Shown here: positions 1-64,000 of the stretch, one piece after another
Layout of the letters: the number at the start of each line of letters is the position of its first letter
Position numbering within the stretch: the stretch's first letter is position 1
Assembly (NCBI GenBank): GCA_964512835.1
Contig: CAZELA010000003.1
Span: 15,516 to 79,515, forward strand
DNA from: an uncultured Candidatus Saccharibacteria bacterium
Lineage (GTDB): Bacteria; Patescibacteriota; Minisyncoccia; Phycocordibacterales; UBA2100
Length of the DNA stretch: 64,000 nt
Direction: 5' to 3'
The notes under the pieces: generated by a model
What the model was told of the DNA's origin: nothing
Database searches by the model: none
The model's input: only the letters and a program-made list of their open reading frames with translations
Position numbers and translations under genes: made by a program

Positions 1-2712
1 GTTTGCAACGTTAGCCTTGATCGTGAGGGTGACATCCGTGTCCTTCGGCAAGTTTACCGGCGTCGAGAGTGTCGACGTAGCAATCGTGCTGCCAGAAGTG
101 AACGTGGCTGTACCAACCTGTGTCGCACCGTTCCAGATCGTGACCTGGATGAAGTCTGCCGAGCTTGTTGCAGAACCCTGGAGACCGAGCTCAGTGAGCG
201 TCATGTCTTCAGAAGTACCGCGGAGCTGGAAGGCACCGATGGTAACGCCGGTCGAAGCGCCCGCAGCAAAAGCGTAGGACGGAGACGACGGAGACGTTGT
301 AACTACGAGCGAGCTGTTTCCAACAGTCTGTGTGCCACTGTTAGAGATCGAGATCGTGAGATTCGTTCCCTGTGTGAGGCTGTTGCCAGACTGTACGCCC
401 GTTGCAGAGAAGGTACCACCAACCGTCGTAACACCTGTGGTGTATGCACCAGAAGCGAGCGACGAAAGGTTGCACTTAACTCCGAGCGTGACTACCGTAC
501 CCTTTGCAATCGTCAACGAATTGTCGAACGTAAAGGTGTTCTGCCCTGCCGAGATGGAAGACGGAACATTGGAGCCCGTGTTAACCGCTGACGATCCGTT
601 CCAGAGCTGGCACGAGCTTACGCCAGTGTTGCTCGAGAAGTTGATCGGGAGCTGGTTAACTCGGATGTCTTCACCCGACTGCGAAGCATCCAACTGGATG
701 TTCGCAAGCAAGACCGCAGAACCACCAGCAACGATCGTCTGAGCTGCCGGCTGAGCCGCAGCAGAGATGTTGAGGGTAGCACCACGAACGGTCATCGTAT
801 TCAGCGAGAAGGATGCTGCCGGGACAACTACAGTATTACCCGTAGTCTGACCGGTTACACCCGTCCAGTTTGCCGTGTTGATTGAAGCAGCATAGGTTGC
901 ACCGTTCGGTACGCCCGTAGCTACCTTACCCTTGATCGTGTAGACGTGTCGACCAGACTTGAGTGTGATCGAGTTGTTGAACGTGACCAAAGTGTTTACA
1001 GCGTCAACCGGACCAGCAACAACGACACCTGCGTCATCGACGAGGGTGACGTTCGTAAGCTGACCGGAAGAGCTCGTTGCAGTACCGTAGATGTTAATCG
1101 CCATGGTCTGAACCGTAAGCGCTTCACCCTTGATGTCTGCTACGAAGCCGCCGAGAGGCTGGTTCGAAACATTGATTGCAATGTTCTGCGACGGAACTTC
1201 CGTTGCGCGAGCAACAGTCGTAACCGACGAGCCCTGGACCAACACGGTCGAGCCCTGGAAGAACGGCTGTGCGTTCGTCGAGCCGGAACCATAGAAGCCA
1301 GAACCGTGTGCCGAAGCAGTCGACGGTGTCGAGCCATTGTACGACGCAGTCGGCGTGATGCCGTAGCCGTAGGTCTGACCGACAACGTAGATGTCAGATG
1401 CACGATCGATGTCCAACTCGATAATTCGAGAGTTCGAGTTCGAACCGGTTACATCACCCTGTACGTAGACATCGAGCGAGTTGCCCTTCGTCATGAGAAC
1501 GCCACCAGCGATCGTAGTCGTGTAGTAGCGACCGTCAGCCGAGAGAACCGTCGGGTAGCTGGTGCCCTCAACTACAGTCATGACATTCGAGATGTCAGAT
1601 GCAGATGCGGAACCATTGAGGCGCCATCGGATCGAGAAGAGGCGTACATCCTCAGCAGCACCCGCAGTCAAGCGGATACCCGAGAACTTAACCGCAGTGT
1701 CACCGATGTTCTTGGTGAGACCAGCGTTCGGATCGAACGAAGATCGTTCCATTGTCGCAGTACCGACAGCCAACGAGTTGTTGATCGTCTGGTTAGCACC
1801 CGAGATCGGGAGAGAACCGGAGACCGTGCTCGTCGTCTGGATACCAGTGACCTGGAGAGCAGCGACCTGACCAGCGTAGTTGGTGAGATCAGATGCCATG
1901 TTGCCAGCGATCGTGAAAGTCATTGACTGACCCGGCTGGAGCATCATCGATTCACCGACAGTCGCCATGTGGTTCGTGTCGAACGTTCGCGGAGTTCCAA
2001 TCTGGAGTCCGTTCTGATCGAGGAGAACAACACCTGCGAATGCAGCGTCAGATGCGAGACCGGCGCGAGTGACCGTCACGCCCGTAACCGTAACTGCAGC
2101 ATTCGACGTGTTCGTCAAAGTGAAGTTCGTGAACGGAACGCGCGATGCGCCCTTCGGAGCAAGCGAGTTTGCCGGCTGAGCGCCTGCAGTAACCGCGAGC
2201 GTACCCGGAGTGGTGTTACCGCCAGTGTTGCCACCGGTGTTACCGCCAGTCGTCGTGCAGAGGGCGTTTGCCTTTGCGCGAGTTGCAGCGAACCAGTTAC
2301 CAGTACCCTTCGACAAGCCCGACGGAGTCAAGATGTCAGCTGCGTACTTCTCCTGGAACTTGATCACAGCTGCTTTCGTAGCCGGACCGAAGGTTGAAGT
2401 CTCGTTTCCTGCTGAACCAGCGCCGCTAGCTGCGACCATGGTGTCAGAAGATTTGTTAAGGAATTTCTGCAAGTTCATGACTTCAGTTCCCTTTGAACCC
2501 ATCTTGAGGTTCGCTGTGAACGTGAAGGAGCACGAGGAGCTCGAAGAGCTACCAGAAAGTGCAGAGATCTGTGCGAGCAATGCGTTGATCTGAGCCTGGA
2601 GGTCAGAAACGGTATCTGCCTTTGCCGGTGTGGCGAAAGCAAAAACCGAGAGGACCATACCAATACCCAAGAGCACTGCTGCAACATTCTTTGTTGCTAA
2701 AGCTTTACTCAT
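1..2712 (-). CDS. Large secreted cell-surface protein (signal peptide, PG_binding_1-like domain, long Thr/Ser/Gly-rich beta-repeat region). Start codon at 2712; 3' end lies beyond the window's left edge.
   Basis: I checked all 904 minus-strand codons (reverse complement of 1..2712) and found no in-frame stop. The N-terminus is MSKALATKNVAAVLLGIGMVLSVFAFATPAKA|DT, a classic signal peptide with an AxA cleavage site. The following 'KMGSKGTEVMNLQKFLN...FGPATKAAVIKFQEKYA' matches the peptidoglycan-binding-domain-1 pattern. The plus-strand ORFs in the track across this region are Arg-rich antisense artefacts. The ORF track omits this gene because it runs off the window. Confidence 0.78.
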   Translation of the reverse strand, partial: MSKALATKNVAAVLLGIGMVLSVFAFATPAKADTVSDLQAQINALLAQISALSGSSSSSSCSFTFTANLKMGSKGTEVMNLQKFLNKSSDTMVAASGAGSAGNETSTFGPATKAAVIKFQEKYAADILTPSGLSKGTGNWFAATRAKANALCTTTGGNTGGNTGGNTTPGTLAVTAGAQPANSLAPKGASRVPFTNFTLTNTSNAAVTVTGVTVTRAGLASDAAFAGVVLLDQNGLQIGTPRTFDTNHMATVGESMMLQPGQSMTFTIAGNMASDLTNYAGQVAALQVTGIQTTSTVSGSLPISGANQTINNSLAVGTATMERSSFDPNAGLTKNIGDTAVKFSGIRLTAGAAEDVRLFSIRWRLNGSASASDISNVMTVVEGTSYPTVLSADGRYYTTTIAGGVLMTKGNSLDVYVQGDVTGSNSNSRIIELDIDRASDIYVVGQTYGYGITPTASYNGSTPSTASAHGSGFYGSGSTNAQPFFQGSTVLVQGSSVTTVARATEVPSQNIAINVSNQPLGGFVADIKGEALTVQTMAINIYGTATSSSGQLTNVTLVDDAGVVVAGPVDAVNTLVTFNNSITLKSGRHVYTIKGKVATGVPNGATYAASINTANWTGVTGQTTGNTVVVPAASFSLNTMTVRGATLNISAAAQPAAQTIVAGGSAVLLANIQLDASQSGEDIRVNQLPINFSSNTGVSSCQLWNGSSAVNTGSNVPSSISAGQNTFTFDNSLTIAKGTVVTLGVKCNLSSLASGAYTTGVTTVGGTFSATGVQSGNSLTQGTNLTISISNSGTQTVGNSSLVVTTSPSSPSYAFAAGASTGVTIGAFQLRGTSEDMTLTELGLQGSATSSADFIQVTIWNGATQVGTATFTSGSTIATSTLSTPVNLPKDTDVTLTIKANVAN

Positions 2713-2818
2713 ATTTTAGTTTTGACCTTTGTATTACATGTTCCCTATTAAAAGGAGAACACGGAACCGTGCACGTATTCATTCGACGTGAATACCTGCC
2801 CGTTTTTTGCGAACACAC

Positions 2819-2835
2819 TGTCTATTAAATAGACA
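2819..2835. promoter_or_regulatory. Perfect 17-bp palindrome TGTCTATT-A-AATAGACA in the AT-rich region upstream of the surface-protein gene; candidate operator site.
   Basis: Read directly from the sequence. It sits in the ~620-bp AT-rich non-coding region 2713..3332, about 110 bp upstream of the ATG at 2712. Confidence 0.3.
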
Positions 2836-3332
2836 ACGTGTCCACTAATAATTTATTGCTAACCCGAGCTTCTTGTTAATAGTCGACGCGAAGCAACGGG
2901 AGTAGCAGCGAATGGGAATGTGCCGTAACTGAGTTTCTATCCTGTCGGAATAATCTGAGCGGCGTGAATTCATGAGCACTCGTACATACAAGTATTTGTA
3001 TGTTCATGCATCATGAAAACGTGGTGATGCGATCACCGTAACGTTGTTTCAATATGTAAATGTCAAAGATCGACACAGAGGGCTTTCGCTTCCCTGTGCA
3101 ACACATCCAATGGATGCGTCCGCACAATTATATACTGGAAGCACTTTTAGACCCGTCTGAGCAAAACTCCGTTTTGTGGATAACTTGTGAGTAAAAAGGC
3201 CTCATTTCAAGCCCCTTTTGCCCTCGCAAGTTACCGGGGCAGGATACTGCACCGCCACACTGGAGTCAATTAAGGAGACGTGCGTACCGACCATATATTT
3301 CACGCCAAAACAGCGCCGGAATTGCGGGTATT

Positions 3333-4121
3333 TTAAACGACCGAATAGCGGGACCATCGCTTCAGACCGCTCTTTGTGACCTTGCCATCCGCGACCAGGG
3401 TCAGGAGCTCACGCTGGATCATCTTTTCGCTGTATTCGGGCAAATTCGAGCAAATGTCCTTAATACCCATGGAGCCGCTGGATCGAAGAATTTCCAATAT
3501 GCTTTGAGTCCGCACGCTCATTTGTCCGTTATGTGTGACAGTCTTCACCGCCGAAGCAGCGACCTCCCGTGTATCCGTTGCCTCCCCCGCAACACGAACG
3601 TCTTTTATGTCCTTTACTGCATAGGTCGCAGCGCGAGCGGGCAATGTTCCGACATCCAATAGCTCATCCTTTGATATAACGACACTTTCTGAAAAGTTTG
3701 TTCGCTGCGATACATGCATAAAATTGCCAAGCTCATCGAGCGCTTCAACGATGGCGCTCACATTTTGGGTAGAAGCAAATCCGGATATCGCCAGCATCCG
3801 CACCAGTGATATGAGGTGGCGGATCGAAGATACAACAGACACAACTCCACCGGAGTTCGACGAACGCATATCATCTCGGACCGAAAGCACTGACGACAGC
3901 ATCTGCATGGATTCCCTCCGAACCAGCCCGCGCAACGGCTCATCCTGATCAACGTGGTTGGTCAACAAATGGACTGCTGCCGCGATTCGCTCAGCACGAC
4001 GATAGGCTCTATCGGCCGCTCGATTATCACCAAAAGGATTCAAACGGACATTCTGAGAGTCGAAGAATTTTCCGAGATTTTCCGTCTTTTGTATGTCCTT
4101 ATTGTCGTCCATTTTATGCAT
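3333..4121 (-). CDS. Hypothetical protein with a C-terminal winged-helix-like segment
   Basis: 262-aa ORF. The C-terminus 'SILEILRSSGSMGIKDICSNLPEYSEKMIQRELLTLVADGKVTKSGLKRW' looks like an HTH/wHTH domain. I recognise no family for the N-terminal part. Confidence 0.5.
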   Translation of the reverse strand: MHKMDDNKDIQKTENLGKFFDSQNVRLNPFGDNRAADRAYRRAERIAAAVHLLTNHVDQDEPLRGLVRRESMQMLSSVLSVRDDMRSSNSGGVVSVVSSIRHLISLVRMLAISGFASTQNVSAIVEALDELGNFMHVSQRTNFSESVVISKDELLDVGTLPARAATYAVKDIKDVRVAGEATDTREVAASAVKTVTHNGQMSVRTQSILEILRSSGSMGIKDICSNLPEYSEKMIQRELLTLVADGKVTKSGLKRWSRYSVV

Positions 4122-4298
4122 GAATATGTCCTTTATTTATATCGGACATATGTATTGCAGACGGATTATATAAAGGACGACCGAAAACGCAATGTTCTGA
4201 GTAACGGCCGATAATGTCAGTGCGGGAACCGCTAATGAATGGCTCAATGCCTGGGTTTTTTGCCGCTTGTCCGATGTAGCGCGTGCTATGATGTTGCC

Positions 4299-6542
4299 AT
4301 GAAAGACAAGGCAAAAGAGAAGCCGAAGAGGAACACAAGGAAGAAAGATCTCGATTCGTCAGACTCCGCGGGCGTGATTAGCAGCGAGGCGCTTCGCGGT
4401 GTGATCGCTATTTTTCTTTTTGCAGTTTCGGGCTTTCTGTTGCTGGCACTTCTTGGCGTAGGGGGTGCGGTTGGAGCCGCGCTCTATAACGGACTGACAT
4501 GGCTATTGGGCGTCGGGTATCTGCTCTTGCCGCTTTCTATGATCATGCTCGCGGTCTTAATATTCCGCTCGCTTGAACGCAGCGTCTCGTGGGTGCACGT
4601 GATATCGATGGTCATCTTTTTGCTTTCGGGCCTCGGATTAACCGCGCTTGCGTATCCGATGGCGGGCGGCGTTTTGGGTGACGCGATCGCACAACCGATC
4701 GTGGCTGCGGTCGACGTGTTTGCTACGGTCATATTCCTCCTCGCGTTCACCGTTATGGCACTTGTGGTCGCGTTCGATATCAACCTCGGCGAAGTCGTCC
4801 GCTGGTTCAAGAGCCTGGTGAGCCCGTCAGAATTCCCGAACGAGCTTGCGCCGGTTGCACTCGACGATGTACCGGTGACCGGACTTTCCGTCGAACCGGA
4901 CGACCACGATGAGCGCGCACCGGCACCGGAACCTGTCGCAAAAAAGGAGAAAGAGCCGGAAATCAAAAAATTCTCCGACAAGGTATCGGATGATGTCGGC
5001 GGATTCCCGATCACCGCAGCAACCGGTTCAACCTACACACCTCCCCCGGCAACACTCCTTGCCAAGAATAAAGGTAAGCCCGAAGTCGGCGATGTGAAGG
5101 CCAACATGAACATCATCAAGCGCACGCTTCAGAATTTCGGTATCCAAGTAGAAATGGACGAAGCGAACATCGGACCGACCGTCACGCGCTACTCAATGAA
5201 ACCCGCAGAAGGCGTGCGTCTTGCAAAGATTGTGGCCCTGCAGTCGAACCTGGAACTCGCGCTCGCGGCATCCCCTGTTCGTATCGAGGCTCCCATTCCG
5301 GGTAAGTCGCTCGTCGGTATCGAAGTGCCGAACATATCGCGAACAACACTCGGTATGGGCCCGCTCGTATCAGACGACGGATTCACCGGCTCCGAAAAAT
5401 CTCTTTTGATGGCCCTTGGTCGCACCATTACCGGTGCGCCGCAATACGCGGATCTTGCCCGCATGCCCCACCTGCTTGTAGCGGGCACCACCGGCGCCGG
5501 TAAATCCGCCACGATCAACGACATGATCGTATCGCTCTTGTACCGATGCGGACCGGAGCGCCTTCGGTTCATCATGGTTGACCCGAAACGCGTTGAACTC
5601 ACGCTCTACAACCCGATCCCCCACCTGCTTACCCCCGTCATCACCGATGCCAAAAAAGCGATCCTTGCGCTCAAGTGGCTCGGAAAGGAAATGGAACGAC
5701 GCTATAACATCCTTGAAACGGAGCGTGTCCGCGATATCGGCTCATACCACGAGACCGTGCTCAAGCCGGCGCTCGAAAAAGGTCCGCAAGACGGCAAGCC
5801 GATGCCGGAAGCGATGCCCTATATCGTGCTCATCATCGACGAATTGGCCGATATCATGACGTCGTACCCGCGCGAACTCGAGGGCGGCATCGTTCGACTT
5901 GCTCAAATGAGCCGCGCTGTGGGTATTCACCTCATTCTCTCGACTCAGCGACCGTCGGTAAAAGTGATCACCGGCCTCATCAAGGCGAACATCCCCGCCC
6001 GACTGGCGCTCCAAGTGTCATCGCAAATCGATTCGCGCACTATTCTCGACATGGGCGGGGCAGAATCGCTGCTCGGCGCCGGCGATATGCTCTTTTTGTC
6101 GGGTGAAATGTCAAAGCCGAACCGCGTACAGGCGCCGTATATATCGGAGGCCGAAGTAAAAAGCGTGGTGGCATATATCGAAAAGCACAACGAACCGACA
6201 CTTGCTACCAGCATGGACATGGGTGAACACAATATGGGAGGCAAAGACGCCATATTCTCGTCGATGATCGGGGGTGACGGAGACGAGGAAGGCGACGAAC
6301 TGTACCCGGAAGCGAAGAAGACCGTAATAGAGGCCGGCAAGGCATCAACCTCGTACCTGCAGCGCAAGCTCGGTGTGGGCTACGCACGCGCTGCCAAACT
6401 CATGGACCTGTTGGAAGAGCGAGGCGTGATCGGCCCGGCAGACGGCGCGAAGCCTCGCGAGATCATAGGCGCGGGAAATGCCGATGAGCTCGCTGCGGAG
6501 CCGACTGGAGAAGATTACGCGGAAGATCCGCGAGAGAACTAA
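4299..6542 (+). CDS. ftsK: DNA translocase FtsK/SpoIIIE
   Basis: N-terminal multi-TM region, Walker A 'GTTGAGKS', FtsK motor conservation and a C-terminal gamma (wHTH) domain 'TSYLQRKLGVGYARAAKLMDLLEERGVI'. Start moved to MKDKAKEK (ATG 4299); the track start at 4239 is probably upstream read-through. Confidence 0.95.
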   Translation: MKDKAKEKPKRNTRKKDLDSSDSAGVISSEALRGVIAIFLFAVSGFLLLALLGVGGAVGAALYNGLTWLLGVGYLLLPLSMIMLAVLIFRSLERSVSWVHVISMVIFLLSGLGLTALAYPMAGGVLGDAIAQPIVAAVDVFATVIFLLAFTVMALVVAFDINLGEVVRWFKSLVSPSEFPNELAPVALDDVPVTGLSVEPDDHDERAPAPEPVAKKEKEPEIKKFSDKVSDDVGGFPITAATGSTYTPPPATLLAKNKGKPEVGDVKANMNIIKRTLQNFGIQVEMDEANIGPTVTRYSMKPAEGVRLAKIVALQSNLELALAASPVRIEAPIPGKSLVGIEVPNISRTTLGMGPLVSDDGFTGSEKSLLMALGRTITGAPQYADLARMPHLLVAGTTGAGKSATINDMIVSLLYRCGPERLRFIMVDPKRVELTLYNPIPHLLTPVITDAKKAILALKWLGKEMERRYNILETERVRDIGSYHETVLKPALEKGPQDGKPMPEAMPYIVLIIDELADIMTSYPRELEGGIVRLAQMSRAVGIHLILSTQRPSVKVITGLIKANIPARLALQVSSQIDSRTILDMGGAESLLGAGDMLFLSGEMSKPNRVQAPYISEAEVKSVVAYIEKHNEPTLATSMDMGEHNMGGKDAIFSSMIGGDGDEEGDELYPEAKKTVIEAGKASTSYLQRKLGVGYARAAKLMDLLEERGVIGPADGAKPREIIGAGNADELAAEPTGEDYAEDPREN

Positions 6543-6555
6543 CGTACCCGCTCGT

Positions 6556-6975
6556 ATGCTTCCCTACCGCGATGGCCGTCTTACCCGCATCGCTCTCGTC
6601 GTGTTCTTTTTGCTTATCGTGGGATACGCGTACTACGAGGCGCGGGGCGTTTTGTACGGACCGAACATTCAGCTCTCATCCGATATCCAAGAGGTGCACG
6701 ACCCGTTCATTGCAATTCAGGGAAAAGCTGACCGCATAGCGGAGCTATCCATGAACGGACGGCCTATTTCGGTCACGGAAGACGGCGCATTCGATGAGCC
6801 CTACCTGCTCTCTCCGGGATTGAACCGTATTATGCTCGATGCAACCGACCGATACGGCAGAAAGACGCAGCAGATTGTAGAGGTGGTGTACACCCCTGAT
6901 CCCAACGCCCCGACAGGCTCGCTCCGAGCAACATCCACCCCTCCGGAGGCGTCCACAACCCCTGAAACACCGTAA
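6556..6975 (+). CDS. Hypothetical membrane-anchored protein
   Basis: The track ORF 6478..6975 overlaps the ftsK 3' end. The internal Met (MLPYRDGRLTRIALVVFFLLIVGYAYY) begins just after the ftsK stop, followed by a TM anchor. No family recognised. Confidence 0.55.
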   Translation: MLPYRDGRLTRIALVVFFLLIVGYAYYEARGVLYGPNIQLSSDIQEVHDPFIAIQGKADRIAELSMNGRPISVTEDGAFDEPYLLSPGLNRIMLDATDRYGRKTQQIVEVVYTPDPNAPTGSLRATSTPPEASTTPETP

Positions 6976-6999
6976 GGTATACTGAATTTATTACCCGCA

Positions 7000-8088
7000 T
7001 TGAACCAACACGATATGGCACTCGGAACGAAAAAAGCGAAAGCAGCACCGAAAGAAACAGGTACCGGTACGGATAAAGACATCGAACGGGCACTCTCTGA
7101 TATCAAAACTAAATTTGGCGACGACTCGATCATGATGCTCGGCGCCACCCCGAAGGTGGATGTGAACGCGATCCCGACGGGATCTATCGGCGTTGACTGG
7201 GCACTCGGCATCGGGGGCATCCCCCGCGGTCGCATCGTCGAAATATTCGGCCCCGAATCGTCCGGCAAAACTACGCTGTCGCTGCATGCAATTGCCGAAG
7301 CACAGAAAAAAGGCGGCATCTGTGCATTCATCGACGCAGAACATGCGCTTGATCCGGAATATGCCAAAAAGATCGGCGTCGACATCGCTTCACTCCTGGT
7401 TTCTCAGCCTGATACCGGTGAGCAGGCGCTCGAGATCGTGGAATCGCTCGTTCGCTCCGGAAAGATCGATATCATCGTCGTTGACTCGGTTGCAGCCCTC
7501 ACCCCAAAAGATGAGATCGAGGGCGATATGGGTCAGTCACACGTCGGCAAGCAAGCGCGCCTCATGTCGCAGGCGCTGCGCAAATTGACCGCCATCGTCT
7601 CCAAAACGAAGACCGTTGTTATATTCATCAACCAGATCCGTATGCAGATCGGTGTGATGTTCGGTAATCCCGAAACGACGACCGGCGGCAAGGCACTCAA
7701 ATTCTATACATCGGTCCGCATCGACATCCGACGTATCGCGCAGATCAAAAAAGGCGACGAAACAATGGGCGGACGTCACCGTGTGAAGATCGTAAAGAAT
7801 AAGGTGGCAGCTCCCTTCCGTGCGGTTGAGTTCGACATGATGTACGGCGAAGGCATCTCGCGCGAAGGCGAAGCGCTCGCGCTCGGCGAAAAGCTGGGCC
7901 TCGTTCAAAAGTCGTCCGGCGGTTCATACACTATCGGCGACATCAAACTCGGTCGCGGCTACGATGCGGCCCGTACATTTCTCCGCGAGAACAAGCCGAT
8001 CATCAACGACCTCCTGAAAAACATCAAAAAACAGCTTGCCGAGAACGGCATGAGCTCCAAAAGCTCCGGCAGTAGCAGCGACGAGTAA
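7000..8088 (+). CDS. recA: Recombinase RecA
   Basis: '[10 protein letters not shown]' Walker A and end-to-end RecA conservation ([36 protein letters not shown]). Confidence 0.97.
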
Positions 8089-8108
8089 GTCAGGTTCAGC
8101 AAAACAAG

Positions 8109-8138
8109 AAACCCTCGTGGATGCACGAGGGTTTTTGG
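8109..8138. terminator. Rho-independent terminator after recA (ACCCTCGTG-gatg-CACGAGGGT plus T-run)
   Basis: Hairpin and U-tract read from the sequence. Confidence 0.7.
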
Positions 8139-8488
8139 TATGGGTACCGGCTCACCTCCCCCGGGACCGGGAAAGAAGCGCACGACGCGGGGGCACAGGA
8201 GCATGTAGAGCACAAACACCTGCATGCCGGTGGCAATGACGCACCATTCCGTCGCAACGAGCAGGAGCAAACGCTCGAGCGACTGATCCGGCGACGTGAA
8301 CGTGAGCGCGAGCGCCACAGAAAGCGTGGCCCACGATACGGTCGTCATGATCCAGGCTCGAAAGAGCTCGGACGAGTCGCAAACCATCGATGATCGCATC
8401 GGTCTCTCCTGTGTTGTTCCGCAGGCAGCCTATCACCCCGATCGCTCGGTGGACAAGGGCCCGATTTTGGCTACAATGCTTCAAATTT

Positions 8489-9055
8489 ATGGCAATGCTC
8501 GCATACAACGAAGTCCTCCCGAAAAGGATCATCATTATCGACGACGAACCGTACGAAGTGCTTTCTGCGTGGGTATTCCGCAAGCAGCAGCGCAAGCCGG
8601 TAAATCAGGTAAAGCTCCGAAACCTCAAGTCCGGATCGATGGCGGAACACACGTTCCATGTGTCCGATAAGGTTGAAGAGGCCGACATTGAGAACCGTAC
8701 CGCCATGTTCATTTATGAGCGCAACGGCGAATGGTTCTTTCACGAATCAAAGGACAAGTCGAAGCGCTTTACGCTCACCCAGGAGCGCATCGGAGACGAA
8801 AGCAAATGGCTCAAACCAAATACCGAAGTTGATGTGAAGTGGTTCGACGAGAAGCCGATTCAGGTTACGATACCGATCAAAGTAGAGCTCAAAGTAACCG
8901 AAGCGCCGCCGAACACGCGCGGAAACACCGCACAGGGCGGCAACAAACTTGTGCAGCTTGAAACAGGCGCAGCGATCACAGTCCCGATGTTCGTAGAGAC
9001 CGGTGACATCATCCGCATCAATACACAGACCGGCGAATACGTGGAGCGCGTGTAA
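8489..9055 (+). CDS. efp: Elongation factor P
   Basis: 'MAMLAYNEV...KLRNLKSGSMAEHTF...' EF-P KOW/OB domains. Start moved to the internal ATG at 8489; the track start at 8390 is upstream read-through. Confidence 0.93.
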   Translation: MAMLAYNEVLPKRIIIIDDEPYEVLSAWVFRKQQRKPVNQVKLRNLKSGSMAEHTFHVSDKVEEADIENRTAMFIYERNGEWFFHESKDKSKRFTLTQERIGDESKWLKPNTEVDVKWFDEKPIQVTIPIKVELKVTEAPPNTRGNTAQGGNKLVQLETGAAITVPMFVETGDIIRINTQTGEYVERV

Positions 9056-9074
9056 AACACTCACTATAAACAAC

Positions 9075-9108
9075 ACAAACGGGACCCGATGGGTCCCGTT
9101 TGTGTTTT
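9075..9108. terminator. Terminator after efp (ACAAACGGGACCC-gat-GGGTCCCGTTTGT plus TTTT)
   Basis: Read from the sequence. Confidence 0.7.
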
Positions 9109-9118
9109 AATTGCATCA

Positions 9119-9691
9119 ATGCCCCCGACACCGGTACAGGAGACCTATCAAAAGGGCTCGATATGGCCGACGATCGGCACGATCGTGCTGCTAATTGTGA
9201 TCCTCCTGCTCGGAGCCGCGATGTACATATCATACGGACACAATAAGCAGCTCGCTCACGAAAATTCTGACTTGAAGGTTCAGGTGCAGGCCATAACAGC
9301 GGACAAAGAAGCGCTAACCCTTCAGGTGAACGACCTTGCAAAGAAGCTTGCAGAGATCGAGTGTGACGGCGTGTGGAACGGCACATCGTGTGACCCCTAC
9401 CCCGTGACGATCGAAGCTAAGGCTGCGTCGGGCACATCGCCGTTCGCCGCAAGCTTTACGGTTAAAGCCAAGAGCTCGAGGTACGAAGTAGATTACTCGG
9501 ACGGCTCGGCGGTTTCGCCGCTTTCAGCAGCGACCGGTGACTGCGTACCGAAAGCCGACGGTTTGTGCGAATTCAAACTATCGCACGTATTCAAAAACAC
9601 GACCGAGAACGACGCCACATTTGAGGTAAAAATATCGAAGGGCGGTAAGGCATCGGCTTCGATGGTCGTTACAGTGTCGGGGAAGAAATAA
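9119..9691 (+). CDS. Hypothetical membrane protein with a coiled-coil segment
   Basis: Probable start MPPTPVQ. One TM helix (IGTIVLLIVILLLGAAMYI), then 'ENSDLKVQVQAITADKEALTLQVNDLAKKLAE' coiled coil and a Cys-containing C-terminal domain. A terminator follows. Confidence 0.55.
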   Translation: MPPTPVQETYQKGSIWPTIGTIVLLIVILLLGAAMYISYGHNKQLAHENSDLKVQVQAITADKEALTLQVNDLAKKLAEIECDGVWNGTSCDPYPVTIEAKAASGTSPFAASFTVKAKSSRYEVDYSDGSAVSPLSAATGDCVPKADGLCEFKLSHVFKNTTENDATFEVKISKGGKASASMVVTVSGKK

Positions 9692-9702
9692 TGTCCCCCA
9701 CA

Positions 9703-9768
9703 GTAAAAACCCGACTTTCGGCGGGGTTTTGAATTTTGTGGTTACTTCTGGATGTACGGGAGACCCCA
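9703..9768. repeat. Degenerate copy A of a ~65-bp unit (terminator hairpin plus pseudo-copy of the rpsR 3' end)
   Basis: 'gtaaaaacccgactttcggcggggttttgaattttgtggttacttctggatgtacgggagacccca' aligns to 9889..9950, which carries the genuine rpsR stop and terminator. Confidence 0.55.
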
Positions 9769-9888
9769 CATGTCTCGCCGCTGCTGCAGGTCGCGCCCAG
9801 GGCCGGCCTCGCGACCCCAAACACCGTCGTGTTTGGGTCCCCCGCTGCGGCTCCTCTTGCCCTCATTCAAACGCTGCGCGTTTACAAA

Positions 9889-9950
9889 GTAAAAACCCGG
9901 CTTTCGCCGGGTTGTTTTTACTTTTGAATGTAGGGCAAGAGGCCCATGAA
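9889..9950. repeat. Copy B of the same unit: bidirectional terminator CCCGGC-tttc-GCCGGG overlapping the rpsR 3' end
   Basis: Read from the sequence. Confidence 0.6.
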
Positions 9951-10115
9951 CCGTGCGCGTTTGACGGCTGCTTCAACTGCTCGCTGCTGCTTTGCGGTGA
10001 GTCCGGTTCGCTTGCGGCCCATAACGCGACCGTGAGGATTTACGAACTGCTTGAGCAAGTCGATGTCCTTGTAGTCGACGTGCTGGATGTCATTCTGTGT
10101 GAGGATGTTTGTCAT
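9918..10115 (-). CDS. rpsR: 30S ribosomal protein S18
   Basis: '...RKRTGLTAKQQRAVEAAVKRARFMGLLPY' S18 signature; 65 aa. Confidence 0.95.
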   Translation of the reverse strand: MTNILTQNDIQHVDYKDIDLLKQFVNPHGRVMGRKRTGLTAKQQRAVEAAVKRARFMGLLPYIQK

Positions 10116-10135
10116 ACTGCTGTTTTTTCTTTTGC

Positions 10136-10591
10136 TTAGAACGGAATGTCGTCGGGGTTAATATCGTCTTTCGGGTAATCGATACCGGGGCCTGTGGACG
10201 GTGCCGGAGCATCATCCATATCATCGGCTTGGCTTCGAGACGAACCGCCTCCTCCGCCACCGCCGGACGATCGGGGTCCGAACTGGACCGTATCTGCTAT
10301 TACCTCGGTTCGGTATTTCTTTTCGCCGTTCTGCTCCCAGCTGCGTGTCTGCATGCGACCTTCTACGTACACTGAGCTTCCCTTCTTGAGATACTGATTG
10401 ACCGTGTCTGCTGTTCGGCCGAATACGACAACGTTATGAAAATCCGTCTGTTCCTGCTTCTTGCCGTCGCGATCCTTGTAGGTGCGGTTCGTCGCTACAG
10501 AAAAATTGCACACATTCATGCCGCTCGGAAGCGCGCGCAATTCGGGATCGCGCGTCAGATTGCCGAAGAGCATTGCCTTATTGAGATACAT
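10136..10591 (-). CDS. ssb: Single-stranded DNA-binding protein
   Basis: OB-fold 'MLFGNLTRDPELR...FHNVVVFGRTAD', Gly-rich linker and acidic C-terminal tip 'DDIPF'. Confidence 0.95.
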   Translation of the reverse strand: MYLNKAMLFGNLTRDPELRALPSGMNVCNFSVATNRTYKDRDGKKQEQTDFHNVVVFGRTADTVNQYLKKGSSVYVEGRMQTRSWEQNGEKKYRTEVIADTVQFGPRSSGGGGGGGSSRSQADDMDDAPAPSTGPGIDYPKDDINPDDIPF

Positions 10592-10593
10592 AG

Positions 10594-11109
10594 TTAGTCG
10601 TTCGTGATGTCCGAGAGAGCCTTGTCGAGGTCCTCTTCAGAAACCGGGGCGCTCTCCTCGTCGGGGCGCTTTGCTGTCGTCTTGATGGTGTCGGTTCGCT
10701 TTACCTCACGCAAGGTCGGTGCCTTCAGTCGTGCGCGAGTCTCCTCGCGTACGGTGCGGAATACGATGTGTCGGAGAATGCTCTTGTGTGCCTTGAGGAA
10801 GTTCTCTAGCGCCTCTGCTGTGCCCACCACAGCCTCGAACTTGAGCCAGCCGAAGTAGCCGCGGTCCTGTGTAGCCCACTTGTCGCCCTCGCGGGAGTCC
10901 ATGTCGTATGCAAGCTTGGTAAGAACCGGAGCCCCTTCTGCAATGAATGAGCCGCCTGCGTTCTCGATAACCGCACGGATCTCTCCGACAACCTTCTCTA
11001 CGTTCTCTTCTGCAACAGACGAAAGGATGTGATAGCCCGTCTCGTAAATACGGGTTGTCGCCGCGTCTTCTGCGGTTGTATCAACGGTCTGTACTGTATC
11101 TTCTGACAT
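10594..11109 (-). CDS. rpsF: 30S ribosomal protein S6 with a long C-terminal extension
   Basis: 'YETGYHILSS...' S6 fold in the conserved rpsF-ssb-rpsR arrangement. Start set at MSEDTVQ. Confidence 0.85.
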   Translation of the reverse strand: MSEDTVQTVDTTAEDAATTRIYETGYHILSSVAEENVEKVVGEIRAVIENAGGSFIAEGAPVLTKLAYDMDSREGDKWATQDRGYFGWLKFEAVVGTAEALENFLKAHKSILRHIVFRTVREETRARLKAPTLREVKRTDTIKTTAKRPDEESAPVSEEDLDKALSDITND

Positions 11110-11177
11110 ATCTTGTTTGTGGGGGCACTCTAACACAGGCCCCCTCATGAGGCAAGAATTAGGGCCAAGATCAGGCT

Positions 11178-11690
11178 CTAGAGGCTGAGCAGGGTCTTAA
11201 AGTTGCCGCGAAAACCCTCTCCCTCCCCTGAGGGCTCCTGCTGTTCGCCGTGCTTGAGTACAAACGCACCACTCTCTGAGAACACGCCGATTTCGTCGCC
11301 CGCGCCTGCGAACCAGCAGAGAGCGCCCGAAACCTCGCCGTCAGAGAGCGAACCGTTTGACCCGTCGATCTCAGCGCAACTGCCTTCGTAGGTACCCGCG
11401 TCATGGCTTGTACCGTCCCATGTTACGGTAACCTTCGTTTTCTGCGGCGTGCCGTCGTCCTTCGCTTCTGCAACAGTTTCGAACTTCCAACTCACCGCAT
11501 GCTTGCCAATCGAGTCACCGGGAGTGCCCTGTGGAGTGCCCTCAGAGGCACCATCAATCCCCTGCGGGGCCTCCTCTCCCGCGAAGCGCGGCGCCTGCTG
11601 CGCCCGGAACATAGGGTCGCCCGAATAGTAGGCAAATGCTCCGCCTGCAGCCAAAATAAGGACACACACGATCACGAGGTTTTTATTCAT
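11178..11690 (-). CDS. Hypothetical secreted protein
   Basis: N-terminal signal peptide MNKNLVIVCVLILAAGGAFA. No family recognised. Confidence 0.55.
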   Translation of the reverse strand: MNKNLVIVCVLILAAGGAFAYYSGDPMFRAQQAPRFAGEEAPQGIDGASEGTPQGTPGDSIGKHAVSWKFETVAEAKDDGTPQKTKVTVTWDGTSHDAGTYEGSCAEIDGSNGSLSDGEVSGALCWFAGAGDEIGVFSESGAFVLKHGEQQEPSGEGEGFRGNFKTLLSL

Positions 11691-11776
11691 ACCCGAATAC
11701 TAAAGCGCGTCCCGCAATTAGCAAGCAAAACAAACGGCGGCTGCCTGAGAAGCAACCGCCGGAATTGTGGAACGAA

Positions 11777-13048
11777 CTAACGCTTCATGGTTTGCGGATG
11801 CGCCTCACGATGCGCAATCTCTGCACACAGACAGAGGAGCTGTGATGCTTTTCGCACATCAGCAAGACTCGGATACGTGGGTGCGATACGGATATGGGAA
11901 TCCTCCGGATCCCCCTTCACGAACGCCGCGCCGGCGGGTGTCAGCAGGAGTCCGAGTCCCCGAGCGAGCTCGACGACGCGCCGAGCACTCCCTGTCTCCA
12001 TATAGAACGAGATAAAGTAGCCGCCATCGGGCATTTCCCACCGAGCAATCCCCTTTTTTCCGATCGCGCGTTCGAGCTCGTCACACACCACCTTGAACTT
12101 CGGCCGGATGATACGGGCGTGCTTGCGCATGTGTGCCCGGATTCCGCTGAGGTTCTTCAGGAACAGGACGTGACGAAGCTGTGTGAGCTTGTCGGGACCG
12201 ATCGTTTGAGCAGCCAGCCGTTTGCGGAACCACTCCAACGAACGCGGACTCGCCGCCAGCATTGAGATGCCGGCACTTGCGAACGTGACCTTCGAGAACG
12301 AGCCGAAGATCCAAAAACGGTCTTCGGTCTTTGCCTCGCGTGCCAGCTTCATGATGTCGATGTCAGGCCGCGTGAGCGCACCAAGATGGTGCTCACGATA
12401 CGCGTCATCCCACATCACGATGAATCGGCCGTTCTTCGGCTTTAGTTCTGCAATCGCGCGCGAGACCGAGCGCGAATACGAAACTCCGGTCGGATTTGAA
12501 TACCGCGGCATGCACCACATACCGACAACGTCCGGATCCTGGATGCGATCCCTCACGATGTCCATGTCCGGACCGTTCTCGTTCATCGGTACCGGCACCA
12601 TGCCGATTCCGAGATTCCGCAAGATCTGAAAGTGCCGATCGTATCCCGGCTCCGGACAGATGAACTTCGGACTCCCCGCAGACCATCCGCCACGGAGCAT
12701 GTGCTCGGTTATCACCGAATACATGAGTTGCAGGCTCGAATTGCCGGTCACCAGCGTATTCTCCGGTCGCGTACCCAGGTATGCCGCGCAGAGCTTCCGT
12801 GCTTCCGGCAAACCGTCGAGGTGCGGACTGTAATTGCGACAGTCGAAACCGTCCTTCGACCGGAACTCGCCGATGGCGAGCATTGCGTTCGAGAGGCTCA
12901 ACTGTTCCTCGCTCGGTTTGCCCCGAGTCATATCAAGACTCAGTCCTTCGCGCTTGTGCGCGTCGTACCGTGCCCACAGGTCGTCCAGGTGGAGCCTGGC
13001 AGCACTCGGTGAATCCAACATCGTTCGCCCTTTCTGTTTGTTGACCAT
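11777..13048 (-). CDS. PLP-dependent aminotransferase, class I/II fold
   Basis: Length and motifs ('GSFSKVTFASAGISM' around the PLP lysine, 'SNPTG'). Specific substrate not determinable from sequence. Confidence 0.8.
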   Translation of the reverse strand: MVNKQKGRTMLDSPSAARLHLDDLWARYDAHKREGLSLDMTRGKPSEEQLSLSNAMLAIGEFRSKDGFDCRNYSPHLDGLPEARKLCAAYLGTRPENTLVTGNSSLQLMYSVITEHMLRGGWSAGSPKFICPEPGYDRHFQILRNLGIGMVPVPMNENGPDMDIVRDRIQDPDVVGMWCMPRYSNPTGVSYSRSVSRAIAELKPKNGRFIVMWDDAYREHHLGALTRPDIDIMKLAREAKTEDRFWIFGSFSKVTFASAGISMLAASPRSLEWFRKRLAAQTIGPDKLTQLRHVLFLKNLSGIRAHMRKHARIIRPKFKVVCDELERAIGKKGIARWEMPDGGYFISFYMETGSARRVVELARGLGLLLTPAGAAFVKGDPEDSHIRIAPTYPSLADVRKASQLLCLCAEIAHREAHPQTMKR

Positions 13049-13094
13049 TTGGTTCTATTTTGACTAAACCATAGGCCTCCTACCGAGTAAAGGT

Positions 13095-13904
13095 TCAGAT
13101 CTTGAACACGCGGTTCGCGTTTTTGAGCAACTGCTGCCGTACGAATTCCTCGTCCTCGCCGCGAATACCGGCAATCGCTTGTACGATGTACGGGATATAC
13201 GACGATTCATTGCGCTTGCCCCGAAACGGTACGGGCGTGATGTACGGCGCATCGGTTTCGGAGAGGATCATGTCGAGCGGCGCGTTCTTCACAACCTCGT
13301 CGTAGTCGTGTGTAAACGTGAGTACGCCGGTGAACGAAAGCGTGAATCCGATATCGAGGAACTTTTTTGCCATGTCCCAATCCCCTGCGAAGAAATGAAC
13401 GTCGCCCGTTACTTTCGTATGGGCTTTTAATACTTCGAGTGCGTCTTCGTACGCGTTACGGATATGAAGCATGAGCGGTTTACCCGTCTTGTTTGCAAGC
13501 TCTATGTGCTCGATAAACGCTTTTGTCTGGACGTCCTTGGTCGTTTCTTCGACGCGATAGTAATCCAACCCGCACTCACCAATGGCAATGACCTTTGGCG
13601 ACGCAGCCAATGCCTCATATGCCGCGGCATCAAACTGTTCACCACGTGAGGTGAACTCCTTTCCGCCCTCCCCCAACTCCTTTTCATCGTGGTAGGACTT
13701 GGCCGTATGCACCGGATGCAAACCGATCGTCGCATATATGCCGTCATGTTTCTCGGCGAGCTCCACAGCTTCACGAGATGTGTCGATCTGTGTACCCACA
13801 ACATTCATGCCGACACCTGCGTCGAACGCGCGCTTGATGACCTCGTCGCGGTCGTCTTTGTACGCCACGAAGTTGACGTGGGTATGAGCGTCGAAATATT
13901 TCAT
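13095..13904 (-). CDS. tatD: TatD-family metal-dependent hydrolase/DNase
   Basis: 'MKYFDAHTHVNF...' TatD signature. Start moved to MKYFDAH, 2 nt downstream of the metG stop. Confidence 0.88.
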   Translation of the reverse strand: MKYFDAHTHVNFVAYKDDRDEVIKRAFDAGVGMNVVGTQIDTSREAVELAEKHDGIYATIGLHPVHTAKSYHDEKELGEGGKEFTSRGEQFDAAAYEALAASPKVIAIGECGLDYYRVEETTKDVQTKAFIEHIELANKTGKPLMLHIRNAYEDALEVLKAHTKVTGDVHFFAGDWDMAKKFLDIGFTLSFTGVLTFTHDYDEVVKNAPLDMILSETDAPYITPVPFRGKRNESSYIPYIVQAIAGIRGEDEEFVRQQLLKNANRVFKI

Positions 13905-13906
13905 GG

Positions 13907-15355
13907 CTAGTCTTTGCGCTGAAACAGGTTCTCGGGTTTTTTGTTTGCAAGGATCGCATCCTTTATCGCGTCTGCGGTTTTGGGCATGAGCGGGCGCATA
14001 AGAAGCGAAATATCCCACAGATCGCTCACTAGGCTCGCAATCATGTTTTTGCCTTCTTCCACATCGGCCTTTATGACACTGAACGGTCTCGTGTTGGTGA
14101 TTTTTTCGTCGACAACGCGTACGGAACGCATGATCTCCATCGCTGCGGTCTGGAAATCGTATCTGTCCATTGCATCAGTAAATTCATTCGGTATGGGAAT
14201 ACTATTTCCACCGGAAACATCCACGGAATCCGGGCACGCGTCGAGATTCTTTTCTGCCAGATTCATAATGCGCGACGCAAGGTTGCCGATACCATTTGCG
14301 AGGTCGGCATTGTAGGCTTCTTTGAAGCGCTCCATCGTAAAATCGCTGTCATCGAACGGATGGATGTGTCGCAGCAGGAAATAGCGCACGGCATCGGTGC
14401 CGTACTCGTCAACGAGCGTATATGGCTCGATCACGTTACCGAGACTTTTTGACATCTTCTGCCCTCCGCTCGTGATGAACCCGTGATAGAGCACGCGATC
14501 GGTCGTCGGTAGCGACGCCGACATAAGCATCGCCTGCCACATAATCGACTGAAAACGCACCTGATCCTTGCCCGCGATTTGCAGCGTGAAGCCCTTTTCC
14601 CAGAAATTCTTGTAGAACCCTTCGCTATCATCCGGCCACCCGAGCGTAGAAATGTAATTCGTGAGCGCATCGAACCACACATACATAACCTGTGATTCAT
14701 CGCCCGGAACCGGAATTCCCCAATCCATGCGCGAGGTTTCGCGAGAAATGCTGAAATCCTCAAGACCCTTCTGTACAAAATTCACCGCCTCCTGACGGCG
14801 CCACTCCGGAACGATCACTCCCTCTTTTTGCAGATACTGCAGGATCGATTCCTGATAGCGACTGAGACGGAAGAAATAGTTTTCTTCCTCGATCTCCTGC
14901 AATTCCATGTTGGGATGATTGGGGCACTTTCCGTCCACAATGTCGCTCTCGGTCAGGAACGCTTCGTCACCCACACAATAGAGACCTTTGTACTTCTTTT
15001 TGTAGATATCCCCCGCCGCTTCGCAGCGTTTCCAGAGCTCCTGCGCGGCCTTGATATGTCGCTCGTCGGTGGTACGGATGAACGCGTCGTACGAGAGGTC
15101 GAGCGCTCTCTGCAATTTACGGAACTGGCCTGCAAAGTGATCGACATATTCTTGTACGTCGCGACCCTCTTCTTTCGCCTTTTGGTAGATCTTTTGACCG
15201 TGCTCGTCGGTACCGGTCGTGAAGAAGACCGTGTCCCCCATGAGACGGCGGTATCGTACGATCGCATCGGCCTGCACACTCTCAAGCGCGAAGCCGATGT
15301 GCGGATCCGCGTTCACGTACGGAAGCGTGGTTGTGAGATAAAAGTTTTTGCTCAT
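13907..15355 (-). CDS. metG: Methionyl-tRNA synthetase, minimal form (482 aa, no C-terminal tRNA-binding domain)
   Basis: 'PYVNADPHIGFA' (HIGH) and 'KMSKSLGNV' (KMSKS) motifs and MetRS-wide conservation. It ends right after the anticodon-binding domain. Confidence 0.95.
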   Translation of the reverse strand: MSKNFYLTTTLPYVNADPHIGFALESVQADAIVRYRRLMGDTVFFTTGTDEHGQKIYQKAKEEGRDVQEYVDHFAGQFRKLQRALDLSYDAFIRTTDERHIKAAQELWKRCEAAGDIYKKKYKGLYCVGDEAFLTESDIVDGKCPNHPNMELQEIEEENYFFRLSRYQESILQYLQKEGVIVPEWRRQEAVNFVQKGLEDFSISRETSRMDWGIPVPGDESQVMYVWFDALTNYISTLGWPDDSEGFYKNFWEKGFTLQIAGKDQVRFQSIMWQAMLMSASLPTTDRVLYHGFITSGGQKMSKSLGNVIEPYTLVDEYGTDAVRYFLLRHIHPFDDSDFTMERFKEAYNADLANGIGNLASRIMNLAEKNLDACPDSVDVSGGNSIPIPNEFTDAMDRYDFQTAAMEIMRSVRVVDEKITNTRPFSVIKADVEEGKNMIASLVSDLWDISLLMRPLMPKTADAIKDAILANKKPENLFQRKD

Positions 15356-15364
15356 ACCCCACGA

Positions 15365-16429
15365 CTATGCAACCTCATGCTCGTGTTTGGCAAGCCGACC
15401 CGTTTCGATGTCTTTAACAAGCTCCTGGAGCGTTGCTGCAACCGGCACCGAGAGGATAACGCCGAGGAACCCTGCGAGTTCTGCGCCGATGATGAGCGCG
15501 AGGATCACAAGCAGCGGCGGCACTCCCACCACCCGCGTAACCACGAGCGGATAGATCAGGTGGTTTTCAAATTGCTGGATAACGATGAATATCACAACGA
15601 CCGTGATGCCGAGTGCGGGACCGCCGGAGACGAATCCGATAATCACCGCCGGCGTCGCAGCAAGAATCGGACCGAAGACGGGAATGATTTCAAAGAACGC
15701 CGCGATGACCGCGAGCACGAGCGCATTCGGTACGCCCAAGAATTCGAGCGCCAAATACACGAAAATGCCGATAAGCAACCCAAGGATCACCTGCCCCTGC
15801 ATCCAGAGCCCGATCTTGTGCTGTGACCGCTTCCAGAGACCGAGCATATAATCGCGATGTGATTTCGGCGTAACGATGCGGATGAAGTCATCGACTCCGG
15901 TCTCAACGACGGCAAAGTAGAACGAGAATACGACGATGAGCACGAATGAGAACACGCCGCCGAATATCTTTGTGGCAGTCGCGAACGTATTGTCATCGAG
16001 TCCGAAGTCGAATGCACTGCGGAAACTCATGATCACATCGCTCCCGGAAAGACTTGCCGCCGAGGGCAGGCCCAGGATATTGGAGTACGCAATGTAGGCG
16101 CTCGTCTGTGTGAATGAGTCAAGGTACCCGGGAAGCGACGCGGCAAATTTTCCGAAGTCTTTCAATATCGACGGGAAGAAGAAATAAAACAGCAGGAAAA
16201 ACAACCCGAACATGAACAGATAGATGAGAAGCACGGCAAGTACACGAGGTATTTTGCGTCGGGATAGCTGCCGTACCGCAGGTTCAACCGCCGACGAAAT
16301 GACGACCGCCGTGAGCACCACCAATACAAGGTGGCGCAACACAAACAGGAGCCACGCGAGCGCGAGGACGACGATGGTCTTGAGGAGTGTGCCGGTCGAG
16401 ATCGTAACGTGCAGTGAACGGTCTTCCAT
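15365..16429 (-). CDS. AI-2E family transporter (PerM/YdiK/UPF0118)
   Basis: 8-TM architecture and family conservation throughout. Confidence 0.8.
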   Translation of the reverse strand: MEDRSLHVTISTGTLLKTIVVLALAWLLFVLRHLVLVVLTAVVISSAVEPAVRQLSRRKIPRVLAVLLIYLFMFGLFFLLFYFFFPSILKDFGKFAASLPGYLDSFTQTSAYIAYSNILGLPSAASLSGSDVIMSFRSAFDFGLDDNTFATATKIFGGVFSFVLIVVFSFYFAVVETGVDDFIRIVTPKSHRDYMLGLWKRSQHKIGLWMQGQVILGLLIGIFVYLALEFLGVPNALVLAVIAAFFEIIPVFGPILAATPAVIIGFVSGGPALGITVVVIFIVIQQFENHLIYPLVVTRVVGVPPLLVILALIIGAELAGFLGVILSVPVAATLQELVKDIETGRLAKHEHEVA

Positions 16430-16458
16430 GCACGCATCCTAGCACGCACGTACGATTT

Positions 16459-17832
16459 TTAGGCGATCTTTGCCTTGAGATCAGCGATAGAGATGCGCTC
16501 CTGGGCACCGGTATCGCGGTCACGGACCGTAACCGTATCTTTCAGATCCGGAGTCTCACCAAGGGTGTCGAAATCGATCGTAATGCAGTACGGGGTGCCG
16601 ATCTCATCCTGTCGTCGGTACCGCTTGCCGATGTTGCCGTTGTCGTCCCACATGATCTGCGGAACCTCCTTTTTGAGCATCAAGAACACCTCGCGCGCCT
16701 TTGTGACGAGTTCGGGCTTATTTTTGAGAAGCGGAAATACCGCAGCCTTTACCGGAGCGACCGCCTTGTTGAACCTGAGGAATACGCGCGTCTCGCCGTT
16801 CTGTTCGTCTTCCGAATATGCGTCTGAAAGGACCGCGAGCAGGAGGCGTCCGACGCCGAACGTCGGCTCGATGACATGCGGAATTAGTTTGTCCCCCGCC
16901 ACGTCATCCTGAAACTCAAGGTTCTGACTCGAACCCTCTTGGTGCGCAGACAGGTCGTAGTCGGTTCGGTACGCAAGCCCGAGCAACTCCTTCTGACCGA
17001 ACGGAAAATCAAACTCCGTATCGACGCTGTGTTTTGAATAGTGCGCACGGTCCTCAGCCGGAACGTCCACCGGATGGATCTTCGACGGCGTAAGTCCGAG
17101 ATCATCCTGCAGGAACGACATTTGTTCCGCTTCGAAGGCCTTGAAGTGTTTCTCCCAGTCCTCCGGTCGGACGAAATACTCGATCTCCATTTGTTCGAGC
17201 TCCCGCACACGAAAAATAAAGTCACGCGGAGCAATCTCGTTTCGGAACGCCTTGCCGATCTGGGCGATACCGAACGGCAGTTTCGGATGGAACGAGTCGA
17301 CGACATTCTTGAAGTTAACAAAGATCCCCTGCGCGGTTTCCGGACGGAGGTACGATACCGACGATTCGTCTTCTGTCGCACCGATGTGCGTTTTGAACAT
17401 CATATTGAACTGACGCACGTCACCGAGCTGATTACCCTCAGGACTCTTGATCCCCTTCTCTTTGATCGCCGCATCCATCTGCGACAGATTCATTCCTTTC
17501 GGATCAATACCTGCATCCTCAAGTAAGTGATCGGCCCGGTAGCGGCGCTTCGTCTTTTGGTCTTCGACGAGCGGATCATTGAATCCTCCTACATGACCCG
17601 AGGACTTCCACACCTCTTGGTTCATGAGAATCGCCGCGTCGAGACCGTACATATCCTCGCGATCGAGAACGAATTTCTTCCACCAGAGGTTTTCGATATT
17701 TTTCTTGAGCGCGACACCAAGCGGACCGTAGTCCCATGTTCCGGCAAGACCGCCGTAGATCTCGGAGCCCTGGTAGATAAAGCCGCGACGCTTCGCGAGC
17801 GAGATGATTTTTTCCATTGAAACGTCAGCCAT
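16459..17832 (-). CDS. glyQS: Glycyl-tRNA synthetase (alpha2 dimeric type)
   Basis: 'SMEKIISLAKRRGFIYQGSEIYGGLAGTWDYGPLG' canonical GlyRS N-terminus and class II motifs. Start set at MADVSMEK. Confidence 0.95.
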   Translation of the reverse strand: MADVSMEKIISLAKRRGFIYQGSEIYGGLAGTWDYGPLGVALKKNIENLWWKKFVLDREDMYGLDAAILMNQEVWKSSGHVGGFNDPLVEDQKTKRRYRADHLLEDAGIDPKGMNLSQMDAAIKEKGIKSPEGNQLGDVRQFNMMFKTHIGATEDESSVSYLRPETAQGIFVNFKNVVDSFHPKLPFGIAQIGKAFRNEIAPRDFIFRVRELEQMEIEYFVRPEDWEKHFKAFEAEQMSFLQDDLGLTPSKIHPVDVPAEDRAHYSKHSVDTEFDFPFGQKELLGLAYRTDYDLSAHQEGSSQNLEFQDDVAGDKLIPHVIEPTFGVGRLLLAVLSDAYSEDEQNGETRVFLRFNKAVAPVKAAVFPLLKNKPELVTKAREVFLMLKKEVPQIMWDDNGNIGKRYRRQDEIGTPYCITIDFDTLGETPDLKDTVTVRDRDTGAQERISIADLKAKIA

Positions 17833-17868
17833 ATCCAGAGAGTCTACCCAAGCGCCGCCGTTTAACAA

Positions 17869-19908
17869 CTACTTAACGACGGTTGCCTGCGCGGGCAGGA
17901 AGCCCGCATCCGGACGCACGGTTTGACTGGTCGATGTCTTACCGATCTGACCCAGATTCGTGGTGACATCCGGCTCGGTCTTTCGGGTGACTGCTGCACC
18001 CGTCGCTTCGTCGATACCGGTCAGGGTGACGTCCTGCACCAGCACCGGCTGATCCCCGATCTGACTTGTCGAAGGCGTGAGTCCGACCGAAATCGCTATC
18101 TGTCGCGGCTGCGTACCGTTCACGCCCACCCCCGGCTCAACCGATCCGAGGTCCCATGTGAATGTGCCGTTGTATTGGTTAAACGTCAGGTTCTCGCTAC
18201 GCGGCGCATGTGAGCCGATCCACCGAACGTACGTCGGCAATTTCGCCGTAAGTTTTGCATTCGTCAGTTTACTGGTCGTGTTGGTAACGGTGAATACGAG
18301 CGCGTAGGCAGTCTCCTCCCCGGCCTTCGGAGGCAACGGTCCGGCGACCCCGAACGGATTCTGCGCATACAACGCCTGAGAAGCGAGCTGCAAGTCTGAC
18401 GCAAGACGCACCTGTGCACGCGCGGTCGACTGCAGATTCTGCGGCACGCCCGTTTCCGAAAGACGCTTTCCGGCAGCGTTGACACTGATGTCGATCTTCG
18501 GATCGCTCGATGATGTATTCGGCGCAGGCATAGTAAACGAGAATGAGACGATACCGCGTGCTCCGGGAATCAATGCCTTGAGCGTTCCGTTGGTCGTACT
18601 CTTGTCCCAGATGACCGTGTCATCGGACGAGCGGTAGAATCCGTCGTTCACGCGGACTTTTTCTCCGTCGATCCCGAGCCCAGAAAGTCGCGCAACGATT
18701 ACCGCGTCGTCGATCTCGACTGAAAGATTGTTTTTATATTCGATGGAAACCGTCACGGTAGAGCCGGGTGCCGCAATCGGTACGCTTTTTGTCGGCTGTG
18801 TCTCGAAGTCGCTCGCTGCTTCGGCGGCCTGCGAAGTATTCGTCGAGATCGCGAGCCCGAGGAATGCCTGTGCGATACGCATCTCGTACGAATTCGACGC
18901 CAGTTTTGTGGTGACGGCGGTCGACGTAGAGTTTCGCGAACCCGCGGTCACGCGGAACACGCGTTTATCTCCCTGTTCCCCGGAGAGCGTCCCCTGCACG
19001 AGAATCGACTTCCGTTGACCGGGGGTGAAGTCGCCCAAAAGCCAGGTACTCCCTTTCGACGGACCGGGAGACGCGCTGGAGAATTTAAATCCGAACGGGT
19101 ACGTCATATCGACGACCACGTCGCGCAGCGGCGCGCTCGCATTCGACGCAACACTGACCGTGAACTGTACCGGCTGACCGGAGGTCGTCTGATTGTTACC
19201 GTCGATGGAAATCGACAGCGGCGACGATGTGAATGTGAGCGCATAATCGCGGTCGGCAACGAAAATGGCGCTCGATCCCTGAACACGGTATTCGAGCTCT
19301 ACTTTTACATTACCGCTTTGACCGCCTGAGCCTGAAAAGACCGCAGATATCGTTCCCTGTCTCCTGCCGCCCGGCTCGATGGTACCGAGCGACTGACGCA
19401 GGCTCGGTAGGTCGGTGGAGAAATCCGCGACCGAACGTGTGCCGGGCGGAAACGTAACAAGCAGGTCGGCGAGCTCGAGCGGGACCCGGTTCCTGTTCAC
19501 GACCGTGATCTGAAGTTCAACCGGCTCACCTCCCGCCACCTGCGGCGGTCCGGAGACGCTGATATCGATATTGCCGGGGTTCGCCGGATGCGACCCGCCG
19601 CCGAGCAAAAAGTAATACCCGAAGAACAGCGCCGCGCCGATGAAAAAGACCATGGATGCCACCAAGAGCCATCGGAGTATTGCGCGCGTGGTACCGATGA
19701 ACGGCGGAGCGACTTTCATTTTATCCATCTTCGGCTCCGGCATTTTCCAGTCGTCGGAAACGAGCTCTCGGTCATGTTCCAATTCGCGGCGTGGCCGTTC
19801 ATGCAGCTGTTCGGAGATCTTGCGTGAGTACATCGCTCGTCGCAGCTGCTCGATCCGTTCCTGTTCATGATCGGGAGGATTCATCGGGTCCATTCTACCA
19901 TCGGACAT
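17869..19908 (-). CDS. Large membrane-anchored protein: cytoplasmic Glu/Arg-rich N-terminus, one TM helix, ~570-aa extracellular beta-rich repeat region
   Basis: Start moved to MSDGRMDP (ATG with rc 'cat' at 19906-19908). The TM segment is 'ILRWLLVASMVFFIGAALFFGYYFLL'. The extracellular part is Ser/Thr/Gly/Val-rich, resembling DUF11/CARDB-type repeats (family call uncertain). Confidence 0.65.
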   Translation of the reverse strand: MSDGRMDPMNPPDHEQERIEQLRRAMYSRKISEQLHERPRRELEHDRELVSDDWKMPEPKMDKMKVAPPFIGTTRAILRWLLVASMVFFIGAALFFGYYFLLGGGSHPANPGNIDISVSGPPQVAGGEPVELQITVVNRNRVPLELADLLVTFPPGTRSVADFSTDLPSLRQSLGTIEPGGRRQGTISAVFSGSGGQSGNVKVELEYRVQGSSAIFVADRDYALTFTSSPLSISIDGNNQTTSGQPVQFTVSVASNASAPLRDVVVDMTYPFGFKFSSASPGPSKGSTWLLGDFTPGQRKSILVQGTLSGEQGDKRVFRVTAGSRNSTSTAVTTKLASNSYEMRIAQAFLGLAISTNTSQAAEAASDFETQPTKSVPIAAPGSTVTVSIEYKNNLSVEIDDAVIVARLSGLGIDGEKVRVNDGFYRSSDDTVIWDKSTTNGTLKALIPGARGIVSFSFTMPAPNTSSSDPKIDISVNAAGKRLSETGVPQNLQSTARAQVRLASDLQLASQALYAQNPFGVAGPLPPKAGEETAYALVFTVTNTTSKLTNAKLTAKLPTYVRWIGSHAPRSENLTFNQYNGTFTWDLGSVEPGVGVNGTQPRQIAISVGLTPSTSQIGDQPVLVQDVTLTGIDEATGAAVTRKTEPDVTTNLGQIGKTSTSQTVRPDAGFLPAQATVVK

Positions 19909-20014
19909 GCTTGACGGTTCCTCATTATCGCGTTTTGATGGACAGCGGCGTATCGAGTATCGATAAATGATTTTTGGTGAACGAATGTGGGAACACGCGA
20001 CATGGGAGCAGTGA

Positions 20015-20242
20015 GTGAAGATCACAGTGCGGCTGGCAATGTTGGGATCATCATCCCGAAAACCTATCAAGGGTGAGCTGGAAGTAATGGGGCCGTGTGA
20101 CACCGGAAGTATCGTGACAACGGTGACCGGTGCCATTATAGGTAAAATGAGTCGCGTTCTCGCCGTCGGCGGGATCGAGATCGAAGTAGAACCGTCGGTG
20201 TACGAACACTATCAAAAACAAGGCTGGAAGGACGCGTACTGA
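20015..20242 (+). CDS. Small hypothetical protein (75 aa)
   Basis: Sits in the 376-bp aclA/upstream intergenic region with a GGGAGCAG-type RBS and a strong terminator after the stop (GCCGCCGGA-gat-TCCGGCGGC plus TTTTATTTTT, 20257..20283). Codon usage matches neighbouring genes. Confidence 0.5.
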   Translation: MKITVRLAMLGSSSRKPIKGELEVMGPCDTGSIVTTVTGAIIGKMSRVLAVGGIEIEVEPSVYEHYQKQGWKDAY

Positions 20243-20256
20243 ACGCGAGCACCGCC

Positions 20257-20283
20257 GCAAAGGCCGCCGGAGATCCGGCGGCT
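20257..20283 (+). terminator. Rho-independent terminator after the small ORF
   Basis: Perfect 9-bp stem plus T-run, read from the sequence. Confidence 0.65.
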
Positions 20284-20284
20284 T

Positions 20285-22072
20285 TTATTTTTGGTCGTCC
20301 TCGCGCTCAAAGAGCAGTTCGTCCGGAAGACGGAACAGTCCTTCGTCGTTTCGTTTTTGCTCTATGAAGTGAGAAATGAATCCGACGGTACGCGGGATCA
20401 CGAAGAGCGCGTTAAAAAATTCGGCCTCGATGAGCTCCCCGATCTCGGAATCGGTGTATCCTTCTTTTTCCTGCAGCAGATCCAAAAGCAATGCCGCCAT
20501 CACCCCGTCCACGTTCAGTATCAAATTACCGTTTTTGCCGGTCGTGACCGCTTCGATCGCACGAGCAAAGTCATAGTGAGGATGATTCGAGAGCAGTGAA
20601 GCGAACTCTGAGAGCGCCGCGACGCGCGGATCAGGAATGCCGACACGATATTTCCGGTGCCCGATACCGGAAAGCAGCACGCCGGATTTATTTTTTGCCT
20701 CCACATATGCAGCGGCGTCGTGAGCGCCTGTCACCCCTTCGTGCCAGCTCCGGGCGGCCTCATTTACTGCACCGCCGAAACGCGGACCGACGGTAAGGAG
20801 TCCCGCTGCGAGCGACGCAACCATGTCTTTACCTGCCCGCGCCGTCACCATCGTGTTGACCGCGCCGGAGACATGACCGCCATGATCGATCAGGAGCTCA
20901 AAAATATTTTCCACGAATGCGGCCGTCTCAGCGGAAACCCGTTTACCGAGGAGTGCATGCAGCGCGGCGGACGCAAACGCATTCTGCGGCTGTTGCACGA
21001 GCGTACCGTCTTTCACGAAGCGCGGAACCTCGTCGAGGTCCACAATCTTGCGCGATGAGAGAATGCTGTGTTTCCGGTTCATGAACAGGGCTGTATCAAT
21101 GACGGTATCACGAACGGACGGGAGCGGAAGGTCGCGAAGTGCCTGCAAAAAAAGCGGAAACGACTCCGGGGCAACAGCGCCCGCGGCATTCAGCGCGTCG
21201 CGCTTCGCACGCGCACTTTCATCTTTGCGTGCAACGAGCGCCTTCGCATGACCGAACTGCATACGCTCGTCGAACGCTTCGTCGATGACGCCCGCAACAT
21301 AACAGATGATAGGCTTCGTCAGTTTTTTTGTCCGCATGAGATCGACGATCTCGTACTCGTCAGAACCGCCGAGCTCACCGAAATACACGATCGCTTTTGT
21401 GGCCACATCCCCTTCTGCGAGCGCAAGCACCTGCGAGAGCGCAGTGACCGGGAACCGATCTCCACCGATTGAGAGCGAGAAGGAAACGCGCTTGCCCGCA
21501 TGTGACACGGCGCGGATCAGCTCGTTGGTCATGCCGCCTGAGGTAGAGACGACCGCGACCGACCCTTCGGTCGCCAGATGCCCCGCCTCGATCTGCGCTG
21601 CGTCGGTGCCGCCGATCGCACCAAGCTTCAGATAATGCGGCACAAGCAGCCCGACACCCGAAGGTCCGGCGATAAGATATCGCTCACCATAGCGGGCAAT
21701 GAGTTCGGTCGCGTGACGCTCAGGCACGTTTTCTGCGAACAAGTGTGCTCCGAGCGCATCCGGAAACGCATCGAAAAAACCGCAGGTCGTTTGGAACGTG
21801 CGTCTACCCGACTGCGCATTGAGGAGCCACTGTATTCGCGCCCGCATACGCTCCGGTATTGCAGCGTAGTCCCGGTAGCATGGGATCAAAATTTCGCGTG
21901 CTCCAAAAAAGAATTTTTGAGCCTTTCTCGTACCGGCGATGATACCGACGACCGATGGGGCAGATTTACCGGACAAAGCGTCGAAATCCAGAATCGACTG
22001 CACGATGCCGGCATGATTACCGACGACCAATATGCCGTCCCCTCCCGTGCGTATGTGTTCGAGTATCGTCAT
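20285..22072 (-). CDS. aclA: ATP-citrate lyase alpha subunit (CoA-binding/phosphohistidine domain plus citrate-synthase-like domain)
   Basis: Motif-level match to the C-terminal half of eukaryotic ACLY: 'MQFGHAKA' vs 'VQFGHAGA' catalytic His; 'HGGHVSGAVNTMVTARAGKDMVASLAAGLLTVGPRFGGA'; 'GIGHRKYRVGIPDPRV'; 'NLILNVDGVMAALLLDLL'; 'ALFVIPRTVGFISHFIEQKR'. 595 aa, typical of bacterial AclA. Confidence 0.88.
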   Translation of the reverse strand: MTILEHIRTGGDGILVVGNHAGIVQSILDFDALSGKSAPSVVGIIAGTRKAQKFFFGAREILIPCYRDYAAIPERMRARIQWLLNAQSGRRTFQTTCGFFDAFPDALGAHLFAENVPERHATELIARYGERYLIAGPSGVGLLVPHYLKLGAIGGTDAAQIEAGHLATEGSVAVVSTSGGMTNELIRAVSHAGKRVSFSLSIGGDRFPVTALSQVLALAEGDVATKAIVYFGELGGSDEYEIVDLMRTKKLTKPIICYVAGVIDEAFDERMQFGHAKALVARKDESARAKRDALNAAGAVAPESFPLFLQALRDLPLPSVRDTVIDTALFMNRKHSILSSRKIVDLDEVPRFVKDGTLVQQPQNAFASAALHALLGKRVSAETAAFVENIFELLIDHGGHVSGAVNTMVTARAGKDMVASLAAGLLTVGPRFGGAVNEAARSWHEGVTGAHDAAAYVEAKNKSGVLLSGIGHRKYRVGIPDPRVAALSEFASLLSNHPHYDFARAIEAVTTGKNGNLILNVDGVMAALLLDLLQEKEGYTDSEIGELIEAEFFNALFVIPRTVGFISHFIEQKRNDEGLFRLPDELLFEREDDQK

Positions 22073-23220
22073 GAGTGTATGTAGTGTATTGCCTCTTCGA
22101 CCGCGCGCGTGATTACCTCGTTCGAGCCATATACCGCACCGAGCAGCGATTCTCGTTCCAGAAAGTCATACATGAGTGAGAGCCCCGCGGCTTCGTTCGG
22201 ACCGCCGCGTCGGACGAATACTTTGATCCCCTGCTCACGCATACGCGGAGCGACCTCGGTAAGGGCGTCAATGATTCCAAGAAAGGTCTTTTTTACATCA
22301 GTGAAATTCGCGACGCCGCCCGCGATCACGAGTGCCTTTTTCGGTGCAGTTGAACCGAGCATGAGTGCAGCGATCTGCCGGGCATACAGAAATGTTTCCT
22401 CGCGTGTCGGGCCGCCGCTGTATTCGCCGTAATTCGCGAGCGCTCCGCCAAGTCCCTGCACCTGCACTTCATCGGCGATGACGATCGAGCCCCCGCCGCC
22501 TGAGAGCAGAAAGAATAGTGCCCCGTTCGGGTTGATGACCGAAAGCTTAAGGGAGGCCGGTGTCGTCGCGGCGAGTGCTTCTACCGCGTCCTCTGCCGGA
22601 TGTTTCGAGCGTGCGGTTATTACATCGTCACCCTTCCACGAATCACGTACAAAAAACTCGCCCGCACTGTCCACCAGCGCAGCAGCATCAAGGAGTTCCG
22701 CCATACCGTCTTGAACCACAAGCGGATTGATCTCGAGGAACGCAAAGAATTCTTTGTCGAACGCGACGAACACGCGCTCAAGAAATGGAGCGGGCACACC
22801 GGTCGTCTCGGCGATCTGCGCAACATCATTCGCGGTACGGATCAGAAATGTCTGCACGGCCTCCGGGTGCGCCTCGATGTCGACGCCGCCGTCCCGTGCG
22901 TACAGCACGCGGACACCTTCGCGCACGCGTTCGAATGAAATATAGCGGTCGTTCTGTGCATCGTGTTCAAAATACGGGTCGAGGATGAACTGAGAAAACC
23001 CTTTGGCTTCCCACGAGGCGATCGCGGCCCTGATGTCCGCCTCGCCCTTGTCCACAACGACAAGCCCCTGCTTAAAACGCTTCTTGATTCCCTGATCGAC
23101 TTTTGCGACCCACCGACCGGCCGGTATCGATATAGCACCCGAGCGGAGCTGTACGCCTGAATAGCGCTCGCCGAGCAAGATCTTTTTTGCTGTATATTCG
23201 CTCAGTTTTACGCGCGCCAT
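22069..23220 (-). CDS. aclB: ATP-citrate lyase beta subunit (ATP-grasp, succinyl-CoA-synthetase-beta-like)
   Basis: 'LEINPLVV', 'SLKLSVINPNG', 'GGGGSIVIADE...LANYGEYSGGP', 'VIAGGVANFTDV', 'VFVRRGGPNE' match the ACLY N-terminal region. Its stop overlaps the aclA start (ATGA coupling). Confidence 0.88.
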   Translation of the reverse strand: MARVKLSEYTAKKILLGERYSGVQLRSGAISIPAGRWVAKVDQGIKKRFKQGLVVVDKGEADIRAAIASWEAKGFSQFILDPYFEHDAQNDRYISFERVREGVRVLYARDGGVDIEAHPEAVQTFLIRTANDVAQIAETTGVPAPFLERVFVAFDKEFFAFLEINPLVVQDGMAELLDAAALVDSAGEFFVRDSWKGDDVITARSKHPAEDAVEALAATTPASLKLSVINPNGALFFLLSGGGGSIVIADEVQVQGLGGALANYGEYSGGPTREETFLYARQIAALMLGSTAPKKALVIAGGVANFTDVKKTFLGIIDALTEVAPRMREQGIKVFVRRGGPNEAAGLSLMYDFLERESLLGAVYGSNEVITRAVEEAIHYIHS

Positions 23221-23816
23221 GTATCGTTTTCAAACATTGCACTCCAGTCGTTGTCAGGATCGGAGTACTCCTCAGAATAAATAAAACCAAGCTTATTTGC
23301 GAGCGCGACACTTGCCTCGTTATGTGAACTGACGCCGGCCCACAGCTTTGCATCAGGATGTCGAGCCTTGTAATCATCGATCACATACCGCATAAATCCC
23401 GTCATAAGACCCTGACCGCGGAAGCGCCCGTAGGACCGGTACACGACCGTGTGTGCGTCACCCTTCGCCTGTGCATACTCCTCTTTCAGTTCGGCCTCGG
23501 TTAGATAGCGAAGCGACTTACGCCCGATAGGTTTCGGACCGAACCATGCAAGCGCCGCCAAGCTACCTTCGGAACTGACGAGCGCATATGGTGTACGTTC
23601 CTTTCCGAACCACTCTTCGTAGGAGCCTTCGACGAATCGCTTCCGGTCGGATGTATGTGCATGGAGGTCGTGATCGCCGTCATCGGATGAATACGATATC
23701 AATTGCCTGACGAGCGCATGATCGAGTCCGATGACGATATCGAACTGCTCACCCGCCTTCGACTGCATTGAACCGATCGATGCGCGTTCAAAAATGGGCG
23801 GGATTTGAATCATCAT
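23208..23816 (-). CDS. GNAT-family N-acetyltransferase (putative)
   Basis: 'RGQGLMTGFMRYVID' looks like motif A; size ~200 aa. Weak call. Confidence 0.5.
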   Translation of the reverse strand: MMIQIPPIFERASIGSMQSKAGEQFDIVIGLDHALVRQLISYSSDDGDHDLHAHTSDRKRFVEGSYEEWFGKERTPYALVSSEGSLAALAWFGPKPIGRKSLRYLTEAELKEEYAQAKGDAHTVVYRSYGRFRGQGLMTGFMRYVIDDYKARHPDAKLWAGVSSHNEASVALANKLGFIYSEEYSDPDNDWSAMFENDTWRA

Positions 23817-23828
23817 GAGAGACTACCG

Positions 23829-24398
23829 CTACAAATGAGTCTCCGCAATCGCGCGGTTGATTGATTTGAGCATTGTTTCCCGCATGATCTCCGCTTCCTG
23901 CAAGTGGGCGCTCTCGAACGATGTATGTGAAAAGAGCGTCGTGCGCAGTGCTTCCTGCGAGATGTACCCGAGCGCAAACAGCACGCGTGCGACCGAGACG
24001 ATCTCGATCGTCGGGAGCGCATCATCGCTCGCACTCATGCACGCGCGGTGTGATTCCGCGAGCACATCAAAAAGATACTCGTTCTTCTCCTCGCCGGCGA
24101 CGAGCCGTTGTGTGAGCTCACACACGCGCACGAATGCATACAGTCCGGCACCGCTTTTCGGGAGCGAGCGGGCGGTCGCACCCGCTAATCGCCAGCCCCG
24201 CTTACCTTTTACGAGGGACGCATTCGCATAACTGTAATTCTGCGTCGCGTAGCGCATCTTTGAATGCTCGGAACGTATCGCACTTGCGCGTGCACGCACA
24301 AGCCCGAAATCGCGGGTCATGAGCGAAACAACACGGTCTGCTTCGCCGCGGGCATCTCCCCCCAATACGATCACATCGGTGTGGTACTTCTGGTACAT
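23829..24398 (-). CDS. Possible DNA repair protein RecO-like (short)
   Basis: N-terminal OB-like 'DVIVLGGDARGEADRVVSLMTRDFGLVRARA' resembles RecO. Only 189 aa, so weak. Confidence 0.4.
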   Translation of the reverse strand: MYQKYHTDVIVLGGDARGEADRVVSLMTRDFGLVRARASAIRSEHSKMRYATQNYSYANASLVKGKRGWRLAGATARSLPKSGAGLYAFVRVCELTQRLVAGEEKNEYLFDVLAESHRACMSASDDALPTIEIVSVARVLFALGYISQEALRTTLFSHTSFESAHLQEAEIMRETMLKSINRAIAETHL

Positions 24399-24400
24399 CG

Positions 24401-27283
24401 TTAGATCTCCAACGTAACACGCTTCTTCGGTGCTTCGACAAAATCGATCGCGAGCACCCTGGTCGCGCCGGAGAGTTCACCCACGAATTGCTTGAGGATC
24501 GCAATCTCGTCGCTCGGCGCTTCGATGACCGCGCGTGTAACGGAGTCTGCCGGTGCGAGATTCGCATCCTTGCGAGCACCCTGCAACAGGCGTCGTACTT
24601 CGCGCACCAGTCCTTCCTGCAACAACTCTTCCGTGACGGTGGTATCGAGCGATACGCCGACACCGCTCTCAAACCGGACCTCTTTGACGTTCACCTCATC
24701 CTTAATGAGTTCAAGAAACTCATTGATGCCCGGTGTCTCGGCGCCATACACATCGGTCGTGCCGATCGCGAGCATGCGCAGCGGCTGACGGACATTCAAC
24801 TTCTTGTCCTCTCGCTCTTTGAGCGCCTGGGACACAATGAGACGCGTCGCGAACATGCGTGTAAGCAGCTGCGCAGCATCGGTGTCATGCGCCAGCATTT
24901 CCGGCCACGTAGAAAGGTGGACGCTTTCTTCGTCCTCTCCTTCGCGTACGGCTTGGAACAGGTACTCAGCATAGAACGGCATGGTCGGAGCCATCACGCG
25001 CGAGAGCGTATGCAGCACATAGCGCAGCGTCGCCAGCGCCGCTTTTTTATCCGAACCCTCCTCTTTGAATCGCTCACGGGAACGGCGCAGGTACCACACG
25101 GACAGGTCGTCGATGAACTGCGGAAGCGGCCGCACTGCCTCGTCGAGCTCGTACGCCTCGAACCCTTCGGTTGCTTCACCGACCAGGGCATTTACACGAG
25201 CGATGATCCACCTGTCCAGAACGTGTGCACTCTTGAAGTCTCGGACCGTACCGTCTTCATAGAGTTTGTAGAATTCGAGCACGTTATTGAGGCGACCGAT
25301 GTTCTTCTTGAGCGTTTCGTCGACTCCGTTTTCCGAGAAGTTCAGGTTCTCTGCTTTCAAGAGCGGCGACGAAAGCATGTACAAACGCAACGCGTCGGCT
25401 CCGTACTTGTTGATCACATGCATCGGGTCGGGATAATTGTTGAGACGTTTCGACATCTTCTTGCCGTCTTCGGCGAGCACGATCCCGTGCGCCACGACGT
25501 TCTGAAACGCGTTCACATTGAACGTTGCTCCTGCGAGCACGTGCAGGTAGTAGAACCATGCACGGAACTGACCCGTGTATTCGGTTATAAACTGGGCCGG
25601 GAATGTTTTCTCGAACCGGTCTTTGTTCTCGAAGGGATAGTGCACCTGGCCGTACGGCATCGATCCTGAATCGAACCATGTGTCGAGCACATCGGGAATG
25701 CGGCGCATGGTTTTGCCGCAGGTGCACGGTACGGTTACCTCGTCGATGATGTGTTTGTGGAGGTCGTCGACGGTGGTTCCGCTCGCCGCTTCGAGCTCTG
25801 CGACCGATCCGAATACACGCTGGGTTTTGCACGATTCGCACACCCACATCGGAATGACGCTCGCCCAGAATCGCTGACGGCTGATGCCCCAATCCTTGGC
25901 ACCTTCGAGCCATTTACCGAATAACCCCTCCTTTATATGCGACGGTGACCAGTTCACGTTCTGTGCGGTTCGGAGTAACTCTTCTTTCAGTTTTGAGACC
26001 GAAACGAACCACGACGATGTCGCGTAGTTCAACAGCGGAGTGTCGCAACGCCAGCAATGCGGATACGAGTGCGTGATGTTCTCTTTTGAAAAGAAGGTAC
26101 CGTGGCCCTGAAGATATTTGAGTACCGCGATGTCCATCGCCATGCGCACGCGATCCTCGGCGTTCGGCTTAACTTCCATGCCGGCAAAGTCCGTAACCTC
26201 GGACTTAACCGTCCCGTCAAAGTTCACATGCTGCACGAACGGCAGATTCACCTGCTTCAGCAGCTCCCAGTCTTCGGCACCGAATGCGGGCGCTTCGTGT
26301 GCGATACCGGTACCGCTATCAGCCGTGATGAAATCCGCTGCGTAGATTTTCCAACCGTTCTCGCGATTCTTGAGCGTTTCGTCTTTGGCGTAGTAATCAA
26401 AAAGCGGCACATACTGTTTGCCGACGAGTTCACTACCCTTCTGCGTTCGAACGACGCCATACTCCTGTCCGCCAAAAATACTATCGAGCCGATCTTTGGC
26501 GAGAACGAATCGAACCGTCTCCCCCGTCCCGTCGTCCTTTTTCTCGACAGTCACGTAGTCGATATCCTTGTTGACCGCGAGTGCGACATTTCCCGGGAGC
26601 GTCCACGGGGTTGTGGTCCAGGCGAGGTATGACAACTTCGGGTCCTCAACGGAGCGAAATTCGGCGGTCACCGAAATATCCTTGATCTCTTTGTAACCCT
26701 CACTCACCTCTTGTTGGGAGAGCGTAGTCTCGCAGCGCGTGCAGATGTGCATCGAGCGGTAGTCCTCATACACGAGACCCTTGTCGTAGATATTCTTGAA
26801 CACCCACCACACGCTTTCCATGTAGGGCTTATCCATCGTGCGGTACGCGTTCTGCATATCCACCCAGCGGCCCGTACGCGGAATGATCTGTTCCCACTCG
26901 TGCGCATACGTCATCACTTGATCACGGCACGCCTCGTTGAACTTCGCGATACCGAAGTCCTTGATGTCTTTTTTGTGTTTAAAGCCGAGCTGTTTTTCGA
27001 CGATGTTCTCGATAGGCAGTCCGTGACAGTCCCACCCCCACACACGAGGGACCGAGTAGCCGCGCATGGTTTTGTATCGCGGTACGACGTCTTTGATCAT
27101 GCCGGTCACGAGGTGGCCGTAGTGCGGCAGACCGGTTGCAAACGGCGGTCCGTCGTAGAAAACAAATTCACCGTTCGGCGCGTCCTGCGCAACCGATTTC
27201 TCGAAAATCTTGTGCTCGTTCCAAAACGCCAGGATCTCCTCCTCGCGCTTGGCAACCCCTGATTTGTCGGCGTTTTCAGCCAT
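24401..27283 (-). CDS. ileS: Isoleucyl-tRNA synthetase (type 2, eukaryote-like)
   Basis: 'PPFATGLPHYGHL' (HIGH), 'KMSKRLNNYPDP' (KMSKS), CP1 editing domain and zinc-binding Cys cluster; 960 aa. Confidence 0.97.
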   Translation of the reverse strand: MAENADKSGVAKREEEILAFWNEHKIFEKSVAQDAPNGEFVFYDGPPFATGLPHYGHLVTGMIKDVVPRYKTMRGYSVPRVWGWDCHGLPIENIVEKQLGFKHKKDIKDFGIAKFNEACRDQVMTYAHEWEQIIPRTGRWVDMQNAYRTMDKPYMESVWWVFKNIYDKGLVYEDYRSMHICTRCETTLSQQEVSEGYKEIKDISVTAEFRSVEDPKLSYLAWTTTPWTLPGNVALAVNKDIDYVTVEKKDDGTGETVRFVLAKDRLDSIFGGQEYGVVRTQKGSELVGKQYVPLFDYYAKDETLKNRENGWKIYAADFITADSGTGIAHEAPAFGAEDWELLKQVNLPFVQHVNFDGTVKSEVTDFAGMEVKPNAEDRVRMAMDIAVLKYLQGHGTFFSKENITHSYPHCWRCDTPLLNYATSSWFVSVSKLKEELLRTAQNVNWSPSHIKEGLFGKWLEGAKDWGISRQRFWASVIPMWVCESCKTQRVFGSVAELEAASGTTVDDLHKHIIDEVTVPCTCGKTMRRIPDVLDTWFDSGSMPYGQVHYPFENKDRFEKTFPAQFITEYTGQFRAWFYYLHVLAGATFNVNAFQNVVAHGIVLAEDGKKMSKRLNNYPDPMHVINKYGADALRLYMLSSPLLKAENLNFSENGVDETLKKNIGRLNNVLEFYKLYEDGTVRDFKSAHVLDRWIIARVNALVGEATEGFEAYELDEAVRPLPQFIDDLSVWYLRRSRERFKEEGSDKKAALATLRYVLHTLSRVMAPTMPFYAEYLFQAVREGEDEESVHLSTWPEMLAHDTDAAQLLTRMFATRLIVSQALKEREDKKLNVRQPLRMLAIGTTDVYGAETPGINEFLELIKDEVNVKEVRFESGVGVSLDTTVTEELLQEGLVREVRRLLQGARKDANLAPADSVTRAVIEAPSDEIAILKQFVGELSGATRVLAIDFVEAPKKRVTLEI

Positions 27284-27300
27284 ATTCGATGAATCCTATC

Positions 27301-27337
27301 AAAAATCAAAGACCGGCGCGAAAAGCGAGCGCCGGTC
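27301..27337 (-). terminator. Rho-independent terminator (GACCGGCGC-loop-GCGCCGGTC plus TTTGATTTTT on the minus strand), ending 17 nt upstream of the ileS ATG
   Basis: Read from the sequence. The position suggests an attenuator or leader for ileS as well as a terminator for the upstream small ORF. Confidence 0.65.
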
Positions 27338-27359
27338 TTGATATGAGGAACGGATTGCT

Positions 27360-27563
27360 CTACCCCGAAACGAGACGGGGCCTGAACGGGGGTTCGACGA
27401 AGTGCTTGCTGTGAATGGCAGCCGGCATGTGTGGACCGGCGGCGCCGGTGAGCCTGGCCAGGTCGGTCGAGTTGTTGCAGATCCCCTGCACGTAGGTGCC
27501 GTTGACGACAACACCGCAGAGCTTGGGATAACTACCGTCGGTCACCTGAGACACATTGTCCAT
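27360..27563 (-). CDS. Small hypothetical protein (67 aa) or part of an ileS leader RNA
   Basis: GGAGGA RBS 8 nt upstream of the ATG and a terminator after the stop. No homologue recognised; may be non-coding leader instead. Confidence 0.4.
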   Translation of the reverse strand: MDNVSQVTDGSYPKLCGVVVNGTYVQGICNNSTDLARLTGAAGPHMPAAIHSKHFVEPPFRPRLVSG

Positions 27564-27662
27564 TCTCGTGTTCCTCCGCTTTTGAGCACAGGAAGCTGAT
27601 CTTCCCTTGCCATGATTAAGCGTACCAACCTCTTGATTTGGAGCAAGCGTTGTATGTGATGT

Positions 27663-27688
27663 AAAAGCCGGCGTTCATGCCGGCTTTT
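27663..27688. terminator. Bidirectional terminator AAAAGCCGGC-gttcat-GCCGGCTTTT
   Basis: Perfect hairpin with A/T runs on both sides. Confidence 0.7.
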
Positions 27689-27705
27689 GTCTTGCGTCGA
27701 GTGCT

Positions 27706-28014
27706 TCAAGGTATCGGTACCGCAACGATTAGGCCGCCCTGGTCGACGGTCTCGGCGAGCCATTCGGCCTCGCCATCATGCGAGCATCGCATAACGCGCG
27801 AGCGACGCGAAGGATCATGTCGATTCTGCAGAAACTGATACCAGAACAGTCCGCGCGCGAACAATTGCTTCACCGCCTCGCCGGAAGCAACAGTCTCTCC
27901 CTCGAGGTCCTGATTCCAATCAATGACGGACTCGGGAGCCACCGGCGGAGCCGAGTACACGGCTACCGGAGCGGATAGTTGCACGATGGGAACCTGGACT
28001 TTCGGATGTCGCAT
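27706..28014 (-). CDS. Hypothetical protein (102 aa)
   Basis: AGGAGG RBS 6 nt upstream of the ATG, terminator immediately downstream. No family recognised. Confidence 0.5.
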   Translation of the reverse strand: MRHPKVQVPIVQLSAPVAVYSAPPVAPESVIDWNQDLEGETVASGEAVKQLFARGLFWYQFLQNRHDPSRRSRVMRCSHDGEAEWLAETVDQGGLIVAVPIP

Positions 28015-28083
28015 GTCGTCCTCCTGCCTATTTCCACAGCCAGACTATGCAAACTATAGAAAAAAGCAATTTCGGAATACAGG

Positions 28084-28110
28084 AAAGTCCGGCGCGGGCG
28101 CCGGACTTTG
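28084..28110. terminator. Terminator after the HAD hydrolase gene (AGTCCGGCGC-ggg-GCGCCGGACT)
   Basis: Read from the sequence. Confidence 0.6.
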
Positions 28111-28120
28111 AAAAACCCTG

Positions 28121-28753
28121 CTACTGCAGGAAATACTCTTTGGGAAGCTCGCGCAAGTCGCGAACGATTGCGTCGGCCGGATAGTCCGTGCGGTCGTCAG
28201 AGACCAGCGCAACGCATCGCATACCTGCGGCGCGTGCACCGATCATACCGCTCACACCATCCTCGACGACGATGCAGTCGCGCGGATTCACTCCCATGCG
28301 CGCCGCAGCGAGCAGAAACACATCCGGCGCAGGTTTCCCTTGTGCAACCTCTTTTGAACTTGCAAAGGCGTCGAAGCGCCATTTGATACCGATCGTGCGC
28401 AAGACCAAATCGACGACCGGAGGCCGCGACGCGGATGCGACACCGAGCGGCGTCAGGCCCCAGAGCGACTCCAGTCGTTTGACCGTACCTTCAATCGGCG
28501 TGAACTCATCGACACACGCCATGAACCGCTCCGCTTTCCTGTCGGAGAGCGCCGGATCGTGCGTATACGGCAACCCGCGATCGGCGTGAAGCTCTGCGAA
28601 CTGGTCGCGAAGCGACCTTCCCGAAAAGCGTCGGGTGATCTCTTCGGGCGTGATCTCGATTCCGAACAACTCCTTCAGCATTTCGGATTCGATACGCGAG
28701 TGAATTCGCTGCGAATCGGCAAGCACGCCGTCCATATCGAAAATAACAGGCAC
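28121..28753 (-). CDS. HAD-superfamily hydrolase (beta-phosphoglucomutase-like subfamily IA)
   Basis: 'VIFDMDGVLADS' motif I and downstream HAD motifs. Likely GTG start (M)PVIFDMDG preceded by a GGGAGG RBS; the track ATG at 28852 overlaps argS. Confidence 0.85.
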   Translation of the reverse strand: MPVIFDMDGVLADSQRIHSRIESEMLKELFGIEITPEEITRRFSGRSLRDQFAELHADRGLPYTHDPALSDRKAERFMACVDEFTPIEGTVKRLESLWGLTPLGVASASRPPVVDLVLRTIGIKWRFDAFASSKEVAQGKPAPDVFLLAAARMGVNPRDCIVVEDGVSGMIGARAAGMRCVALVSDDRTDYPADAIVRDLRELPKEYFLQ

Positions 28754-28815
28754 GTTTCTACCTCCCTTGTTGTCCGTATTCGAGACTACCCTACCGTGCG
28801 CAGCTATGCACGCGC

Positions 28816-30495
28816 TTACATCTTTTCGGGCGCCGGGATACCGAGTATCCAAAGACCGTTCGTGAGTGTCCGCCTGACAGCATTCACCACTGCGACTTTA
28901 TGTGCAGCTGCCGGAGTACCGTCGAGAATCTGCTCCTGCGCATACCAACTGTTGTAGGCTGCGGCGAGTTGGGTCAGATACGTCGTTACGATATGCGGCT
29001 CCATAAGCGCCGCAGCCTGTTCGATGACTTCCGGAAAACGATGTACAAGTCGCGTCACCTCTGTCGGCACGACGCTCGGATCAACCGCTATCGCAACACC
29101 CTCGTTTGCAGCACGCTCGACTATCTGGTGAGCTCGCGCGTGGGCATACTGCAGGTACGGACCGGAATCCCCCTCGAGCGAGAGCGCCTGTTCGCGGTCA
29201 AAGATAATATCTTTGTTCGTAGCCTGTTTGAGTATCTGGAATTTAATTGCCGCAACCGCGACGTGCTCTGCAAGTAACTCTTTATTATCGGCGCGGCTTT
29301 CGGTGGCACGCGCGGTCGCCGCGTCTTTAAGATCATTAATGAGCGATTCACCGGTCACAACCGAACCCGTACGCGATGACATCTTCCCTTCCGGTAACCG
29401 CATCATGCCGTGTGCGACGTGCAGCAACTTTGCAGCAACCTCCGGGTACACGACCTCCATGGCCTTTTTGAGGACGCGAAAATACTCTGTTATCTCGTTT
29501 GCGGTGACGATCACAAACATGCGCGAAGTCGGAAACTCATCCTGCTTCAGTTTTTCGAGCCCCAGCTCTTTTGCCTCGTATGTCGGCAACCCTTTGCTAT
29601 TAATAAATACACGCGTATGCAGTCCGTACTCCTCGCCCTTGAATACCCGGGCGCCGTCGGACTCGGGAAAGGCCTCAGGATGCGAAAGTACGATCTCTTT
29701 CCCTATTGGACCTGTCTCACTTTCGAAATAGTAGCGGTCGAATTTCGTTCCGAGGATTGTATACAACTTTTCGAACGCCGCGAGAGAACCCGCACGACCC
29801 GTGTCGTAAAGCTCATTGAGCGCAGCATCACTTCGCTCATACAGTTTTCGATTGATGTCGTCGATCTCCGCCTTGGCAGACTCCGCTTCTTTGTATGCGG
29901 TCGCACCTTCAGCATATGCCCGACCGAATTCGTCAGCGGATTCGGGATGAATGCCAAGCTTGCGTATGCCCCAGATCGCACACGCGACATGTACACCGAG
30001 GTCGCCCTGGTAGTTGGCGCGCGAGACCGATGTGCCCGAAAAGTCGGTAAGTCGCGCGAGCGACTCGCCGATGGTGTTACTCATGAGGTGGCCGATATGG
30101 AACGCTTTAAACGGATTCGGGTCCGTGTATTCAAACAGAATATGTGTGCCGGTCGGGAGGTTGCGTCCCCACCCCTCACCTGCGGCCTCTGCGACGGACG
30201 CAGCTATTTCGGAGGCAGACAGCACAAAATTAATGAACCCCGGGCCTGCAATCTCGATCCTGTCGACGCCGGCAATATCCCCGAGCGATGCGACCAGCTT
30301 TTCCGCAAGCTCCCGCGGCGGTATTCCGGCCTGTTTTGCATAGCGCATCGCCGTGCCGGTTGCGTAATCGCCATGCTCGAGAGCGAGCGGGTATTCAAGC
30401 TTGATATCACTCTCCGACACCTCTATACCCTGTAGGGTAAGCGCCGCTGCAAGCGCAGCGCGAAGTCGGTTCGATACCGCGTCAGGATTCAACAT
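28816..30495 (-). CDS. argS: Arginyl-tRNA synthetase
   Basis: ArgRS N-terminal add-1 domain, catalytic core and DALR anticodon-binding domain ('...MEPHIVTTYLTQLAAAYNSWY'). Start set at MLNPDAV. Confidence 0.95.
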   Translation of the reverse strand: MLNPDAVSNRLRAALAAALTLQGIEVSESDIKLEYPLALEHGDYATGTAMRYAKQAGIPPRELAEKLVASLGDIAGVDRIEIAGPGFINFVLSASEIAASVAEAAGEGWGRNLPTGTHILFEYTDPNPFKAFHIGHLMSNTIGESLARLTDFSGTSVSRANYQGDLGVHVACAIWGIRKLGIHPESADEFGRAYAEGATAYKEAESAKAEIDDINRKLYERSDAALNELYDTGRAGSLAAFEKLYTILGTKFDRYYFESETGPIGKEIVLSHPEAFPESDGARVFKGEEYGLHTRVFINSKGLPTYEAKELGLEKLKQDEFPTSRMFVIVTANEITEYFRVLKKAMEVVYPEVAAKLLHVAHGMMRLPEGKMSSRTGSVVTGESLINDLKDAATARATESRADNKELLAEHVAVAAIKFQILKQATNKDIIFDREQALSLEGDSGPYLQYAHARAHQIVERAANEGVAIAVDPSVVPTEVTRLVHRFPEVIEQAAALMEPHIVTTYLTQLAAAYNSWYAQEQILDGTPAAAHKVAVVNAVRRTLTNGLWILGIPAPEKM

Positions 30496-30509
30496 GCGCA
30501 GATTGTACC

Positions 30510-31145
30510 TTAGCTGGCAGAGATCGCGTCCCAGACACGTTCGTGGATCACCTTCGGCGACTCGCCCGCTTTGCATTCGATGGTTCGCCACGTCCGGTCT
30601 TTTGAGAGCTTGCCGTACACTTCGGCAACCGCTCGCTGGTATTCGGCATCTGATTCGTGTTGATCAAGCTCCCGGCCGGAATCATCCATATGCTCCTTCG
30701 CTAATTTTTGTGACACCTTGAGGTAGATAACAAGATGCGGCTTCGGCAGGCCTGCTTCTCCATACATGAGATTCTGAACGAACGTGATGAATTTCCCGCG
30801 CGCCGCGCCCTCGAGCTTTGCACCATGAAATGCCATCGTTGAAGGAACGTAGCGATCAGCGACCACCATGCCCATTTTGAGCGCCGCCACGAGCGAGTCT
30901 TTTGTCGTCGCAAAATCCAACAGGTACGGGAGGCCGGAGAAATAGGGCGACAAATGGCGAAAGTCTCCGTGTTTGCCGTGGAGTGCGTCCTTGATGAGCT
31001 TACCGATCGGCTTTTCGTAGCGTGGTGAATGTGTCGAGGTCACATGGTGCCCCTGCTTCTTCAGACGATCCGCGAGCATCTTTGCCTGCGTTGCCTTGCC
31101 GGCACCGTCTATCCCCTCAAACACTATAAGAGTGTTCGTTCTCAT
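30510..31145 (-). CDS. tmk: Thymidylate kinase
   Basis: 'IVFEGIDGAGKAT' P-loop and dTMP kinase conservation. Confidence 0.95.
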   Translation of the reverse strand: MRTNTLIVFEGIDGAGKATQAKMLADRLKKQGHHVTSTHSPRYEKPIGKLIKDALHGKHGDFRHLSPYFSGLPYLLDFATTKDSLVAALKMGMVVADRYVPSTMAFHGAKLEGAARGKFITFVQNLMYGEAGLPKPHLVIYLKVSQKLAKEHMDDSGRELDQHESDAEYQRAVAEVYGKLSKDRTWRTIECKAGESPKVIHERVWDAISAS

Positions 31146-31221
31146 GCGGGCAGTATTCCCTTACAACCCTTAAAAAGCAACAGCCCCTCATATGAGGGGC
31201 TGTTGCGGTTTTTTGGTCGGA

Positions 31222-31650
31222 TTACTTGGAATCAACGTCGACTCCCATAGAGCGGGCAGTTCCGGCGATGATCTTCTTTGCGTGATCGAGATCAAGCGCA
31301 TTGAGGTCTTCCATCTTTTCGTTTGCGATATCCTCGAGCTGCTTCTGGGAGAGCTTCGCGATCTTGGTTGAGTGCGGCTTGTCAGAACCCTTCTCCTTGC
31401 CGATCGCCTTCAAGACGAGGCGCGAGGCCGGCGGCTTCTTGATGATGAACGAGAACGTTCGGTCCTTGTATACATTCATGACAACCGGGAGGATCGAGCC
31501 GGCCATAGCTCGGGTCTGGTTGTTGAACTGATTCACGAACTCGCCGATATTCACGCCGGCAGGGCCGAGCGCAGTACCGACAGGCGGAGCAGGCGTCGCA
31601 GCACCGGCTGCGATCTGCAATTTGATGATCTTTGTGATTTCCTTTGCCAT
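31222..31650 (-). CDS. rplK: 50S ribosomal protein L11
   Basis: '[35 protein letters not shown]' canonical L11. Confidence 0.97.
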
Positions 31651-31703
31651 ATCTAGTGACGCGGACTATACCCTTTTTATTTCTATATTTCAAGTTTTAT
31701 GGA

Positions 31704-31740
31704 AAATGCCCCGGACTCGTGTCCGGGGCACTGTTTTGGA
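31704..31740 (-). terminator. Terminator (GCCCCGGAC-acga-GTCCGGGGC plus TTTTCC on the minus strand) between the GC-rich membrane gene and rplK
   Basis: Read from the sequence. Confidence 0.6.
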
Positions 31741-31767
31741 AAGAACGGAACAGGATCGGGGGTGTGC

Positions 31768-32694
31768 TTACTGCGACCCCTCGAACTGCTTGGAGACCCC
31801 GCGACGAGCCCAGGCCCGGAGCGGCGCATCGAGGGCGACATTGAAGATGTCCTCGATGAACTTGCCGAACAGGTAGTTGATCGCGCGGAACGGCCAGTTG
31901 AAGACCCAGGCGACGTAGAGCGTAGTCACGTCGACATGCTCCTGGATGCTCGTGCCGATGCCGGCGTAGTACGTCTCGTGCTTGCGGACGAACTCCGCCC
32001 ACGGGGCGGCGAGTGCCTGGAGACGATAGTTCTTGAGATCGTCGTCGGACTTCGGCAAGGCGTCAGCCTCGGCACGCGCCGCGGCATCGAGCTTGGTCCA
32101 CACGTTGTCGTAGAGCTCGGACCGGCCGTACTTCTTCTTGTCACGCACCGACCTGAGCCAGTCGACGCGGGCATTGTTCCGGCGAACGACGCGCTCCTTG
32201 GCGAGCGCCACGGTCTTCGACTGCGCCGAAAACACGCCGACGATCAGACACGCGATGATGATCGCGCCGAACGCAGCGGCCTTGGCCCAGAATGAGACCA
32301 TGCCGAAGGCTTCGAGCCAGCGGAAGAAGCCGAGGGTGTACAGCATCGCACCGACAAAGGCGCAGATGCCGACGAGGTACGCGGCGACCTGCCAGATGGT
32401 CTCGCGGGTCCTGCCGGTGCGCTCGTCGTCTTCGACGAAGCATTTGCCCAGGCTGACGGCCACGAAGATGCTCGTCACGACGAGCGCGATGACTTCGATA
32501 GCGAACCAGAACCCGGTGGCCGCGAAGACCTTATCGGGACTCGGCGACAACGCGAAGCATGCGACCAGCACGATCGCGAGCCACAGAAATCCTTCCCTCA
32601 CGATCGAGATCGCCGAAACGACCACGAGCATCAAGAGAAAGATCGGAAGCGGAATCCACGCGAGCGGCGCGAGGACAAATTCGAACACCCACAT
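31768..32694 (-). CDS. Hypothetical 6-TM membrane protein with a soluble C-terminal domain; markedly GC-rich
   Basis: 308-aa ORF with ~65% GC codon usage (GCG/GGC/CGC-rich) against ~56% in flanking nusG and rplK. It carries its own terminator. No family recognised. Confidence 0.6.
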   Translation of the reverse strand: MWVFEFVLAPLAWIPLPIFLLMLVVVSAISIVREGFLWLAIVLVACFALSPSPDKVFAATGFWFAIEVIALVVTSIFVAVSLGKCFVEDDERTGRTRETIWQVAAYLVGICAFVGAMLYTLGFFRWLEAFGMVSFWAKAAAFGAIIIACLIVGVFSAQSKTVALAKERVVRRNNARVDWLRSVRDKKKYGRSELYDNVWTKLDAAARAEADALPKSDDDLKNYRLQALAAPWAEFVRKHETYYAGIGTSIQEHVDVTTLYVAWVFNWPFRAINYLFGKFIEDIFNVALDAPLRAWARRGVSKQFEGSQ

Positions 32695-32878
32695 CGTCTT
32701 CTCCTATAATGGAATGATCAGTCACAAACGAGGACCCCGCGAATACGGTGACCCTGCGTGACGGCTTAAAATGGCACGCCAACACGATGCTGTCAACGGA
32801 TACCACGCACCGTTTCTGCACCACATACACAAACGACCGGTCACGTGACCGGTCGTTCGTGTTTTATATACGTTCGGA

Positions 32879-33424
32879 TTATACGCGCTGTACCTGATCC
32901 GCCTCGAGCTCCACCGGAGTCTCTCGACCGAACATCGGGACGAGCACCTTCACCTTTCCGCGCTCTTCGTCGATCTCCCCCACCTTTCCTTCGAGGTCCT
33001 TGAACGGGCCGTCGATAATGACGACTGCGTCACCCTCACCGAGGTCGATCGCGTGTCGGACGACATCGCCGTCTGTTCGCTTGAGGATCTTTTCGACTTC
33101 TGACGGTTCGAGCGGAACTGCCTGGTTGGCGGTGCCGACAAAGCCGGTAACCTGCGGGGTATTTCGCACGACGCTCCAGGCATCGTCCGTGGCCACCATG
33201 TCCACGAGGACATAGCCCGGGAAAATCTTTTCCTTGGTCTCCGTGCGGCGACCGTTCTTGATCTTGATTTTCTTTTCGGTCGGAACAACCACATTAAAGA
33301 TGCGGTCACCCATGCCGAAAGATTCGACGCGCTGTCGGAGGTTTCGCGCAACCGCGTCCTCGTAACCGGAGTACGTGTGTACCGCGTACCACTGTCGCTC
33401 CGTTCCGTATGTCTGTTTTGCCAT
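32879..33424 (-). CDS. nusG: Transcription termination/antitermination factor NusG
   Basis: NGN domain 'WYAVHTYSGYE' and C-terminal KOW motif. Confidence 0.95.
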   Translation of the reverse strand: MAKQTYGTERQWYAVHTYSGYEDAVARNLRQRVESFGMGDRIFNVVVPTEKKIKIKNGRRTETKEKIFPGYVLVDMVATDDAWSVVRNTPQVTGFVGTANQAVPLEPSEVEKILKRTDGDVVRHAIDLGEGDAVVIIDGPFKDLEGKVGEIDEERGKVKVLVPMFGRETPVELEADQVQRV

Positions 33425-33464
33425 GACGAAAATGATTACTGATTAATATAGTGTAAGCCTTGTG

Positions 33465-33743
33465 TTAGTTGTCGCCCGGGAGATCAAGCTTGATCGTGGT
33501 CGATGTTGCGGTCGATGTAGCTGTTGGAGCTGCTTCCTGCTGTACTTCGATGGGAGCGCGCTGCACGCCGGCAAGACGAGCGAGCGTAGAGGTAAAGATG
33601 AAATCAAACAGACCCAAGTAGAGCGCAATGAAAAGCGAGATCGCGATCACGAGCACCGTATACACGATGGTCTGGGTTCGCGTCGGCCACGCAACATGAC
33701 GGAGTTCTGCCTGCGTTTCCTGAAAGTAGCTGAATACGGACAT
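33465..33743 (-). CDS. secE: Preprotein translocase subunit SecE
   Basis: Single C-terminal TM helix 'IVYTVLVIAISLFIALYLGLFDFIF' and position directly upstream of nusG. Confidence 0.8.
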   Translation of the reverse strand: MSVFSYFQETQAELRHVAWPTRTQTIVYTVLVIAISLFIALYLGLFDFIFTSTLARLAGVQRAPIEVQQEAAPTATSTATSTTIKLDLPGDN

Positions 33744-33863
33744 ACGGTTTTTGGCTTAAATAGTGTGCTTTTTAGGCATTTTTAAAACGCCGGGCGGCGT
33801 TTATTGAATAATACCTTTCAGAGACGTGAAGTCAAGGCGACCCTTTCGGGCCGCCTGAACCGT

Positions 33864-34154
33864 CTATTTGACCGTTGTGAGAAATTTCACGAGGGCTTTT
33901 GCCTGAGGATTCTTCGAAATCGCATAGCACATCATGCGCCCCGATTTCTGAGACACAACGATATCCGCGCCGGCGAGGACCGCCAACTGGTGACTTACCG
34001 CCGAGTGGGTCATGTCGAGCTCCCCTGCAATATCCTGCACAGCAAGCTGCTTGTGTCGGGATAGTACGAAGAGAATCGAAGCCCTCGTCGAGCTGGCGGC
34101 AAGTTTTAACAATCGCGCAGCCTGTGCAGCGCGCTTACGTTCTACAGTGCTCAT
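33864..34154 (-). CDS. ArsR/SmtB-family transcriptional regulator
   Basis: 'RASILFVLSRHKQLAVQDIAGELDMTHSAVSHQLAVL' HTH region; 96 aa. Confidence 0.85.
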   Translation of the reverse strand: MSTVERKRAAQAARLLKLAASSTRASILFVLSRHKQLAVQDIAGELDMTHSAVSHQLAVLAGADIVVSQKSGRMMCYAISKNPQAKALVKFLTTVK

Positions 34155-34158
34155 ATGT

Positions 34159-34974
34159 TTATCGGATCTCGTACGTGATGTTCACGTTAGAGGTTATTTT
34201 GTTCTGACCTACAGGAAGTTCAGGTGAAGGTGCGGCTTCTGCCTTTGCAAAGTTCCCCGCATCCATAGCCATCATCGCACCGCGCGCATAATAGGGCTGC
34301 GCGGTATTCTCGCTGAATCCGACGATGCGGACAATCGATACCCCGAGAGACGATGCGAGCTTATCCGCCTTTTCGCGCGCATCCGTGATCGCCTTGTCGC
34401 GAGCATCCGCTTCAAGCTGGTCCTGATCGTCGATGGTAAACGAAAGTCCGGAGACCGATGATGCCCCCTTTGAACCGACACCGGAGAGCAGATCGCCTGC
34501 CTTGTCGGTATCTTTCACTTTAACGGACAGCGTCTGGGTGACCTCGAACCCGACGAGTGTCTGCTTACCCGGCTGACAGTAGCCGGATGTGCACGATCCG
34601 TTTGTGTACTCGTATTGCGGGTTCACATTGTAATCAGCGGTCTGGATGTCCTTGTCCTCTACCCCCTCGCTCTTCAGATACGCGATAATGTCATTATTCT
34701 TCTTCGTTGCCGCAGTCTGTGCGGTCGCAACATCTTTAGCGCGCTCCTGGACTGTTACCGAGAAGGTTGCCGTGTCCGGAACTGCGAATACCTCACCCTC
34801 GCCGGTAATACTGATCGTATTGCTTGCGGAGACGCCGCTGCCCACATACCGCATACTCTTGAACACATACAGAGTCGACGCAATTAAAAACAGCGACAGC
34901 ATGATGAGTGCAAGGCCTCCTGCCATTTTCATCCGGTAAGTCGTTCGTGCGATGTCCTGTTCCGTGGGGTTCAT
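34159..34974 (-). CDS. SIMPL-domain (DUF541, BP26/OMP28-like) protein with an N-terminal membrane anchor
   Basis: 'ISITGEGEVFAVPDTATFSVTV...' start of the SIMPL domain and '...ITSNVNITYEI' end; one TM. Confidence 0.8.
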   Translation of the reverse strand: MNPTEQDIARTTYRMKMAGGLALIMLSLFLIASTLYVFKSMRYVGSGVSASNTISITGEGEVFAVPDTATFSVTVQERAKDVATAQTAATKKNNDIIAYLKSEGVEDKDIQTADYNVNPQYEYTNGSCTSGYCQPGKQTLVGFEVTQTLSVKVKDTDKAGDLLSGVGSKGASSVSGLSFTIDDQDQLEADARDKAITDAREKADKLASSLGVSIVRIVGFSENTAQPYYARGAMMAMDAGNFAKAEAAPSPELPVGQNKITSNVNITYEIR

Positions 34975-35037
34975 AACAATATGAAAAGTCGATTAATTGC
35001 ACACATAATATCATCAGACGCAGCGGAACTGCGCTCC

Positions 35038-35244
35038 TTACAGGTCGTACATCGCGGAGACGTCGCTATAACTCGACAGGAACGACGGTATCGCAAAGAA
35101 CAGCCCTATGAGCGGCAGTACGAATGCGATCGCGGAGACAATAAGAACCGTCAAGAAATATTTGCGGGTTTTTTCGACAGATACATACACAGCGTCGATT
35201 TTCTTCTCGATCGCATCGATCCTATTCTTGAGATCCTGATCCAT
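35038..35244 (-). CDS. Small membrane protein (68 aa)
   Basis: Single TM 'VLIVSAIAFVLPLIGLFFAI'. Coding status uncertain. Confidence 0.4.
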   Translation of the reverse strand: MDQDLKNRIDAIEKKIDAVYVSVEKTRKYFLTVLIVSAIAFVLPLIGLFFAIPSFLSSYSDVSAMYDL

Positions 35245-35257
35245 ACCAGCGAGTATA

Positions 35258-35953
35258 TCAGCCCGAGCGGGGTCCCCCGGTGTCGATCAGAAAGAGTTCG
35301 TACTCACGCTCGAATGCCCAGAGCGCAACACGATAAATACAGTACGTGATACAGAAAGCCGACGCGACATCGATCGAGTAATGAATGTGTCCCAGGAGCA
35401 CAATCACAACGAAGTACAGCGATGAAGCAAGGAAGAATGTTCGTATCCACGGGATCCGCCAGAACGCGAGCGCACCCAAAAAAGTCATCCCGGTGTGTCC
35501 GGAAAAGAACTGATCTGATCCGAAGAATGCATCGGTAATGGTGGCGCCGAAGTCGCTCGCATAACGCGCCTCCGGCGGTCCGAGGTGTGTGAGCAGCGTG
35601 AACCCGGAGCGGACGAGAATGAAGAGCGTCACCCCGTGCACGACGAACGGGATGCTCCGCGGTCGGGCAAGCACGATAAGGACAGCGATCACCAGGATCG
35701 TAAAGGTGCCGTTTACGAAGAGGCCGTCGACCTCGCGCGCGGGAAAGTTTGAAAGAATAAGATCGGTTACGCGCGCACCCGCTTCTGCCGTTGCCTGATC
35801 GATCGCCCAAAAATTCACATAGAGCGCCCCGCACAAAACCACGACCGATATCAGCAGAAGTGCAGAGTACCCCGGGGTACGAAATGCTGCGGCATATTCC
35901 GAACCGATGCGACGCAGATTGAACCACTCGCGTATGGTGGGCGACTCGTTCAT
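35258..35953 (-). CDS. PAP2-superfamily membrane phosphatase
   Basis: 'FFSGHTGMTF' and 'GHIHYSIDV' PAP2 motifs 2 and 3. Start set at MNESPTI. An alternative-frame ORF 35304..36041 was rejected. Confidence 0.75.
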   Translation of the reverse strand: MNESPTIREWFNLRRIGSEYAAAFRTPGYSALLLISVVVLCGALYVNFWAIDQATAEAGARVTDLILSNFPAREVDGLFVNGTFTILVIAVLIVLARPRSIPFVVHGVTLFILVRSGFTLLTHLGPPEARYASDFGATITDAFFGSDQFFSGHTGMTFLGALAFWRIPWIRTFFLASSLYFVVIVLLGHIHYSIDVASAFCITYCIYRVALWAFEREYELFLIDTGGPRSG

Positions 35954-36006
35954 GCGGTGAGTATACGCGCAGCGCCTTGCGCGCGGCAAATAGGTATACT
36001 GCCCCC

Positions 36007-36597
36007 ATGGATCCGGCTGCACTTATCGATATTCTTCTCACGTATCGTTACTGGGTACTTCTGCCGCTCGCTATCGTCGAAGGACCGATGCTCGCATTCG
36101 CATGCGGTGTTCTCATCTCGCTCGGATACCTGTCAGCGCCACTGACGCTGATCATCCTTGTCATCGGAGACATCATCCCCGACACCATCTTCTATACTCT
36201 CGGACGATTCTGGAGCGACCGGCCGTTCGTGAAGCGGTTGGCGGCACGCATCGGTGTTACCGACGGACATTTTACCGACGCACAGTCGCTCTGGCACGAA
36301 CATCCGGGCAAGACCATGCTCATGAGTAAGTTCGCCTACGGCATATCGTCGGCGTTCCTGTTTATGGCCGGACTCATGCGAATGTCTGCGAGTCGGTTCT
36401 ACGGGTACTCCGTCTCGATATCATTCGCTCATTACATAGTCATCATGACCGCAGGTTTCTACTTCGGGGCGTCACTCATCGCAGCCGGCGAGATCGTCCG
36501 CATCATTGAATACGGCATCGCGGGACTCGCGGTACTTATATCCGCATATGTCACGATCATGTGGTACATGCGAAAATCGTTCCCCTCGCTTCCCTAG
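36007..36597 (+). CDS. DedA/VTT-domain (SNARE-associated) membrane protein
   Basis: 'LPLAIVEGPMLAFACGVL' motif and ~200-aa 4-5 TM architecture. Start set at MDPAAL. Confidence 0.75.
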   Translation: MDPAALIDILLTYRYWVLLPLAIVEGPMLAFACGVLISLGYLSAPLTLIILVIGDIIPDTIFYTLGRFWSDRPFVKRLAARIGVTDGHFTDAQSLWHEHPGKTMLMSKFAYGISSAFLFMAGLMRMSASRFYGYSVSISFAHYIVIMTAGFYFGASLIAAGEIVRIIEYGIAGLAVLISAYVTIMWYMRKSFPSLP

Positions 36598-36611
36598 CAT
36601 TACGAACCCGT

Positions 36612-37742
36612 ATGAAAATTGCGATCTGTACCGATATGTATGCGCCCCAGCTCGGAGGCGTCGCGGATTCAGTGCTGCTTCAGGCGCGCGGTCTGCGCGC
36701 ACTCGGTCATGATGTACACATTTTCGCGGCGCATATGCGCGGCGAAACCCCCGACCCGGAGGTTACGCGATTCCGCTCGGTGGAACTCTTCGGCGGCACG
36801 TTTTGCATCGTCTCGCCGTTCGGGATACGCGGAGCGATACTCGAATACAAACCCGATGTAGTACACGCACACTCCTTCGGAACGATCGGATTGGTCGCCC
36901 GGTATACGGCCAAGAAACACACCATCCCGTCGGTCGCAACTATTCATGGTTCTCCGGTCGATTATTTACATTACTTCGGAATCGACCTAAAACCGTTCAG
37001 GTATCTGGCACTTCGTTTTGTTGCCTGGTTCTTCAGCGGCTTCACCGTTGTGACCGCGGTCTCGTCGCAGTCGATGGATCTCTTGCTGCACGCCGGCTTA
37101 CGCCGTGTACGTACGACCGTTATCTCAAACGCCGTCGACGACCGTTTATTCCGACACGTAGAAGACAAACAGGACCTCCGGGAGCGGATCGGTATAGACC
37201 ATAAGGCCGTGCTCGTATTCGGTCGGCTCGCAAAAGAAAAAAATCTGGACGCCGCTCTCACAATCTTTGCGGATGTGCACAAGCGGACGAACGCATCGCT
37301 CGTCATTGTCGGCGACGGACCGGAACGCGACCATCTGGAGTTACGTGCCCGCACGCTCGGTATCGCCGAACACACGTTCTTTATGGGCCGACTTTCGGGA
37401 GAGAATCTGGTAAGTACGATCAATGCGTGCAGCGTTATGCTCATCACCAGCCGTACCGAAGCTCAGCCGATGACGATTCTCCAGGCAAATTTATGCGGTG
37501 TGCCGGTGGTCGGCGCCCGCGCAGGCGGGATCCCCGAGAGCATCAATGACGAAGTGACCGGTTACGTGGTCGACGGCGACGACCATGGCGCGTTTTCTGA
37601 CCGAATATCTCGCCTCCTTTCAGACACAGAACTCAACGCTTCCATGAGCGCCGAGGCGATCGCGTTCGCTCGGCATCATGAACCTGCGGGGGTGGCACTC
37701 ACATGGGAGCGGCTCTATCGCACACTTCCCGGTGTTCTATAA
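36612..37742 (+). CDS. Glycosyltransferase family 4 (GT-B)
   Basis: N-terminal 'MKIAICTDMYAPQLGGV' and C-terminal 'E(x7)E'-region 'TSRTEAQPMTILQANLCGVPVVGARAGGIPE'. Confidence 0.88.
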   Translation: MKIAICTDMYAPQLGGVADSVLLQARGLRALGHDVHIFAAHMRGETPDPEVTRFRSVELFGGTFCIVSPFGIRGAILEYKPDVVHAHSFGTIGLVARYTAKKHTIPSVATIHGSPVDYLHYFGIDLKPFRYLALRFVAWFFSGFTVVTAVSSQSMDLLLHAGLRRVRTTVISNAVDDRLFRHVEDKQDLRERIGIDHKAVLVFGRLAKEKNLDAALTIFADVHKRTNASLVIVGDGPERDHLELRARTLGIAEHTFFMGRLSGENLVSTINACSVMLITSRTEAQPMTILQANLCGVPVVGARAGGIPESINDEVTGYVVDGDDHGAFSDRISRLLSDTELNASMSAEAIAFARHHEPAGVALTWERLYRTLPGVL

Positions 37743-37751
37743 GAGAGAAAC

Positions 37752-38261
37752 CTATTCGTGCCGATACATCGGTCGAACAAGCATAAGATAGACATTGGCG
37801 AGCAAGAAAAGTATTGCAAGTGTCCATGCCGACGCCTGTGCGCTACCCGTGAGCGCGATGCCGAGAACACAGACACCAAGGAGCGTTCCGGCCAGATCGA
37901 TTGCGATTTTTTTGCGTACCGTGCGATCGTACGGGGTCTTCCCCAGCATGTGCACGTATTTGATAGGTGCAAGTGTGAAAATGACGACCACACAGTACGG
38001 AAACAGAATCGATGTACCGAGCGATACCGCAAGCATCAGATACGAACAAAGGAGTACGCCATCAAGCGCACGCTGAAATAGCGATGCGGGAGTAAATGCA
38101 CTGAAGAAGCGTATTGAGAAATATGTATTCATACAGAGCACTGCGTAAAAGATCGTCTGTGGGACGATGAGGGCCGTATCGGTAGCATGAAAGAGAACGG
38201 ACCACGCACCGCAGGCCGCAAGGCAGTACGTTGCGATAAACGCGCGCATCGTGGGATTCAT
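37752..38261 (-). CDS. Hypothetical polytopic membrane protein (169 aa)
   Basis: 5 predicted TM helices; lies between two glycosyltransferase genes. Confidence 0.5.
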   Translation of the reverse strand: MNPTMRAFIATYCLAACGAWSVLFHATDTALIVPQTIFYAVLCMNTYFSIRFFSAFTPASLFQRALDGVLLCSYLMLAVSLGTSILFPYCVVVIFTLAPIKYVHMLGKTPYDRTVRKKIAIDLAGTLLGVCVLGIALTGSAQASAWTLAILFLLANVYLMLVRPMYRHE

Positions 38262-38270
38262 ACGGTTCGA

Positions 38271-38987
38271 TCAGCGAATATCGGTGTATTGCTGATGGTA
38301 TGGCCGGTCGAACAAAACCGGCCACGCGTAGTTCATAACGTAGTGCATATTCGTGCGGAAATACCCCTCCTTCACGAAACGTCGCGCCGAAGTCAGTCCG
38401 GAAAACCGCATGTTGAAAACCGTCTTTCCCTGTTCGCTCAGTCGTTTCGCCAACGTCATATCCTCACCGTAAAACTGCACGTTCGGATCAAACCCGCCGA
38501 TCGCATTGATCGCAGTTCGCGTGACAATGAAATTACCCCCGAGCACCATATACCCCACCATACGGTACATAACCGGCGCAGTGAGCCACCACCCGACCGC
38601 AAGTGTCGCGTTCCACGCGACATTCGGCGCATCGTAGTAGTACACCGGACCGCTCCACGAAACAGCATCCGGGTACTTTGCTATCAGCGCCGCCGCTTTT
38701 TCGCACCAGTCCGGATCGAGTCTGGAGTCGCCGTCCATGTATGCAACATATGCCGCAGTAGTTGATTCAAGGCCGGTCTGTCTCGCCCGTGTAAGACCCT
38801 TGCGATGTTCACTGACGACGCGCACCCCTGCGTACTGCGAAGCAATCGCGCCCGTACCGTCGGTGGATGCATTATCGACCACCACAATCTCCTTGAACCT
38901 CCCGCGCCCGTATGTAAGGACGGACTCTAGGCAGGGTCCGATGAACTCTTTTTCGTTGTGCGCCGGTATCACGAGTGCGATCTCCAT
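38271..38987 (-). CDS. Glycosyltransferase family 2 (polyprenyl-phosphate sugar synthase-like)
   Basis: 'VIPAHNE', 'VVDNASTDGT', 'MDGDS' (DxD) GT-A motifs. Confidence 0.88.
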   Translation of the reverse strand: MEIALVIPAHNEKEFIGPCLESVLTYGRGRFKEIVVVDNASTDGTGAIASQYAGVRVVSEHRKGLTRARQTGLESTTAAYVAYMDGDSRLDPDWCEKAAALIAKYPDAVSWSGPVYYYDAPNVAWNATLAVGWWLTAPVMYRMVGYMVLGGNFIVTRTAINAIGGFDPNVQFYGEDMTLAKRLSEQGKTVFNMRFSGLTSARRFVKEGYFRTNMHYVMNYAWPVLFDRPYHQQYTDIR

Positions 38988-39002
38988 ACCGTCATTCGAT
39001 AT

Positions 39003-41498
39003 TTAATAATCGTAGAAGTGGTCGATCTGTATTCCCTTGCGTGCAAGCGCTCGGTACACGTCGGCAAGATCCTGCACGTCAGCCTCGACCGTAACCCGGT
39101 CCTTGAGGACGTCTGTTCCATCGATGACCGATACAATCTCCGTGTCGCGCATGATTTCGCGCACCCGCTCGGGCGGCACTGCACCGACGGCATCTCGATA
39201 CGTGAACGTGATCGAATCGTTCCCGGATATGTCCTCGACGGCGAACCGTGCGTTCAGCCTCTCTTCGTCGAGGACCTCGAGAAGGCGTACGGTGAACGAA
39301 TGATAATGCGGGGCAGAGATGAGTTCGCTATGAACACCGTCTCGAGAAATGATTGCATAGACAACATCGTCCTGTACGCCGAACTTTGCATGGGTTGCTG
39401 CCCGGATGAGTGCCGCGTACACAGCCTTGATCCCATATTCGAGCGTCAGAAATGACTTTCGCTCGACGCGACGGATATTTTGTCCGACGGTGTAATCACG
39501 ATCTGCCTGCACGCGCCACAAGTCTTTCAGGTATCTTGCGTACGGGAAGTCGTACCACGGGTACGGATAAATGAAGTCCGCATACGCGCGTGCGGCATGT
39601 GCGGCAAACTCGTCTTCGGGCACACGGGTGTTCCCCGCCAGCCTTTCCGACAGTCGGCCGAGCGTACTCTCGTATAGATTCTTCACCGCATTCTCCACGC
39701 TGAAACTCCATCCGATGACTTGTAGGACGGTGATGTAATCGTCGTTGTTGTGCGGACTGTCAGCAACGAGAGCGGTTACCGCATTGAACTGCCGCCAATA
39801 CTCACGATTCGACGCGGAGTACGGGAAATGCGACGGCAGAGAATCACTGAGCACCGTGGCATATTCGTCTGCACTGTAGACGATGTACCACTCCGGTAAT
39901 GACAGGTACGCGTTGTCGTACGGACGATAGTACTCCGGCGTTGTGCTCGCGACCGATCGGATGCGCTGCTTGTCTTTGTAGTAGCGAAGTTTTTCCGGAC
40001 TGTAGTATTTATCCCACAACGAGTTGGTGAACTTATCCGTCGGATCGTACGCGTTCTTAATTTCAAAGTACTGCACCGCATTCGGGTACGCGCGATGCAA
40101 CTGATCGTCGGTCGCCCATGGCTGATACGGCAGGTAATATGTTCCTCCGACCGACAGTACCTCGTCGATCATCTGACGCGTCCACTTCCCTACGTGTTGT
40201 CGCGCAGCTTCGTCGGTCCCTTGCTTGTAATACACGACGAACGCAAAACTTTCGGTGCGCGCCCACGCGAGCTTTGCTCCCGGATCAGGCAACGCGTGAC
40301 GGATTGAGACGTTGAGAATGTTCACGTCGTTGTCTACAAAGACTTTTTTCATTTTGGGTACCCACTCGTCGAACCGCTCAACCGGTACGAAATATTCCTG
40401 GAGCACATACGAGCTGCCTCCACGATCCTTCGGCTCAAGCTCGGCAATATCGTAACTCGCCTCGTAATTGCGGGTATGTATCAGATGTTCCGCATAGATA
40501 TACGGCTCGAGTATGTATTCGCGAATAAGGTTCCCGAACGGCCACTCACTCATAACAACCCACGCAACACGCTCTTTCCAGTAATCCTGTTTACGCGGAA
40601 TGAGTCGGCCGGGAACGGTCGGCGGTCGGTCGGTTTTTGACCAGGTGACGACGGACACGTGTTTGAAGGCCGGCGGATACATGTCGCCGTTCTCGAACAG
40701 AACATCGGGGTTTGAGCGGACGTGGTCATTGAAGTACGCGAGATAGTCTTCGGTATTGATCTTGGTCTGTGCTCGTTCGACATTCACGTTGTCGGCAAGC
40801 TTGAGCGTGACGTCCGTAATGACGCCGATCCCTCCCATGCCGCCGATCGCGCTGTAAAAAATATCCGCATGACTGGTGGGTGAAGCCTCGATCACCGATC
40901 CGTCGGCGAGAACTATTTTGAAACTCTTTACACTGAGAATGATCGGCCCGAGACCGATGTAACGCCCGTGCACATTAACCGAAAGCGACCCGCCGACCGT
41001 GAAATTCGAATACGTCTGCATGATCATGATCGATAATCCGTACGGATCGATCGCGTCCTGGATGTCTCGCCACCGGGCGCCCGCCTGTACAGTCACCTCT
41101 TTGCTCGTCGTAGAGATGTTCAGGATCTTGTTGAACTCGCGCATGTCGATTTGCACCGCTCGGGGCGATGCGGTCTCGCCGCCCATGGAGTTTCGTCCGC
41201 CGCCGATGGAGACGTGGTCATGTGTCCTGACCGCCTCGACGATCTCTTCCGTTGTATGCGGCACGATGATCCCCTGTACATGCACCGGGTACAGCTCCGT
41301 TACGTCGGTGACGATATTCTGCTTTGTGTTTTCTGCTTCGCGCGCAAGTTTATCCGGTGTCGGGTCACCATGCACGCTGACTATCAGAAAAAGCAGTGCC
41401 ACGAACGGAAGCGCCAGGAGCACAGAGACCGCGCTGAGTACGCGCGTTCGGGTTATGTGTCGCGATACGGCGTGCAGGTATGAGCGCAGCCGCGTCAT
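39003..41498 (-). CDS. Membrane-anchored FAD-linked oxidoreductase (PCMH-type FAD_binding_4/ALO-like, ~480 aa) fused to a ~340-aa C-terminal domain of unknown function
   Basis: N-terminal TM; 'HVSIGGGRNSMGGETASP...VQAGARWRDIQDAIDPYGLSIMIMQTYSNFTVGGSLSVNVHGR' FAD-binding domain. I recognise no family for the C-terminal half. Confidence 0.8.
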   Translation of the reverse strand: MTRLRSYLHAVSRHITRTRVLSAVSVLLALPFVALLFLIVSVHGDPTPDKLAREAENTKQNIVTDVTELYPVHVQGIIVPHTTEEIVEAVRTHDHVSIGGGRNSMGGETASPRAVQIDMREFNKILNISTTSKEVTVQAGARWRDIQDAIDPYGLSIMIMQTYSNFTVGGSLSVNVHGRYIGLGPIILSVKSFKIVLADGSVIEASPTSHADIFYSAIGGMGGIGVITDVTLKLADNVNVERAQTKINTEDYLAYFNDHVRSNPDVLFENGDMYPPAFKHVSVVTWSKTDRPPTVPGRLIPRKQDYWKERVAWVVMSEWPFGNLIREYILEPYIYAEHLIHTRNYEASYDIAELEPKDRGGSSYVLQEYFVPVERFDEWVPKMKKVFVDNDVNILNVSIRHALPDPGAKLAWARTESFAFVVYYKQGTDEAARQHVGKWTRQMIDEVLSVGGTYYLPYQPWATDDQLHRAYPNAVQYFEIKNAYDPTDKFTNSLWDKYYSPEKLRYYKDKQRIRSVASTTPEYYRPYDNAYLSLPEWYIVYSADEYATVLSDSLPSHFPYSASNREYWRQFNAVTALVADSPHNNDDYITVLQVIGWSFSVENAVKNLYESTLGRLSERLAGNTRVPEDEFAAHAARAYADFIYPYPWYDFPYARYLKDLWRVQADRDYTVGQNIRRVERKSFLTLEYGIKAVYAALIRAATHAKFGVQDDVVYAIISRDGVHSELISAPHYHSFTVRLLEVLDEERLNARFAVEDISGNDSITFTYRDAVGAVPPERVREIMRDTEIVSVIDGTDVLKDRVTVEADVQDLADVYRALARKGIQIDHFYDY

Positions 41499-41499
41499 G

Positions 41500-41901
41500 C
41501 TATTCGTTCGAAAGCGCGATCTTTTTCACGGAGTAATGAAGCGCGATGGCGACCAGTACGGTAATGCCGATGTGCGGACCGTTGAGGAGAATATTTTGGA
41601 CAATTCCCTGCCCGATCAATACTCCGTATACCACCGTGAACAGCGCATCGAGCGCATAGTACCCGCCGATCGTCATGATGTATTTCACCGTCCATCGCGG
41701 CCCGGCGATGAGCGCAATGACGCCCGCGATACCAGAGATGCCGTGCGTTACATCGTCGATGAGCGAGATTTTGAACAGCCCGAACATGAGCCACTCGTGA
41801 GCAACCGACGTGTCTACGAGCACTCCCGGAACGCGTTCGATCAATACGATTCCGATAAAAAGGGCACTGAGGAATGCGGCCACATATTGTGCGATCTTCA
41901 T
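41500..41901 (-). CDS. Small 4-TM membrane protein (GtrA-like size and topology; family uncertain)
   Basis: 133 aa, four hydrophobic helices, immediately downstream of the FAD oxidase gene. Confidence 0.5.
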   Translation of the reverse strand: MKIAQYVAAFLSALFIGIVLIERVPGVLVDTSVAHEWLMFGLFKISLIDDVTHGISGIAGVIALIAGPRWTVKYIMTIGGYYALDALFTVVYGVLIGQGIVQNILLNGPHIGITVLVAIALHYSVKKIALSNE

Positions 41902-41915
41902 ACAAGTATTCTAGC

Positions 41916-42887
41916 CTACTTATCGAGCGCCTCGGAGAGCGCTGCGTCGAACGCCGTGTAGTCTTCGATCATTGGTATATGGCCGACGTTTTTGAGTGCT
42001 GTGAGTCGGATATCGGGAGTGACCGGTAACAGTGCCTGTGCGCCGGATATGGGAGTCAGCGTGTCTTCCTCGCCCCAGATTACGCGGACCGGGAACGGCA
42101 GTTTCGTATACGATGCGATGTCTGTGCTTTTGTAAACGAGCGGGTCGAGCGTGTAATCGCGAACCCAGTCGGACAACCGCTCCGTCACGTAACGCAGGTT
42201 GAGGTATCGCGTGTAGAGATGTGCGAGATCAGTATCGACATGGTCGGTCAGGTGGACGAACGACCTCAGACGCGAGAGCACGAGCGAGTCGTTGTGAATC
42301 AGAAGCCCGACAACAAACACACGAAGCGGTCCTATCGTAACCGGCGAGAATATCGGGACGTGTTTTTCTTCGCCGATGTTCAATACGGCGTCAATCAGGA
42401 TAAGTTTTTGTACCCGTTCGGGGTAACGCATCGCATACTCGGTCACCGGTCCCCCGCCGTATGAGTGGCCGACAAGAATGACTCGGTCGAATTGTTTTGC
42501 ATCTATAAACGCCTTGATACGGACGGCTTGTGTATCACGAAAATAGTTCCGGTCGGGCGCCGGCGTACTGTAGCCGAACGGAGGAAGGTCGAGTGCAACA
42601 TAATTGTATTGTGTACTTCGAGTATTTTGCACATCGACGACTCGCTGCCAGGTGCCGTTCCACGATGAAAGACCGCCGACGAAAACGACGGTGGTGTCTG
42701 AACCGTTATTGATCTCGCTATACGCATATCGCTCGTCGCCGACCGGAATGAACCGGGTCGTTTGCGGCGCACTGAGGCGCGCAAATTTAGATTCTGTGTA
42801 CGAAACATTATAGGTATACACACACAGGAGTCCGATATACGTCGCAATCAGTATGAACAATGCTGCCCGTATGGCTTTCTTGATCAT
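41916..42887 (-). CDS. Alpha/beta-fold hydrolase with an N-terminal membrane anchor
   Basis: 'ILVGHSYGGG' nucleophile elbow. Start set at MIKKAIRAALFILIA. Confidence 0.8.
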   Translation of the reverse strand: MIKKAIRAALFILIATYIGLLCVYTYNVSYTESKFARLSAPQTTRFIPVGDERYAYSEINNGSDTTVVFVGGLSSWNGTWQRVVDVQNTRSTQYNYVALDLPPFGYSTPAPDRNYFRDTQAVRIKAFIDAKQFDRVILVGHSYGGGPVTEYAMRYPERVQKLILIDAVLNIGEEKHVPIFSPVTIGPLRVFVVGLLIHNDSLVLSRLRSFVHLTDHVDTDLAHLYTRYLNLRYVTERLSDWVRDYTLDPLVYKSTDIASYTKLPFPVRVIWGEEDTLTPISGAQALLPVTPDIRLTALKNVGHIPMIEDYTAFDAALSEALDK

Positions 42888-42923
42888 GCTGCTACAGCGT
42901 AGCACTTTATGGAATTCGGCATG

Positions 42924-42979
42924 AGTCGTCCGCAAAAATAGAATTTGCAGACGCTGCGCGTCTTTAATTATTTTTGGGC
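42924..42979. repeat. 56-bp direct repeat, copy 1 (contains AGACGC-tgc-GCGTCT hairpin plus T-rich tract)
   Basis: Near-identical to 43117..43172 over the first ~50 nt ('agtcgtccgcaaaaatagaatttgcagacgctgcgcgtctttaattatttttggg'); the two copies diverge at the final ~6 positions ('...gggcagcgc' vs '...gggcgactat'). Confidence 0.85.
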
Positions 42980-43116
42980 AGCGCGGGTAAGGAGTCTAGC
43001 GAGCGGGAATCGGTCAAGCGCTCGATTCTGCGCCGTCGCGCAGAACCTCCGCCTGACCACGCTTAGGCATCCCCATCTGCTGATGGGGGCCCCAGCCTTC
43101 GCCTTCGATTCCCGAT

Positions 43117-43172
43117 AGTCGTCCGCAAAAATAGAATTTGCAGACGCTGCGCGTCTTTAATTATTTTTGGGC
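43117..43172. repeat. 56-bp direct repeat, copy 2, abutting/overlapping the 3' end of tRNA-His
   Basis: As above. It is also flanked by inverted 11-mers cccgatagtcg / cgactatcggg, the latter being the tRNA-His acceptor/T-stem. Confidence 0.85.
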
Positions 43173-43242
43173 GACTATCGGGAATCGAACCCGAATCGAG
43201 GGCTCCACAAACCCTAGTGTTAACCGTTACACCATAGCCGCC
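43169..43242 (-). tRNA. tRNA-His (anticodon GTG) with an encoded G-1
   Basis: Hand-folded cloverleaf: G-1 opposite C73; acceptor GCGGCTA/TAGTCGC; D-stem GTGT/ACAC; anticodon stem AGGGT/GCCCT; loop TTGTGGA; T-arm TCGGG-TTCGATT-CCCGA. Confidence 0.85.
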
Positions 43243-43294
43243 ATCGGCAAACAGAATGAGTTATAGCAGAATAGCGGCGTATTGGCGAGATTTG

Positions 43295-44395
43295 CTAGCG
43301 CGCTTCCTCTGTCAGCAGCACCCCTCCCTGTGACCGCACGACCGTAAATCGGATGCGACCGACAATCTGGCCGTGCTCCGTCAACACATTCACACGCCAT
43401 GAGCCGGGCTCGGGGTCATACTTTTCGGAGTACCCGCGGAATCCCCCATCCCGCCCTCCGTGGATAGTGAACCGCACATCAGAACGAGTCTCCCATACAT
43501 TCGTCGCATCGTTAAAGTATTGCCACTGATGGCGCAACAATGTCGAGAGACCGGACGGCGCGAACACGGCCGCAAACACATACACCTTCTCACCCTGAGC
43601 AAGGTGTACTGTGGCAGGTGTGCTGAGGTATCGTACCGGCCAGGTTTTTCGCTCACCCTCCAACGTGTATGTTCCTTCCGTGCGGGAAACCGCGTGGTAT
43701 ACCCCTCCCTCCTTTAACGCGAGCGGAAGCGGCGGAATCAAATTGGTGAAATACAACAGGTTAAACACGATGACGAGCGTGCCGAGCGAACGACGCAGTG
43801 TCGGGCGCGCACCCTGCACACGCTCAGGCACCAGTGCCTGCATGAGACCGAGGATCAAAACGATGATCAGCACACTGAGCACCCCCGAAAAAAGAAACAT
43901 ATACGGACCGATCACTTTGAACACGAGGGGCAAGAAAAAAATCAGAAACGAATAGAGCGCCGTAAAGTAGATTGATATTTGGAACGGCAGCTTTTGGTAT
44001 AGCGAACGAAAACGCTCGTTTCCGATTAATAGAAAAGCAAGAACAAGTACGAAGACCCACGACAGCGCAATACCTGCACTGCGGCTGTACAGACTCAGAT
44101 AGCCGGAGAAGAGCGCGCCGAAGAACAGCTGAATCACGACGGGTAAAAACGGTGCCACCCACAGCAGCAGACGATTTTGGGCCCTGCCGGATTCGATGTA
44201 GTTAATCGCGACAATCGCCACGAGCGCGAACACCAGGTACGAAAGCAATAAAATATTGCCGAAGATCACATCGACCCGATTGAGAAAGACGTAGTTATCG
44301 AGCAAGAATCCGACCACAAGGGCGACCGGAGACAGGTAGCGTTCGTACCAATGAATGAGTTCTTCGGTGCTCTTCGGCAGGTATTTGCGGATCAT
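43295..44395 (-). CDS. Hypothetical polytopic membrane protein (~8 TM) with a C-terminal extracytoplasmic beta-rich domain
   Basis: Start set at MIRKYLPK. The C-terminal ~130 aa are soluble ('...RVNVLTEHGQIVGRIRFTVV'). No family recognised. Confidence 0.55.
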   Translation of the reverse strand: MIRKYLPKSTEELIHWYERYLSPVALVVGFLLDNYVFLNRVDVIFGNILLLSYLVFALVAIVAINYIESGRAQNRLLLWVAPFLPVVIQLFFGALFSGYLSLYSRSAGIALSWVFVLVLAFLLIGNERFRSLYQKLPFQISIYFTALYSFLIFFLPLVFKVIGPYMFLFSGVLSVLIIVLILGLMQALVPERVQGARPTLRRSLGTLVIVFNLLYFTNLIPPLPLALKEGGVYHAVSRTEGTYTLEGERKTWPVRYLSTPATVHLAQGEKVYVFAAVFAPSGLSTLLRHQWQYFNDATNVWETRSDVRFTIHGGRDGGFRGYSEKYDPEPGSWRVNVLTEHGQIVGRIRFTVVRSQGGVLLTEEAR

Positions 44396-44420
44396 GTGTA
44401 CCGAGATGATAGCAAACGCA

Positions 44421-45008
44421 TCAACGAGTCGGCGCGTAGCCGTCGGGGTCGAACGATGCAGGATCAAGTCCGGTGAGCGGGTTGTATCCGCAGGCATACG
44501 TTAGACAGTCACGGAAGTACACGCCGTTTTTGTCCCTGGCGTACGAACCGGACGGCGTGACCTCGAGCGTTTCCGTATCGGCACCGTGCGGCAAGTACGT
44601 GAGTTTCGGAGAACGCGTAAGTGCGGTGAGCTTCATATCGGGCCACGTAGGACCGGCGGGAAGTTCGGTGCGGATAAGTCCGGGCGGCGGCACTCCGTCG
44701 TAGGTGATGACTGTGGTTTCTCCGCAGTCGGATTCACCGCACTCCGTGTACACACCCATACCCGCGGGGACGGTCATATCCGCATAGCGAATCCATTTCG
44801 GTGCAGCCTGTGCAACCGCTTGTATAGACGTCGAAAAACGTTCTGCCGGTTTCCGGGGAGCACTTATACGTCGTTCGTTCCGAACGATACCGAACACTCC
44901 TGCCGCAAACAGAAGGATGCCGACTGCAACCACAGCGAACACATAGTTCGGCAACGTATGCAGAGGCGAAGGAGAAGACGGCTCCCCGGCGGGGTCGAGC
45001 GGATTCAT
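44421..45008 (-). CDS. Hypothetical membrane-anchored protein (195 aa)
   Basis: One N-terminal TM (YVFAVVAVGILLFAAGVFGIV) and a Cys-containing extracytoplasmic domain. Confidence 0.5.
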   Translation of the reverse strand: MNPLDPAGEPSSPSPLHTLPNYVFAVVAVGILLFAAGVFGIVRNERRISAPRKPAERFSTSIQAVAQAAPKWIRYADMTVPAGMGVYTECGESDCGETTVITYDGVPPPGLIRTELPAGPTWPDMKLTALTRSPKLTYLPHGADTETLEVTPSGSYARDKNGVYFRDCLTYACGYNPLTGLDPASFDPDGYAPTR

Positions 45009-45075
45009 ACAAGAATGATAGCAAGGGAAAGCCTGTACTCGCGATTTTTTGCGGCTCTGCTATGATGCACGCGTC

Positions 45076-45160
45076 GCGCAGGTGGCGAAATTGGTAGACG
45101 TACTACCTTGAGGTGGTAGCGCCCGTTAAGGGCATGGGAGTTCGAGTCTCCCCCTGCGCA
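45076..45160 (+). tRNA. tRNA-Leu (anticodon GAG)
   Basis: Acceptor GCGCAGG/CCTGCGC; anticodon stem CTACC/GGTAG; loop TTGAGGT; long variable arm; T-arm GGGAG-TTCGAGT-CTCCC. Confidence 0.88.
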
Positions 45161-45204
45161 CACATAACAAAAAACTGGGGCATGCCCCAGTTTTTTGTTA
45201 TGTG
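45161..45204 (+). terminator. Long perfect hairpin immediately after tRNA-Leu (cacataacaaaaaactgggg-cat-gccccagttttttgttatgtg)
   Basis: ~20-bp stem with a T-run in the 3' arm. Confidence 0.7.
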
Positions 45205-45217
45205 GCAGCAGAGGGAG

Positions 45218-45320
45218 ACGAGAAAGCGAGGACTGGGGACCCGCGAACACGCGGGGATGTCCGAGCAGGGCCGAGTGGAGAAAAGTTCTGACGAGAACTT
45301 TTCGAGCGCTTGGCCGAGTC
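45218..45320. repeat. Copy 1 of a ~104-nt structured repeat element (candidate ncRNA or MITE-like element)
   Basis: ~88% identical to 48024..48127. Internal hairpins CCCGCG-aaca-CGCGGG and GAAAAGTTC-tgacga-GAACTTTTC. A second 'cgagagcttgaccgagtc' half-site follows at ~45378. Confidence 0.7.
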
Positions 45321-45458
45321 TCCTGAGCGACGGCGAGCCGAGAGTTGTGGGTCACATTAGACGACGGCGCAAAATCGAGAGCTTGACCGAGTCGCCCCTT
45401 GTGCAATCGAAGGACGCAGCGGCGCGTCGCCGCTGCGAGCGCAGGGTATTATCCCTCT

Positions 45459-46466
45459 ATGCGCCGACTACCGTTCGCACTCGCACTGTGCGCAACGACA
45501 CTCTTTCTATTTTTTACATTTCAGACTGATCCGGTACCGCGCGCGCCCGCACGAGAGCTATCACGCTCCGAGTACGATATAGCCCGAGACACATACCTGA
45601 CAATTCAAAAGACCGCGGGGTCGCGCACTGCACTCGACACCCTCCGTTCAGATATAAACAAAAACGACCCCCTTGCACGCTCATGCCACTCGATCGCCCA
45701 CGAAATAGGACAGCGCGCATTTATCCGCGACCCGGACTTCGGCAGAGCAATGGCAGTACAGAGTGATGTCTGTAACTCCGGGTACATGCACGGCCTCATA
45801 GAGATGTACTTCGTGGAACACGGCAATGCGACATCAACCATGCAGGCCGCATGCGCCGCCTATTCGGGCGGCGACTACCTGAGCTGGGAGTGTTACCACG
45901 GAGTCGGTCACGGACTCATGTTCGCCTCGAGTAACGATCTGCCCCATGCAGTCGTTCAGTGTGACGCCTACAACAACGAGTTCGCGGCGACCGCCTGCCG
46001 CAATGGTGCCTTTATGGAAAACTTCAATACTGATCCGACCGCACATCCTACCGAGTATGTCAGTAGCACCGACCTTTTTTACCCATGCAGCATGTTTGAT
46101 CAACGCGTAGCCGGTGACTGTTACCTCTACGCACCCGTACGCTACCTGAGCGTCCACGAAAATGACTACACAGGCGCACTCACCTGGTGCGGGTCAGCAC
46201 CCGGGAGGTTCAAGGACTTGTGCGTGCGCGGCGTCGGGACTGAAACCATGAAGCGAAACATTTCCGATCCGTCGTTCACGGAAAACGTCTGCTCGGGCGG
46301 AGATTTGTACGAACGATGGGCGTGCATCAGGGGTATGGCGGGCTTATACCTGAATCACGCCGGGTCTATGACTGCGGCGCGAGCGATGTGCAACGCATTA
46401 CAGCTTGTCGACCAACCTGCGTGCTACTACGAGCTCGATCAAGACGCTCCTATGTTCGACCATTAA
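45459..46466 (+). CDS. Hypothetical secreted Cys/His-rich protein
   Basis: Start set at MRRLPFALALCATTLFLFF (signal peptide). Recurrent C..(A/Y)H(E/G)(I/V)G motifs ('CHSIAHEIG', 'CYHGVGHG') suggest metal binding. No family recognised. Confidence 0.65.
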   Translation: MRRLPFALALCATTLFLFFTFQTDPVPRAPARELSRSEYDIARDTYLTIQKTAGSRTALDTLRSDINKNDPLARSCHSIAHEIGQRAFIRDPDFGRAMAVQSDVCNSGYMHGLIEMYFVEHGNATSTMQAACAAYSGGDYLSWECYHGVGHGLMFASSNDLPHAVVQCDAYNNEFAATACRNGAFMENFNTDPTAHPTEYVSSTDLFYPCSMFDQRVAGDCYLYAPVRYLSVHENDYTGALTWCGSAPGRFKDLCVRGVGTETMKRNISDPSFTENVCSGGDLYERWACIRGMAGLYLNHAGSMTAARAMCNALQLVDQPACYYELDQDAPMFDH

Positions 46467-46496
46467 AAAACACCCCATTCGGGGTGTTTTTTATTT
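46465..46496. terminator. Bidirectional terminator AAAAAACACCCC-attc-GGGGTGTTTTTT between convergent genes
   Basis: Read from the sequence. Confidence 0.75.
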
Positions 46497-46507
46497 TGAG
46501 TTTGAAT

Positions 46508-46963
46508 TTATGCCTGCTCTGCGGCTGCGCTCTCTTCTGCGGTCGGAGCTGCTGCTTCGATTGGTGTCTGGTCCTCTTCGATACCCGTAACAACCGGAGC
46601 CGACGACTTGTTTACCAACACAGTTCGGCGGAGTACGCGGCGAGCTTCGCGCGCAACCTTTTCGCGGATGAAGTAGAGCTTTGCGCGGCGCATGGTAGCG
46701 CGCTTTACGATCTCGATCTTGTCGATCATCGGCGAGTACAACGGGAAAATCTTCTCGACTCCCACACCGCTTGATACGCGACGAACAGTGAACGTACCGC
46801 CGGCCTCTGTGCCGTGCTTGCGCGCAAGTACCAAACCTTCAAAGGTCTGAATGCGGGTCTTACCCTTTTCTTCGATCTTCTGGTGAACACGCACCGTATC
46901 CCCCGATCGGAGATCGAGTTCTTTGCGCGCCTTCACGTCTACCGGTGAAATTACGAATGCCAT
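46508..46963 (-). CDS. rplS: 50S ribosomal protein L19 with a C-terminal extension
   Basis: '[72 protein letters not shown]' L19 core. Start set at MAFVISP. Confidence 0.88.
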
Positions 46964-47086
46964 AACGTCGCGGCACTGTAACATGACACCCCGCGGAGGG
47001 CAAATGCACCCTATCGCGCGCTCCTGTTGCACTCCTCCCCCTCCTCTATTAAGGTGCCCGCGGGACCAAACAGAAGGAGGGCACCC

Positions 47087-47644
47087 ATGACTGAGACTCT
47101 ATTGAAGATCGGCGTCGCCGGTAACCGCGACACATTGAACCGCATCGAATCCTGGCTGACCTCGGCAATGCAGCAGTACCTGCCGCCGAGGCGTTTCACC
47201 ATCTCGAATCACGATCCGTTCCCGCCGGGACAGAGCAACACCGAAATGTCGACGCTGGTGCGTCCACCCAAGGGCCTCGGCGCGATCCAGTCGCTACATC
47301 ATCGCTCGGGCACGATTGCGCGCGTGATGCTCGAGCGCAATCCCGACATCGACGTGATGATCCGGATCGACTCCGGCGGCCTGCAGATGGACATCCCGAA
47401 GCCGAGCAGCGTCTACCACGACAGCCAGTACGGCGTTGTTGCAACGCTCGCGACGCGACTGAAGGGCGCCGGCGCGATCATGCTGTACTCCAGCTTGAGC
47501 TCGCAGGGCTATCTGGGCGGAAGCGGCGTCGGCCATCGCCAGGAGACGGCAATGTCGGAGGTCGCGATGCAGGGAGTGCTCCCCCGCTGGTGGATGGAAC
47601 TCAGTCGCGGCGTCCACCGGGCGAGCACCGCGCTCGCTGCCTGA
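47087..47644 (+). CDS. Hypothetical protein; GC-rich, probably horizontally acquired
   Basis: ATG preceded by a GAAGGAGG RBS. ~66% GC with CTG/GGC/CGC-dominated codon usage, unlike neighbours. No family recognised. Long antisense ORFs on the minus strand here are a GC artefact. Confidence 0.55.
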
Positions 47645-47791
47645 ACTGCCTGATTGCACACGTGTTGAGCGGGTCGCCATGCGACCCGCTCTTTCAATAA
47701 TTGGTTTTATTGGGGAAATACGCTAAGGTGATGCAGAAGTAATTCACGGGTCACAAGCTCCGAAGACGACACTCTTCGCGGCGCGGTACCC

Positions 47792-47821
47792 CCGATTGCT
47801 TTCGTATCGTAGTTCATGGGC
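47792..47821. repeat. Duplicate of the tRNA-Val upstream region plus its first ~12 nt (ttcgtatcgtagttcatgggcgattagctc); second copy at 47874..47903
   Basis: Exact 30-mer repeat read from the sequence. Confidence 0.7.
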
Positions 47822-47891
47822 GATTAGCTCCAGAGGACGATGCCGTCGTTCGCGGAGCGGTGCCTTGAAAAGAGTTCGTATCGTAGTTCAT

Positions 47892-47964
47892 GGGCGATTA
47901 GCTCAGTTGGTAGAGCAACGCTTTTACACAGCGAAGGTCACAGGTTCGAGTCCTGTATCGCCCA
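47892..47964 (+). tRNA. tRNA-Val (anticodon TAC)
   Basis: Acceptor GGGCGAT/ATCGCCC; D-arm GCTC-AGTTGGTA-GAGC; anticodon loop TTTACAC; T-arm ACAGG-TTCGAGT-CCTGT. Confidence 0.85.
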
Positions 47965-48012
47965 CACAAATACAAAGGACCGACAGATTCTGTCGGTTCT
48001 TTGTATTTGGTG
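47965..48012 (+). terminator. Long hairpin immediately after tRNA-Val (caaatacaaaggaccgaca-gattc-tgtcggttctttgtatttg)
   Basis: Read from the sequence. Analogous in position and form to the hairpin after tRNA-Leu. Confidence 0.65.
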
Positions 48013-48023
48013 TTGCGCATCAG

Positions 48024-48127
48024 GACGAGAAAGCGAAGGCCGGGTACCCGCGAGCACGCGGGGATGCCTGAGCAGGGCCGAGCGGAGAAACGTTTTGACG
48101 AAAACGTTTCGAGCGCTTGGCCGAGTC
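48024..48127. repeat. Copy 2 of the ~104-nt structured repeat element, followed by a 30-nt duplicate of the tRNA-Val 3' end
   Basis: Aligns to 45218..45320. Hairpin GAAACGTTTT-gacg-AAAACGTTTC preserves the copy-1 stem through compensatory changes. 'cgagtcctgtatcgcccacacaaatacaaa' appears at both 47948..47975 and 48121..48150. Confidence 0.7.
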
Positions 48128-48182
48128 CTGTATCGCCCACACAAATACAAAACCCGCAGCAGTGCGGGTTTTGTGCATTTTG

Positions 48183-48254
48183 TGTCCCCGGTTGGAATCG
48201 AACCAACATAACCGGCTTAGAAGTCCGGTGTTCTATCCATTGAACTACAGGGAC
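48183..48254 (-). tRNA. tRNA-Arg (anticodon TCT)
   Basis: Reverse complement folds as acceptor GTCCCTG/CGGGGAC (one G-U); D-arm GTTC-AATGGATA-GAAC; anticodon loop CTTCTAA (A31-G39 mismatch); T-arm GTTGG-TTCGATT-CCAAC. Confidence 0.75.
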
Positions 48255-48292
48255 GTGCGCTGAATCGTAGCCGCGTACCCTACTCGGGTCAA

Positions 48293-48622
48293 TCAGTTAC
48301 TTTTCGACGGATCACTTACGGCAGGCGGAGTTGCGCGGCCGAGCTCGTAGTTTTCTCTGCGCTCATAGAATTGCGTTAATGTACCCTCGAGCTGTGTCCT
48401 ATCGATTGCGGGAGCAGCCTGTGATCCCCCTCCCGAAGTGGACGTCGATATGGTCTTCATGACCGCAGAGAATTCCCACACACCGAACAGAATGATCCCC
48501 ATCGCGGCGACTATTGCCGTCAGCAGTACGACACGCCAATACACTTCTGCGATCGGTCGCAGGTTTTCCGGCTCGTGACGAGCCTCGTAGAGCTCTTTGA
48601 AGGAATCGTGTGCGTCCGTCAT
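48293..48622 (-). CDS. Hypothetical single-TM protein co-transcribed with pilMNO (possible PilP-like accessory)
   Basis: Its ATG overlaps the upstream gene's stop (ATGA). TM 'VVLLTAIVAAMGIILFGVWEF'. Functional call is inference from context. Confidence 0.5.
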   Translation of the reverse strand: MTDAHDSFKELYEARHEPENLRPIAEVYWRVVLLTAIVAAMGIILFGVWEFSAVMKTISTSTSGGGSQAAPAIDRTQLEGTLTQFYERRENYELGRATPPAVSDPSKSN

Positions 48623-49170
48623 ATAGAAACTTGAATGAGCGTGAGTACCTTGATGCGCGCCGTAATGTGCCACGCGGGCTGCTTCGGGTCACTCGTATTG
48701 TTGCGCACGATTTCGATCTGATCCACTGACGACAAAAGAGGAAGTCGCTCGTAGAGTTGGGCAGCGTGCATAACCTGCGCCATCGATCCGTCTCCCTGCA
48801 CACTGAACATAACGGCGCGCAGTGTGTCACCCGATTTACCAAGCGGGAGCGTACCCGCGACCGACGCGTCACTTACCTTTGCCTCGATACCCGCACTTCT
48901 TCCCGCTGCGTCGATTGTGTCGATAACGGTCACCACATCAGCAGCAGCAAGCAGTGCCAGTTCCTCGCGTTTTTCTTTTGTCACCTCCGCAAGCGCCTGC
49001 ACCTTCTGGTTCATCGCCGACTGGTTCGCTTTAGTCATCGCTAGCTGCGTATCATTTGAACGCTGAAGCGCCGTTGCGCGGATCATCTGCGCCGCATACC
49101 CCACACCCGCGCACGATGCAATCGCGAAAACGAGCAATATCCACGACATGAGTTTGATGCGCTCCGACAT
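48619..49170 (-). CDS. pilO: Type IV pilus assembly protein PilO-like
   Basis: N-terminal TM plus coiled coil and periplasmic domain; position after pilM-pilN. Weak homology call. Confidence 0.55.
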   Translation of the reverse strand: MSERIKLMSWILLVFAIASCAGVGYAAQMIRATALQRSNDTQLAMTKANQSAMNQKVQALAEVTKEKREELALLAAADVVTVIDTIDAAGRSAGIEAKVSDASVAGTLPLGKSGDTLRAVMFSVQGDGSMAQVMHAAQLYERLPLLSSVDQIEIVRNNTSDPKQPAWHITARIKVLTLIQVSI

Positions 49171-49171
49171 A

Positions 49172-49681
49172 TCAAAAGTTTCCTTGCAGTGTTATGGAGA
49201 ACTGTCCGCTCGAACCGACGAGCGCCGCCACCGGTACCGACACCGTGGTAAATGTCCCGTCACCCTCGAGCGCCGTGCGGTACGCCGTCAGCTGTTCACG
49301 AGTCGCTTTCCCCCCGAGCTGAATCGATTTCGATGCACCGATATAACGGATATGATCGACCGTTACACCCTTGGGGCGCAGCTCAAGCGCCTTGATGACC
49401 GCTCTCGACGGCGACGACGTTGCGCTCACGACCGGCGCAACTGCAGTTAAGAGCGCTTGCGATCGAACCATGCTTTTCAGACTGTCTGCAGCGCCGGAGC
49501 CCTGGGCATTCACCTCTTCCGCGGAAAGCGTATTAACCTCGAGCGCCGCGAAGCTCGGTATGAGCGCAATCAGCGCGAACACCGACAACGCAATAAGCGT
49601 AAGCGACAAGACAATGATGAATCGTGCGCGATGCATTGCCCAGAGCGATCGTTGCGCAGGTACCGGTAGAACGTTCGACAT
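49172..49681 (-). CDS. pilN: Type IV pilus assembly protein PilN-like
   Basis: Single N-terminal TM (FIIVLSLTLIALSVFALIALIP) and periplasmic domain, directly after pilM. Confidence 0.55.
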   Translation of the reverse strand: MSNVLPVPAQRSLWAMHRARFIIVLSLTLIALSVFALIALIPSFAALEVNTLSAEEVNAQGSGAADSLKSMVRSQALLTAVAPVVSATSSPSRAVIKALELRPKGVTVDHIRYIGASKSIQLGGKATREQLTAYRTALEGDGTFTTVSVPVAALVGSSGQFSITLQGNF

Positions 49682-49684
49682 AAT

Positions 49685-50743
49685 TTATAGACCACGCAGC
49701 GCGAGTCCGACCGCGGTGGCAAATTGCAGCGACACATGTTTATCGATCGGCGGTACATAGTCTTCAAACGTTGTGACATGCCGCCACACATTACCCCGCA
49801 ACGCCTTTGCCTGTACGCGTCCCGAAATGTAGTCAGAAAGTCCGCGAAGATTTGCATTACCGCCGACCAGAATGACACGGCCGACCGGAGTCATGCGCTC
49901 CCCGTGCTCATTGCGCCTCGTATCCCAGTAGTGGTAGTGACGCGCAACCTCGTCGGCAAGCGCGGCGGCCGCTCCGCTCACGGCGTCCAGTTCCGGAGAC
50001 TTGGTTCCGTTACGCGTAGCAAGCAGGCCCTCGTCGTTCTTGAACCGTTCGGCGTCTTCGTGCGTCATATTGAGCTTTCCGACGAGCATCCGATCGATCA
50101 GGTCACCGCCCACCTCCACGGTCGACGTAAAGATCGGCACGCCCCGCTTCACGACGGCAAAACCCGTGCGTGCACGACCGAAATCCACCAATAACGTTAT
50201 CGGCTCTTCAGCGTCCGACGATGAAACGGCGCGCGCGATTGAACGCGCCTCAACCTCCAGCGAAAGCAGTGTAATACCGGCGGCAGAAAATGCGTCGACG
50301 TACGCCTGTGCCACGTCTTTCGGGAATACGACAACGCTTATTTCTTCGCTGCCGCCGTCGTCCCGCGAAAGCGTGTTGTAGTCGTACACAGCTGCGCTGG
50401 GTGGAATAGGAACACGGCCTTCAAATTCGAATTCGATCATCCCGAGCACCTGGGCACGCGGCGTGCCGCTCGGGACCTGCATGCTGAATACGTAAGCCGC
50501 CTCTTCGGGTAGTGCCGCATGAGCACAGTAGATACCCTTCAACTCTTTGCGTACGCCCTTGAGCACGTCCGCGAGCGCCGGCACATCATGAATAACCCCG
50601 TTCATTACAATGCCTGAACGGAGCGGAATATCGCCGTACGTCTGTACACGCAGACCGTTCTCTGCTGAAACGAGCGTCAGCCACTTGATCGACGAGTCCG
50701 AAATATCGACACCGGCGGCACGCGGCATCAGGAGACGCGGCAT
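49685..50743 (-). CDS. pilM: Type IV pilus assembly ATPase-like protein PilM (actin/FtsA fold)
   Basis: 'AGVDISDSSIKWLTL' start of the actin-like fold and overall PilM conservation. Start set at MPRLLMPR. Confidence 0.8.
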   Translation of the reverse strand: MPRLLMPRAAGVDISDSSIKWLTLVSAENGLRVQTYGDIPLRSGIVMNGVIHDVPALADVLKGVRKELKGIYCAHAALPEEAAYVFSMQVPSGTPRAQVLGMIEFEFEGRVPIPPSAAVYDYNTLSRDDGGSEEISVVVFPKDVAQAYVDAFSAAGITLLSLEVEARSIARAVSSSDAEEPITLLVDFGRARTGFAVVKRGVPIFTSTVEVGGDLIDRMLVGKLNMTHEDAERFKNDEGLLATRNGTKSPELDAVSGAAAALADEVARHYHYWDTRRNEHGERMTPVGRVILVGGNANLRGLSDYISGRVQAKALRGNVWRHVTTFEDYVPPIDKHVSLQFATAVGLALRGL

Positions 50744-50839
50744 CGGAAACCACCGCGTGAGGCGTCGCGAGAATGTTTCTTTCGCAGCAGAAAGAGCGGT
50801 GGGATCAGAAGACCACATCGCTCAATTATATCAGCATTG

Positions 50840-51235
50840 CTACTTCAATTTCGTTCCCTGTGGAACTTCTCGCTCCGGTTGTATGAGTGCGACACCCTTT
50901 TCGTCTGATGCAGCAATCAGCATGCCCTGACTCTCAACACCGCGAAGCATACGCGGCGCCAGATTTACGATGTACGGCAACTGACGACCGACCAGATCTT
51001 CAGGCTGTTTCCATTCTGCAATCCCGGAAACGATGGTGCGTGTGCCCATCGCTCCGAAATCGATCGTGCACTTGAGAAGCTTGTCGGCGTTCTCCACCTT
51101 TTCAACGGCCACGACGGTGCCGATACGTATATCAAGCTTGGCAAAATCATCGTACGAGATCTCAGCCTTCTTCTCGGGAACCGGAGTCTGTACTTCGACG
51201 GGGGCGATATTATCTGCGGGGGTTTGTTCTGACAT
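50840..51235 (-). CDS. Stand-alone tRNA-binding protein (Trbp111/CsaA/EMAP-II-like OB fold)
   Basis: 'FAKLDIRIGTVVAVEKVENADKLLKCTIDFG...RTIVSGIAEW...IVNLAPRMLRGVESQGMLIAAS' matches the MetRS C-terminal/Trbp111 domain. Confidence 0.82.
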   Translation of the reverse strand: MSEQTPADNIAPVEVQTPVPEKKAEISYDDFAKLDIRIGTVVAVEKVENADKLLKCTIDFGAMGTRTIVSGIAEWKQPEDLVGRQLPYIVNLAPRMLRGVESQGMLIAASDEKGVALIQPEREVPQGTKLK

Positions 51236-51242
51236 AGTCTGC

Positions 51243-51632
51243 CTAGTCTACACTTCCGGTTTTGATATCCAAATAGCGCTGCAGAATGATCGCGGCCGCA
51301 GACGCGTCGTCATGACGGTCATCCGGCGCGTAGCGGTTGGCTTCGATGGAGCTCCCCGCTTCCCACGAGGACGCAATCGGCACGTCGAGCGTCTTTTTCA
51401 GATCCTCGACGAAATCTCGCACCTTCAACGTGATGGGGTTCGGTATCCCGCCGTAGCTTTGCGTATCACCTACCACAATGAACCCGATCTTTTCGTCTTC
51501 GACGATCTTTTGGATCACACCGATGACTCCCCGCATGTTTGCGATGGTCTCACGCGGAAACGCGATCGTGCCCCCCTCGTCCGAGACAGCGAGTCCGATG
51601 CGCTTACCGCCGTAATCGATGCCCAAAAACTT
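51243..51632 (-). CDS. ruvX: Holliday junction resolvase-like RuvX/YqgF
   Basis: 'MKFLGIDYGGKRIGLAVSD' canonical N-terminus. Confidence 0.9.
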   Translation of the reverse strand, partial: KFLGIDYGGKRIGLAVSDEGGTIAFPRETIANMRGVIGVIQKIVEDEKIGFIVVGDTQSYGGIPNPITLKVRDFVEDLKKTLDVPIASSWEAGSSIEANRYAPDDRHDDASAAAIILQRYLDIKTGSVD

Positions 51633-51636
51633 CATG

Positions 51637-52278
51637 TCAGTAATCGTACGCTGTTCCGGTCTCGATTGCATCAAACGCGATGTTGTGGGATTTAAGGATG
51701 CCGCCGACCATTGCCGGAATAAACGCGGCGAATTGCGGGTGCAGGATCATATCGTGCACCGGGAACGCACGCTGCGGTTTGAGCATGATTGCGTAATCGA
51801 TTGCCTGGGACACCTTCATCCATGGACCGGCAACCGGAAGCGCCACGATTTCCACCGGCTCTCCCGGCTCAATAAACGCATCCCCCGGATACCAGAGGCG
51901 ACCCGCGATAAGAAATCCCGTATTTTGGATGCGCGGAATGGACGAGTGGATCTCTTCGTGCACGCCGGATACGCCGGTAAACGCAACGCCGCCGTGCTCG
52001 TGTGTCCCGTCCGTCATGGTGATGTGTTCGATGTGTTCGCGTGTGAGCAACGCAGACACCCCTTCGTTGCAGATAATCACAACCCTCGGGTTTGTAGCCA
52101 CAAGATGTTTTAACGATTCAAGGTGATAGTGGTCAGCGTGTTCGTGCGTGTAGAGAATAACGTCGATACCCGTGAGGGAGGAGTGGATGTTTGCAGTGAA
52201 TGCACCGGGGTCGGTCAGGATGCGGATCCCCCGCTCTTCAATCAGCAGACAACAATGTCCGTATTTCGTTATTTTCAT
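51637..52278 (-). CDS. Metallo-beta-lactamase-fold hydrolase
   Basis: 'YTHEHADH' (HxHxDH) motif. Confidence 0.85.
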   Translation of the reverse strand: MKITKYGHCCLLIEERGIRILTDPGAFTANIHSSLTGIDVILYTHEHADHYHLESLKHLVATNPRVVIICNEGVSALLTREHIEHITMTDGTHEHGGVAFTGVSGVHEEIHSSIPRIQNTGFLIAGRLWYPGDAFIEPGEPVEIVALPVAGPWMKVSQAIDYAIMLKPQRAFPVHDMILHPQFAAFIPAMVGGILKSHNIAFDAIETGTAYDY

Positions 52279-52293
52279 GCGCGTAGTATAGCC

Positions 52294-52707
52294 CTATCGT
52301 TCCTGAAGTTTCGATGTTTTGTAGATTTCGGGCTGAAAGGGTTTCAATCGGACGACACGGGTGTGCAATCCTGCACGGTCGAGCTCGGCCTGCAATTCGT
52401 TTACATAAAAGCTGTGCTGATCGTAGCCGAGCCCTATCACCTCGGGATCAGCCAAAACAATATGTCCGATGAAACCCTCACGATCTCCGAGAACCACCTC
52501 ATCCACAAGATTGCAGGCCTCGACCGTCTTGAGCCGTTCAAGCTCCGTATGTTTCGGCTTCATGCCTTTTATGCGTTCGGTCGATTGATCTCTCGCTATC
52601 GAAACAATGAGCTGCGGATCCTCTACGAGCGCGCGGGCCTGACGGAACATATCGAGATGTCCCTCGTGGAGCATGTCGAACGTACCGAATACCATTACCC
52701 GCCTCAT
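52294..52707 (-). CDS. Cytidylyltransferase-fold nucleotidyltransferase, RibL-like (putative FMN adenylyltransferase, archaeal type)
   Basis: '[22 protein letters not shown]...[18 protein letters not shown]' matches the (H/T)xGH nucleotidyltransferase core and resembles archaeal RibL/TagD. Start set at MRRVMVFG; it overlaps the upstream gene's stop by 4 nt. Confidence 0.7.
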
Positions 52708-53657
52708 GATGCGACTTCCTCCTGATTCTCCCGACTGAGCATATAGAGCGCAAACAGAAGCAGTGCGGTGCCTGCCCACTGCCCCACAAACAGGCCAAAG
52801 TAGGTGCCCGGAGCGTTATTCCCTGCGATGAAATATGCGTTCACAAATACAGCCGCGAGCGGAAACCCGAGCTCTGCGAGCGTTGCGATGGATGCTTTCG
52901 TGAACTGCAGTCCGTAGTAGTAGATAGAGAGCGAAAAGACTCCGGAAACCATTGCCACGATTGCGATAAAGAGCCAGTCCGTGGGAGTAATCGAAGCGAA
53001 CGGAGGCAACTGGTCTTGCGCCGCGGAAAGCATCATCAGAAACACAAAAGCAATACCGAAACGCAGCGCGGTGAGGGTTTGGAATGAACTTGTGCGCAGT
53101 GCGTACTTGCCCAGTACCGTTGATGCTCCCCACAAGAGCGCCGCAGCGAGCGCGAACAACACCCCGAGCATGTTCGGGTTGAACACTTCCCCTTCGTACA
53201 TTTGCGGGCGTATGTCCGGAAAGCTGATGAGGTACGCTCCCGCGATCGCAACGAGCGCCCATATCCAGAAATATTTATGCATGCGCTCTTTCAGAAAGAG
53301 AGCGGCGAGTGATATTGCGATCAACGGTTGCACCTTTTGCAGCAGGATCGCTACCGAGGGATTCACGTACGAGAACGACTGTGTGAATGCTATCGAGGCG
53401 AGCGCCGAACCACCCACTGCGATCACGATGATTGCCGCCCACTCGCGCTTGGTGAATGTCGCGAGCTCCCGCCAATTGAAGAACAGTACCGGGATTACGA
53501 ACAAAAGGTTTACCGCATGTTCGGCGAGCACGATAAAACTCGACGACAGATCCTTTGTAAGGTACGTGCGGAACGGCGCGTCGGTCGCCCACAGCATCGC
53601 CGCCGCGAAGACGAGCAAGGGGCCGAAAAATGCGAGGGATCGGGTTACCTGCTTCAT
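52704..53657 (-). CDS. DMT-superfamily (EamA) transporter; possible RibN-like riboflavin importer
   Basis: 10-TM EamA architecture, translationally coupled (4-nt overlaps) between the riboflavin kinase and RibL-like genes. The substrate is inferred from context only. Confidence 0.8.
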
Positions 53658-53998
53658 ATGTTCAGGAAGTATGCACGAACGAGCGCCACATCGGAAGCCA
53701 TGGCGGCTTTGAGGTCACCGTCGTTCTCAAACCGGCGGTTGTCCCGGATCTTTTCGTATACATCTATGCGCGCGGTCTTGCCGTACAGATTCCCCGACAT
53801 ATCGAGCAAGTGCGCTTCGAGCACCCCGCGTTTTGCATCGCGGAACGCCGCCGCCAAGAACTCCGCGCCGTCGATCACGACTTTCGCCGCGTAAATACCG
53901 TCAAGATCACAGTCGGCGCACTCGATGTTGATAGTGGGGTACCCGAGAAGGGCGGCTCGCTTCGAGCCGTGAACCACTTCACCGGTGAATGATTTCAT
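53654..53998 (-). CDS. Monofunctional riboflavin kinase (bacterial RibF C-terminal-domain type)
   Basis: 'GEVVHGSKRAALLGYPTINI...GIYAAKV...HLLDMSGNLYG' riboflavin kinase motifs; 114 aa. Confidence 0.8.
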   Translation of the reverse strand: MKSFTGEVVHGSKRAALLGYPTINIECADCDLDGIYAAKVVIDGAEFLAAAFRDAKRGVLEAHLLDMSGNLYGKTARIDVYEKIRDNRRFENDGDLKAAMASDVALVRAYFLNI

Positions 53999-54001
53999 AT
54001 A

Positions 54002-55051
54002 TCAGTTAATCTCGATATCTATGTATCGCACATGCGGACAGGCACTTTTCACGCGCCCCTCAATCTCGTCGATCTTCTTTCCGATCATGCGCGGTATACG
54101 ATCGGCATACCACACACAGAATCGCTTGAATGCTTCGTAGTCGTTGCTGATGTTATCGAATTCCGAGAGTAACGACTCCTGCTGGTACGCCTCGTTCATC
54201 AGCGCAGCGCCATTGAACTCGATCTCGAACTTCACACGGTAGACGCCGATGTCGAGGACCGTCGATTTGAAGTCGATCACGCGCTCGATCGCCGGTTCAC
54301 CGGCGAGCACGTCCATGATTGCATCCTGATCGTCTTCGGGAATCGCACGACCGATAAGGTACGAGCGGTTTTTTGCAATCAATGCAATCGCAACAATACC
54401 AAGCAGTGTTGCGATGATGATCGAACCTACTGCATCCCATCGGGGATTACTCGTCAGGTACGAGAGAATAATTGAGCTCGCTGCGATAATGACGCCGAAC
54501 ACGGCGACACCGTCCTCGAGACACACGGCAAGTGTTGACGGGTCCGCAAGGACAAACCGTTCGGTCCATGACTGTTTAGGGAACGAACGTGCGAGTGATC
54601 GCAGTGCTACCCAGAGCGTAAGCGCCTCGACTACGAATGCCACCAAAAGCACCGCAAACGTAAGCGCGCTGATCTCGATCGGCTTAGGGTGCTGCAGTGC
54701 CTCGATGCCGTGATACATGGTGACCCCTGCCCCGACAAAGAAGATGCCGCACGCCGAAATGAGCGCCCAAAAGAACCGCTCGTTGCCGAATCCGTACGCG
54801 AATTCACTCGTGGGCTTTTTATGCGAGCGGGTGACGCCCACTAAAAGCAATGCTTGATTACTGGTGTCAGCAAAGCTGTGAATGGCCTCTGAGAACATGG
54901 CGCTTGAACCTGAGGCAGAGGCAGCCAGTACTTTGAAGACAGTGACGAGTGCATTCCCTATCAGGGCCGCCAGCACCGGCCAAAACCCTTTCGACTTCGC
55001 GATAGCCATTCGGACCACTCTATCATTGTCGATCTGTGCGATTGCTTGCAT
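54002..55051 (-). CDS. Cation diffusion facilitator (CDF) family metal efflux transporter
   Basis: 6-TM core with 'SEAIHSFADTSNQ' and 'GIIIATLLGIVA' CDF signatures plus a C-terminal cytoplasmic domain. Confidence 0.88.
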   Translation of the reverse strand: MQAIAQIDNDRVVRMAIAKSKGFWPVLAALIGNALVTVFKVLAASASGSSAMFSEAIHSFADTSNQALLLVGVTRSHKKPTSEFAYGFGNERFFWALISACGIFFVGAGVTMYHGIEALQHPKPIEISALTFAVLLVAFVVEALTLWVALRSLARSFPKQSWTERFVLADPSTLAVCLEDGVAVFGVIIAASSIILSYLTSNPRWDAVGSIIIATLLGIVAIALIAKNRSYLIGRAIPEDDQDAIMDVLAGEPAIERVIDFKSTVLDIGVYRVKFEIEFNGAALMNEAYQQESLLSEFDNISNDYEAFKRFCVWYADRIPRMIGKKIDEIEGRVKSACPHVRYIDIEIN

Positions 55052-55276
55052 AGCTGCACGACACCGCTTTCATGTCGCGAACGATTTCCCCCAATCTCAT
55101 ATAGGGCTCTGTTGAGCCTCAATCGGAGGATATCCACTGACGGGCTTGACGTGATGTTAGTTAGTGTATAACCTACACTTAGTGATCGAAATAGCGGGTA
55201 CACCCCGCTCTCTCTCGATCATTACTTAGTGTACTAAATACACTATTTATGCTCTTTGAAATAACGGAGGAAAACT

Positions 55277-56173
55277 ATGAAAAAGCGCACACCGATCGGC
55301 GTGGTGGTCGGCCGATTCCAGGTCGCCACCCTCCACAAGGGACACAAGCATCTGCTCACGTACGCCGATACGCGAAATGAACACCTGCTGGTTGTTCTCG
55401 GTACACCGGAGTTCCCTACCCCACGCAACCCGCTCTCGTTCGAGATGCGGAAGCACATGATCGAAGAAGCGTACCCTGAAGCGATCGTCGTCGAACTTCG
55501 TGACACACCCAAGGATGCCGTCTGGAGCACACAGCTCGATTCGATCATTCGACGGAAGTTTCCGAACGCCGATGCGACACTCTACGGATCACGTGATTCG
55601 TTCCTGTCAGTGTACTGCGGCACCAACCGCACCGAGCTCGTTCCCGAGCTTGTGGGATATTCCGGAACCGTCGAGCGAGCGAAGTACACACCCTCGAAGA
55701 CGACGACTGCGGCATTCCGTGCCGGCGTCGTTCACGGATTCACGAGCAGACTCAAGATGACCCGACCGATGGTCGACATCGCGATCCTGAAACGTCGTGA
55801 AGGCTTGATACTCCTGGGCGGTAAACCTACAGACCCGAAGGGTCTGTGGCGTTTCCCCGGAGGCTTGGTGGATCCGACTGACCCGTCGCTCGAATTCGCC
55901 GCAAAACGCGAATCGTACGAAGAAGTTCGGAACATCGAGATCGACGACGTCACCTACATCGGTTCGACGTCGGTCAATGACAGCCGCTATCGCGGCACCG
56001 GTGAATACGCGATCACCGCACTGTGTATCGCGACCTACATCTTCGGCAGAGCAGAAGCGGGCGATGATCTCTCGCGAGTCGAGTGGTTCCCTGTCTCGCA
56101 ACTGCCGAAGGTGCTCATCCCCGAGCATCGTAAGCTCGGCGAGATGCTCACCAACTATCTCTCACGCGCGTAA
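55277..56173 (+). CDS. nadM: Bifunctional NMN adenylyltransferase / Nudix hydrolase (NadM-Nudix)
   Basis: N-terminal 'GVVVGRFQVATLHKGHKHLL' archaeal-type NMNAT (HxGH) and C-terminal Nudix box 'GGKPTDPKGLWRFPGGLVDPTDPSLEFAAKRESYEEV'. Confidence 0.88.
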   Translation: MKKRTPIGVVVGRFQVATLHKGHKHLLTYADTRNEHLLVVLGTPEFPTPRNPLSFEMRKHMIEEAYPEAIVVELRDTPKDAVWSTQLDSIIRRKFPNADATLYGSRDSFLSVYCGTNRTELVPELVGYSGTVERAKYTPSKTTTAAFRAGVVHGFTSRLKMTRPMVDIAILKRREGLILLGGKPTDPKGLWRFPGGLVDPTDPSLEFAAKRESYEEVRNIEIDDVTYIGSTSVNDSRYRGTGEYAITALCIATYIFGRAEAGDDLSRVEWFPVSQLPKVLIPEHRKLGEMLTNYLSRA

Positions 56174-56193
56174 GCGCTCCATAGGAGGACGTC

Positions 56194-57607
56194 ATGAACG
56201 CCCATGTAGGACCACTGACTTCGATCACAACGGCCGGCATCATCACGCTGACCGATAGCTACAAGCCGACGCACTGGCTGCAGACACCGTCGAGAACGAC
56301 GATGATCTATTCGTTCCTGGAAAGCCGCGGCGGCAAGTTCAATGCCGTTACGTTCTTCGGTCTGCAGTACTACCTGATGAAGTACTTCGCGGGAGTGGTG
56401 GTGAACGAACAGTTCATCAAGAAGGCCCGTCGACGTTTCAGGGCTCACTTCGGCAACGACGCGCTGTTCAACGAAGCCGGATGGCTACGACTGATCGAGA
56501 AACACGGCGGCAAGCTGCCGATCCGCATCAAGGCGGCCCGAAGGAACAACTGTTCCGACCGGCAACGTACTGATGACAATCGAGAACACCGACGAGGAAT
56601 TCGCCTGGATCACGAACTACCTCGAGACCTTGCTCTCGATGGTGTGGTACCCGTCGACCGTGGCGACGCAGAGCCGTGAAATGCGTCGGGTACTGCTCAA
56701 GTACCTGGTCATGACCGGCGATCCGTCGCTCATCGACTTCAAACTGCACGACTTCGGTTTCCGCGGTTCGACCTCGGTCGAAAGTGCGGGAATCGGCGGC
56801 GCTGCGCATCTGGTGAACTTTTTGGGCACCGATACGCTCGCCGCACTTGATGTCGCCGAAGACTACTACGACGAAGAAAGCGCCGGATTCTCAATTCCGG
56901 CAGCCGAACACTCCACGATTACCTCGTGGGGTCGCGAGAACGAGGCCGAAGCATTCGAAAACATGCTCACGCAGTTCCCGAGCGGACTCGTTGCCGTGGT
57001 GTCCGACAGCTACAACATCTACGAAGCGTGCAAGAAGATCTGGGGCGAACAGCTTCGGGAGAAAGTGCTCGCTCGTGATGGCGTGCTTGTCGTTCGACCG
57101 GATTCCGGCTACCCGCCGGACACGGTCGTCGTCGTGCTGAACATCCTGGGCGAGAAGTTCGGATACACCATGAACGACAAGGGCTACAAAGTCCTGAATC
57201 CGAAGGTTCGCGTCATCCAGGGTGACGGCATCGACTACGAGATGCTCGACAAGGTGCTGGTCGCGATGAAGATCGCCGGATGGTCGGCGGACAATGTCGC
57301 GTTCGGCTCGGGCGGCGGTCTCCTGCAGAAGGTCAACCGTGACACGCAGAAGTTCGCGATCAAGTGCTCGTATATGGAAGTCGCCGGCGAAGGTCGCGAC
57401 GTGATGAAGGACCCGATCACCGACCCGGGCAAGCGCTCGAAGGCGGGCCGACTCGCGCTCGTGAAGATCGATGGCGAGTTCAAGACCGTCCGCGAGGAAG
57501 AGGCAGCCCGCCTCGGACTCAAGGATGAGCTCGAGACCGTGTTCGAGAACGGCGAGATCCTGGTCAAGCACAGCTTCGCGGACATTCGTGCCCGCGCAGC
57601 AATCTGA
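56194..57607 (+). pseudogene. nadV: Nicotinamide phosphoribosyltransferase (NadV/NAMPT) interrupted by a -1 frameshift near 56535-56545
   Basis: Frame 1 (56194..~56540) encodes the NAMPT N-terminus ('...LPIRIKAA'). Frame 2 from ~56541 continues '(R)PEGTTVPTGNVLMTIENTDEEFAWITNYLETLLSMVWYP...', matching '[23 protein letters not shown]...' of known NAMPT. One missing C in the 'gcggcccg' run explains it. It is either a true pseudogene or an assembly error. Confidence 0.85.
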
Positions 57608-57693
57608 TTACTCCGTTTTCCCTCTTCCGCGCGCACTTCGGTGCGCGCGGTTCTTTGTTGCATGAACGTTCACAGAAAAGCTACTATGCTGCC

Positions 57694-58386
57694 ATGTCTC
57701 CCCTTCTCATACTTACCTGGACCGCGGCAGTCTCCCTGTGCGCGATCGGCGCCGCGTACTACGCACGAACATCCGGCCGCGCAGATGCGATCGTCGCACT
57801 CTATGTCACGCTCGTCGTGGCCTCGAATTTAGTCGCGTCAAAGATAGTCGGTTTTGACGTCGGTGCGACCACCCTTTTTGCTCCCGGTGCGACACTTCTG
57901 TTTTCGGTCACCTTTTTGCTGACCGACATCGTGAACGAGCGATTCGGCAGACAGGAAACCCAACGGATGATCTACATCGCCATGTTCGCACAACTCGCGT
58001 TTCTGCTCTTCGGTTACATCGCTGTGTCGGCTACGCCCGCGCCGTTCTTTTCGGGACAGGCTGCCTTTGAAACCGTGTTCGGAACGGTACCGCGCATCGC
58101 ACTCGCCGGACTCGTCACGTTTCTCATCAGCGAGTCACTCGATGCATATCTGTATCAGTGGTTTCGCCTGAAAACGCATGGCCGCAATTTGTGGCTGCGA
58201 AACGCGTTCAGCTCCATACCCGCGATGCTTTTGGACAGCGCGCTATTCGTCACGCTAGCGTTTTACGGAACGACGGCACTCCTACCGCTCATCATCGGAC
58301 TCACGATTGTGAAATGGATTGTCGCGGTGATCGACATTCCGTTCATGTACGCCGCCCGCTGGGTACTCGGTACGCGCAGTTCCTAG
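57694..58386 (+). CDS. YhhQ/VUT-family (DUF165) membrane transporter, queuosine-precursor-transporter family
   Basis: 6-TM 'vitamin uptake transporter'-like protein with conserved 'LLTDIVNERFG' region. Start set at MSPLLIL. Confidence 0.75.
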   Translation: MSPLLILTWTAAVSLCAIGAAYYARTSGRADAIVALYVTLVVASNLVASKIVGFDVGATTLFAPGATLLFSVTFLLTDIVNERFGRQETQRMIYIAMFAQLAFLLFGYIAVSATPAPFFSGQAAFETVFGTVPRIALAGLVTFLISESLDAYLYQWFRLKTHGRNLWLRNAFSSIPAMLLDSALFVTLAFYGTTALLPLIIGLTIVKWIVAVIDIPFMYAARWVLGTRSS

Positions 58387-58427
58387 CAATACCGAAAAAG
58401 CCCGCATTGTGTTACAAAGTGCAGCAC

Positions 58428-58512
58428 GGAGGGGTGGCAGAGTGGTCTATCGCACCTGTCTTGAAAACAGGAGTCTCGCAAGGGACCAAGAGTTCGAATC
58501 TCTTCCCCTCCG
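58428..58512 (+). tRNA. tRNA-Ser (anticodon TGA)
   Basis: Acceptor GGAGGGG/CCCCTCC; anticodon stem CCTGT/ACAGG; loop CTTGAAA; long variable arm; T-arm AAGAG-TTCGAAT-CTCTT; discriminator G. Confidence 0.88.
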
Positions 58513-58522
58513 CAATGATTCA

Positions 58523-58546
58523 AAGAAACGCCTTCGGGCGTTTTTT
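58523..58546 (+). terminator. Terminator after tRNA-Ser (AAACGCC-ttcg-GGCGTTT plus TTTTTT)
   Basis: Read from the sequence. Confidence 0.75.
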
Positions 58547-58663
58547 TGATTCATCATTTCGAGTAAGGGAAAAGATTCGAAGGCGAGCGGCGGAGGCTCC
58601 ATCAGCAGATGAAGCGACGCAAGCAGGGACGAACGAGCTCTTGGGCGAATCTCTCTACCCAAA

Positions 58664-58693
58664 TGAAGAACCGGTGCAGATAGCTGCACCGGT
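58664..58693. terminator. Hairpin CCGGTGCAG-atag-CTGCACCGG plus TTTTT just downstream of the DnaJ-domain gene stop
   Basis: Read from the sequence. Confidence 0.55.
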
Positions 58694-58710
58694 TTTTCGG
58701 TCGAAAGATC

Positions 58711-59868
58711 TCAGACGGTCGGCTCGTCATCCCGCCGCAACTTCTTCGCATGCAGGTCGGCAACACGGTTGAGCTGGCTCAGAAATTCGATGCCTTGCAC
58801 CGCCTTGAACCTCAGAACCGTGTAGCCGTCCTGAACGAAACGTTCAGCCGCACCTCGGTCGCGCAGGTCTTCAAGCGCATCGGCCCCTTCCGGCGGATCA
58901 GCAACGCGCACGCCGTCGCCGTCGAATTCCATTACAACCCATACCCACGTTCCGTCACCGAGCATCCCGAGGAGGACTTTGTCCGTGTACTCCACGGTAC
59001 CCTTGTCGTACTCAAGCTCCGCTGCAATCTCGAACCTTTTACCGAGGATGTCTTCCCGTTCCGCCGCGAGCGGCTCGAGCAACGCTTTCTGCCGTTCGAA
59101 ATGCTCATCCAATCGTGCGGTGTAGTGCGCGAGCACCGTACCCACATCGACGATCTCACTCACGCCTTCGGGCGCAGGCAGGAGTGCTTGTTCCCCTGCC
59201 GTGAGCAGAAACACCTGCTGCTCCACGTTCGTTCGAGCAAGCTCGCGCACGGCGATCAGGTGCTCTCCTACCTGTTCCCGGTATTCAAGTTTCGGCGTCG
59301 GTGAGTGATTCTTCTGTCCAAGATTGTCCCAGAGGAATCCTTCGCGAAGCGACAAATACAGGTCGCGACGTTCAAGCTGTTCCAGGTACGCCGGCTTCAA
59401 TGCATCCGGAATTCCCGTCGGCGACTCAGCCTGCGAACGGAAAAACTCGTACGTTGCCTTCTCGAACCCCGAGAACTGCAGCGCGAGCTTTTCCGCTTCG
59501 CGCTCTCGCACGACCGGATCTTCGTTGAGATGATCCATGAGTGTTGCAAACGAGAAATGCGGATCCGTAAGATCAATCACGATTTCCCCGCGGCGGCTGA
59601 GCGGGCGCTTCCAGTTCGCCAGCAGGTCGTCGTAGCCTGCTCGCCTTTCATGGTCGGACAGCACCGCATACGCAACATTGAGCAGGTTGGACTGGTGTTC
59701 GGCCTCCCGCAACAACTCGGGCGCGAGCCCCTGAAAGCGATCGGGGTGGTATTGCATCTGCTTTTTGTGGTACGCCGTCGTGATCGCGCTCTTATCTGCG
59801 TCACGCGGGACGTCGAGTAGTGCGTAGTAATCAATGACGAAATCTACGCCGAATGTTCCCGTGCTCAT
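58711..59868 (-). CDS. DnaJ (J-domain) protein with a ~310-aa C-terminal domain of unknown function
   Basis: 'DYYALLDVPRDADKSAITTAYHKKQMQYHPDR' J-domain with HPD motif. Start set at MSTGTFG, preceded by a GGAGGT RBS (coordinate +/-1, because my reading of this line disagrees with the ORF track by one base). Confidence 0.78.
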   Translation of the reverse strand: MSTGTFGVDFVIDYYALLDVPRDADKSAITTAYHKKQMQYHPDRFQGLAPELLREAEHQSNLLNVAYAVLSDHERRAGYDDLLANWKRPLSRRGEIVIDLTDPHFSFATLMDHLNEDPVVREREAEKLALQFSGFEKATYEFFRSQAESPTGIPDALKPAYLEQLERRDLYLSLREGFLWDNLGQKNHSPTPKLEYREQVGEHLIAVRELARTNVEQQVFLLTAGEQALLPAPEGVSEIVDVGTVLAHYTARLDEHFERQKALLEPLAAEREDILGKRFEIAAELEYDKGTVEYTDKVLLGMLGDGTWVWVVMEFDGDGVRVADPPEGADALEDLRDRGAAERFVQDGYTVLRFKAVQGIEFLSQLNRVADLHAKKLRRDDEPTV

Positions 59869-60030
59869 CGTCCTACCTCCGGAGTCAAAGGTCACACTCG
59901 CGCCAGTACACCCAAAACGCGAGCGTAAGTCAACCGAATCCACCTCTCTGTAACGTGCACTGCACACAGAGCAGTGCATTGCCGTATACGCTCAACAACA
60001 GACAACCGCGCAATGCGCGGTTGTTTTGTT

Positions 60031-60537
60031 TTAGGAGATCCAGACCAGGTTCTCCACTTCGTTCTCGACCTCCTTCATCGTGACGAACATCTGCTCAGTC
60101 TTTGTCATCTCGGTGTAGAGGTCCTTTACGGACTCTTTCAGTACGAGTAATGCAGTATCGGCCTCTTCGCGCGAGAGTGTACCGTGCTCGGCGAGTACCC
60201 GGAACACGAACTCGAGCATCGGACGGGATTGGATCGGCGTCTGCATGATCGCTGTACCGTCGTCACACACGAGAATCAAATGCCCGTGCGCTTCATGCGA
60301 CGTGTACGGACACACCACCGTACCGTCCGTATCCCACGGCGCCCGCATCTCCCACACCTCCACGCACGACCGACAAAATCCGACATGGAACGGAAACGGG
60401 TGACTCATCGGAATCTGAACCTCGCCGAGCACAAATGCCATACGAGGGTCCGCAACATTGATCGGATACATGCGCGTCTGCGCAAATACCCACGGGTAGT
60501 TGATCGTAAACATCTTCTCTTCCGACCGCGCACTCAT
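60031..60537 (-). CDS. Hypothetical protein (168 aa, Cys/His-containing)
   Basis: No family recognised. 'CRSCVEVWEMRAPWDTDGTVVCPYTSHEAHGH' is a possible metal site. Confidence 0.5.
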   Translation of the reverse strand: MSARSEEKMFTINYPWVFAQTRMYPINVADPRMAFVLGEVQIPMSHPFPFHVGFCRSCVEVWEMRAPWDTDGTVVCPYTSHEAHGHLILVCDDGTAIMQTPIQSRPMLEFVFRVLAEHGTLSREEADTALLVLKESVKDLYTEMTKTEQMFVTMKEVENEVENLVWIS

Positions 60538-60627
60538 GTGCGACTCCTCTTGCTGACTACTCTATCGACACTACTCCTCAGCCATCACACAGGCAAGCGC
60601 AGAGCCGATGCTACAATTGTCGTATCT

Positions 60628-61098
60628 ATGGAGGACCATACGGTCGTACTGAGGTGGAATGCGTACGAACACGAGCACATCGAGCGCGGAACGGAGTGGT
60701 TTTGGGCACTCGGCATTGCCGCCGTGTGTGCAGCCCTTACGGCCGTTCTTTTGAGTAATATCCTGTTCGGACTGGTGATACTCCTCGGCGCATTCACAAT
60801 CGCACTCATGGCGCGGCACGCGCCTGAAGTTGCCACATTCGAGATATCGGTCAAAGGCCTGCGCGTAAACAACACACTCCACCGCTACGACGAAATCATT
60901 TCCTTCTGGGTGGAAGACGAGCATGACGGCCACCCGATGCTTTTGATCGACACGGTGAAATTTCTCTCGCCCAACCTCATCATTCCTATTCACGATATCG
61001 ATCCGCAGCTCGTGCGGGCATACCTGAACGAACATGTGCACGAAGTGCCCATGAAAGAACCGATTGCACACAAAGTGCTTGAGTTCTTCGGTATTTAA
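60628..61098 (+). CDS. Hypothetical membrane protein: two TM helices followed by a small beta-domain (possibly bacterial PH-like, bPH_2/YdbS-like)
   Basis: Start set at MEDHTVVL. The track start at 60184 overlaps the convergent gene. Confidence 0.5.
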   Translation: MEDHTVVLRWNAYEHEHIERGTEWFWALGIAAVCAALTAVLLSNILFGLVILLGAFTIALMARHAPEVATFEISVKGLRVNNTLHRYDEIISFWVEDEHDGHPMLLIDTVKFLSPNLIIPIHDIDPQLVRAYLNEHVHEVPMKEPIAHKVLEFFGI

Positions 61099-61104
61099 AA
61101 CTGA

Positions 61105-62247
61105 TCAGTTCGCGCGAAGCGTGGTCTTTGCCTCTTTAACGTCGCCGTTCACGCTCGTGCACGTCAGAGATACTTCGGTATCTGATGTCATGCGAGGGAG
61201 TGCAATCGCACCGCTTTGCGGTACAGGATTCCCGAAGGACGCCGTCAGGTCGGCATTGCCGCTCGCATTGAGTTCACATATATCCATGCCGCGCGTCACC
61301 CACGCGAGCGCCTCGCCCGTGGGCGATGACTGCGACGTGAGCAGCATGAGCGGTTTTGCAACGGCAACCGCACAGGTTGCACTCACAACTTTTCTCCCGT
61401 CCGAACAGCGGAGACCGTAGATCATCGTCCCGTTCGGCAGCCCCGGATCGAGCCGAACTTCCGTTGCACCCCAAAGCCGTCCCCCGGTCGAAAATTCGTC
61501 GCTGGAACTCATAACAGAATTTGCGCATCCGAACGCCACGGCGACTTTCATACCCGACTGTGCGATCTTCGGTTGGCACGAGATCTGTGCAACCGGACCG
61601 GAAGCCTGTGCGACGGGGGCGCTCGCACTCAGTGTTTTAGAAATATCACGGATCGGAGCAGCATCGAGACCTCCCTCTTCGGCGGCATCGGCCGTTGCTT
61701 CGATGATACTTGTGATCGCGTCACGACCGCTCTGCGTGAGTGTGTCCTTGAGGAGTGGTGCGACATCCGCAGCAGTCTCTCCCTTGTCGTCTATCAAACG
61801 TGCCGCAAGAATGCTCGCCGCCTGCACGGGTTGTGTCGCGTTTTGAATTGCGGTACGAACACACATGTCCCCGTTGTCCGCCGGATCACACTCGGTGAGT
61901 TTGAAACACACACCGGCGCTCGCGTATGTCGACGGCGGACAGTATCGGATAACGCACTTTGACGGCACACCTGACACGCAGGCTCCGTTTTGAGAGCCTT
62001 CGGGACACTGCAGTGTGCGCACGGTCCCCGCACCCGACGACATGTTGACGGTATGCACGTCGCCTGCAATACACACGGACGGAAGCGCCGTTACAACAGT
62101 CGAAGCTGCGGCCGCGGACTGCGAGTCAGCGGGCTGCGATGCGATTTTGTAGCCCGATATGAACAGGACAAAGATCGCTACAAACACGAGCGCAGCAAGA
62201 ACAGAGGTGCCTGCCTGTGCAGTCGGGCCCGCCTGACGGTTGATCAT
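61105..62247 (-). CDS. Hypothetical membrane-anchored, Cys-rich extracytoplasmic protein (380 aa)
   Basis: N-terminal TM (SVLAALVFVAIFVLFISGY) and more than 20 Cys in the ectodomain. No family recognised. Confidence 0.55.
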   Translation of the reverse strand: MINRQAGPTAQAGTSVLAALVFVAIFVLFISGYKIASQPADSQSAAAASTVVTALPSVCIAGDVHTVNMSSGAGTVRTLQCPEGSQNGACVSGVPSKCVIRYCPPSTYASAGVCFKLTECDPADNGDMCVRTAIQNATQPVQAASILAARLIDDKGETAADVAPLLKDTLTQSGRDAITSIIEATADAAEEGGLDAAPIRDISKTLSASAPVAQASGPVAQISCQPKIAQSGMKVAVAFGCANSVMSSSDEFSTGGRLWGATEVRLDPGLPNGTMIYGLRCSDGRKVVSATCAVAVAKPLMLLTSQSSPTGEALAWVTRGMDICELNASGNADLTASFGNPVPQSGAIALPRMTSDTEVSLTCTSVNGDVKEAKTTLRAN

Positions 62248-62353
62248 GTATGTATCATCGCGTTGATGTGGCGACTCCGCAATGAGAATGCGGGGATATG
62301 AACCGACGACGCAACTGGATTTCGTGTCGACTCTACGCTAGACTCCTCTCCAA

Positions 62354-62425
62354 GCTCCCGTCGTTCAACGGATAGGATGCATCCTTGCGGAGGATGTGAT
62401 GTAGGTTCGATTCCTGCCGGGAGCA
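62354..62425 (+). tRNA. tRNA-Arg (anticodon read as GCG)
   Basis: Acceptor GCTCCCG/CGGGAGC; anticodon stem CATCC/GGATG; loop TTGCGGA; T-arm GTAGG-TTCGATT-CCTGC (one G-U). D-stem has two G-U pairs, so the anticodon call is moderate. Confidence 0.6.
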
Positions 62426-62432
62426 CAATGCA

Positions 62433-62460
62433 ACAAAATCTGCCGAAAGGCAGATTTTGT
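62433..62460 (+). terminator. Terminator after the tRNA (AAAATCTGCC-gaaa-GGCAGATTTT)
   Basis: Read from the sequence. Confidence 0.75.
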
Positions 62461-62608
62461 CGTTGTGCGACCAAGCAGAACACCTGCGTGCGCTATGCGC
62501 AGGAATCAAACGCCGGCGGAATGCGAGGCCGGTAGGCAGAGGCGCGAGGCGCGGTTGCGGAAATACGTTTGCGACGACACATGCAGTGCCCGTGACCGCA
62601 ATGCTTTC

Positions 62609-64000
62609 CTACTGCACCACTTTGAATGCCGCCGATATCGGGTTGTCGATGAATTTCGGTTCCGGCAACGAAGCATCCTTCACTTCGCCGAGATTCGCAT
62701 TCACCGGCTGGTACAGCGAAGCCAAAATCGCATACGTTGCGCCCGGGATGAGGTCAGTGCCGCATACAAGCGACGATGACATGTCGCACTCTTCGCCCTC
62801 GGTCGGAATGCTCCATGAGTACGTACCGGTTTTCGAGCGATGACCTGTTATGAGCGCGACGGTTTTCTTTTCTTCGACACTGTACAACCACAATGCAACA
62901 GCGGAGGCATCAGGTGCATCCGGGAAGTTCCAGCGTAGCGTCGCCTCGGATCCCCGCACTACATCAGTGCGGTTCTCGATTGACGCACTGATCGTCCCCG
63001 GTCGGTAGGCATCCAGCGTGATCTTTTCCTGCCGATTCTCGCCCGTCACCGTAACACAGTCCACATAAAAGTCGGACCGCTCAACTACCGGCGAGGTCGT
63101 CGCTATGCCTGCGGTGGCCGTTCGCGAAGCGTTTCGTGCCGTAAAGTCCTCCTGATCAGGGCTTGAGACCGTGCACGATTTCATACCGGTAGTCACCCAC
63201 CCGATCAGTGCACTGGTGCCCACTTTTACCGGATTAGGCTCAGCGCGAAGCGATATAGAAACTTTTGCGAGCTGTACCGAACACTGCGCGCCAGCAGTTA
63301 CGTTTCCGTCTTCACATTTAATCGCAAAATTCTTTCCGACAGCATTCTCCGGCGCGTCGTCGAGCGTAACCGTTGTTGCTCCTGCGGTCGCACCATTCGT
63401 GTCGAATCCGAGCCCGGTCGAACGTTGCGAATTCGTGCACGTGTATGAAATCGTCACGCGCGAACCCTTTTCGGCTACATCGGGGTTACACGCAATCTGC
63501 GCCGTCGGGGTTGTCGCATTGTTTGGTACACATTGCCAGACGGGGCAGACCATACCCGCACCGGATGCGGTCATTTGTCTCCATGTGCCGGTCGGACACG
63601 TTGCCGCAGACGGCTGTGCTGGAAGCTGCGGACACTGCCCGTTACCGTCCGTTCCGTACCTGGGTCGACACGGTTGCGGCGCTACCGGCGGCACAACGGT
63701 GTTTGTATACCCATACGAGGAGTTGTTTCGTACCTGGTAGTTATATTGTTCGAGCTGATAGTTGTATTGCTGCAATTGATAGTTGTATTGCTGCTGATAC
63801 TGCGCATACGCTTGCGGGTCGGTCGGGCATGATTGCGCCGGCCCCTGCTGCGGCTGCTGCGGCTGTCCTACGCCCAGCCCTTTCATGAGTCCTCCAAGGA
63901 ACGACATGAGTCCGCTTGCACCCGATCCTCCGAACGAACCGAGTCCGCCGGTCGTTTGTCGCGGCGCTGTCTGCGCGTCGGGGATTGTTGACGGCGGTTG
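62609..64000 (-). CDS. Hypothetical secreted/extracellular protein with N-terminal Gly-rich and QQYNYQ repeats; the reading frame stays open to the window's right edge, so the 5' end may lie beyond it
   Basis: The track lists 62609..63907, but there is no in-frame stop between 63908 and 64000 (translation ...GGLGSFGGSGASGLMSFLGGLMKGLG...). Triple 'QQYNYQL' repeat, then a Cys-containing Thr/Ser-rich domain. Confidence 0.55.
   Translation of the reverse strand, partial: QPPSTIPDAQTAPRQTTGGLGSFGGSGASGLMSFLGGLMKGLGVGQPQQPQQGPAQSCPTDPQAYAQYQQQYNYQLQQYNYQLEQYNYQVRNNSSYGYTNTVVPPVAPQPCRPRYGTDGNGQCPQLPAQPSAATCPTGTWRQMTASGAGMVCPVWQCVPNNATTPTAQIACNPDVAEKGSRVTISYTCTNSQRSTGLGFDTNGATAGATTVTLDDAPENAVGKNFAIKCEDGNVTAGAQCSVQLAKVSISLRAEPNPVKVGTSALIGWVTTGMKSCTVSSPDQEDFTARNASRTATAGIATTSPVVERSDFYVDCVTVTGENRQEKITLDAYRPGTISASIENRTDVVRGSEATLRWNFPDAPDASAVALWLYSVEEKKTVALITGHRSKTGTYSWSIPTEGEECDMSSSLVCGTDLIPGATYAILASLYQPVNANLGEVKDASLPEPKFIDNPISAAFKVVQ

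Follow-up and report, generated by a model that had tools for sequence, protein, structure and literature searches.

We found that the minus strand at the left end of the window (the whole 64,000-nt stretch of DNA analysed here) carries the gene for a surface protein, preceded by a 620-nt region with conserved promoter elements and covarying RNA hairpins. We consider it probable that positions 1-2712 encode a Sec-exported envelope protein, anchored through a PG_binding_1 domain and bearing an array of Ig-like domains, and that the 620 nt upstream are an expression cassette whose hairpins act in the RNA. Due to its class-wide presence, the absence of a second copy from the window and the strongest codon bias there, we read the product as most likely being the main wall-anchored envelope protein, of S-layer type, in this ultra-small Paceibacteria (CPR) bacterium.

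The surface-protein gene and its product

Translation of the minus strand from an ATG at 2712 to position 1 gave 904 stop-free codons, as the initial annotation had stated, with the frame cut by the left window edge. The features of the encoded protein are:

1..2712, minus strand: partial coding sequence, residues 1-904 of ~1,136 aa (open frame, homologue lengths, contig L001, codon bias)
2617..2712, minus strand: Sec-type signal peptide, aa 1-32 (sequence features; predicted cleavage between AKA and D)
2254..2529, minus strand: PG_binding_1 peptidoglycan-binding domain, aa 62-153 (Pfam)
1..2208, minus strand: chain of Ig-like/cohesin-like beta-sandwich domains, aa 169-904

The frame does not stop just past the edge. 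It is prolonged leftwards by 232 codons for the C-terminal 232 aa, which were recovered from contig L001 of a near-identical strain (96% identical). From this contig and 1,148 homologues of 1,110-1,190 aa, we estimate a full length of ~1,136 aa, of which the window codes for the first 80%. The gene had been described as missed by the ORF track; it is indeed absent from that list, but only as an edge artefact, because ORFs running off an end go unreported there. What is listed in its place are, as had been noted, plus-strand shadow ORFs such as the Arg-rich frame at 946..1926.

The signal peptide, MSKALATKNVAAVLLGIGMVLSVFAFATPAKA followed by D, has an n-region with two Lys, a hydrophobic core (Kyte-Doolittle ~2.5) and an A-K-A cleavage motif, and by these features it is probably the canonical one described initially; residues 1-35 have a pLDDT <50 in the AF2 model. 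The PG_binding_1 domain (PF01471), also recognised initially, follows a helix (aa 34-53) and a linker rich in Ser; it scores above the Pfam gathering cut-off and has the three-helix fold. The remainder had been taken for a low-complexity Thr/Ser/Gly/Val beta-repeat region. This Thr/Ser/Gly/Val-rich part instead consists of confidently folded beta-sandwich domains (mean pLDDT 87, monomer model), with no tandem repeats found in its DNA and a mutual domain identity of only 25-33%. Its fold matches (Foldseek) are generic tandem Ig and cohesin modules, with PrgB, the CLIPPER domain and Bap among them. Giant adhesins have several thousand residues and usually many near-identical tandem repeats; at ~1,136 aa, without DNA tandem repeats and with such low inter-domain identity, this protein is not one, and the term giant initially applied to it does not fit.

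Relatives of the protein were found in at least 540 species of the genome database, every one with a Paceibacteria-type title. Identity within the family is 45-78% across the sampled lineages, and 55 alignment columns are invariant over 120 sequences. No paralogue or second copy was found within the 64-kb window, and a literature search found no paper describing the family. Nowhere in the window is codon bias stronger than in this gene (Nc 33.7 versus ~48 elsewhere), which prefers GGT, GCT, GTT, ACT, TCT and C-ending two-fold codons, a preference for which GC3 does not account. Together with the dual promoter and structured leader described below, this bias suggests very high expression.

A secretion signal, a wall-anchoring module and an Ig-like assembly region, the components of an S-layer architecture, are all present, and a review (PMC13293708) records S-layers for some members of this phylum. 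Of the two identities proposed initially, S-layer protein or giant adhesin, the first is the one that survives: a secreted, peptidoglycan-anchored surface protein, for which the S-layer type is the best reading based on the signal peptide, PG_binding_1, Ig-like array, codon bias, dual promoter and long structured leader. The type of anchor, PG_binding_1, is unusual among known S-layer proteins.

Probable promoters and leader RNA upstream of the gene

The region between the surface-protein gene and its upstream neighbour (2713-3332) is the longest ORF-free stretch of the window, and its 620 nt with a GC content of 0.41-0.46, versus ~0.55 in coding sequence, agree with the AT-rich region initially described. 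In the direction of transcription, we distinguish the following features:

3333..4121, minus strand: neighbour gene, 262 aa, with an Avd-like four-helix bundle joined by a disordered linker to a C-terminal winged helix (AF2, Foldseek)
3241..3269, minus strand: P1, -35 TTGACT (3269-3264), 17-nt spacer, -10 TATCCT (3246-3241) (promoter scan)
3179..3235, minus strand: long hairpin, 57 nt, starting at the predicted P1 start (minimum-energy fold)
3175..3183, minus strand: TTATCCACA box, equal to the DnaA-box consensus, with the P2 -10 following 42 nt downstream
3127..3132, minus strand: P2 -10 hexamer TATAAT, in 25/27 aligned leaders; predicted transcription start ~3120
3073..3120, minus strand: hairpins H2 (3120-3100) and H3 (3099-3073) (covariation, folding z)
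3058..3069, minus strand: conserved block UCUUUGACAUUU, hypothetical candidate anti-SD partner of the SD block
3023..3037, minus strand: hairpin H4 (GGUGAUCGCAUCACC), then UUUUCAUGA; covarying stem of weak-terminator form
2857..2907, minus strand: helix H6, invariant UGCUA...UAGCA and CCC/GGG around a variable hairpin
2811..2843, minus strand: hairpin H-A, its core the 17-nt palindrome (2819-2835), preceded by invariant ATTATTAG (2845-2852)
2768..2802, minus strand: hairpin H-B, holding the second inverted repeat (2775-2795) (RNAalifold and pair counts)
2736..2767, minus strand: hairpin H-C, directly upstream of the SD block; a single hairpin in 27/27 leaders
2721..2730, minus strand: SD block AAAGGTCAAA, 8-17 nt ahead of the ATG, invariant in 24-27 aligned leaders, with the Shine-Dalgarno sequence inside it

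The neighbour gene lies upstream of the surface-protein gene in 77/82 loci. Its Pfam matches, to HTH_DeoR and bAvd, are both below threshold, and from its modelled structure it is a candidate nucleic-acid-binding regulator.

Besides a mapped start site, a sigma-70-type promoter calls for -35 and -10 hexamers 17 ± 1 nt apart, or for a strong -10 preceded by an activator site. By these sequence criteria and by conservation, P1 and P2 are probably promoters of this type. The TTGACT and TAnnnT of P1 are invariant in the aligned leaders with an ungapped 17-nt spacer, and P1 was found in 42/76 loci, against 3.3 expected. The TTATCCACA box has its sole exact copy in the window at 3183..3175 and is present in the leader of 71/80 loci (~4 expected per strand), in all 71 of which a TATAAT-like hexamer follows. 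The spacing from box to -10 at surface-protein loci is 30-32 or 40-43 nt, values one helical turn apart. The box also stands, as a single copy ~20, 30 or 40 nt from a -10, ahead of other genes, and these encode secreted or membrane proteins, not replication genes. The box, and not the palindrome, looks like a regulon motif of secreted-protein genes. It matches the DnaA-box 9-mer consensus (PMC8203912) exactly; the genes downstream are those of the envelope, not of replication, and a factor other than DnaA could recognise it.

In 27/27 leaders, the long hairpin behind P1 comes out as the minimum-energy fold, with z from -2.4 to -6.4, and its basal helix GGUAACUUG/CAAGUUAUC is 81% paired, compared to 25-43% in slid controls. 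The apical GC stem with U5 (3219-3193) resembles an intrinsic terminator. More distant loci have equivalent hairpins.

The leader is ~75% identical in relatives whose proteins are 75-78% identical, was detected by nhmmer in 29/82 loci, and folds as a whole at -187 kcal/mol (z = -8.8). From the predicted P2 start, the 5' UTR measures ~408 nt and holds at least six conserved hairpins with invariant single-stranded motifs between them. H2 begins 7 nt past the P2 -10, at the predicted mRNA 5' end, and covaries in 5/5 pairs (mean z of H2 and H3, -3.0); a stable hairpin at the predicted +1 was found in 80% of the 71 loci versus 32% of controls (p=5e-9). The H4 stem covaries as well (e.g., GGGUGUCGCACACCC in relatives). 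The inner stems of H6 vary by lineage and its inner loop often has CGCGUCGAC, while its base, being invariant, is uninformative on pairing. For H-C, sequences differ across 27/27 leaders yet the hairpin is kept (mean z -4.0). Pairing of the UCUUUGACAUUU block with the SD region has P=0.79 in the window ensemble; the block is the best partner of the SD in only ~10/25 homologues, covariation support is absent, and no conserved -10 follows its TTGACA.

The two elements to which the initial annotation had drawn attention, the perfect 17-bp palindrome (TGTCTATT-A-AATAGACA, 2819-2835) and a second inverted repeat (GTATTCA/TGAATAC, 2795-2789 and 2781-2775), are both present exactly where it placed them, the first as the core of H-A and the second within H-B. 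Compensatory changes affect 7/7 pairs of H-A, in which 94% of cells keep their pairing, with arms that read CTCTATT/AATAGAG in close relatives and GTCTATT/AATAGAC in the window. H-B has a covarying 14-bp stem and an invariant loop, CGUCGAA. When both together were aligned by sequence alone (MAFFT), 90.8% of cells proved to be paired (43-52% in slid controls), double changes affect 13/14 pairs, and 0/500 shuffles equalled the observed score; the extended structure has double changes in 20/21 pairs, and in 21/21 when the alignment is model-fitted. A covariance model of H-A and H-B gave one match per locus, always just before the ATG, and none elsewhere in 1.1 Mb. Compensatory substitutions thus keep the pairs of H-A, H-B and H2, as in a conserved structured RNA. 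A gathering scan of the window against Rfam 15 returned only 5 tRNAs and nothing in the leader, and at E<=10 over 2600-3450 only two microRNA-model noise matches.

Alternative readings

The palindrome and second repeat had been proposed as plausible operator sites. Operators keep their half-site sequence in orthologous promoters and their position relative to the promoter, whereas in 27-32 related leaders the arms vary freely with pairing kept, including through G-U intermediates, and in H-B it is the loop that is invariant and the stem that varies, whereas an operator would show the reverse. Stems also differ in length and loops in size, with a 9-nt insertion in the window relative to its closest relatives. 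Both sites lie ~290-340 nt downstream of the conserved -10 and promoter elements; the only promoter-like match by the palindrome, a weak one just upstream (2879..2850), is not conserved in relatives. The palindrome is single in the 64 kb even with 3 mismatches (0.01 chance matches expected). It is therefore very improbable that these are operators through which dimeric transcription factors control the surface-protein gene, even though both are true inverted repeats within a regulatory region and the adjacent gene codes for a winged-helix protein in 77/82 loci, and we rejected this candidate. The changing arms, the kept pairing and the invariant H-B loop therefore mark RNA hairpins and not a sequence-specific protein site, and the comparison of leaders indicates that the palindrome and second repeat act in RNA, as H-A and H-B, not as DNA operators. 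More improbable still, to the point that we give it hardly any weight, is that the chromosomal replication origin coincides with the 620-nt region or lies inside it. A perfect DnaA-box consensus (PMC8203912) does lie there within relatively AT-rich DNA, and the L009 locus, from one complete genome, is within 6-21 kb of the record start. However, the box is single, with no second copy in the region at <=1 mismatch, keeps its helical-phase spacing to the -10 in 71 loci, and recurs singly at other genes; the neighbours are FtsK, RecA and EF-P, with dnaA and dnaN not adjacent.

How the leader is used, and to what end, leaves room for readings that we also disfavour, but less strongly. Because a terminator-like U-tract belongs to the hairpin behind P1, this promoter may yield short RNA only. 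We are doubtful that P1 drives an independent small RNA of ~45-60 nt ending at that U-tract, instead of a long mRNA isoform: at its 5' end, the P1 transcript pairs over 9-12 nt with sequence beyond the U-tract in 27/27 minimum-energy folds, with some compensatory changes, and read-through is therefore needed; moreover, 6/27 leaders lack the U-tract. In its favour are the canonical form of P1, the GC-rich stem with U5-6 ~40 nt downstream in ~20/27 leaders, and the same order of terminator, box and -10 ahead of other genes. A somewhat stronger possibility, if still not a likely one, is that the leader is mainly a regulatory RNA (an attenuator, riboswitch-like or protein-bound), switched by a signal, possibly via the Avd-like winged-helix protein. 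Invariant single-stranded motifs and the invariant CGUCGAA loop, terminator-like hairpins, possible anti-SD/SD pairing and the strictly syntenic, predicted nucleic-acid-binding neighbour all speak for it, as does a length of ~400 nt that far exceeds known stabilisers such as the Lactobacillus slpA 5' UTR hairpin (PMC3666127). However, no ligand-pocket-like multi-helix junction was identified in the leader, mutually exclusive alternative pairings lack covariation support, the sole candidate for one, anti-SD with SD, is inconsistent between homologues, and no Rfam family or known aptamer matched. Regulation of this kind overlaps with the expression cassette and does not exclude it. As to the protein, it is unlikely that it serves an episymbiotic CPR cell chiefly as an adhesin for host attachment, or as some other scaffold of the envelope, in place of forming a lattice as an S-layer subunit. 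Tandem Ig-like/cohesin-like arrays are also typical of fibrillar adhesins, and PrgB, the CLIPPER domain and Bap are among the matches. S-layer proteins usually show poor conservation; the 45-78% identity found here is atypical of them and would fit an essential envelope component. Yet adhesins of host-dependent bacteria usually diversify fast, which this protein has not done, its context is syntenic in 77/82 loci with no second copy in the window, and the extreme codon bias and dedicated high-output cassette point to a bulk structural protein.

The proposed cassette and known systems

In the cassette that we favour, the sigma-70-type P1 (TTGACT-17-TATCCT) would start transcription, and a 57-nt hairpin, its apical part resembling the upstream gene's terminator, would form from the P1 +1. 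The invariant TTATCCACA box would follow and, 42 nt on, the invariant TATAAT of P2. The 5' UTR from P2 would open with a hairpin, hold at least six conserved ones in all and end in the invariant SD block, with H-A and H-B presumably stabilising the mRNA and controlling translation initiation for very high output. The protein would be exported by Sec, tethered to peptidoglycan via its one PG_binding_1 domain, and display the Ig-like chain. A simple stabiliser model leaves the CGUCGAA loop, ATTATTAG and UCUUUGACAUUU unexplained, and these invariant unpaired motifs suggest a trans-acting partner.

Paceibacteria have very few transcription factors. We tentatively propose, as a speculation that may well fail, a TTATCCACA-dependent promoter class for their secreted and envelope proteins, in which a TATAAT would follow the box at ~20, 30 or 40 nt, distances that differ by one helical turn. 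The surface-protein gene, as the flagship of this regulon, would in addition have a new ~400-nt structured leader RNA, conserved class-wide, with a trans-acting partner at its loops. The box might be bound by DnaA, coupling envelope synthesis to the replication cycle, or by the Avd-like winged-helix protein, and a partner bound to invariant loops such as CGUCGAA could set the output of the main surface protein. With this family, the class Paceibacteria has a concrete candidate for its main wall-anchored surface protein. The region upstream of the gene also brings three reusable handles for genetically intractable organisms, namely two strongly conserved promoters, a box motif apparently marking secreted-protein genes, and a large covarying leader RNA absent from Rfam, which open gene regulation in streamlined CPR bacteria to metatranscriptome and in vitro testing.

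In stabilisers of the ompA type, a 5'-terminal hairpin guards against 5'-end-dependent decay. As in the E. coli ompA 5' UTR, a stable hairpin lies at the predicted +1, here of both P1 and P2, but as one element of a far larger conserved leader and with a function suggested by position alone. Lactobacillus S-layer genes have, as described hallmarks, promoters that are strong or dual, a biased codon usage and 5' UTRs that are long and structured (PMC3666127). The slpA genes of Lactobacillus acidophilus and L. brevis share with this one tandem promoters, a long 5' UTR with a folded 5' end and strong codon bias, and likewise encode a single secreted, wall-associated protein at very high expression (PMC3666127), which here is a prediction. 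In contrast to slpA, the present leader, as predicted from the sequence, is much longer (~408 nt from P2, ~520 nt from P1), has many hairpins, and is kept in sequence and structure across many genera with invariant loop and linker motifs; the protein is anchored by PG_binding_1 and not by an SLH, CWB2 or lactobacillar cell-wall-binding domain. The E. coli dnaA promoter region (PMC8203912) has the same 9-mer between tandem promoters (dnaAp1/dnaAp2), as it lies between P1 and P2 here, whereas here the box has an activator-like helical-phase spacing to the -10 and precedes secreted- or membrane-protein genes.

The Nitrosopumilus maritimus SLP (PDB 8c8o) is likewise a long beta-sandwich chain behind a signal peptide. 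Foldseek aligned the two with E=1e-6 over ~1,040 alignment columns, but with a TM-score of only 0.2 and 8% identity, and integrin legs, PrgB and alpha-2-macroglobulins match equally well; the likeness is one of architecture and no evidence of homology. Finally, the PG_binding_1 domains of SleB, Zn DD-peptidase and phage endolysins belong to cell-wall enzymes, whereas this one is fused to a non-enzymatic Ig-like array with no hydrolase and presumably serves as a wall anchor only.

The surface-protein gene and its conserved upstream gap

The surface-protein gene occupies positions 1-2712 of the minus strand, where translation gives 904 codons without a stop from an ATG at 2712 to the left edge of the window. 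As the initial annotation had stated, it is absent from the ORF track, because ORFs running off an end are omitted from that listing and only Arg-rich shadow frames on the plus strand are shown. The protein had been called giant. Leftward extension through a JGI contig with 96% identical DNA (L001) prolongs the frame by 232 codons, counted from the C-terminal sequence of that contig, so that the full length is about 1,136 aa and the protein is not giant. A database search returned 1,148 homologues, with full-length members of 1,110-1,190 residues. All named homologues belong to Paceibacteria-type Patescibacteria (e.g., Kaiserbacteria, Zambryskibacteria, Paceibacterota), and relatives were found in at least 540 species in a scan of one genome per species. 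Past the left edge of the window, at L001:3251-5536, the surface-protein gene is followed by genes for a TPR protein and a HisKA/HATPase_c sensor kinase; the TPR gene also lies downstream in two other related loci (L002 and L082).

The predicted signal peptide (Sec-type features with an A-K-A↓D cleavage motif) and the PG_binding_1-like module, a Pfam match just over its cut-off, were both borne out. The long beta region is rich in Thr, Ser, Gly and Val, as proposed, and also in Ala, but it is not a low-complexity repeat, as its domains are mutually 25-33% identical. No DNA tandem repeats were found in the gene, and no paralogue within the 64-kb window. We found no NCBIfam name for the protein, and database entries describe the family no more precisely than as “peptidoglycan-binding domain-containing” or hypothetical protein.

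Upstream of the ATG lies the long AT-rich gap that had been described, at 2713-3332 (620 nt; GC 0.41-0.46 vs ~0.55 in genes). It is the largest ORF-free stretch of the window, 93% of which is covered by ORFs. The second largest (27284-27705, 422 nt) precedes a minus-strand gene for a class I aminoacyl-tRNA synthetase (24401-27283), and held no T-box or other Rfam family at the gathering threshold. The whole 590 nt of the leader, the 5′ region before the surface-protein ATG, is ~75% identical to the four closest genomes, whose proteins are 75-78% identical, and contains long invariant blocks. A profile detected the leader in 29 of 82 related loci, always at the same position. A small ORF was rejected as an explanation, since no minus-strand frame in the gap reaches 60 aa and indels among close relatives, including ones of 1 nt and 11 nt, are not multiples of three. 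No relevant Rfam family emerged from a gathering-threshold scan of the window or a scan of the leader region at E≤10.

The gap is bounded on its far side by one conserved neighbour:

3333-4121, minus strand: gene for a protein of 262 aa, in which a disordered linker of ~50 residues joins an Avd-like four-helix bundle to a C-terminal winged helix

Of 82 related loci, 77 have this gene next upstream in the same orientation, across a non-coding gap with a median length of 681 nt, and it is itself preceded by a divergent FtsK gene. Foldseek aligned the four-helix bundle with 2gsc, 2rld and a DGR Avd (TM 0.7-0.8), with Pfam bAvd matches in the homologues falling below threshold; the winged helix is of the ArsR/BlaI type. 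From synteny only, the neighbour could be a regulator of the surface-protein locus. Housekeeping genes follow at 4239-9055: FtsK, transcribed away from the winged-helix gene, then RecA (7000-8088) and EF-P (8390-9055). In a complete genome record (L009) the locus is found 6-21 kb from where the record begins, a hint that it may be origin-proximal.

Hairpins of the leader

The leader contains the following elements, all on the minus strand:

2811-2843: hairpin H-A, containing the 17-nt palindrome
2768-2802: hairpin H-B, containing the second inverted repeat
between H-B and the SD block: hairpin H-C
leader: hairpin H3, a further element
leader: hairpin H4, with a short U-run
leader: helix H6, with invariant UGCUA/UAGCA
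leader: ATTATTAG, UCUUUGACAUUU and AAAGGUCAAA, invariant single-stranded blocks, the last being the SD block before the ATG

Both inverted repeats are present as first reported, the palindrome TGTCTATT-A-AATAGACA at 2819-2835 and GTATTCA...TGAATAC at 2795-2775. The palindrome is unique in the 64-kb window even allowing three mismatches (0.01 matches expected by chance). They had been proposed as operator sites; however, their arms vary among relatives with pairing kept, which is how RNA structure behaves. At the palindrome position, GTCTATT/AATAGAC in the window is replaced by CTCTATT/AATAGAG in the closest relatives and by TTGTCTTC...GAAGACAA, GTTCCGG...CCGGAAC or GCCCGC...GCGGGC in other genera. 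RNAalifold, run on a sequence-only MAFFT alignment of 27 leaders, returned exactly two helices, located at the two repeats. In 13 of their 14 pairs both sides had changed with pairing kept in at least one sequence. Paired cells amounted to 90.8%, compared with 43-52% when the 3′ partner was slid by 1-3 columns, and none of 500 shuffles reached the covariation score, all on the alignment from which the structure itself had been derived. In a model-fitted alignment, double changes occurred in all 21 pairs. A covariance model of the two hairpins gave one match per locus in 32 of 81 sources, each match ending at the ATG, with no further matches in 1.1 Mb. The palindromes are thus very probably RNA hairpins.

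The stem of H-B extends to 14 bp and is variable, with an invariant CGUCGAA loop, and H-C is present in all 27 leaders, whose sequences at this position are unrelated (mean z −4.0). The 536-nt RNA from the predicted P1 start, P1 being the putative upstream promoter, folds at −187 kcal/mol vs −133 ± 6 for dinucleotide shuffles (z −8.8). A promoter-like match adjoining the palindrome (2879..2850) is not conserved in relatives and was discarded. The H6 loop (2885-2893) carries CGCGUCGAC, a motif related to CGUCGAA in the H-B loop (2782-2788); UCGAC and GUCGA are complementary, making a loop-loop contact or a common protein site possible. The contact itself, GUCGAC with GUCGAA, was rejected, as many lineages are without the H6 motif.

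We conclude that the long predicted 5′ UTR forms at least six hairpins, two of which correspond to the palindromes and most likely act on mRNA stability and translation initiation. That the leader is regulatory rather than stabilizing seems to us somewhat unlikely. The conserved block UCUUUGACAUUU is complementary to AAAGGUCAAA and pairs with it at P=0.79 in the RNA ensemble of the window, yet this is the top prediction in only ~10 of 25 homologues. Anti-SD pairing is therefore inconsistent among homologues and lacks covariation support, and we retain it as a hypothesis only.

Predicted promoters and the conserved box

Three elements, all on the minus strand, precede these hairpins:

3269-3241: P1, TTGACT, 17 nt, TATCCT, from a promoter scan
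3183-3175: box TTATCCACA, in the 3′ strand of the P1 hairpin; the only exact copy in the window
3132-3127: TATAAT, assigned as the −10 element of P2, the putative main promoter

Across 27 leaders the TTGACT and TAnnnT positions of P1 are invariant and the 17-nt spacer is ungapped; the exact pattern occurs in the gap of 42 of 76 loci, vs ~3 expected. A hairpin of 55-75 nt starts 7 nt past the P1 −10, and all 27 leaders have it as their minimum-energy fold. Its basal helix, formed by GGUAACUUG and CAAGUUAUC, shows 81% pairing vs 25-43% in slid controls, with a few compensatory changes, and its apex, a GC stem then U5-6, has the form of an intrinsic terminator. We nonetheless regard it as unlikely that P1 yields a separate short RNA.

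The box matches the DnaA-box consensus exactly (PMC8203912). Related loci totalling 1.04 Mb contain 92 gene-strand copies, vs ~4 per strand expected, 71 of them in the leader and every one of these followed by a TATAAT-like hexamer. The distance between the two is bimodal, at 30-32 nt (34 loci) or 40-43 nt (28 loci), values that differ by one helical turn, and measures 42 nt in the window. The intervening DNA is variable in sequence, and a hairpin there was unsupported (mean z −0.5). The box thus has the properties of a putative protein-binding DNA site on one helix face relative to RNA polymerase. Because its spacing and the variability of the intervening DNA fit such a site, we took TATAAT as the P2 −10, which places the predicted start near 3120 and gives a 5′ UTR of ~408 nt. 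A hairpin (H2) starts exactly there. For the strongest hairpin beginning at the predicted +1, the median over 71 loci is −13.9 kcal/mol vs −7.3 at random positions (p=5e-9). The box could also be seen as no more than the 3′ side of an RNA helix. Such pairing is real, but the box is invariant while its partner shifts register in distant lineages, and the helical-phase spacing to the −10 is kept, so the constraint on it acts chiefly on the DNA. TTGACA at 3066-3061 was dismissed as a third promoter, with no conserved −10 after it.

The remaining 21 gene-strand boxes lie upstream of other genes, on the coding strand (in loci from L008 to L072, e.g., L023:10279, L026:10357, L040:9681, L049:9679 and L072:10338); in L030 the box precedes the winged-helix neighbour gene itself. 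A −10-like hexamer occurs within 75 nt of 95% of these boxes vs 14% of random positions, most often about 20, 30 or 40 nt away, and a terminator often stands directly before the box. The downstream ORFs have mostly signal-peptide-like or membrane-like N-termini, as judged by eye, and Pfam identified LCAT-like lipases, an LTD-PKD protein, mechanosensitive-channel-like (MscS-like) proteins and one surface Ig-like + PG_binding_1 protein. A TTATCCACA regulon for secreted and membrane-protein genes is a lead rather than a result, since the sampled loci centre on the surface-protein gene and the box sample is biased to its surroundings.

A replication origin in the upstream region was rejected, given the single box and its promoter-like spacing. 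In L082, several TTATCCACA-like boxes occur on the opposite strand at 9480-9600 and 13330-13470, beside a repeated palindrome, TTGGAAACG(A/T)CGTTTCCAA, the second cluster within a 547-aa open frame (LTD+PKD). That cluster may represent repeated coding sequence, a mobile element or genuine DnaA boxes; with its position inside an open frame and beside a repeated palindrome, it is ambiguous as origin evidence.

Codon bias and the proposed envelope role

The surface-protein gene has the strongest codon bias among the 41 long ORFs of the window (Nc 33.7, most others 42-54). It prefers GGT, GCT/GCA, GTT, ACT and TCT, takes two-fold codons that end in C, and encodes every Gln by CAG, a pattern that would be expected of a very highly expressed gene. 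Its GC3 of 0.61 is ordinary. Unusually high GC3 (0.80-0.87) is found in three other ORFs, at 31768-32694 (minus), 47027-47644 (plus) and 56573-57607 (plus); two of the three also have low Nc and one is NAPRTase. The ORF at 31768-32694, for which Pfam gave no match, could be of foreign origin or a shadow frame.

We propose that the product is the main envelope protein of a Paceibacteria bacterium, wall-anchored and of S-layer type, with an S-layer role being modestly favoured. This reading is drawn from the match to expression features of Gram-positive S-layer genes. Matches to the beta domains were limited to generic modules of Ig-like or cohesin type and to tandem arrays; among them are PrgB, integrin legs, alpha-2-macroglobulins and the Nitrosopumilus S-layer protein. 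That the protein is instead a host-attachment adhesin appears unlikely.

Our literature search found nothing specific on the surface-protein family, its leader or the box-promoter arrangement. A surface-protein gene with a stabilizing leader is of an already known kind; what is new is a class-wide conserved, multi-hairpin leader of ~400 nt together with a putative TTATCCACA-dependent promoter. The closest described case is that of Gram-positive S-layer genes, which combine a pair of promoters and strong codon bias with a long, folded 5′ UTR extending mRNA half-life (PMC3666127). At the sequence level this locus shares these features, with two predicted promoters, a long leader predicted to fold and codon bias, whereas its leader apparatus is much larger and far more conserved.

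Follow-up and report, generated by a model that had tools for sequence, protein, structure and literature searches.

The aclB-aclA gene pair carried by a stretch of 64,000 nucleotides from an uncultured Candidatus Saccharibacteria bacterium (the window, analysed over its whole length) apparently encodes a functional heteromeric, two-subunit ATP-citrate lyase (ACL; EC 2.3.3.8), a reading that follows from domain architecture, residue conservation and phylogeny. The enzyme probably cleaves imported citrate to acetyl-CoA and oxaloacetate, and the same three lines of sequence evidence support the supply role that a preliminary description had proposed for it. Citrate cleavage in CPR and DPANN is an idea already in print (2019, 2025, 2026), to which the window contributes one well-characterised case and some new detail. 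For a Gracilibacterium ACL, cleavage of citrate into acetyl-CoA and oxaloacetate has been put forward (PMC6851277), as it has for ACL-bearing Patescibacteria and DPANN of groundwater (PMC13014828), while aclAB has been noted in Saccharimonadia/Patescibacteria MAGs (PMC12577380, PMC13014828).

Organization of the aclB-aclA locus

The features on which the analysis draws are as follows.

11777-13048, minus strand: aspartate aminotransferase type Ic, interconverting oxaloacetate and aspartate (Pfam PF12897, 1.4e-128; NCBIfam NF053594, 495.8 bits against a cut-off of 435)
20259-20286, no strand: GC-rich palindromic hairpin of 12 bp, from a terminator scan and the sequence, overlapping the last two bases of the aclA stop codon
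20285-22072, minus strand: aclA, 595 aa, a CoA-binding/CoA-ligase part with the phospho-histidine and, fused to it, a citrate-synthase-homology (citryl-CoA lyase) module
20330-20992, minus strand: citrate-synthase-homology/citryl-CoA lyase module of AclA, residues 361-581, from the translation
21239-21259, minus strand: phospho-histidine loop QFGHAKA of AclA, from the translation, with His275 equivalent to human His760 and Lys277 in place of the usual Gly
22069-22072, minus strand: ATGA overlap of the aclB stop and the aclA start, read from the sequence
22069-23220, minus strand: aclB, 383 aa, ATP-grasp and citrate-binding domains, the ACL beta or small subunit
23208-23816, minus strand: type-A GNAT acetyltransferase, 202 aa (Pfam Acetyltransf_1 and Acetyltransf_3)
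23829-24398, minus strand: recO (ORF coordinates; Pfam, NCBIfam)
24401-27283, minus strand: ileS (ORF coordinates; Pfam, NCBIfam)

The ATGA overlap reported in the preliminary description is present, and as a sequence feature it is a mark of predicted translational coupling; aclB and aclA are also neighbours on the same strand in every related locus that shows both. The GNAT, recO and ileS genes named there all sit immediately upstream in the same orientation: the GNAT overlaps the aclB start by 13 nt, and recO and ileS are closely packed above it with gaps of 12 and 2 nt. recO and ileS probably share a transcription unit with GNAT-aclB-aclA, so that the tight ileS-recO-GNAT-aclB-aclA array would be transcribed together with housekeeping genes. 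At the hairpin beyond aclA, the T-run is on the plus strand and the minus-strand side has only an A-rich leader. A promoter scan gave no enrichment over shuffled sequence, and an Rfam scan of the window returned five tRNAs only, none of them near the locus. A horizontal-transfer island was rejected on composition, as the GC contents of the two 2-kb bins covering 20001-24000 (0.57 and 0.56) are within the window's range. Annotation covered most ORFs of 150 aa or longer in the window and gave housekeeping functions, glycosyltransferases, pili and transporters. The host itself is a tiny CPR bacterium of the Paceibacteria/Kaiserbacteria kind, with a poor metabolism.

Identification as ATP-citrate lyase

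Both subunits carry the domains expected of ACL. AclB matches the Pfam families Citrate_bind (PF16114, E=2.5e-49, 167.7 bits against a cut-off of 26.8) and Citrate_synth_N (PF24948, E=1.9e-25, 90 bits against a cut-off of 83), the latter being the ATP-grasp domain that had been assigned to one of the subunits. AclA matches Ligase_CoA (PF00549, E=8.9e-13), PF13607 and, at its C-terminus, Citrate_synt (PF00285, E=7.3e-27), which agrees with the citrate-synthase-like domain described earlier. In sequence searches of the PDB, AclA matched human ACLY at 5e-89, Methanosaeta concilii ACLY-B at 1e-87 and Chlorobium limicola AclA at 1.5e-57, and the corresponding values for AclB were 8e-51, 4.9e-48 and 4.2e-35. 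As sequence matches, these are far beyond chance, and together with the Pfam domains, standing far above any succinyl-CoA synthetase (SCS) or citryl-CoA synthetase (CCS) match, they bear out the initial assignment of both ORFs to ACL.

The preliminary description had also allowed for a reversible citryl-CoA synthetase/lyase pair. The relevant proteins of Hydrogenobacter thermophilus, citryl-CoA synthetase (6hxq) and citryl-CoA lyase (CCL; 6hxp), have homologous domains and achieve the same overall conversion, but their lyase is a separate protein, whereas in the window it is fused to the alpha subunit, AclA, as in true ACL. They are not the closest family either: AclA matched the CCS small subunit at 1.7e-17, the lyase at 7.9e-14 and SCS-alpha at about 1e-18, AclB matched the CCS large subunit at 1.5e-10, and the NCBIfam citryl-CoA lyase and SCS models scored well under their cut-offs against the window pair. 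With the fused lyase module and E-value gaps of 40 to 70 orders of magnitude, a CCS/CCL or SCS paralogue was rejected, and the pair alternative falls with it.

Conservation of catalytic residues and the GHAKA loop

The catalytic and citrate-binding residues that were checked are all conserved in the window pair and nearly all invariant across about 70 relatives (67 CPR homologues of AclB and 71 of AclA, at 44-100% identity). In the alignment, AclB K40, the G of EYSGGP, N305, F306, T307 and R338 correspond to human K58, G309, N346, F347, T348 and R379; the citrate-binding motifs read EYSGGP, ANFTDV and FVRRGGPN, and K40, N305, T307 and R338 are invariant in 67/67 sequences. AclA E114, the equivalent of human E599, is invariant in 71/71, as are H275 and K277, and H275 aligns with human His760, as expected of the catalytic His previously recognised in QFGHAKA. 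AclA H397, H472, D522, R561 and R581 correspond to human H900, H975, D1026, R1065 and R1085, and 69-71 of the 71 sequences retain them; the first four lie within the lyase module, R581 is its final residue, and the C-terminal domain thus retains its key residues. Such conservation, read from sequence, indicates purifying selection.

By homology to solved enzymes, ATP bound in the ATP-grasp domain of AclB would phosphorylate His275 of AclA, and the phosphoryl group would pass to citrate in the citrate-binding domain of AclB (N305, T307, R338), giving citryl-phosphate. Attack by CoA would yield citryl-CoA, whose cleavage to acetyl-CoA and oxaloacetate would require Glu114 and the C-terminal module (H397, H472, D522, R561), which is predicted to form the oligomer core as well.

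The phospho-histidine loop departs from that of other ACLs. In the set used for the tree, the K277 position holds Lys in 31/32 sequences of the CPR clade, with Gly in the remaining one (P0126), and in 0/40 outside it, where Gly occurs in 36, Ser in two and otherwise Trp or Ala; the forms GHAG(A/S), GHGGS, GHMGS or GHSGS account for about 36-38 of these 40 sampled sequences. The near-invariant GHAKA loop of the clade, set against the GHAGA of other ACLs, appears to be undescribed. This substitution might mark a shift in function, with the pair being a diverged paralogue that is CCS/CCL-like, SCS-like or an ACL fold acting on a different substrate, and the restriction of GHAKA to the clade, where it is invariant, and its virtual absence elsewhere in the ACL/SCS superfamily sample would fit such a shift, as would the position of human R976, which varies among R, K and L within the clade. 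Nevertheless, such divergence is very unlikely given that the equivalents of G309, N346, F347, T348 and R379 and of E599, H760, H900, H975, D1026, R1065 and R1085 are all conserved, that AclA carries the lyase module in the same chain, as true ACL does, that CCS, CCL and SCS matches are much weaker, and that the tree places the clade within ACL.

Phylogeny and distribution

In a neighbour-joining distance tree rooted on SCS-alpha-annotated outgroups, the window ACL falls within a CPR clade (bootstrap 99) that nests inside an archaeal (DPANN)/eukaryote-type ACL group, together with DPANN, Saccharibacteria-labelled and fungal ACLY sequences, the clade labels resting on few named sequences. The phylogenetic check suggested earlier thus places the pair inside the ACL clade and away from SCS and CCS. 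The Saccharibacteria-labelled sequence (the P0146 cluster) belongs to a separate GHAGA group that is weakly sister to the window's clade (bootstrap 51).

The preliminary description had linked the enzyme to the reductive TCA (rTCA) cycle of Chlorobi, Aquificae and Nitrospirae, and the tree goes against this link, since the window enzyme groups with the archaeal (DPANN)/eukaryote-like type and the ACLs of Chlorobiaceae (P0189) and Nitrospinae (P0193) lie in a clade of their own, split off with bootstrap 96. In favour of a citrate-cleaving step in CO2 fixation like that of Chlorobi, Nitrospirae or Aquificae, ACL does serve as an rTCA marker in many metagenome surveys (e.g. PMC12930757). Among the annotated ORFs of the 64-kb window, however, there is no 2-oxoglutarate:ferredoxin oxidoreductase, fumarate reductase, aconitase, isocitrate dehydrogenase or citrate synthase, nor is a partner found among the annotated neighbour-family representatives of related loci, and CPR of this type have small genomes without TCA enzymes (PMC6851277). 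A role in the rTCA cycle is extremely improbable, and an rTCA-type ACL was rejected on the tree and on the absence of partners among annotated window genes.

The C. limicola AclB/AclA (PDB 6hxj) resembles the window pair in its two subunits, aclB-aclA gene order and chemistry, but it is a weaker match (198.6 bits against about 300 for AclA, 124.6 against about 175 for AclB) and works in a complete rTCA cycle, of which the window gives no evidence. ACLY-A/B of Methanosaeta (Methanothrix) concilii (PDB 6hxi, 6znw) has the same two-gene architecture and domain split, ties with human ACLY as the top PDB match and shares the archaeal/eukaryote-type branch; the window subunits differ in being shorter (595 versus 631 aa and 383 versus 421 aa) and in belonging to a bacterium, and AclB lacks about 18 N-terminal residues present in the human and archaeal proteins. 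Human ACLY (PDB 6hxh, 6poe, 6uuz) shares all mechanistic residues with the pair, and fused eukaryote-type representatives are about 35-36% identical to it by BLASTP, but the eukaryotic enzyme is a fusion into one polypeptide of about 1100 aa that includes a regulatory linker and has a GHAGA loop, unlike the two translationally coupled genes and GHAKA loop of the window. The eukaryotic enzyme makes acetyl-CoA from imported citrate outside the TCA cycle, which is the role proposed here.

Among CPR, the Gracilibacterium ACL (Sieber et al. 2019, PMC6851277) is likewise an archaeal-like, two-subunit enzyme with the same proposed role, and the aclAB of Saccharimonadia/Patescibacteria MAGs (PMC12577380, PMC13014828) is likewise archaeal-like with that role. 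These earlier reports cite a GHAGA active site, whereas the GHAKA clade of the window is a separate one, of Paceibacteria/Microgenomates. The aclBA pair is a recurrent trait and no oddity, because it occurs in at least 121 species-level genomes, of which those with a title are mostly Patescibacteria MAGs; in view of this and of the earlier CPR reports, its characterisation as unexpected was overstated.

Association with GNAT acetyltransferases

In about 44 of 49 core-clade loci the immediate neighbour of aclBA is a GNAT, of type A in 20 and of type B in 24, the two being unrelated families at the same position. A single diverged family was rejected, as hhalign covers only the acetyl-CoA motif A (49 columns). 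The type-A family comprises 94 proteins, and its AF2 model (pLDDT 90.8) has its closest folds among Pat/Rv0998 lysine acetyltransferases and RimL/RimJ. aclBA adjoins this GNAT in two different backbones, and the GNAT occurs without ACL in three loci (L085, L088, L086), by which an obligatory partnership was rejected. Both the direct flanking by two unrelated GNAT types and the behaviour of aclBA as a present/absent cassette beside the type-A GNAT appear to be undescribed.

For type B, an identity as a eukaryote-like GNA1 (glucosamine-6-P N-acetyltransferase) tying ACL to UDP-GlcNAc synthesis was set aside as an idea only, the match being unspecific: PDB matches to GNA1 range from 1e-10 to 5e-4, the best NCBIfam model is RimI, below its cut-off and alongside many unrelated GNATs, and glmS and murB lie beside aclBA in few loci only.

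It is conceivable, if quite unlikely, that aclBA in Paceibacteria moves or can be lost as a cassette and is wired in function to a Pat/Rim-like GNAT specific to the lineage. ACL might then be a dedicated acetyl-CoA generator for the GNAT, with host citrate as the acetyl donor for specific protein or metabolite acetylation, or the GNAT might feedback-regulate ACL by acetylating Lys277, two residues past the phospho-His. Pat, acting on the catalytic Lys of acetyl-CoA synthetase, is an analogue of the second version. The frequent flanking, the swapping of two GNAT families, the two backbones and the proximity of the type-A fold to protein acetyltransferases speak for such wiring. Against it stand the presence of the GNAT in loci without ACL and the invariance of Lys277 in a Microgenomates-like subclade as well, which has no GNAT neighbour.

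Direction of the reaction and proposed role

The direction of ACL is not fixed by sequence, because the reaction is close to equilibrium. In reverse, the enzyme would act as an ATP-yielding citrate synthase (acetyl-CoA + oxaloacetate + ADP + Pi -> citrate + CoA + ATP), providing a fermentative CPR cell with one substrate-level ATP, with oxaloacetate drawn from aspartate via the nearby aminotransferase and citrate excreted. The near-equilibrium favours this reading, as does Desulfobacter postgatei, for which Moller et al. 1987 reportedly described a reverse, ATP-conserving ACL. The type Ic aminotransferase 7 kb away fits it as well, human ACLY in vitro combines acetyl-CoA with oxaloacetate into citryl-CoA (PMC10115795), and CPR bacteria rely on substrate-level phosphorylation (PMC6851277). 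Operation in reverse is nonetheless unlikely: no acetyl-CoA source (PFOR, PDH) was found in the window, a citrate exporter was likewise not identified, the neighbours that recur (GNATs) consume acetyl-CoA, and those seen at single loci (acetate-CoA ligase, kbl) produce it by other routes, which suits a supply module better than a sink.

Genomic context favours the acetyl-CoA-forming direction, through the GNAT flank (about 44/49) and through two loci with other acetyl-CoA-forming routes, one with aclBA next to an AMP-forming acetate-CoA ligase (L058) and one with it next to tdh-like and glycine C-acetyltransferase genes (L049). Under citrate cleavage, the preferred reading, citrate from the host or environment would be split as in the eukaryotic cytosol and not for CO2 fixation; its acetyl-CoA may feed acetylation reactions such as that of the adjacent GNAT, and its oxaloacetate may pass to aspartate via the type Ic aminotransferase, the sole oxaloacetate-linked enzyme among the annotated genes of the window. 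No citrate transporter is recognisable in the 64 kb, and neither a citrate transporter nor a malate dehydrogenase/PEPCK partner is among the recurrent neighbours checked in related loci (EF-G, CofD, PRPP synthetase, YceG, MurB, GlmS, a Mg-chelatase-like ATPase, a deaminase and UvrD), none of which was informative.

Implications

Where ACL is taken as a marker of rTCA autotrophy in metagenome surveys, the window's clade would be a false positive, and the GHAKA loop and GNAT linkage offer concrete handles for biochemistry. CPR are thought to live off host metabolites, and a conserved, intact archaeal/eukaryote-type ACL that has no TCA cycle around it in the window suggests that citrate is a currency of exchange and that acetyl-CoA is supplied in a eukaryote-like, 'cytosolic' manner in these ultra-small symbionts.

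Identity of the aclB-aclA pair

The array ileS-recO-GNAT-aclB-aclA is tightly packed in the window, with gaps of 2, 12, -13 and -4 nt, and aclB and aclA adjoin in every locus where both genes were seen. The features of this region are as follows.

22069..23220, minus strand: aclB, an ORF of 383 aa with PF16114 and PF24948
20285..22072, minus strand: aclA, an ORF of 595 aa with a CoA-ligase domain and a C-terminal citrate-synthase domain
21239..21259, minus strand: QFGHAKA motif of AclA
23208..23816, minus strand: type-A GNAT acetyltransferase, beside aclB
20259..20296: strong 12-bp GC hairpin that starts on the final two bases of aclA's stop codon
20015..20242, plus strand (opposite aclA): 75-aa ORF between aclA and the DUF11 gene, called as a gene by JGI and Logan
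17869..20136, minus strand: DUF11/CLIPPER-domain surface-like protein, mechanical ORF of 755 aa

The preliminary description had read the two ORFs as a complete two-subunit ATP-citrate lyase (ACL) with an ATGA overlap. Both ORFs lie at these coordinates on this strand, the ATGA shared by their ends is present in the sequence, and the enzyme is real and intact as judged by Pfam domains, structure-match E-values and kept residues. AclB carries PF16114 (2.5e-49), the citrate-binding domain specific to ACL, and PF24948 (1.9e-25), the ATP-grasp domain of ATP-citrate synthase, while AclA carries the CoA-ligase and C-terminal citrate-synthase domains. NCBIfam holds no ACL model, and its succinyl-CoA synthetase (SCS), citryl-CoA-lyase and citrate-synthase models matched AclA and AclB partially, all far under their cut-offs. 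The resemblance to ACL is beyond chance in a search of solved structures. An AclA 100% identical to that of the window is already held by JGI, under the name 'ATP citrate (pro-S)-lyase', and by NCBI.

Table. Matches of the window proteins in a search of solved structures (E-value).
AclA, human ACLY: 5e-89
AclA, Methanosaeta concilii ACLY-B: 1e-87
AclA, Chlorobium limicola AclA: 1.5e-57
AclA, SCS-alpha: about 1e-18
AclA, citryl-CoA synthetase (CCS) small subunit: 1.7e-17
AclA, citryl-CoA lyase: 7.9e-14
AclB, human ACLY: 8e-51
AclB, M. concilii: 4.9e-48
AclB, C. limicola: 4.2e-35
AclB, CCS large subunit: 1.5e-10

Among the flanking elements, the 75-aa ORF is kept in close relatives only (52% in locus L004, 41% in L002) and ends just ahead of the hairpin, which has a T-run and would terminate plus-strand transcription. 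The 5' end of the 755-aa DUF11/CLIPPER ORF has probably been set too far out: the protein is 674-679 aa long in public gene calls, and it resembles the related locus L085 from residue 80 onwards.

Conserved residues and the GHAKA loop

Residue equivalences were counted along printed alignments to human ACLY. AclA keeps the equivalents of Glu599 (motif AENVPE), His760 (QFGHAKA), His900 (IDHGG), His975 (GIGHR), Asp1026 (LNVDG), Arg1065 and Arg1085, while AclB keeps those of Lys58, Gly309, Asn346, Phe347, Thr348 and Arg379. To assess conservation, 70 AclA and 66 AclB proteins, 44-94% identical to the window, were drawn from related loci; with the window included, the sets number 71 and 67. H397 of the window AclA is kept in 69/71, the R976 equivalent varies among R, K and L, and every other checked residue is kept in 71/71 AclA or 67/67 AclB. 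H760, E599, H900, R976, D1026, R1065 and F347 are discussed in PMC10115795, where the debate over a catalytic or allosteric citrate-synthase-homology module is still running. Judged by alignment, the key residues of this module are present in the window, whether it is catalytic or allosteric. The citrate-synthase-like domain, whose loss of catalytic residues had been named as grounds for rejecting the assignment, retains the equivalents of H900, H975, D1026, R1065 and R1085, and a shifted function for the pair appears improbable.

Two positions past the phospho-histidine, Lys277 makes the loop GHAKA rather than the near-universal GHAGA (window 21239..21259, minus strand). This lysine is present in all 71 CPR (Patescibacteria) AclA proteins from loci L001-L080 and the window. 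In the tree sample of 72 sequences, it occurs in 31 of the 32 members of the CPR clade, the exception being the representative P0126 with G, and in none of the 40 sequences outside it, which have G (36), S (2), W (1) or A (1); the loops of those 36 read GHAGA, GHAGS, GHGGS or GHMGS.

Phylogenetic placement

When 1.84 billion 50%-identity representatives were searched exhaustively with HMMER, only 124 came back at E<=1e-30, and the ACL family is therefore small. A neighbour-joining rather than maximum-likelihood tree (72 sequences, 580 columns, 100 bootstraps, few representatives named) had two fused SCS-alpha/citryl-CoA-lyase-like proteins as its root. The window falls inside a Kaiser-/Paceibacteria core clade (bootstrap 100). 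This core and a Microgenomates-like group of Levy, Woese, Magasanik and Dojka sequences (bootstrap 92) together form a CPR clade (bootstrap 99). Its sister, weakly supported (bootstrap 51), is a GHAGA group with a Saccharibacteria-named sequence. On the same side as the CPR and GHAGA groups lie fused ACLY proteins, that of the fungus Paraphysoderma among them, and a DPANN archaeon (Norongarragalinales). The split from Chlorobiaceae and Nitrospinae ACL has a bootstrap of 96, with few representatives named. The phylogeny, which had been proposed as a check, sets the window on the archaeal (DPANN)/eukaryote-type side, apart from ACL of the reductive TCA cycle (rTCA). Structure scores concur, with about 300 bits to human and archaeal enzymes versus 199 bits to Chlorobium, as do one report of a CPR ACL with an archaeal look (PMC6851277) and another in which eukaryotic ACLA/B group with DPANN (PMC11976288).

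Separately, the 1003-aa protein P0130 is AclA-like with a tandem, partly degenerate second AclA-like half; it carries the citrate-synthase-homology module twice and lacks any AclB part.

Linkage to GNAT acetyltransferases

Of the 49 core-clade loci that could be scored (within L001-L054 and L064), about 44 have a GNAT as the immediate same-strand neighbour of aclBA, as shown by HMM searches. Type A (about 200 aa, the window kind) lies upstream in 19 loci and downstream in 1, and type B (about 145 aa) upstream in 22 and downstream in 2; Microgenomates-like loci, with one exception, have no GNAT neighbour. The two types alternate at one position among close relatives; they are unrelated GNAT families whose only common ground is the acetyl-CoA motif. 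Locus L020 has both types, further upstream. The type-A family is small (94 proteins, labelled RimJ/RimL-like by JGI), and its AlphaFold model has a GNAT fold (pLDDT 90.8) whose nearest structures are the protein acetyltransferases S. lividans PAT, Rv0998, PatZ, RimL and RimJ (TM 0.5-0.6). For type B the likeness is to RimI, aminoglycoside acetyltransferases and GNA1, and it is non-specific.

The linkage is not obligatory. Locus L085 (4391-7601; compared with window 17869..24398) reads ileS-recO-GNAT(A)-DUF11-glyS, with a mere 27 nt at the place of aclBA. Similarly, L088 (3059-5627) reads tdh-like-kbl-GNAT(A) without aclBA, versus tdh-like-kbl-aclB-aclA-GNAT(A) in its relative L049 (6452-12444). 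Because aclBA is thus present or absent beside the type-A GNAT in two different conserved backbones, these loci suggest that aclB-aclA is gained or lost cassette-like, as one unit. Other acetyl-CoA-forming enzymes adjoin aclBA in single loci: an AMP-forming acetate-CoA ligase directly upstream in L058 (7072-8811; 745.5 bits, cut-off 729), and a glycine C-acetyltransferase (581 bits, cut-off 460), together with a threonine-dehydrogenase-like gene, directly upstream in L049 (6452-8832).

Distribution and probable metabolic role

With each GTDB species represented by one genome, a pattern scan turned up a relative in at least 121 species-level genomes, and 80 loci were fetched. Informative record titles name Candidatus Kaiserbacteria, Paceibacterota, Parcubacteria, Patescibacteria group and Microgenomates, as well as Uhr-, Levy-, Woese- and Magasanikbacteria. 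Many TPA_asm MAGs with CPR-type ACL bear the title 'uncultured Gammaproteobacteria' or 'uncultured Candidatus Saccharibacteria' (L044, L051, L055-L062, L065-L071, L075, L078); these automated titles look unreliable, since by ACL and by gene neighbourhood the MAGs group with Microgenomates/Paceibacteria.

The window fits the usual CPR pattern: it is 89% coding and has housekeeping genes (ftsK, recA, efp, ssb, nusG, aminoacyl-tRNA synthetases, ribosomal proteins), glycosyltransferases, pilM, NAPRTase and a few transporters. Rfam matched five tRNA genes and nothing else in the window (43170..43241, 47892..47964, 48183..48254, 58428..58512, 62354..62425). Among the annotated window ORFs, which take in the majority of those with 150 aa or more, no TCA or rTCA enzyme is found, and rTCA autotrophy, for which two-subunit ACL is the signature enzyme in Chlorobi, Aquificae and Nitrospirae, is very unlikely here. 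The sole oxaloacetate-linked enzyme among these ORFs, a rare instance of amino-acid and oxaloacetate metabolism in this metabolism-poor window, is the following.

11777..13048, minus strand: aspartate aminotransferase type Ic (Rv3722c-like; NF053594, 495.8 bits, equivalog cut-off 435)

Systems of this kind, and the interpretation given to them, are already known from earlier reports. Two-subunit ACL, 'rarely detected in CPR', was described in Gracilibacterium with a proposed conversion of citrate to acetyl-CoA and oxaloacetate (Sieber et al. 2019, PMC6851277); CPR/DPANN citrate-cleavage homologues were found mis-annotated as SCS or CS (2022 preprint); aclAB was enriched in Saccharimonadia MAGs (2025, PMC12577380); and ACL-bearing Patescibacteria and DPANN were proposed to import citrate that others release (2026, PMC13014828). 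In these four no mention was found of how broadly ACL is spread through Paceibacteria and Microgenomates, of GHAKA as a signature, of the linkage to two types of GNAT, or of aclBA being present or absent like a cassette.

By homology, phosphorylation of the histidine would lead through citryl-phosphate and citryl-CoA to acetyl-CoA and oxaloacetate. The ACL reaction is close to equilibrium, which leaves some room for the main rival, an ACL that runs backwards as an ATP-conserving citrate synthase, though this seems rather unlikely. Citrate cleavage, which the preliminary description had proposed for the pair, is supported by domain architecture, tree placement and kept residues, and scavenging is favoured because no cycle surrounds ACL, the enzyme is of archaeal/eukaryote type, acetyl-CoA users lie nearby, other acetyl-CoA makers occasionally adjoin and aspartate aminotransferase can drain oxaloacetate. 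The enzyme thus probably serves these bacteria in scavenging citrate, which would supply them with acetyl-CoA and oxaloacetate.

Follow-up and report, generated by a model that had tools for sequence, protein, structure and literature searches.

A terminator hairpin abutting a conserved extended −10 motif upstream of ileS in a Patescibacteria genome: most likely the end of a small gene rather than an amino-acid-sensing switch

The hairpin that precedes the isoleucyl-tRNA synthetase gene ileS in this genome most likely serves a small conserved gene upstream as its ordinary terminator, placed against the promoter of ileS itself, rather than being a new amino-acid-sensing switch. On its minus strand, the window, by which we mean the whole analyzed stretch of 64,000 nucleotides, carries argS, a HAD hydrolase gene, two small open reading frames (orf102 and orf67), ileS, recO, and a GNAT acetyltransferase gene, in this order (for the features discussed below, see Table 1). 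A reading of the DNA made without database searches (hereafter the sequence-only reading) had proposed an attenuation-type, possibly novel regulatory leader of ileS. This proposal is not supported, as orf67 is conserved as a protein, no T-box was detected, and the alternative pairing is not conserved.

Table 1. Positions of the features discussed in the text, in window coordinates.
Feature	Position	Strand	Evidence or remark
FtsK gene, TAnnAT-N6-ATG	4299		Pfam match
AI-2E transporter gene, TGCTAGGAT-N6-ATG	16429		Pfam match
ileS coding sequence, 960 aa, class I isoleucyl-tRNA synthetase	24401..27283	minus	Pfam tRNA-synt_1 (1e-131) and Anticodon_1
9-nt spacer TCATCGAAT between the −10 motif and the ileS ATG	27284..27292	minus	length constant in the window, L087, L168, and L169
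TGaTAGGAT, putative extended −10 of ileS	27293..27301	minus	orthologue comparison
U-tract TTTGATTTTT, 9–10 nt, T-rich	27301..27310	minus	direct reading
Terminator hairpin before ileS	27309..27339	minus	arms AAGACCGGCGC (27339..27329) and GCGCCGGTCTT (27319..27309), loop TCGCTTTTC (27328..27320)
orf67, 67-aa protein-coding gene	27360..27563	minus	Shine-Dalgarno GGAGGA at 27577..27572
Conserved 5′ region of orf67	27564..27627	minus	putative extended −10 TGgTACGCT (27627..27619) and ~48-nt 5′UTR
Hairpin AAAAGCCGGC-ATGAAC-GCCGGCTTTT with symmetric A-run and T-run	27663..27688	minus	−17.0 kcal/mol, z = −5.3
orf102, 102-aa ORF, AGGAGGA ribosome-binding site	27706..28014	minus	part of a strain-variable insertion
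argS, TAnnAT-N6-ATG	30495		Pfam match; agrees with the 559-aa gene call
PilM gene, TAnnAT-N6-ATG	50818		Pfam match
Vut_1 transporter gene, TACTAT-N6-ATG	57694		Pfam match

The call of the ileS start is sound. In-frame TGA and TAG codons lie six and five codons upstream of the ATG (27283..27281), which is therefore the first possible start, and the N-terminus of the protein (MAEN..., EEEILAFW) aligns with the orthologues from residue 1. The best genome matches of IleRS came from the Patescibacteria/CPR metagenome-assembled genomes L007, L008, and L009, with 66, 63, and 59% identity, respectively. A metagenome scan with the IleRS query yielded no relative above 64% identity, and the close relatives were obtained via homologues of orf67. 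Six contigs (L001–L006) are near-identical to the window (99.7–100%) and belong to the same species. L087 has 88% nucleotide identity and 96% amino acid identity in IleRS, L168 has 76% amino acid identity in IleRS, and L169 is a 1.6-kb contig; the segment identities given below come from the alignment of these three with the window. One further contig, carrying the orf67 homologue P0006, was compared by gene calls only.

That a hairpin and U-tract of the intrinsic-terminator type end 17 nt upstream of the ileS ATG, as the sequence-only reading stated, is confirmed by direct reading, by the folding energy, and by comparison with shuffled sequences. The stem is GC-rich, with 10–11 bp including eight GC pairs, and the loop has 9 nt. 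Situated ∼20 nt after the stop codon of orf67, the element has what defines an intrinsic terminator, a stable GC-rich stem-loop with a U-rich tract 3′ of a coding sequence. The remaining 17 nt before the ATG (27300..27284) read GATAGGATTCATCGAAT. Folded alone, the hairpin has an energy of −22.6 kcal/mol, compared with −9.3 ± 2.3 kcal/mol for shuffles (z = −5.8, none of 200 being as good). A stock terminator scan missed it solely because of a loop limit of 8 nt. A relaxed scan allowing loops of 3–10 nt found 15 loci with a hairpin and a T-run in the window, compared with 1.7 ± 1.0 in dinucleotide shuffles, a ∼9-fold enrichment; these loci are a genuine feature of the genome.

In the four-genome alignment, the hairpin stems match the window at 20/20 positions in L087 and L168 and at 19/20 in L169, where an A-U pair becomes G-U, and the U-tract matches at 9/9 positions in L087 and L169 and at 8/9 in L168. 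The neighboring sequence is far more variable: the segment between the orf67 stop codon and the hairpin matches at 21/21 positions in L087 but only at 5/21 in L169 and 7/21 in L168, the spacer between the −10 motif and the ATG at 9/9, 2/9, and 7/9, respectively, and the loop has 9 nt in the window and L087, 5 nt in L169, and 6 nt in L168. The specified positions of the motif TGnTAnnAT, like the stem and the T-run, are kept while the adjacent spacers have become near-random, so selection acts on these elements and not on the surrounding sequence. As the stems are invariant in this alignment, they yield no covariation support for the hairpin. In L102, a homologous hairpin, GCCGGCGCG-TTT-CGCGCCGGC, precedes CTTTGTTTTTT, which is fused to TGCTACCAT-N7-ATG. 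A different hairpin with a T-run occupies the same place before the ileS motif in L008, and L007 has no hairpin, its argS stop codon being directly followed by TGCTAGGAT-N8-ATG.

At the end of the U-tract, TGaTAGGAT has the form of an extended −10 promoter element that shares its first T with the last position of the tract. The motif reads TGATAGGAT in L087, TGATACGAT in L169, and TGGTACGAT in L168, with changes at the n positions alone. We also aligned ten ileS upstream regions (the window, L087, L168, L102, L008, L007, L009, L088, L090, and L029). TG, TA, and AT of TGnTAnnAT are invariant in nine of the ten, 6–9 nt before the ATG, and are the sole invariant or near-invariant columns 5′ of it, while the n positions vary (TAGGAT, TACGAT, TACCAT). 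The exception is L008, where the TG is missing and an alternative AAGGA lies 5 nt upstream of the ATG. The motif is kept although the upstream genes differ, being argS in L007 and L008, unrelated ORFs in L009, L088, L090, L102, and L029, or orf67. Thus ileS is preceded, at a distance of 6–9 nt, by an orthologue-conserved TGnTAnnAT that does not depend on the upstream gene, as expected of an extended −10 element. An alignment of this kind had been proposed as a check, and the conservation of TGnTAnnAT, the stems, and the U-tract favors a promoter over a leader. The sequence-only reading had also named an ileS promoter downstream of the hairpin as an observation that would speak against its leader, mapped on transcripts; here it is the comparison of sequences that supports a candidate promoter at this place.

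No convincing −35 element was found for ileS. The best candidate, TTCGCG, falls within the hairpin and would have an 18-nt spacer; therefore, promoter activity would depend on the TG extension. A scan with the sigma-70 consensus, which demands both hexamers, found no promoter near ileS. In the literature, we found no published characterization of the promoter specificity of the Patescibacteria RNA polymerase.

The sequence-only reading had noted that ileS lacks an evident Shine-Dalgarno sequence. An AGGA does exist at −14..−11 before the ATG, so the remark was not exact in this respect, yet the AGGA belongs to the −10-like motif and is not a conserved ribosome-binding site: it changes to ACGA in L168, L169, L088, and L090 and to ACCA in L102 without loss of TG, TA, or AT, so this motif cannot be read as a Shine-Dalgarno sequence. 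We also considered an out-of-frame ORF with a TTG start at 27309, in the U-tract (MIFDRIHRIW...), as an Ile-rich leader peptide and rejected it, as it starts after the hairpin, has no Shine-Dalgarno sequence, and reflects no more than AT-rich sequence.

Leaderless genes have a published signature, a TAnnnT at a set position ∼12 bp upstream of the start codon (PMC3160421), and the window as a whole displays it. There are nine cases of TAnnAT exactly 6 nt before an ATG. Each of these ATGs is the 5′ start of a long ORF; six of the nine ORFs have family matches, and five match Pfam families. At the other spacings we found zero or one such case each, except for three at 11 nt. The same signal before ATGs is seen in the relatives. 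Moreover, the arrangement at ileS is not unique, as two further terminator–promoter–ATG junctions are present. One, at 57627-57650 after the NAPRTase gene, leads to the TACTAT-N6-ATG of the Vut_1 transporter gene, and the other, at 11761-11735 after an aminotransferase gene, leads to TAGTAT-N6-ATG at 11690. Both are co-directional, with the gene stop, the terminator, the −10 box, 6 nt, and the ATG in succession. The spacing at ileS is an outlier: it is N9 here as well as in L087, L168, and L169, compared with N6, almost exclusively, in the leaderless genes of this genome. With initiation at the usual seventh base, ileS would have a 3-nt leader, which may or may not allow efficient translation. 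The literature searched contained no published account of leaderless initiation in Patescibacteria/CPR.

The upstream gene orf67 is a real conserved gene, its pattern of substitutions pointing to purifying selection at the protein level. The sequence-only reading correctly described its 67-aa frame and GGAGGA ribosome-binding site, and had reasoned that conservation of the small ORFs as proteins in relatives would speak against a regulatory leader; for the 67-aa ORF such conservation is seen, with dN/dS of 0.05–0.16. In particular, orf67 differs from its L087 counterpart at 13 nucleotides, 11 of them at codon position 3, with two amino acid changes. By the Nei-Gojobori method, dN/dS is 0.049 against L087 and 0.163 against L168, comparable to 0.034 for ileS (L087) and to 0.022 (L087) and 0.111 (L168) for recO. 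Third codon positions are identical to the window at 56/67 codons in L087, and at 36/67 in L169 and 28/59 in L168, only 47–54% in the latter two.

Homologues of orf67 are few. An exhaustive HMMER search alone returned P0001 and P0002, as well as two dubious matches to repeat proteins (P0003 and P0004); together with a profile search, it yielded just four clusters (P0001, P0002, P0006, and P0007) with 57–97% identity. A gap of 72–76 nt separates each of the four from ileS, the next gene downstream. The order orf67, ∼75-nt gap, ileS, recO, GNAT is retained in L087, L168, and the contig with P0006, and L169 has orf67, a 72-nt gap, and ileS as far as the contig extends. Neither Pfam, where PilE_C at E = 0.05 was the sole hit, nor NCBIfam yielded a significant family match for orf67, and with a pLDDT of 57.6 the AlphaFold model is too unreliable to support a fold search. 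The 5′UTR contains a hairpin, GGGAAG-aucag-CUUCC, and is identical to the window at 42/42 positions in L087 and 38/42 in L169; TGgTACGCT upstream of it may serve as the orf67 promoter.

The second small ORF, orf102, is also present as the sequence-only reading described, with an AGGAGG-type ribosome-binding site and a hairpin of its own, whose A-run and T-run are symmetric. Comparison with relatives indicates that it is a variable insertion, though its composition is gene-like, with GC contents of 0.71/0.44/0.63 by codon position, similar to real genes. The window segment 28172..27629, which includes orf102, is replaced by 133 nt in L087, the closest other genome, and the hairpin 27688..27663, located after orf102, is inside the missing segment. 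Homologues of orf102 form one cluster only, with 99% identity, and the genome with P0006 has two other small ORFs at this position.

The sequence-only reading had recognized no T-box, and the Rfam covariance search bears this out: cmscan gave no T-box or riboswitch match in 27100..28300 at E ≤ 10 and none across the whole window at E ≤ 0.01, and what matches the gathering and permissive scans did return were chance-level sRNA or terminator-like hits, which we discarded. The negative result is meaningful, because the same permissive mode detects T-boxes upstream of ileS in the more distant CPR relatives L019 (61 bits), L023 (53 bits), and L032 (46–47 bits), with E-values of 1e-7 to 1e-11; these are invisible in the gathering mode, as they score below the Rfam T-box threshold of 93. 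Neither a Stem I with a specifier loop nor AGGGUGGNACCGCG in an antiterminator is present at ileS of the window. The string TTGGTAC (27628..27622) was considered as a T-box remnant and rejected, since it leaves no room for Stem I and fits the putative extended −10 of orf67. The sole TGGTAC (27627..27622) is not kept in L169, where TGATAC lacks the UGG required for pairing with the tRNA CCA end. In the literature searched, we found nothing specific on T-boxes in CPR.

Based on sequence comparison, we infer that the hairpin terminates transcription and that TGaTAGGAT works as a promoter; the ileS transcription start would then lie within 27284..27292 or at the A of the ATG. We consider it likely that the terminator of a small gene is followed by an independent ileS promoter and by an ileS mRNA that is leaderless or has a leader of 0–4 nt. 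The region would thus comprise two back-to-back transcription units rather than a leader. The first would be orf67 with its own conserved 5′ region, a strong Shine-Dalgarno sequence, and the putative promoter TGgTACGCT, ending at the hairpin (27339..27309) and the U-tract. The second would be ileS, transcribed from TGaTAGGAT (27301..27293), which overlaps the end of the U-tract. RNA polymerase would start 6–10 nt downstream of this motif, leaving ileS with no leader or one of at most ∼4 nt, and the mRNA would be translated by leaderless initiation, without a Shine-Dalgarno sequence. With ileS in a unit separate from orf67, the terminator would insulate ileS from upstream transcription and would not sense isoleucine; it would also prevent the formation of a leadered ileS mRNA that lacks a Shine-Dalgarno sequence.

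Among the alternatives, a leaky terminator within an operon would let orf67 and ileS be co-transcribed from the promoter of orf67 or from one further upstream; the hairpin, by halting the majority of polymerases, would set a high ratio of orf67 to ileS, and the read-through mRNA would be translated with AGGA as a weak Shine-Dalgarno sequence. We think this unlikely, although several observations fit it: orf67 is linked to ileS with a ∼75-nt gap in five genomes, the spacing of AGGA is acceptable in the window, L087, L007, and L009, and in L007 argS runs into ileS without a terminator, so that co-transcription occurs in at least one relative. However, AGGA is lost in L168, L169, L088, L090, and L102 while TG, TA, and AT stay, the motif is kept whatever the upstream gene, and an 11-bp stem of −22.6 kcal/mol with a 9–10 nt T-rich tail looks strong. 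Read-through and an ileS promoter could coexist. The other suggestion of the sequence-only reading, that the leader is simply two small genes with terminator read-through feeding ileS, was closer to the truth than the leader it proposed, but most ileS mRNA probably does not arise by read-through. A dedicated regulatory role of orf67 is a further alternative, to which we give little credence: the cassette of the conserved promoter, the invariant ∼48-nt 5′UTR hairpin, the 67-aa protein, and the terminator fused to the ileS −10 may act as an ileS regulatory partner in this lineage, either by transcriptional interference, with polymerases that terminate inside the ileS promoter occluding it, or through the small protein or its structured mRNA acting on the expression or activity of IleRS.

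Very improbable, in our view, is a regulated attenuator, that is, a novel leader responsive to isoleucine or tRNA-Ile, in which the orf67 transcript or its translation would control the terminator via antiterminator pairing. The placement of a terminator before an aminoacyl-tRNA synthetase gene does resemble T-box or leader-peptide control, many CPR relatives do have T-boxes at ileS, the 436-nt region folds better than its shuffles (z = −3.3), and the 5′UTR of orf67 is unusually conserved. Moreover, the palindrome ACCGGCGCCGCCGGT inside orf67 could pair with a terminator arm. But this candidate antiterminator already has mismatches in L087 (CGCCGGAC) and is missing from L168 and L169, and the sole upstream complement, CGCCGGTC in orf67, is not conserved in L087, L168, and L169, so that the alternative pairing typical of T-boxes is missing, as is any Rfam family at E ≤ 10. 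Nor does orf67 look like a leader peptide of the ilv, thr, or his type: only two of its 67 codons are Ile, it is under protein-level purifying selection, and a ribosome that terminates at its stop codon, 20 nt upstream of the stem, would fall short of the hairpin; the 21 nt in between are not conserved. Finally, a dimeric regulator could bind GACCGGCGC...GCGCCGGTC as a DNA operator over the ileS −35 region, as the perfect 9-bp inverted repeat overlaps the would-be −35 position and its arms are invariant across the four genomes. We hold this to be very improbable as well. The distance between the half-sites varies (9, 6, 5, and 3 nt in the window, L168, L169, and L102, respectively), and this variation in loop length favors an RNA hairpin over a dimer operator of fixed geometry; besides, as at the other 14 terminator-like loci, the repeat lies ∼20 nt beyond a stop codon and has a T-run behind it, which is conserved here.

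The preferred reading, a terminator followed by an independent ileS promoter, is best compared with four known systems. Leaderless “TA-led” genes of Actinobacteria and Deinococcus-Thermus (Zheng et al. 2011, PMC3160421; leaderless transcripts of mycobacteria, PMC4633059) resemble it in having a TAnnnT −10 box ∼12 bp before the start, a signature shown by nine genes of the window, and in lacking a Shine-Dalgarno sequence; their signal has a sharply defined position and stands before genes that open transcription units (PMC3160421). Unlike in these genes, the first T of the ileS box lies 15 bp before the ATG instead of 12, there is a TG extension instead of a −35 element, the host is Patescibacteria-like, and the leaderless start is deduced from sequence. 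The likeness to canonical intrinsic terminators extends to the 10–11 bp GC-rich stem, the short loop, the immediate 9–10 nt T-rich tract, and the location ∼20 nt after a stop codon; by contrast, the U-tract here shares a base with the −10 of the next gene. This also sets ileS apart from the other two junctions of the window, where the terminator and the −10 box are ∼25 nt apart.

T-box leaders of ileS (RF00230; Firmicutes and Actinobacteria) likewise have a terminator hairpin directly upstream of the synthetase gene, but the present region lacks Stem I, a specifier, the T-box sequence, and an antiterminator, and its hairpin follows a conserved, translated protein gene. In the E. coli rpsU-dnaG-rpoD operon, the T1 terminator between rpsU and dnaG tunes gene ratios. 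Such internal terminators resemble the present one in separating co-directional linked genes, with a small and probably well-expressed gene upstream of an enzyme gene; however, the conserved promoter motif after the hairpin means that read-through is not required for ileS.

What is new here is the orphan orf67 cassette with its conserved 5′UTR and the contrast with the T-box-controlled ileS of other CPR; the remainder is of known kinds, and neither the junction, nor the leaderless use, nor the linkage of orf67 would surprise a specialist. This lineage has no T-box at ileS, unlike its more distant CPR relatives, and a small orphan protein family, that of orf67, is now defined as strictly linked to ileS. 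If orf67 were indeed a regulatory partner of ileS, this partnership would replace the T-box control of the relatives. More generally, a synthetase gene that lacks a Shine-Dalgarno sequence and has a terminator just upstream mimics an attenuator, but in genomes with leaderless mRNAs this arrangement can be a junction between a terminator and a promoter. The data provide sequence-level evidence that a lineage of Patescibacteria (CPR) uses leaderless genes driven by an extended −10 element, ileS and argS among them, and leaderless genes in this lineage would affect the prediction of start codons and operons.

In the more distant CPR/Patescibacteria relatives, a permissive Rfam search found divergent T-box leaders immediately 5' of ileS, the isoleucyl-tRNA synthetase gene (Table). 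Their scores of 47-61 bits (E 1e-7 to 1e-11) are far under the Rfam gathering score of 93 for the T-box, and none of these leaders was detected in gathering mode. T-boxes in CPR are probably under-counted by Rfam-based annotation. In other relatives, we observed a GAGATGGTACCGCC-like string, similar to the T-box core, shortly 5' of ileS genes with putative GTG or ATG starts. Apart from the L017 locus, it is seen in L099, L106, L027, and L010, 25-45 nt before the putative ileS start. L017 3600-3985 has zero Rfam matches even at E<=1. The string could represent a compact variant of the T-box, or be of a different nature. The gathering-mode run of the window also lacked its sixth tRNA, which is present only in the permissive run with a score exceeding the tRNA gathering score of 29; presumably, it was missed through speed filters.

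Coordinates of the features in the window and at relatives' loci
Feature	Locus	Position	Strand	Remark
Start with TAnnAT-N6-ATG	window	4299, 45459, 57694	+	
Start with TAnnAT-N6-ATG	window	11690, 16429, 30495, 41901, 45008, 50818	-	
T-box leader upstream of ileS	L019	3156-3307		permissive Rfam match
T-box leader upstream of ileS	L023	3738-3917		permissive Rfam match
T-box leader upstream of ileS	L032	61-388		permissive Rfam match
GAGATGGTACCGCC-like string	L017	~3930-3945		upstream of ileS
argS/HAD-to-orf67 segment	window	27629-28172	-	HAD and orf102
argS/HAD-to-orf67 segment	L087	3802-3935		HAD only
argS/HAD-to-orf67 segment	L169			HAD only
argS/HAD-to-orf67 segment	P0006 contig			no HAD; two different small ORFs, of 93 and 74 aa
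Sixth tRNA	window	45076-45160	+	50.8 bits, permissive Rfam run

What lies between orf67, the conserved 67-aa gene directly upstream of ileS, and argS or HAD differs among the window, the relatives L087 and L169, and the genome of the orf67 homologue P0006, and each variant is closed by its own GC hairpin. Moreover, positions 1-284 of the same-species contig L004 are unrelated to the window sequence upstream of 27726, though L004 is 99.97% identical downstream, and another such contig, L006, stops at 27727. This suggests that either the strains differ by a rearrangement or the assembly is broken at the 3' end of orf102, the 102-aa ORF.

The 5' region of orf67 (27564-27627, minus strand) is almost invariant, with 42/42 identities to L087 and 38/42 to L169, in contrast to the ORF itself, where about half of the synonymous sites have changed. 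The region contains the hairpin GGGAAG-aucag-CUUCC directly ahead of the orf67 SD, and matches no Rfam family. Residues 8-37 in the N-terminal part of the protein (DGSYPxxCG...C; gene at 27360-27563, minus strand) match the ~110-aa repeat of P0003, a 444-aa protein with four repeats (E = 3e-6). This relationship is doubtful, as the first Cys of the motif varies among the orf67 family members.

Finally, nine window ORFs have TAnnAT exactly 6 nt 5' of the ATG, several of them with the TG extension. This pattern is a leaderless-gene signature in a Patescibacteria-like genome, and implies genes shorter than the longest-ORF calls, as in argS (559 aa) and FtsK (747 aa).
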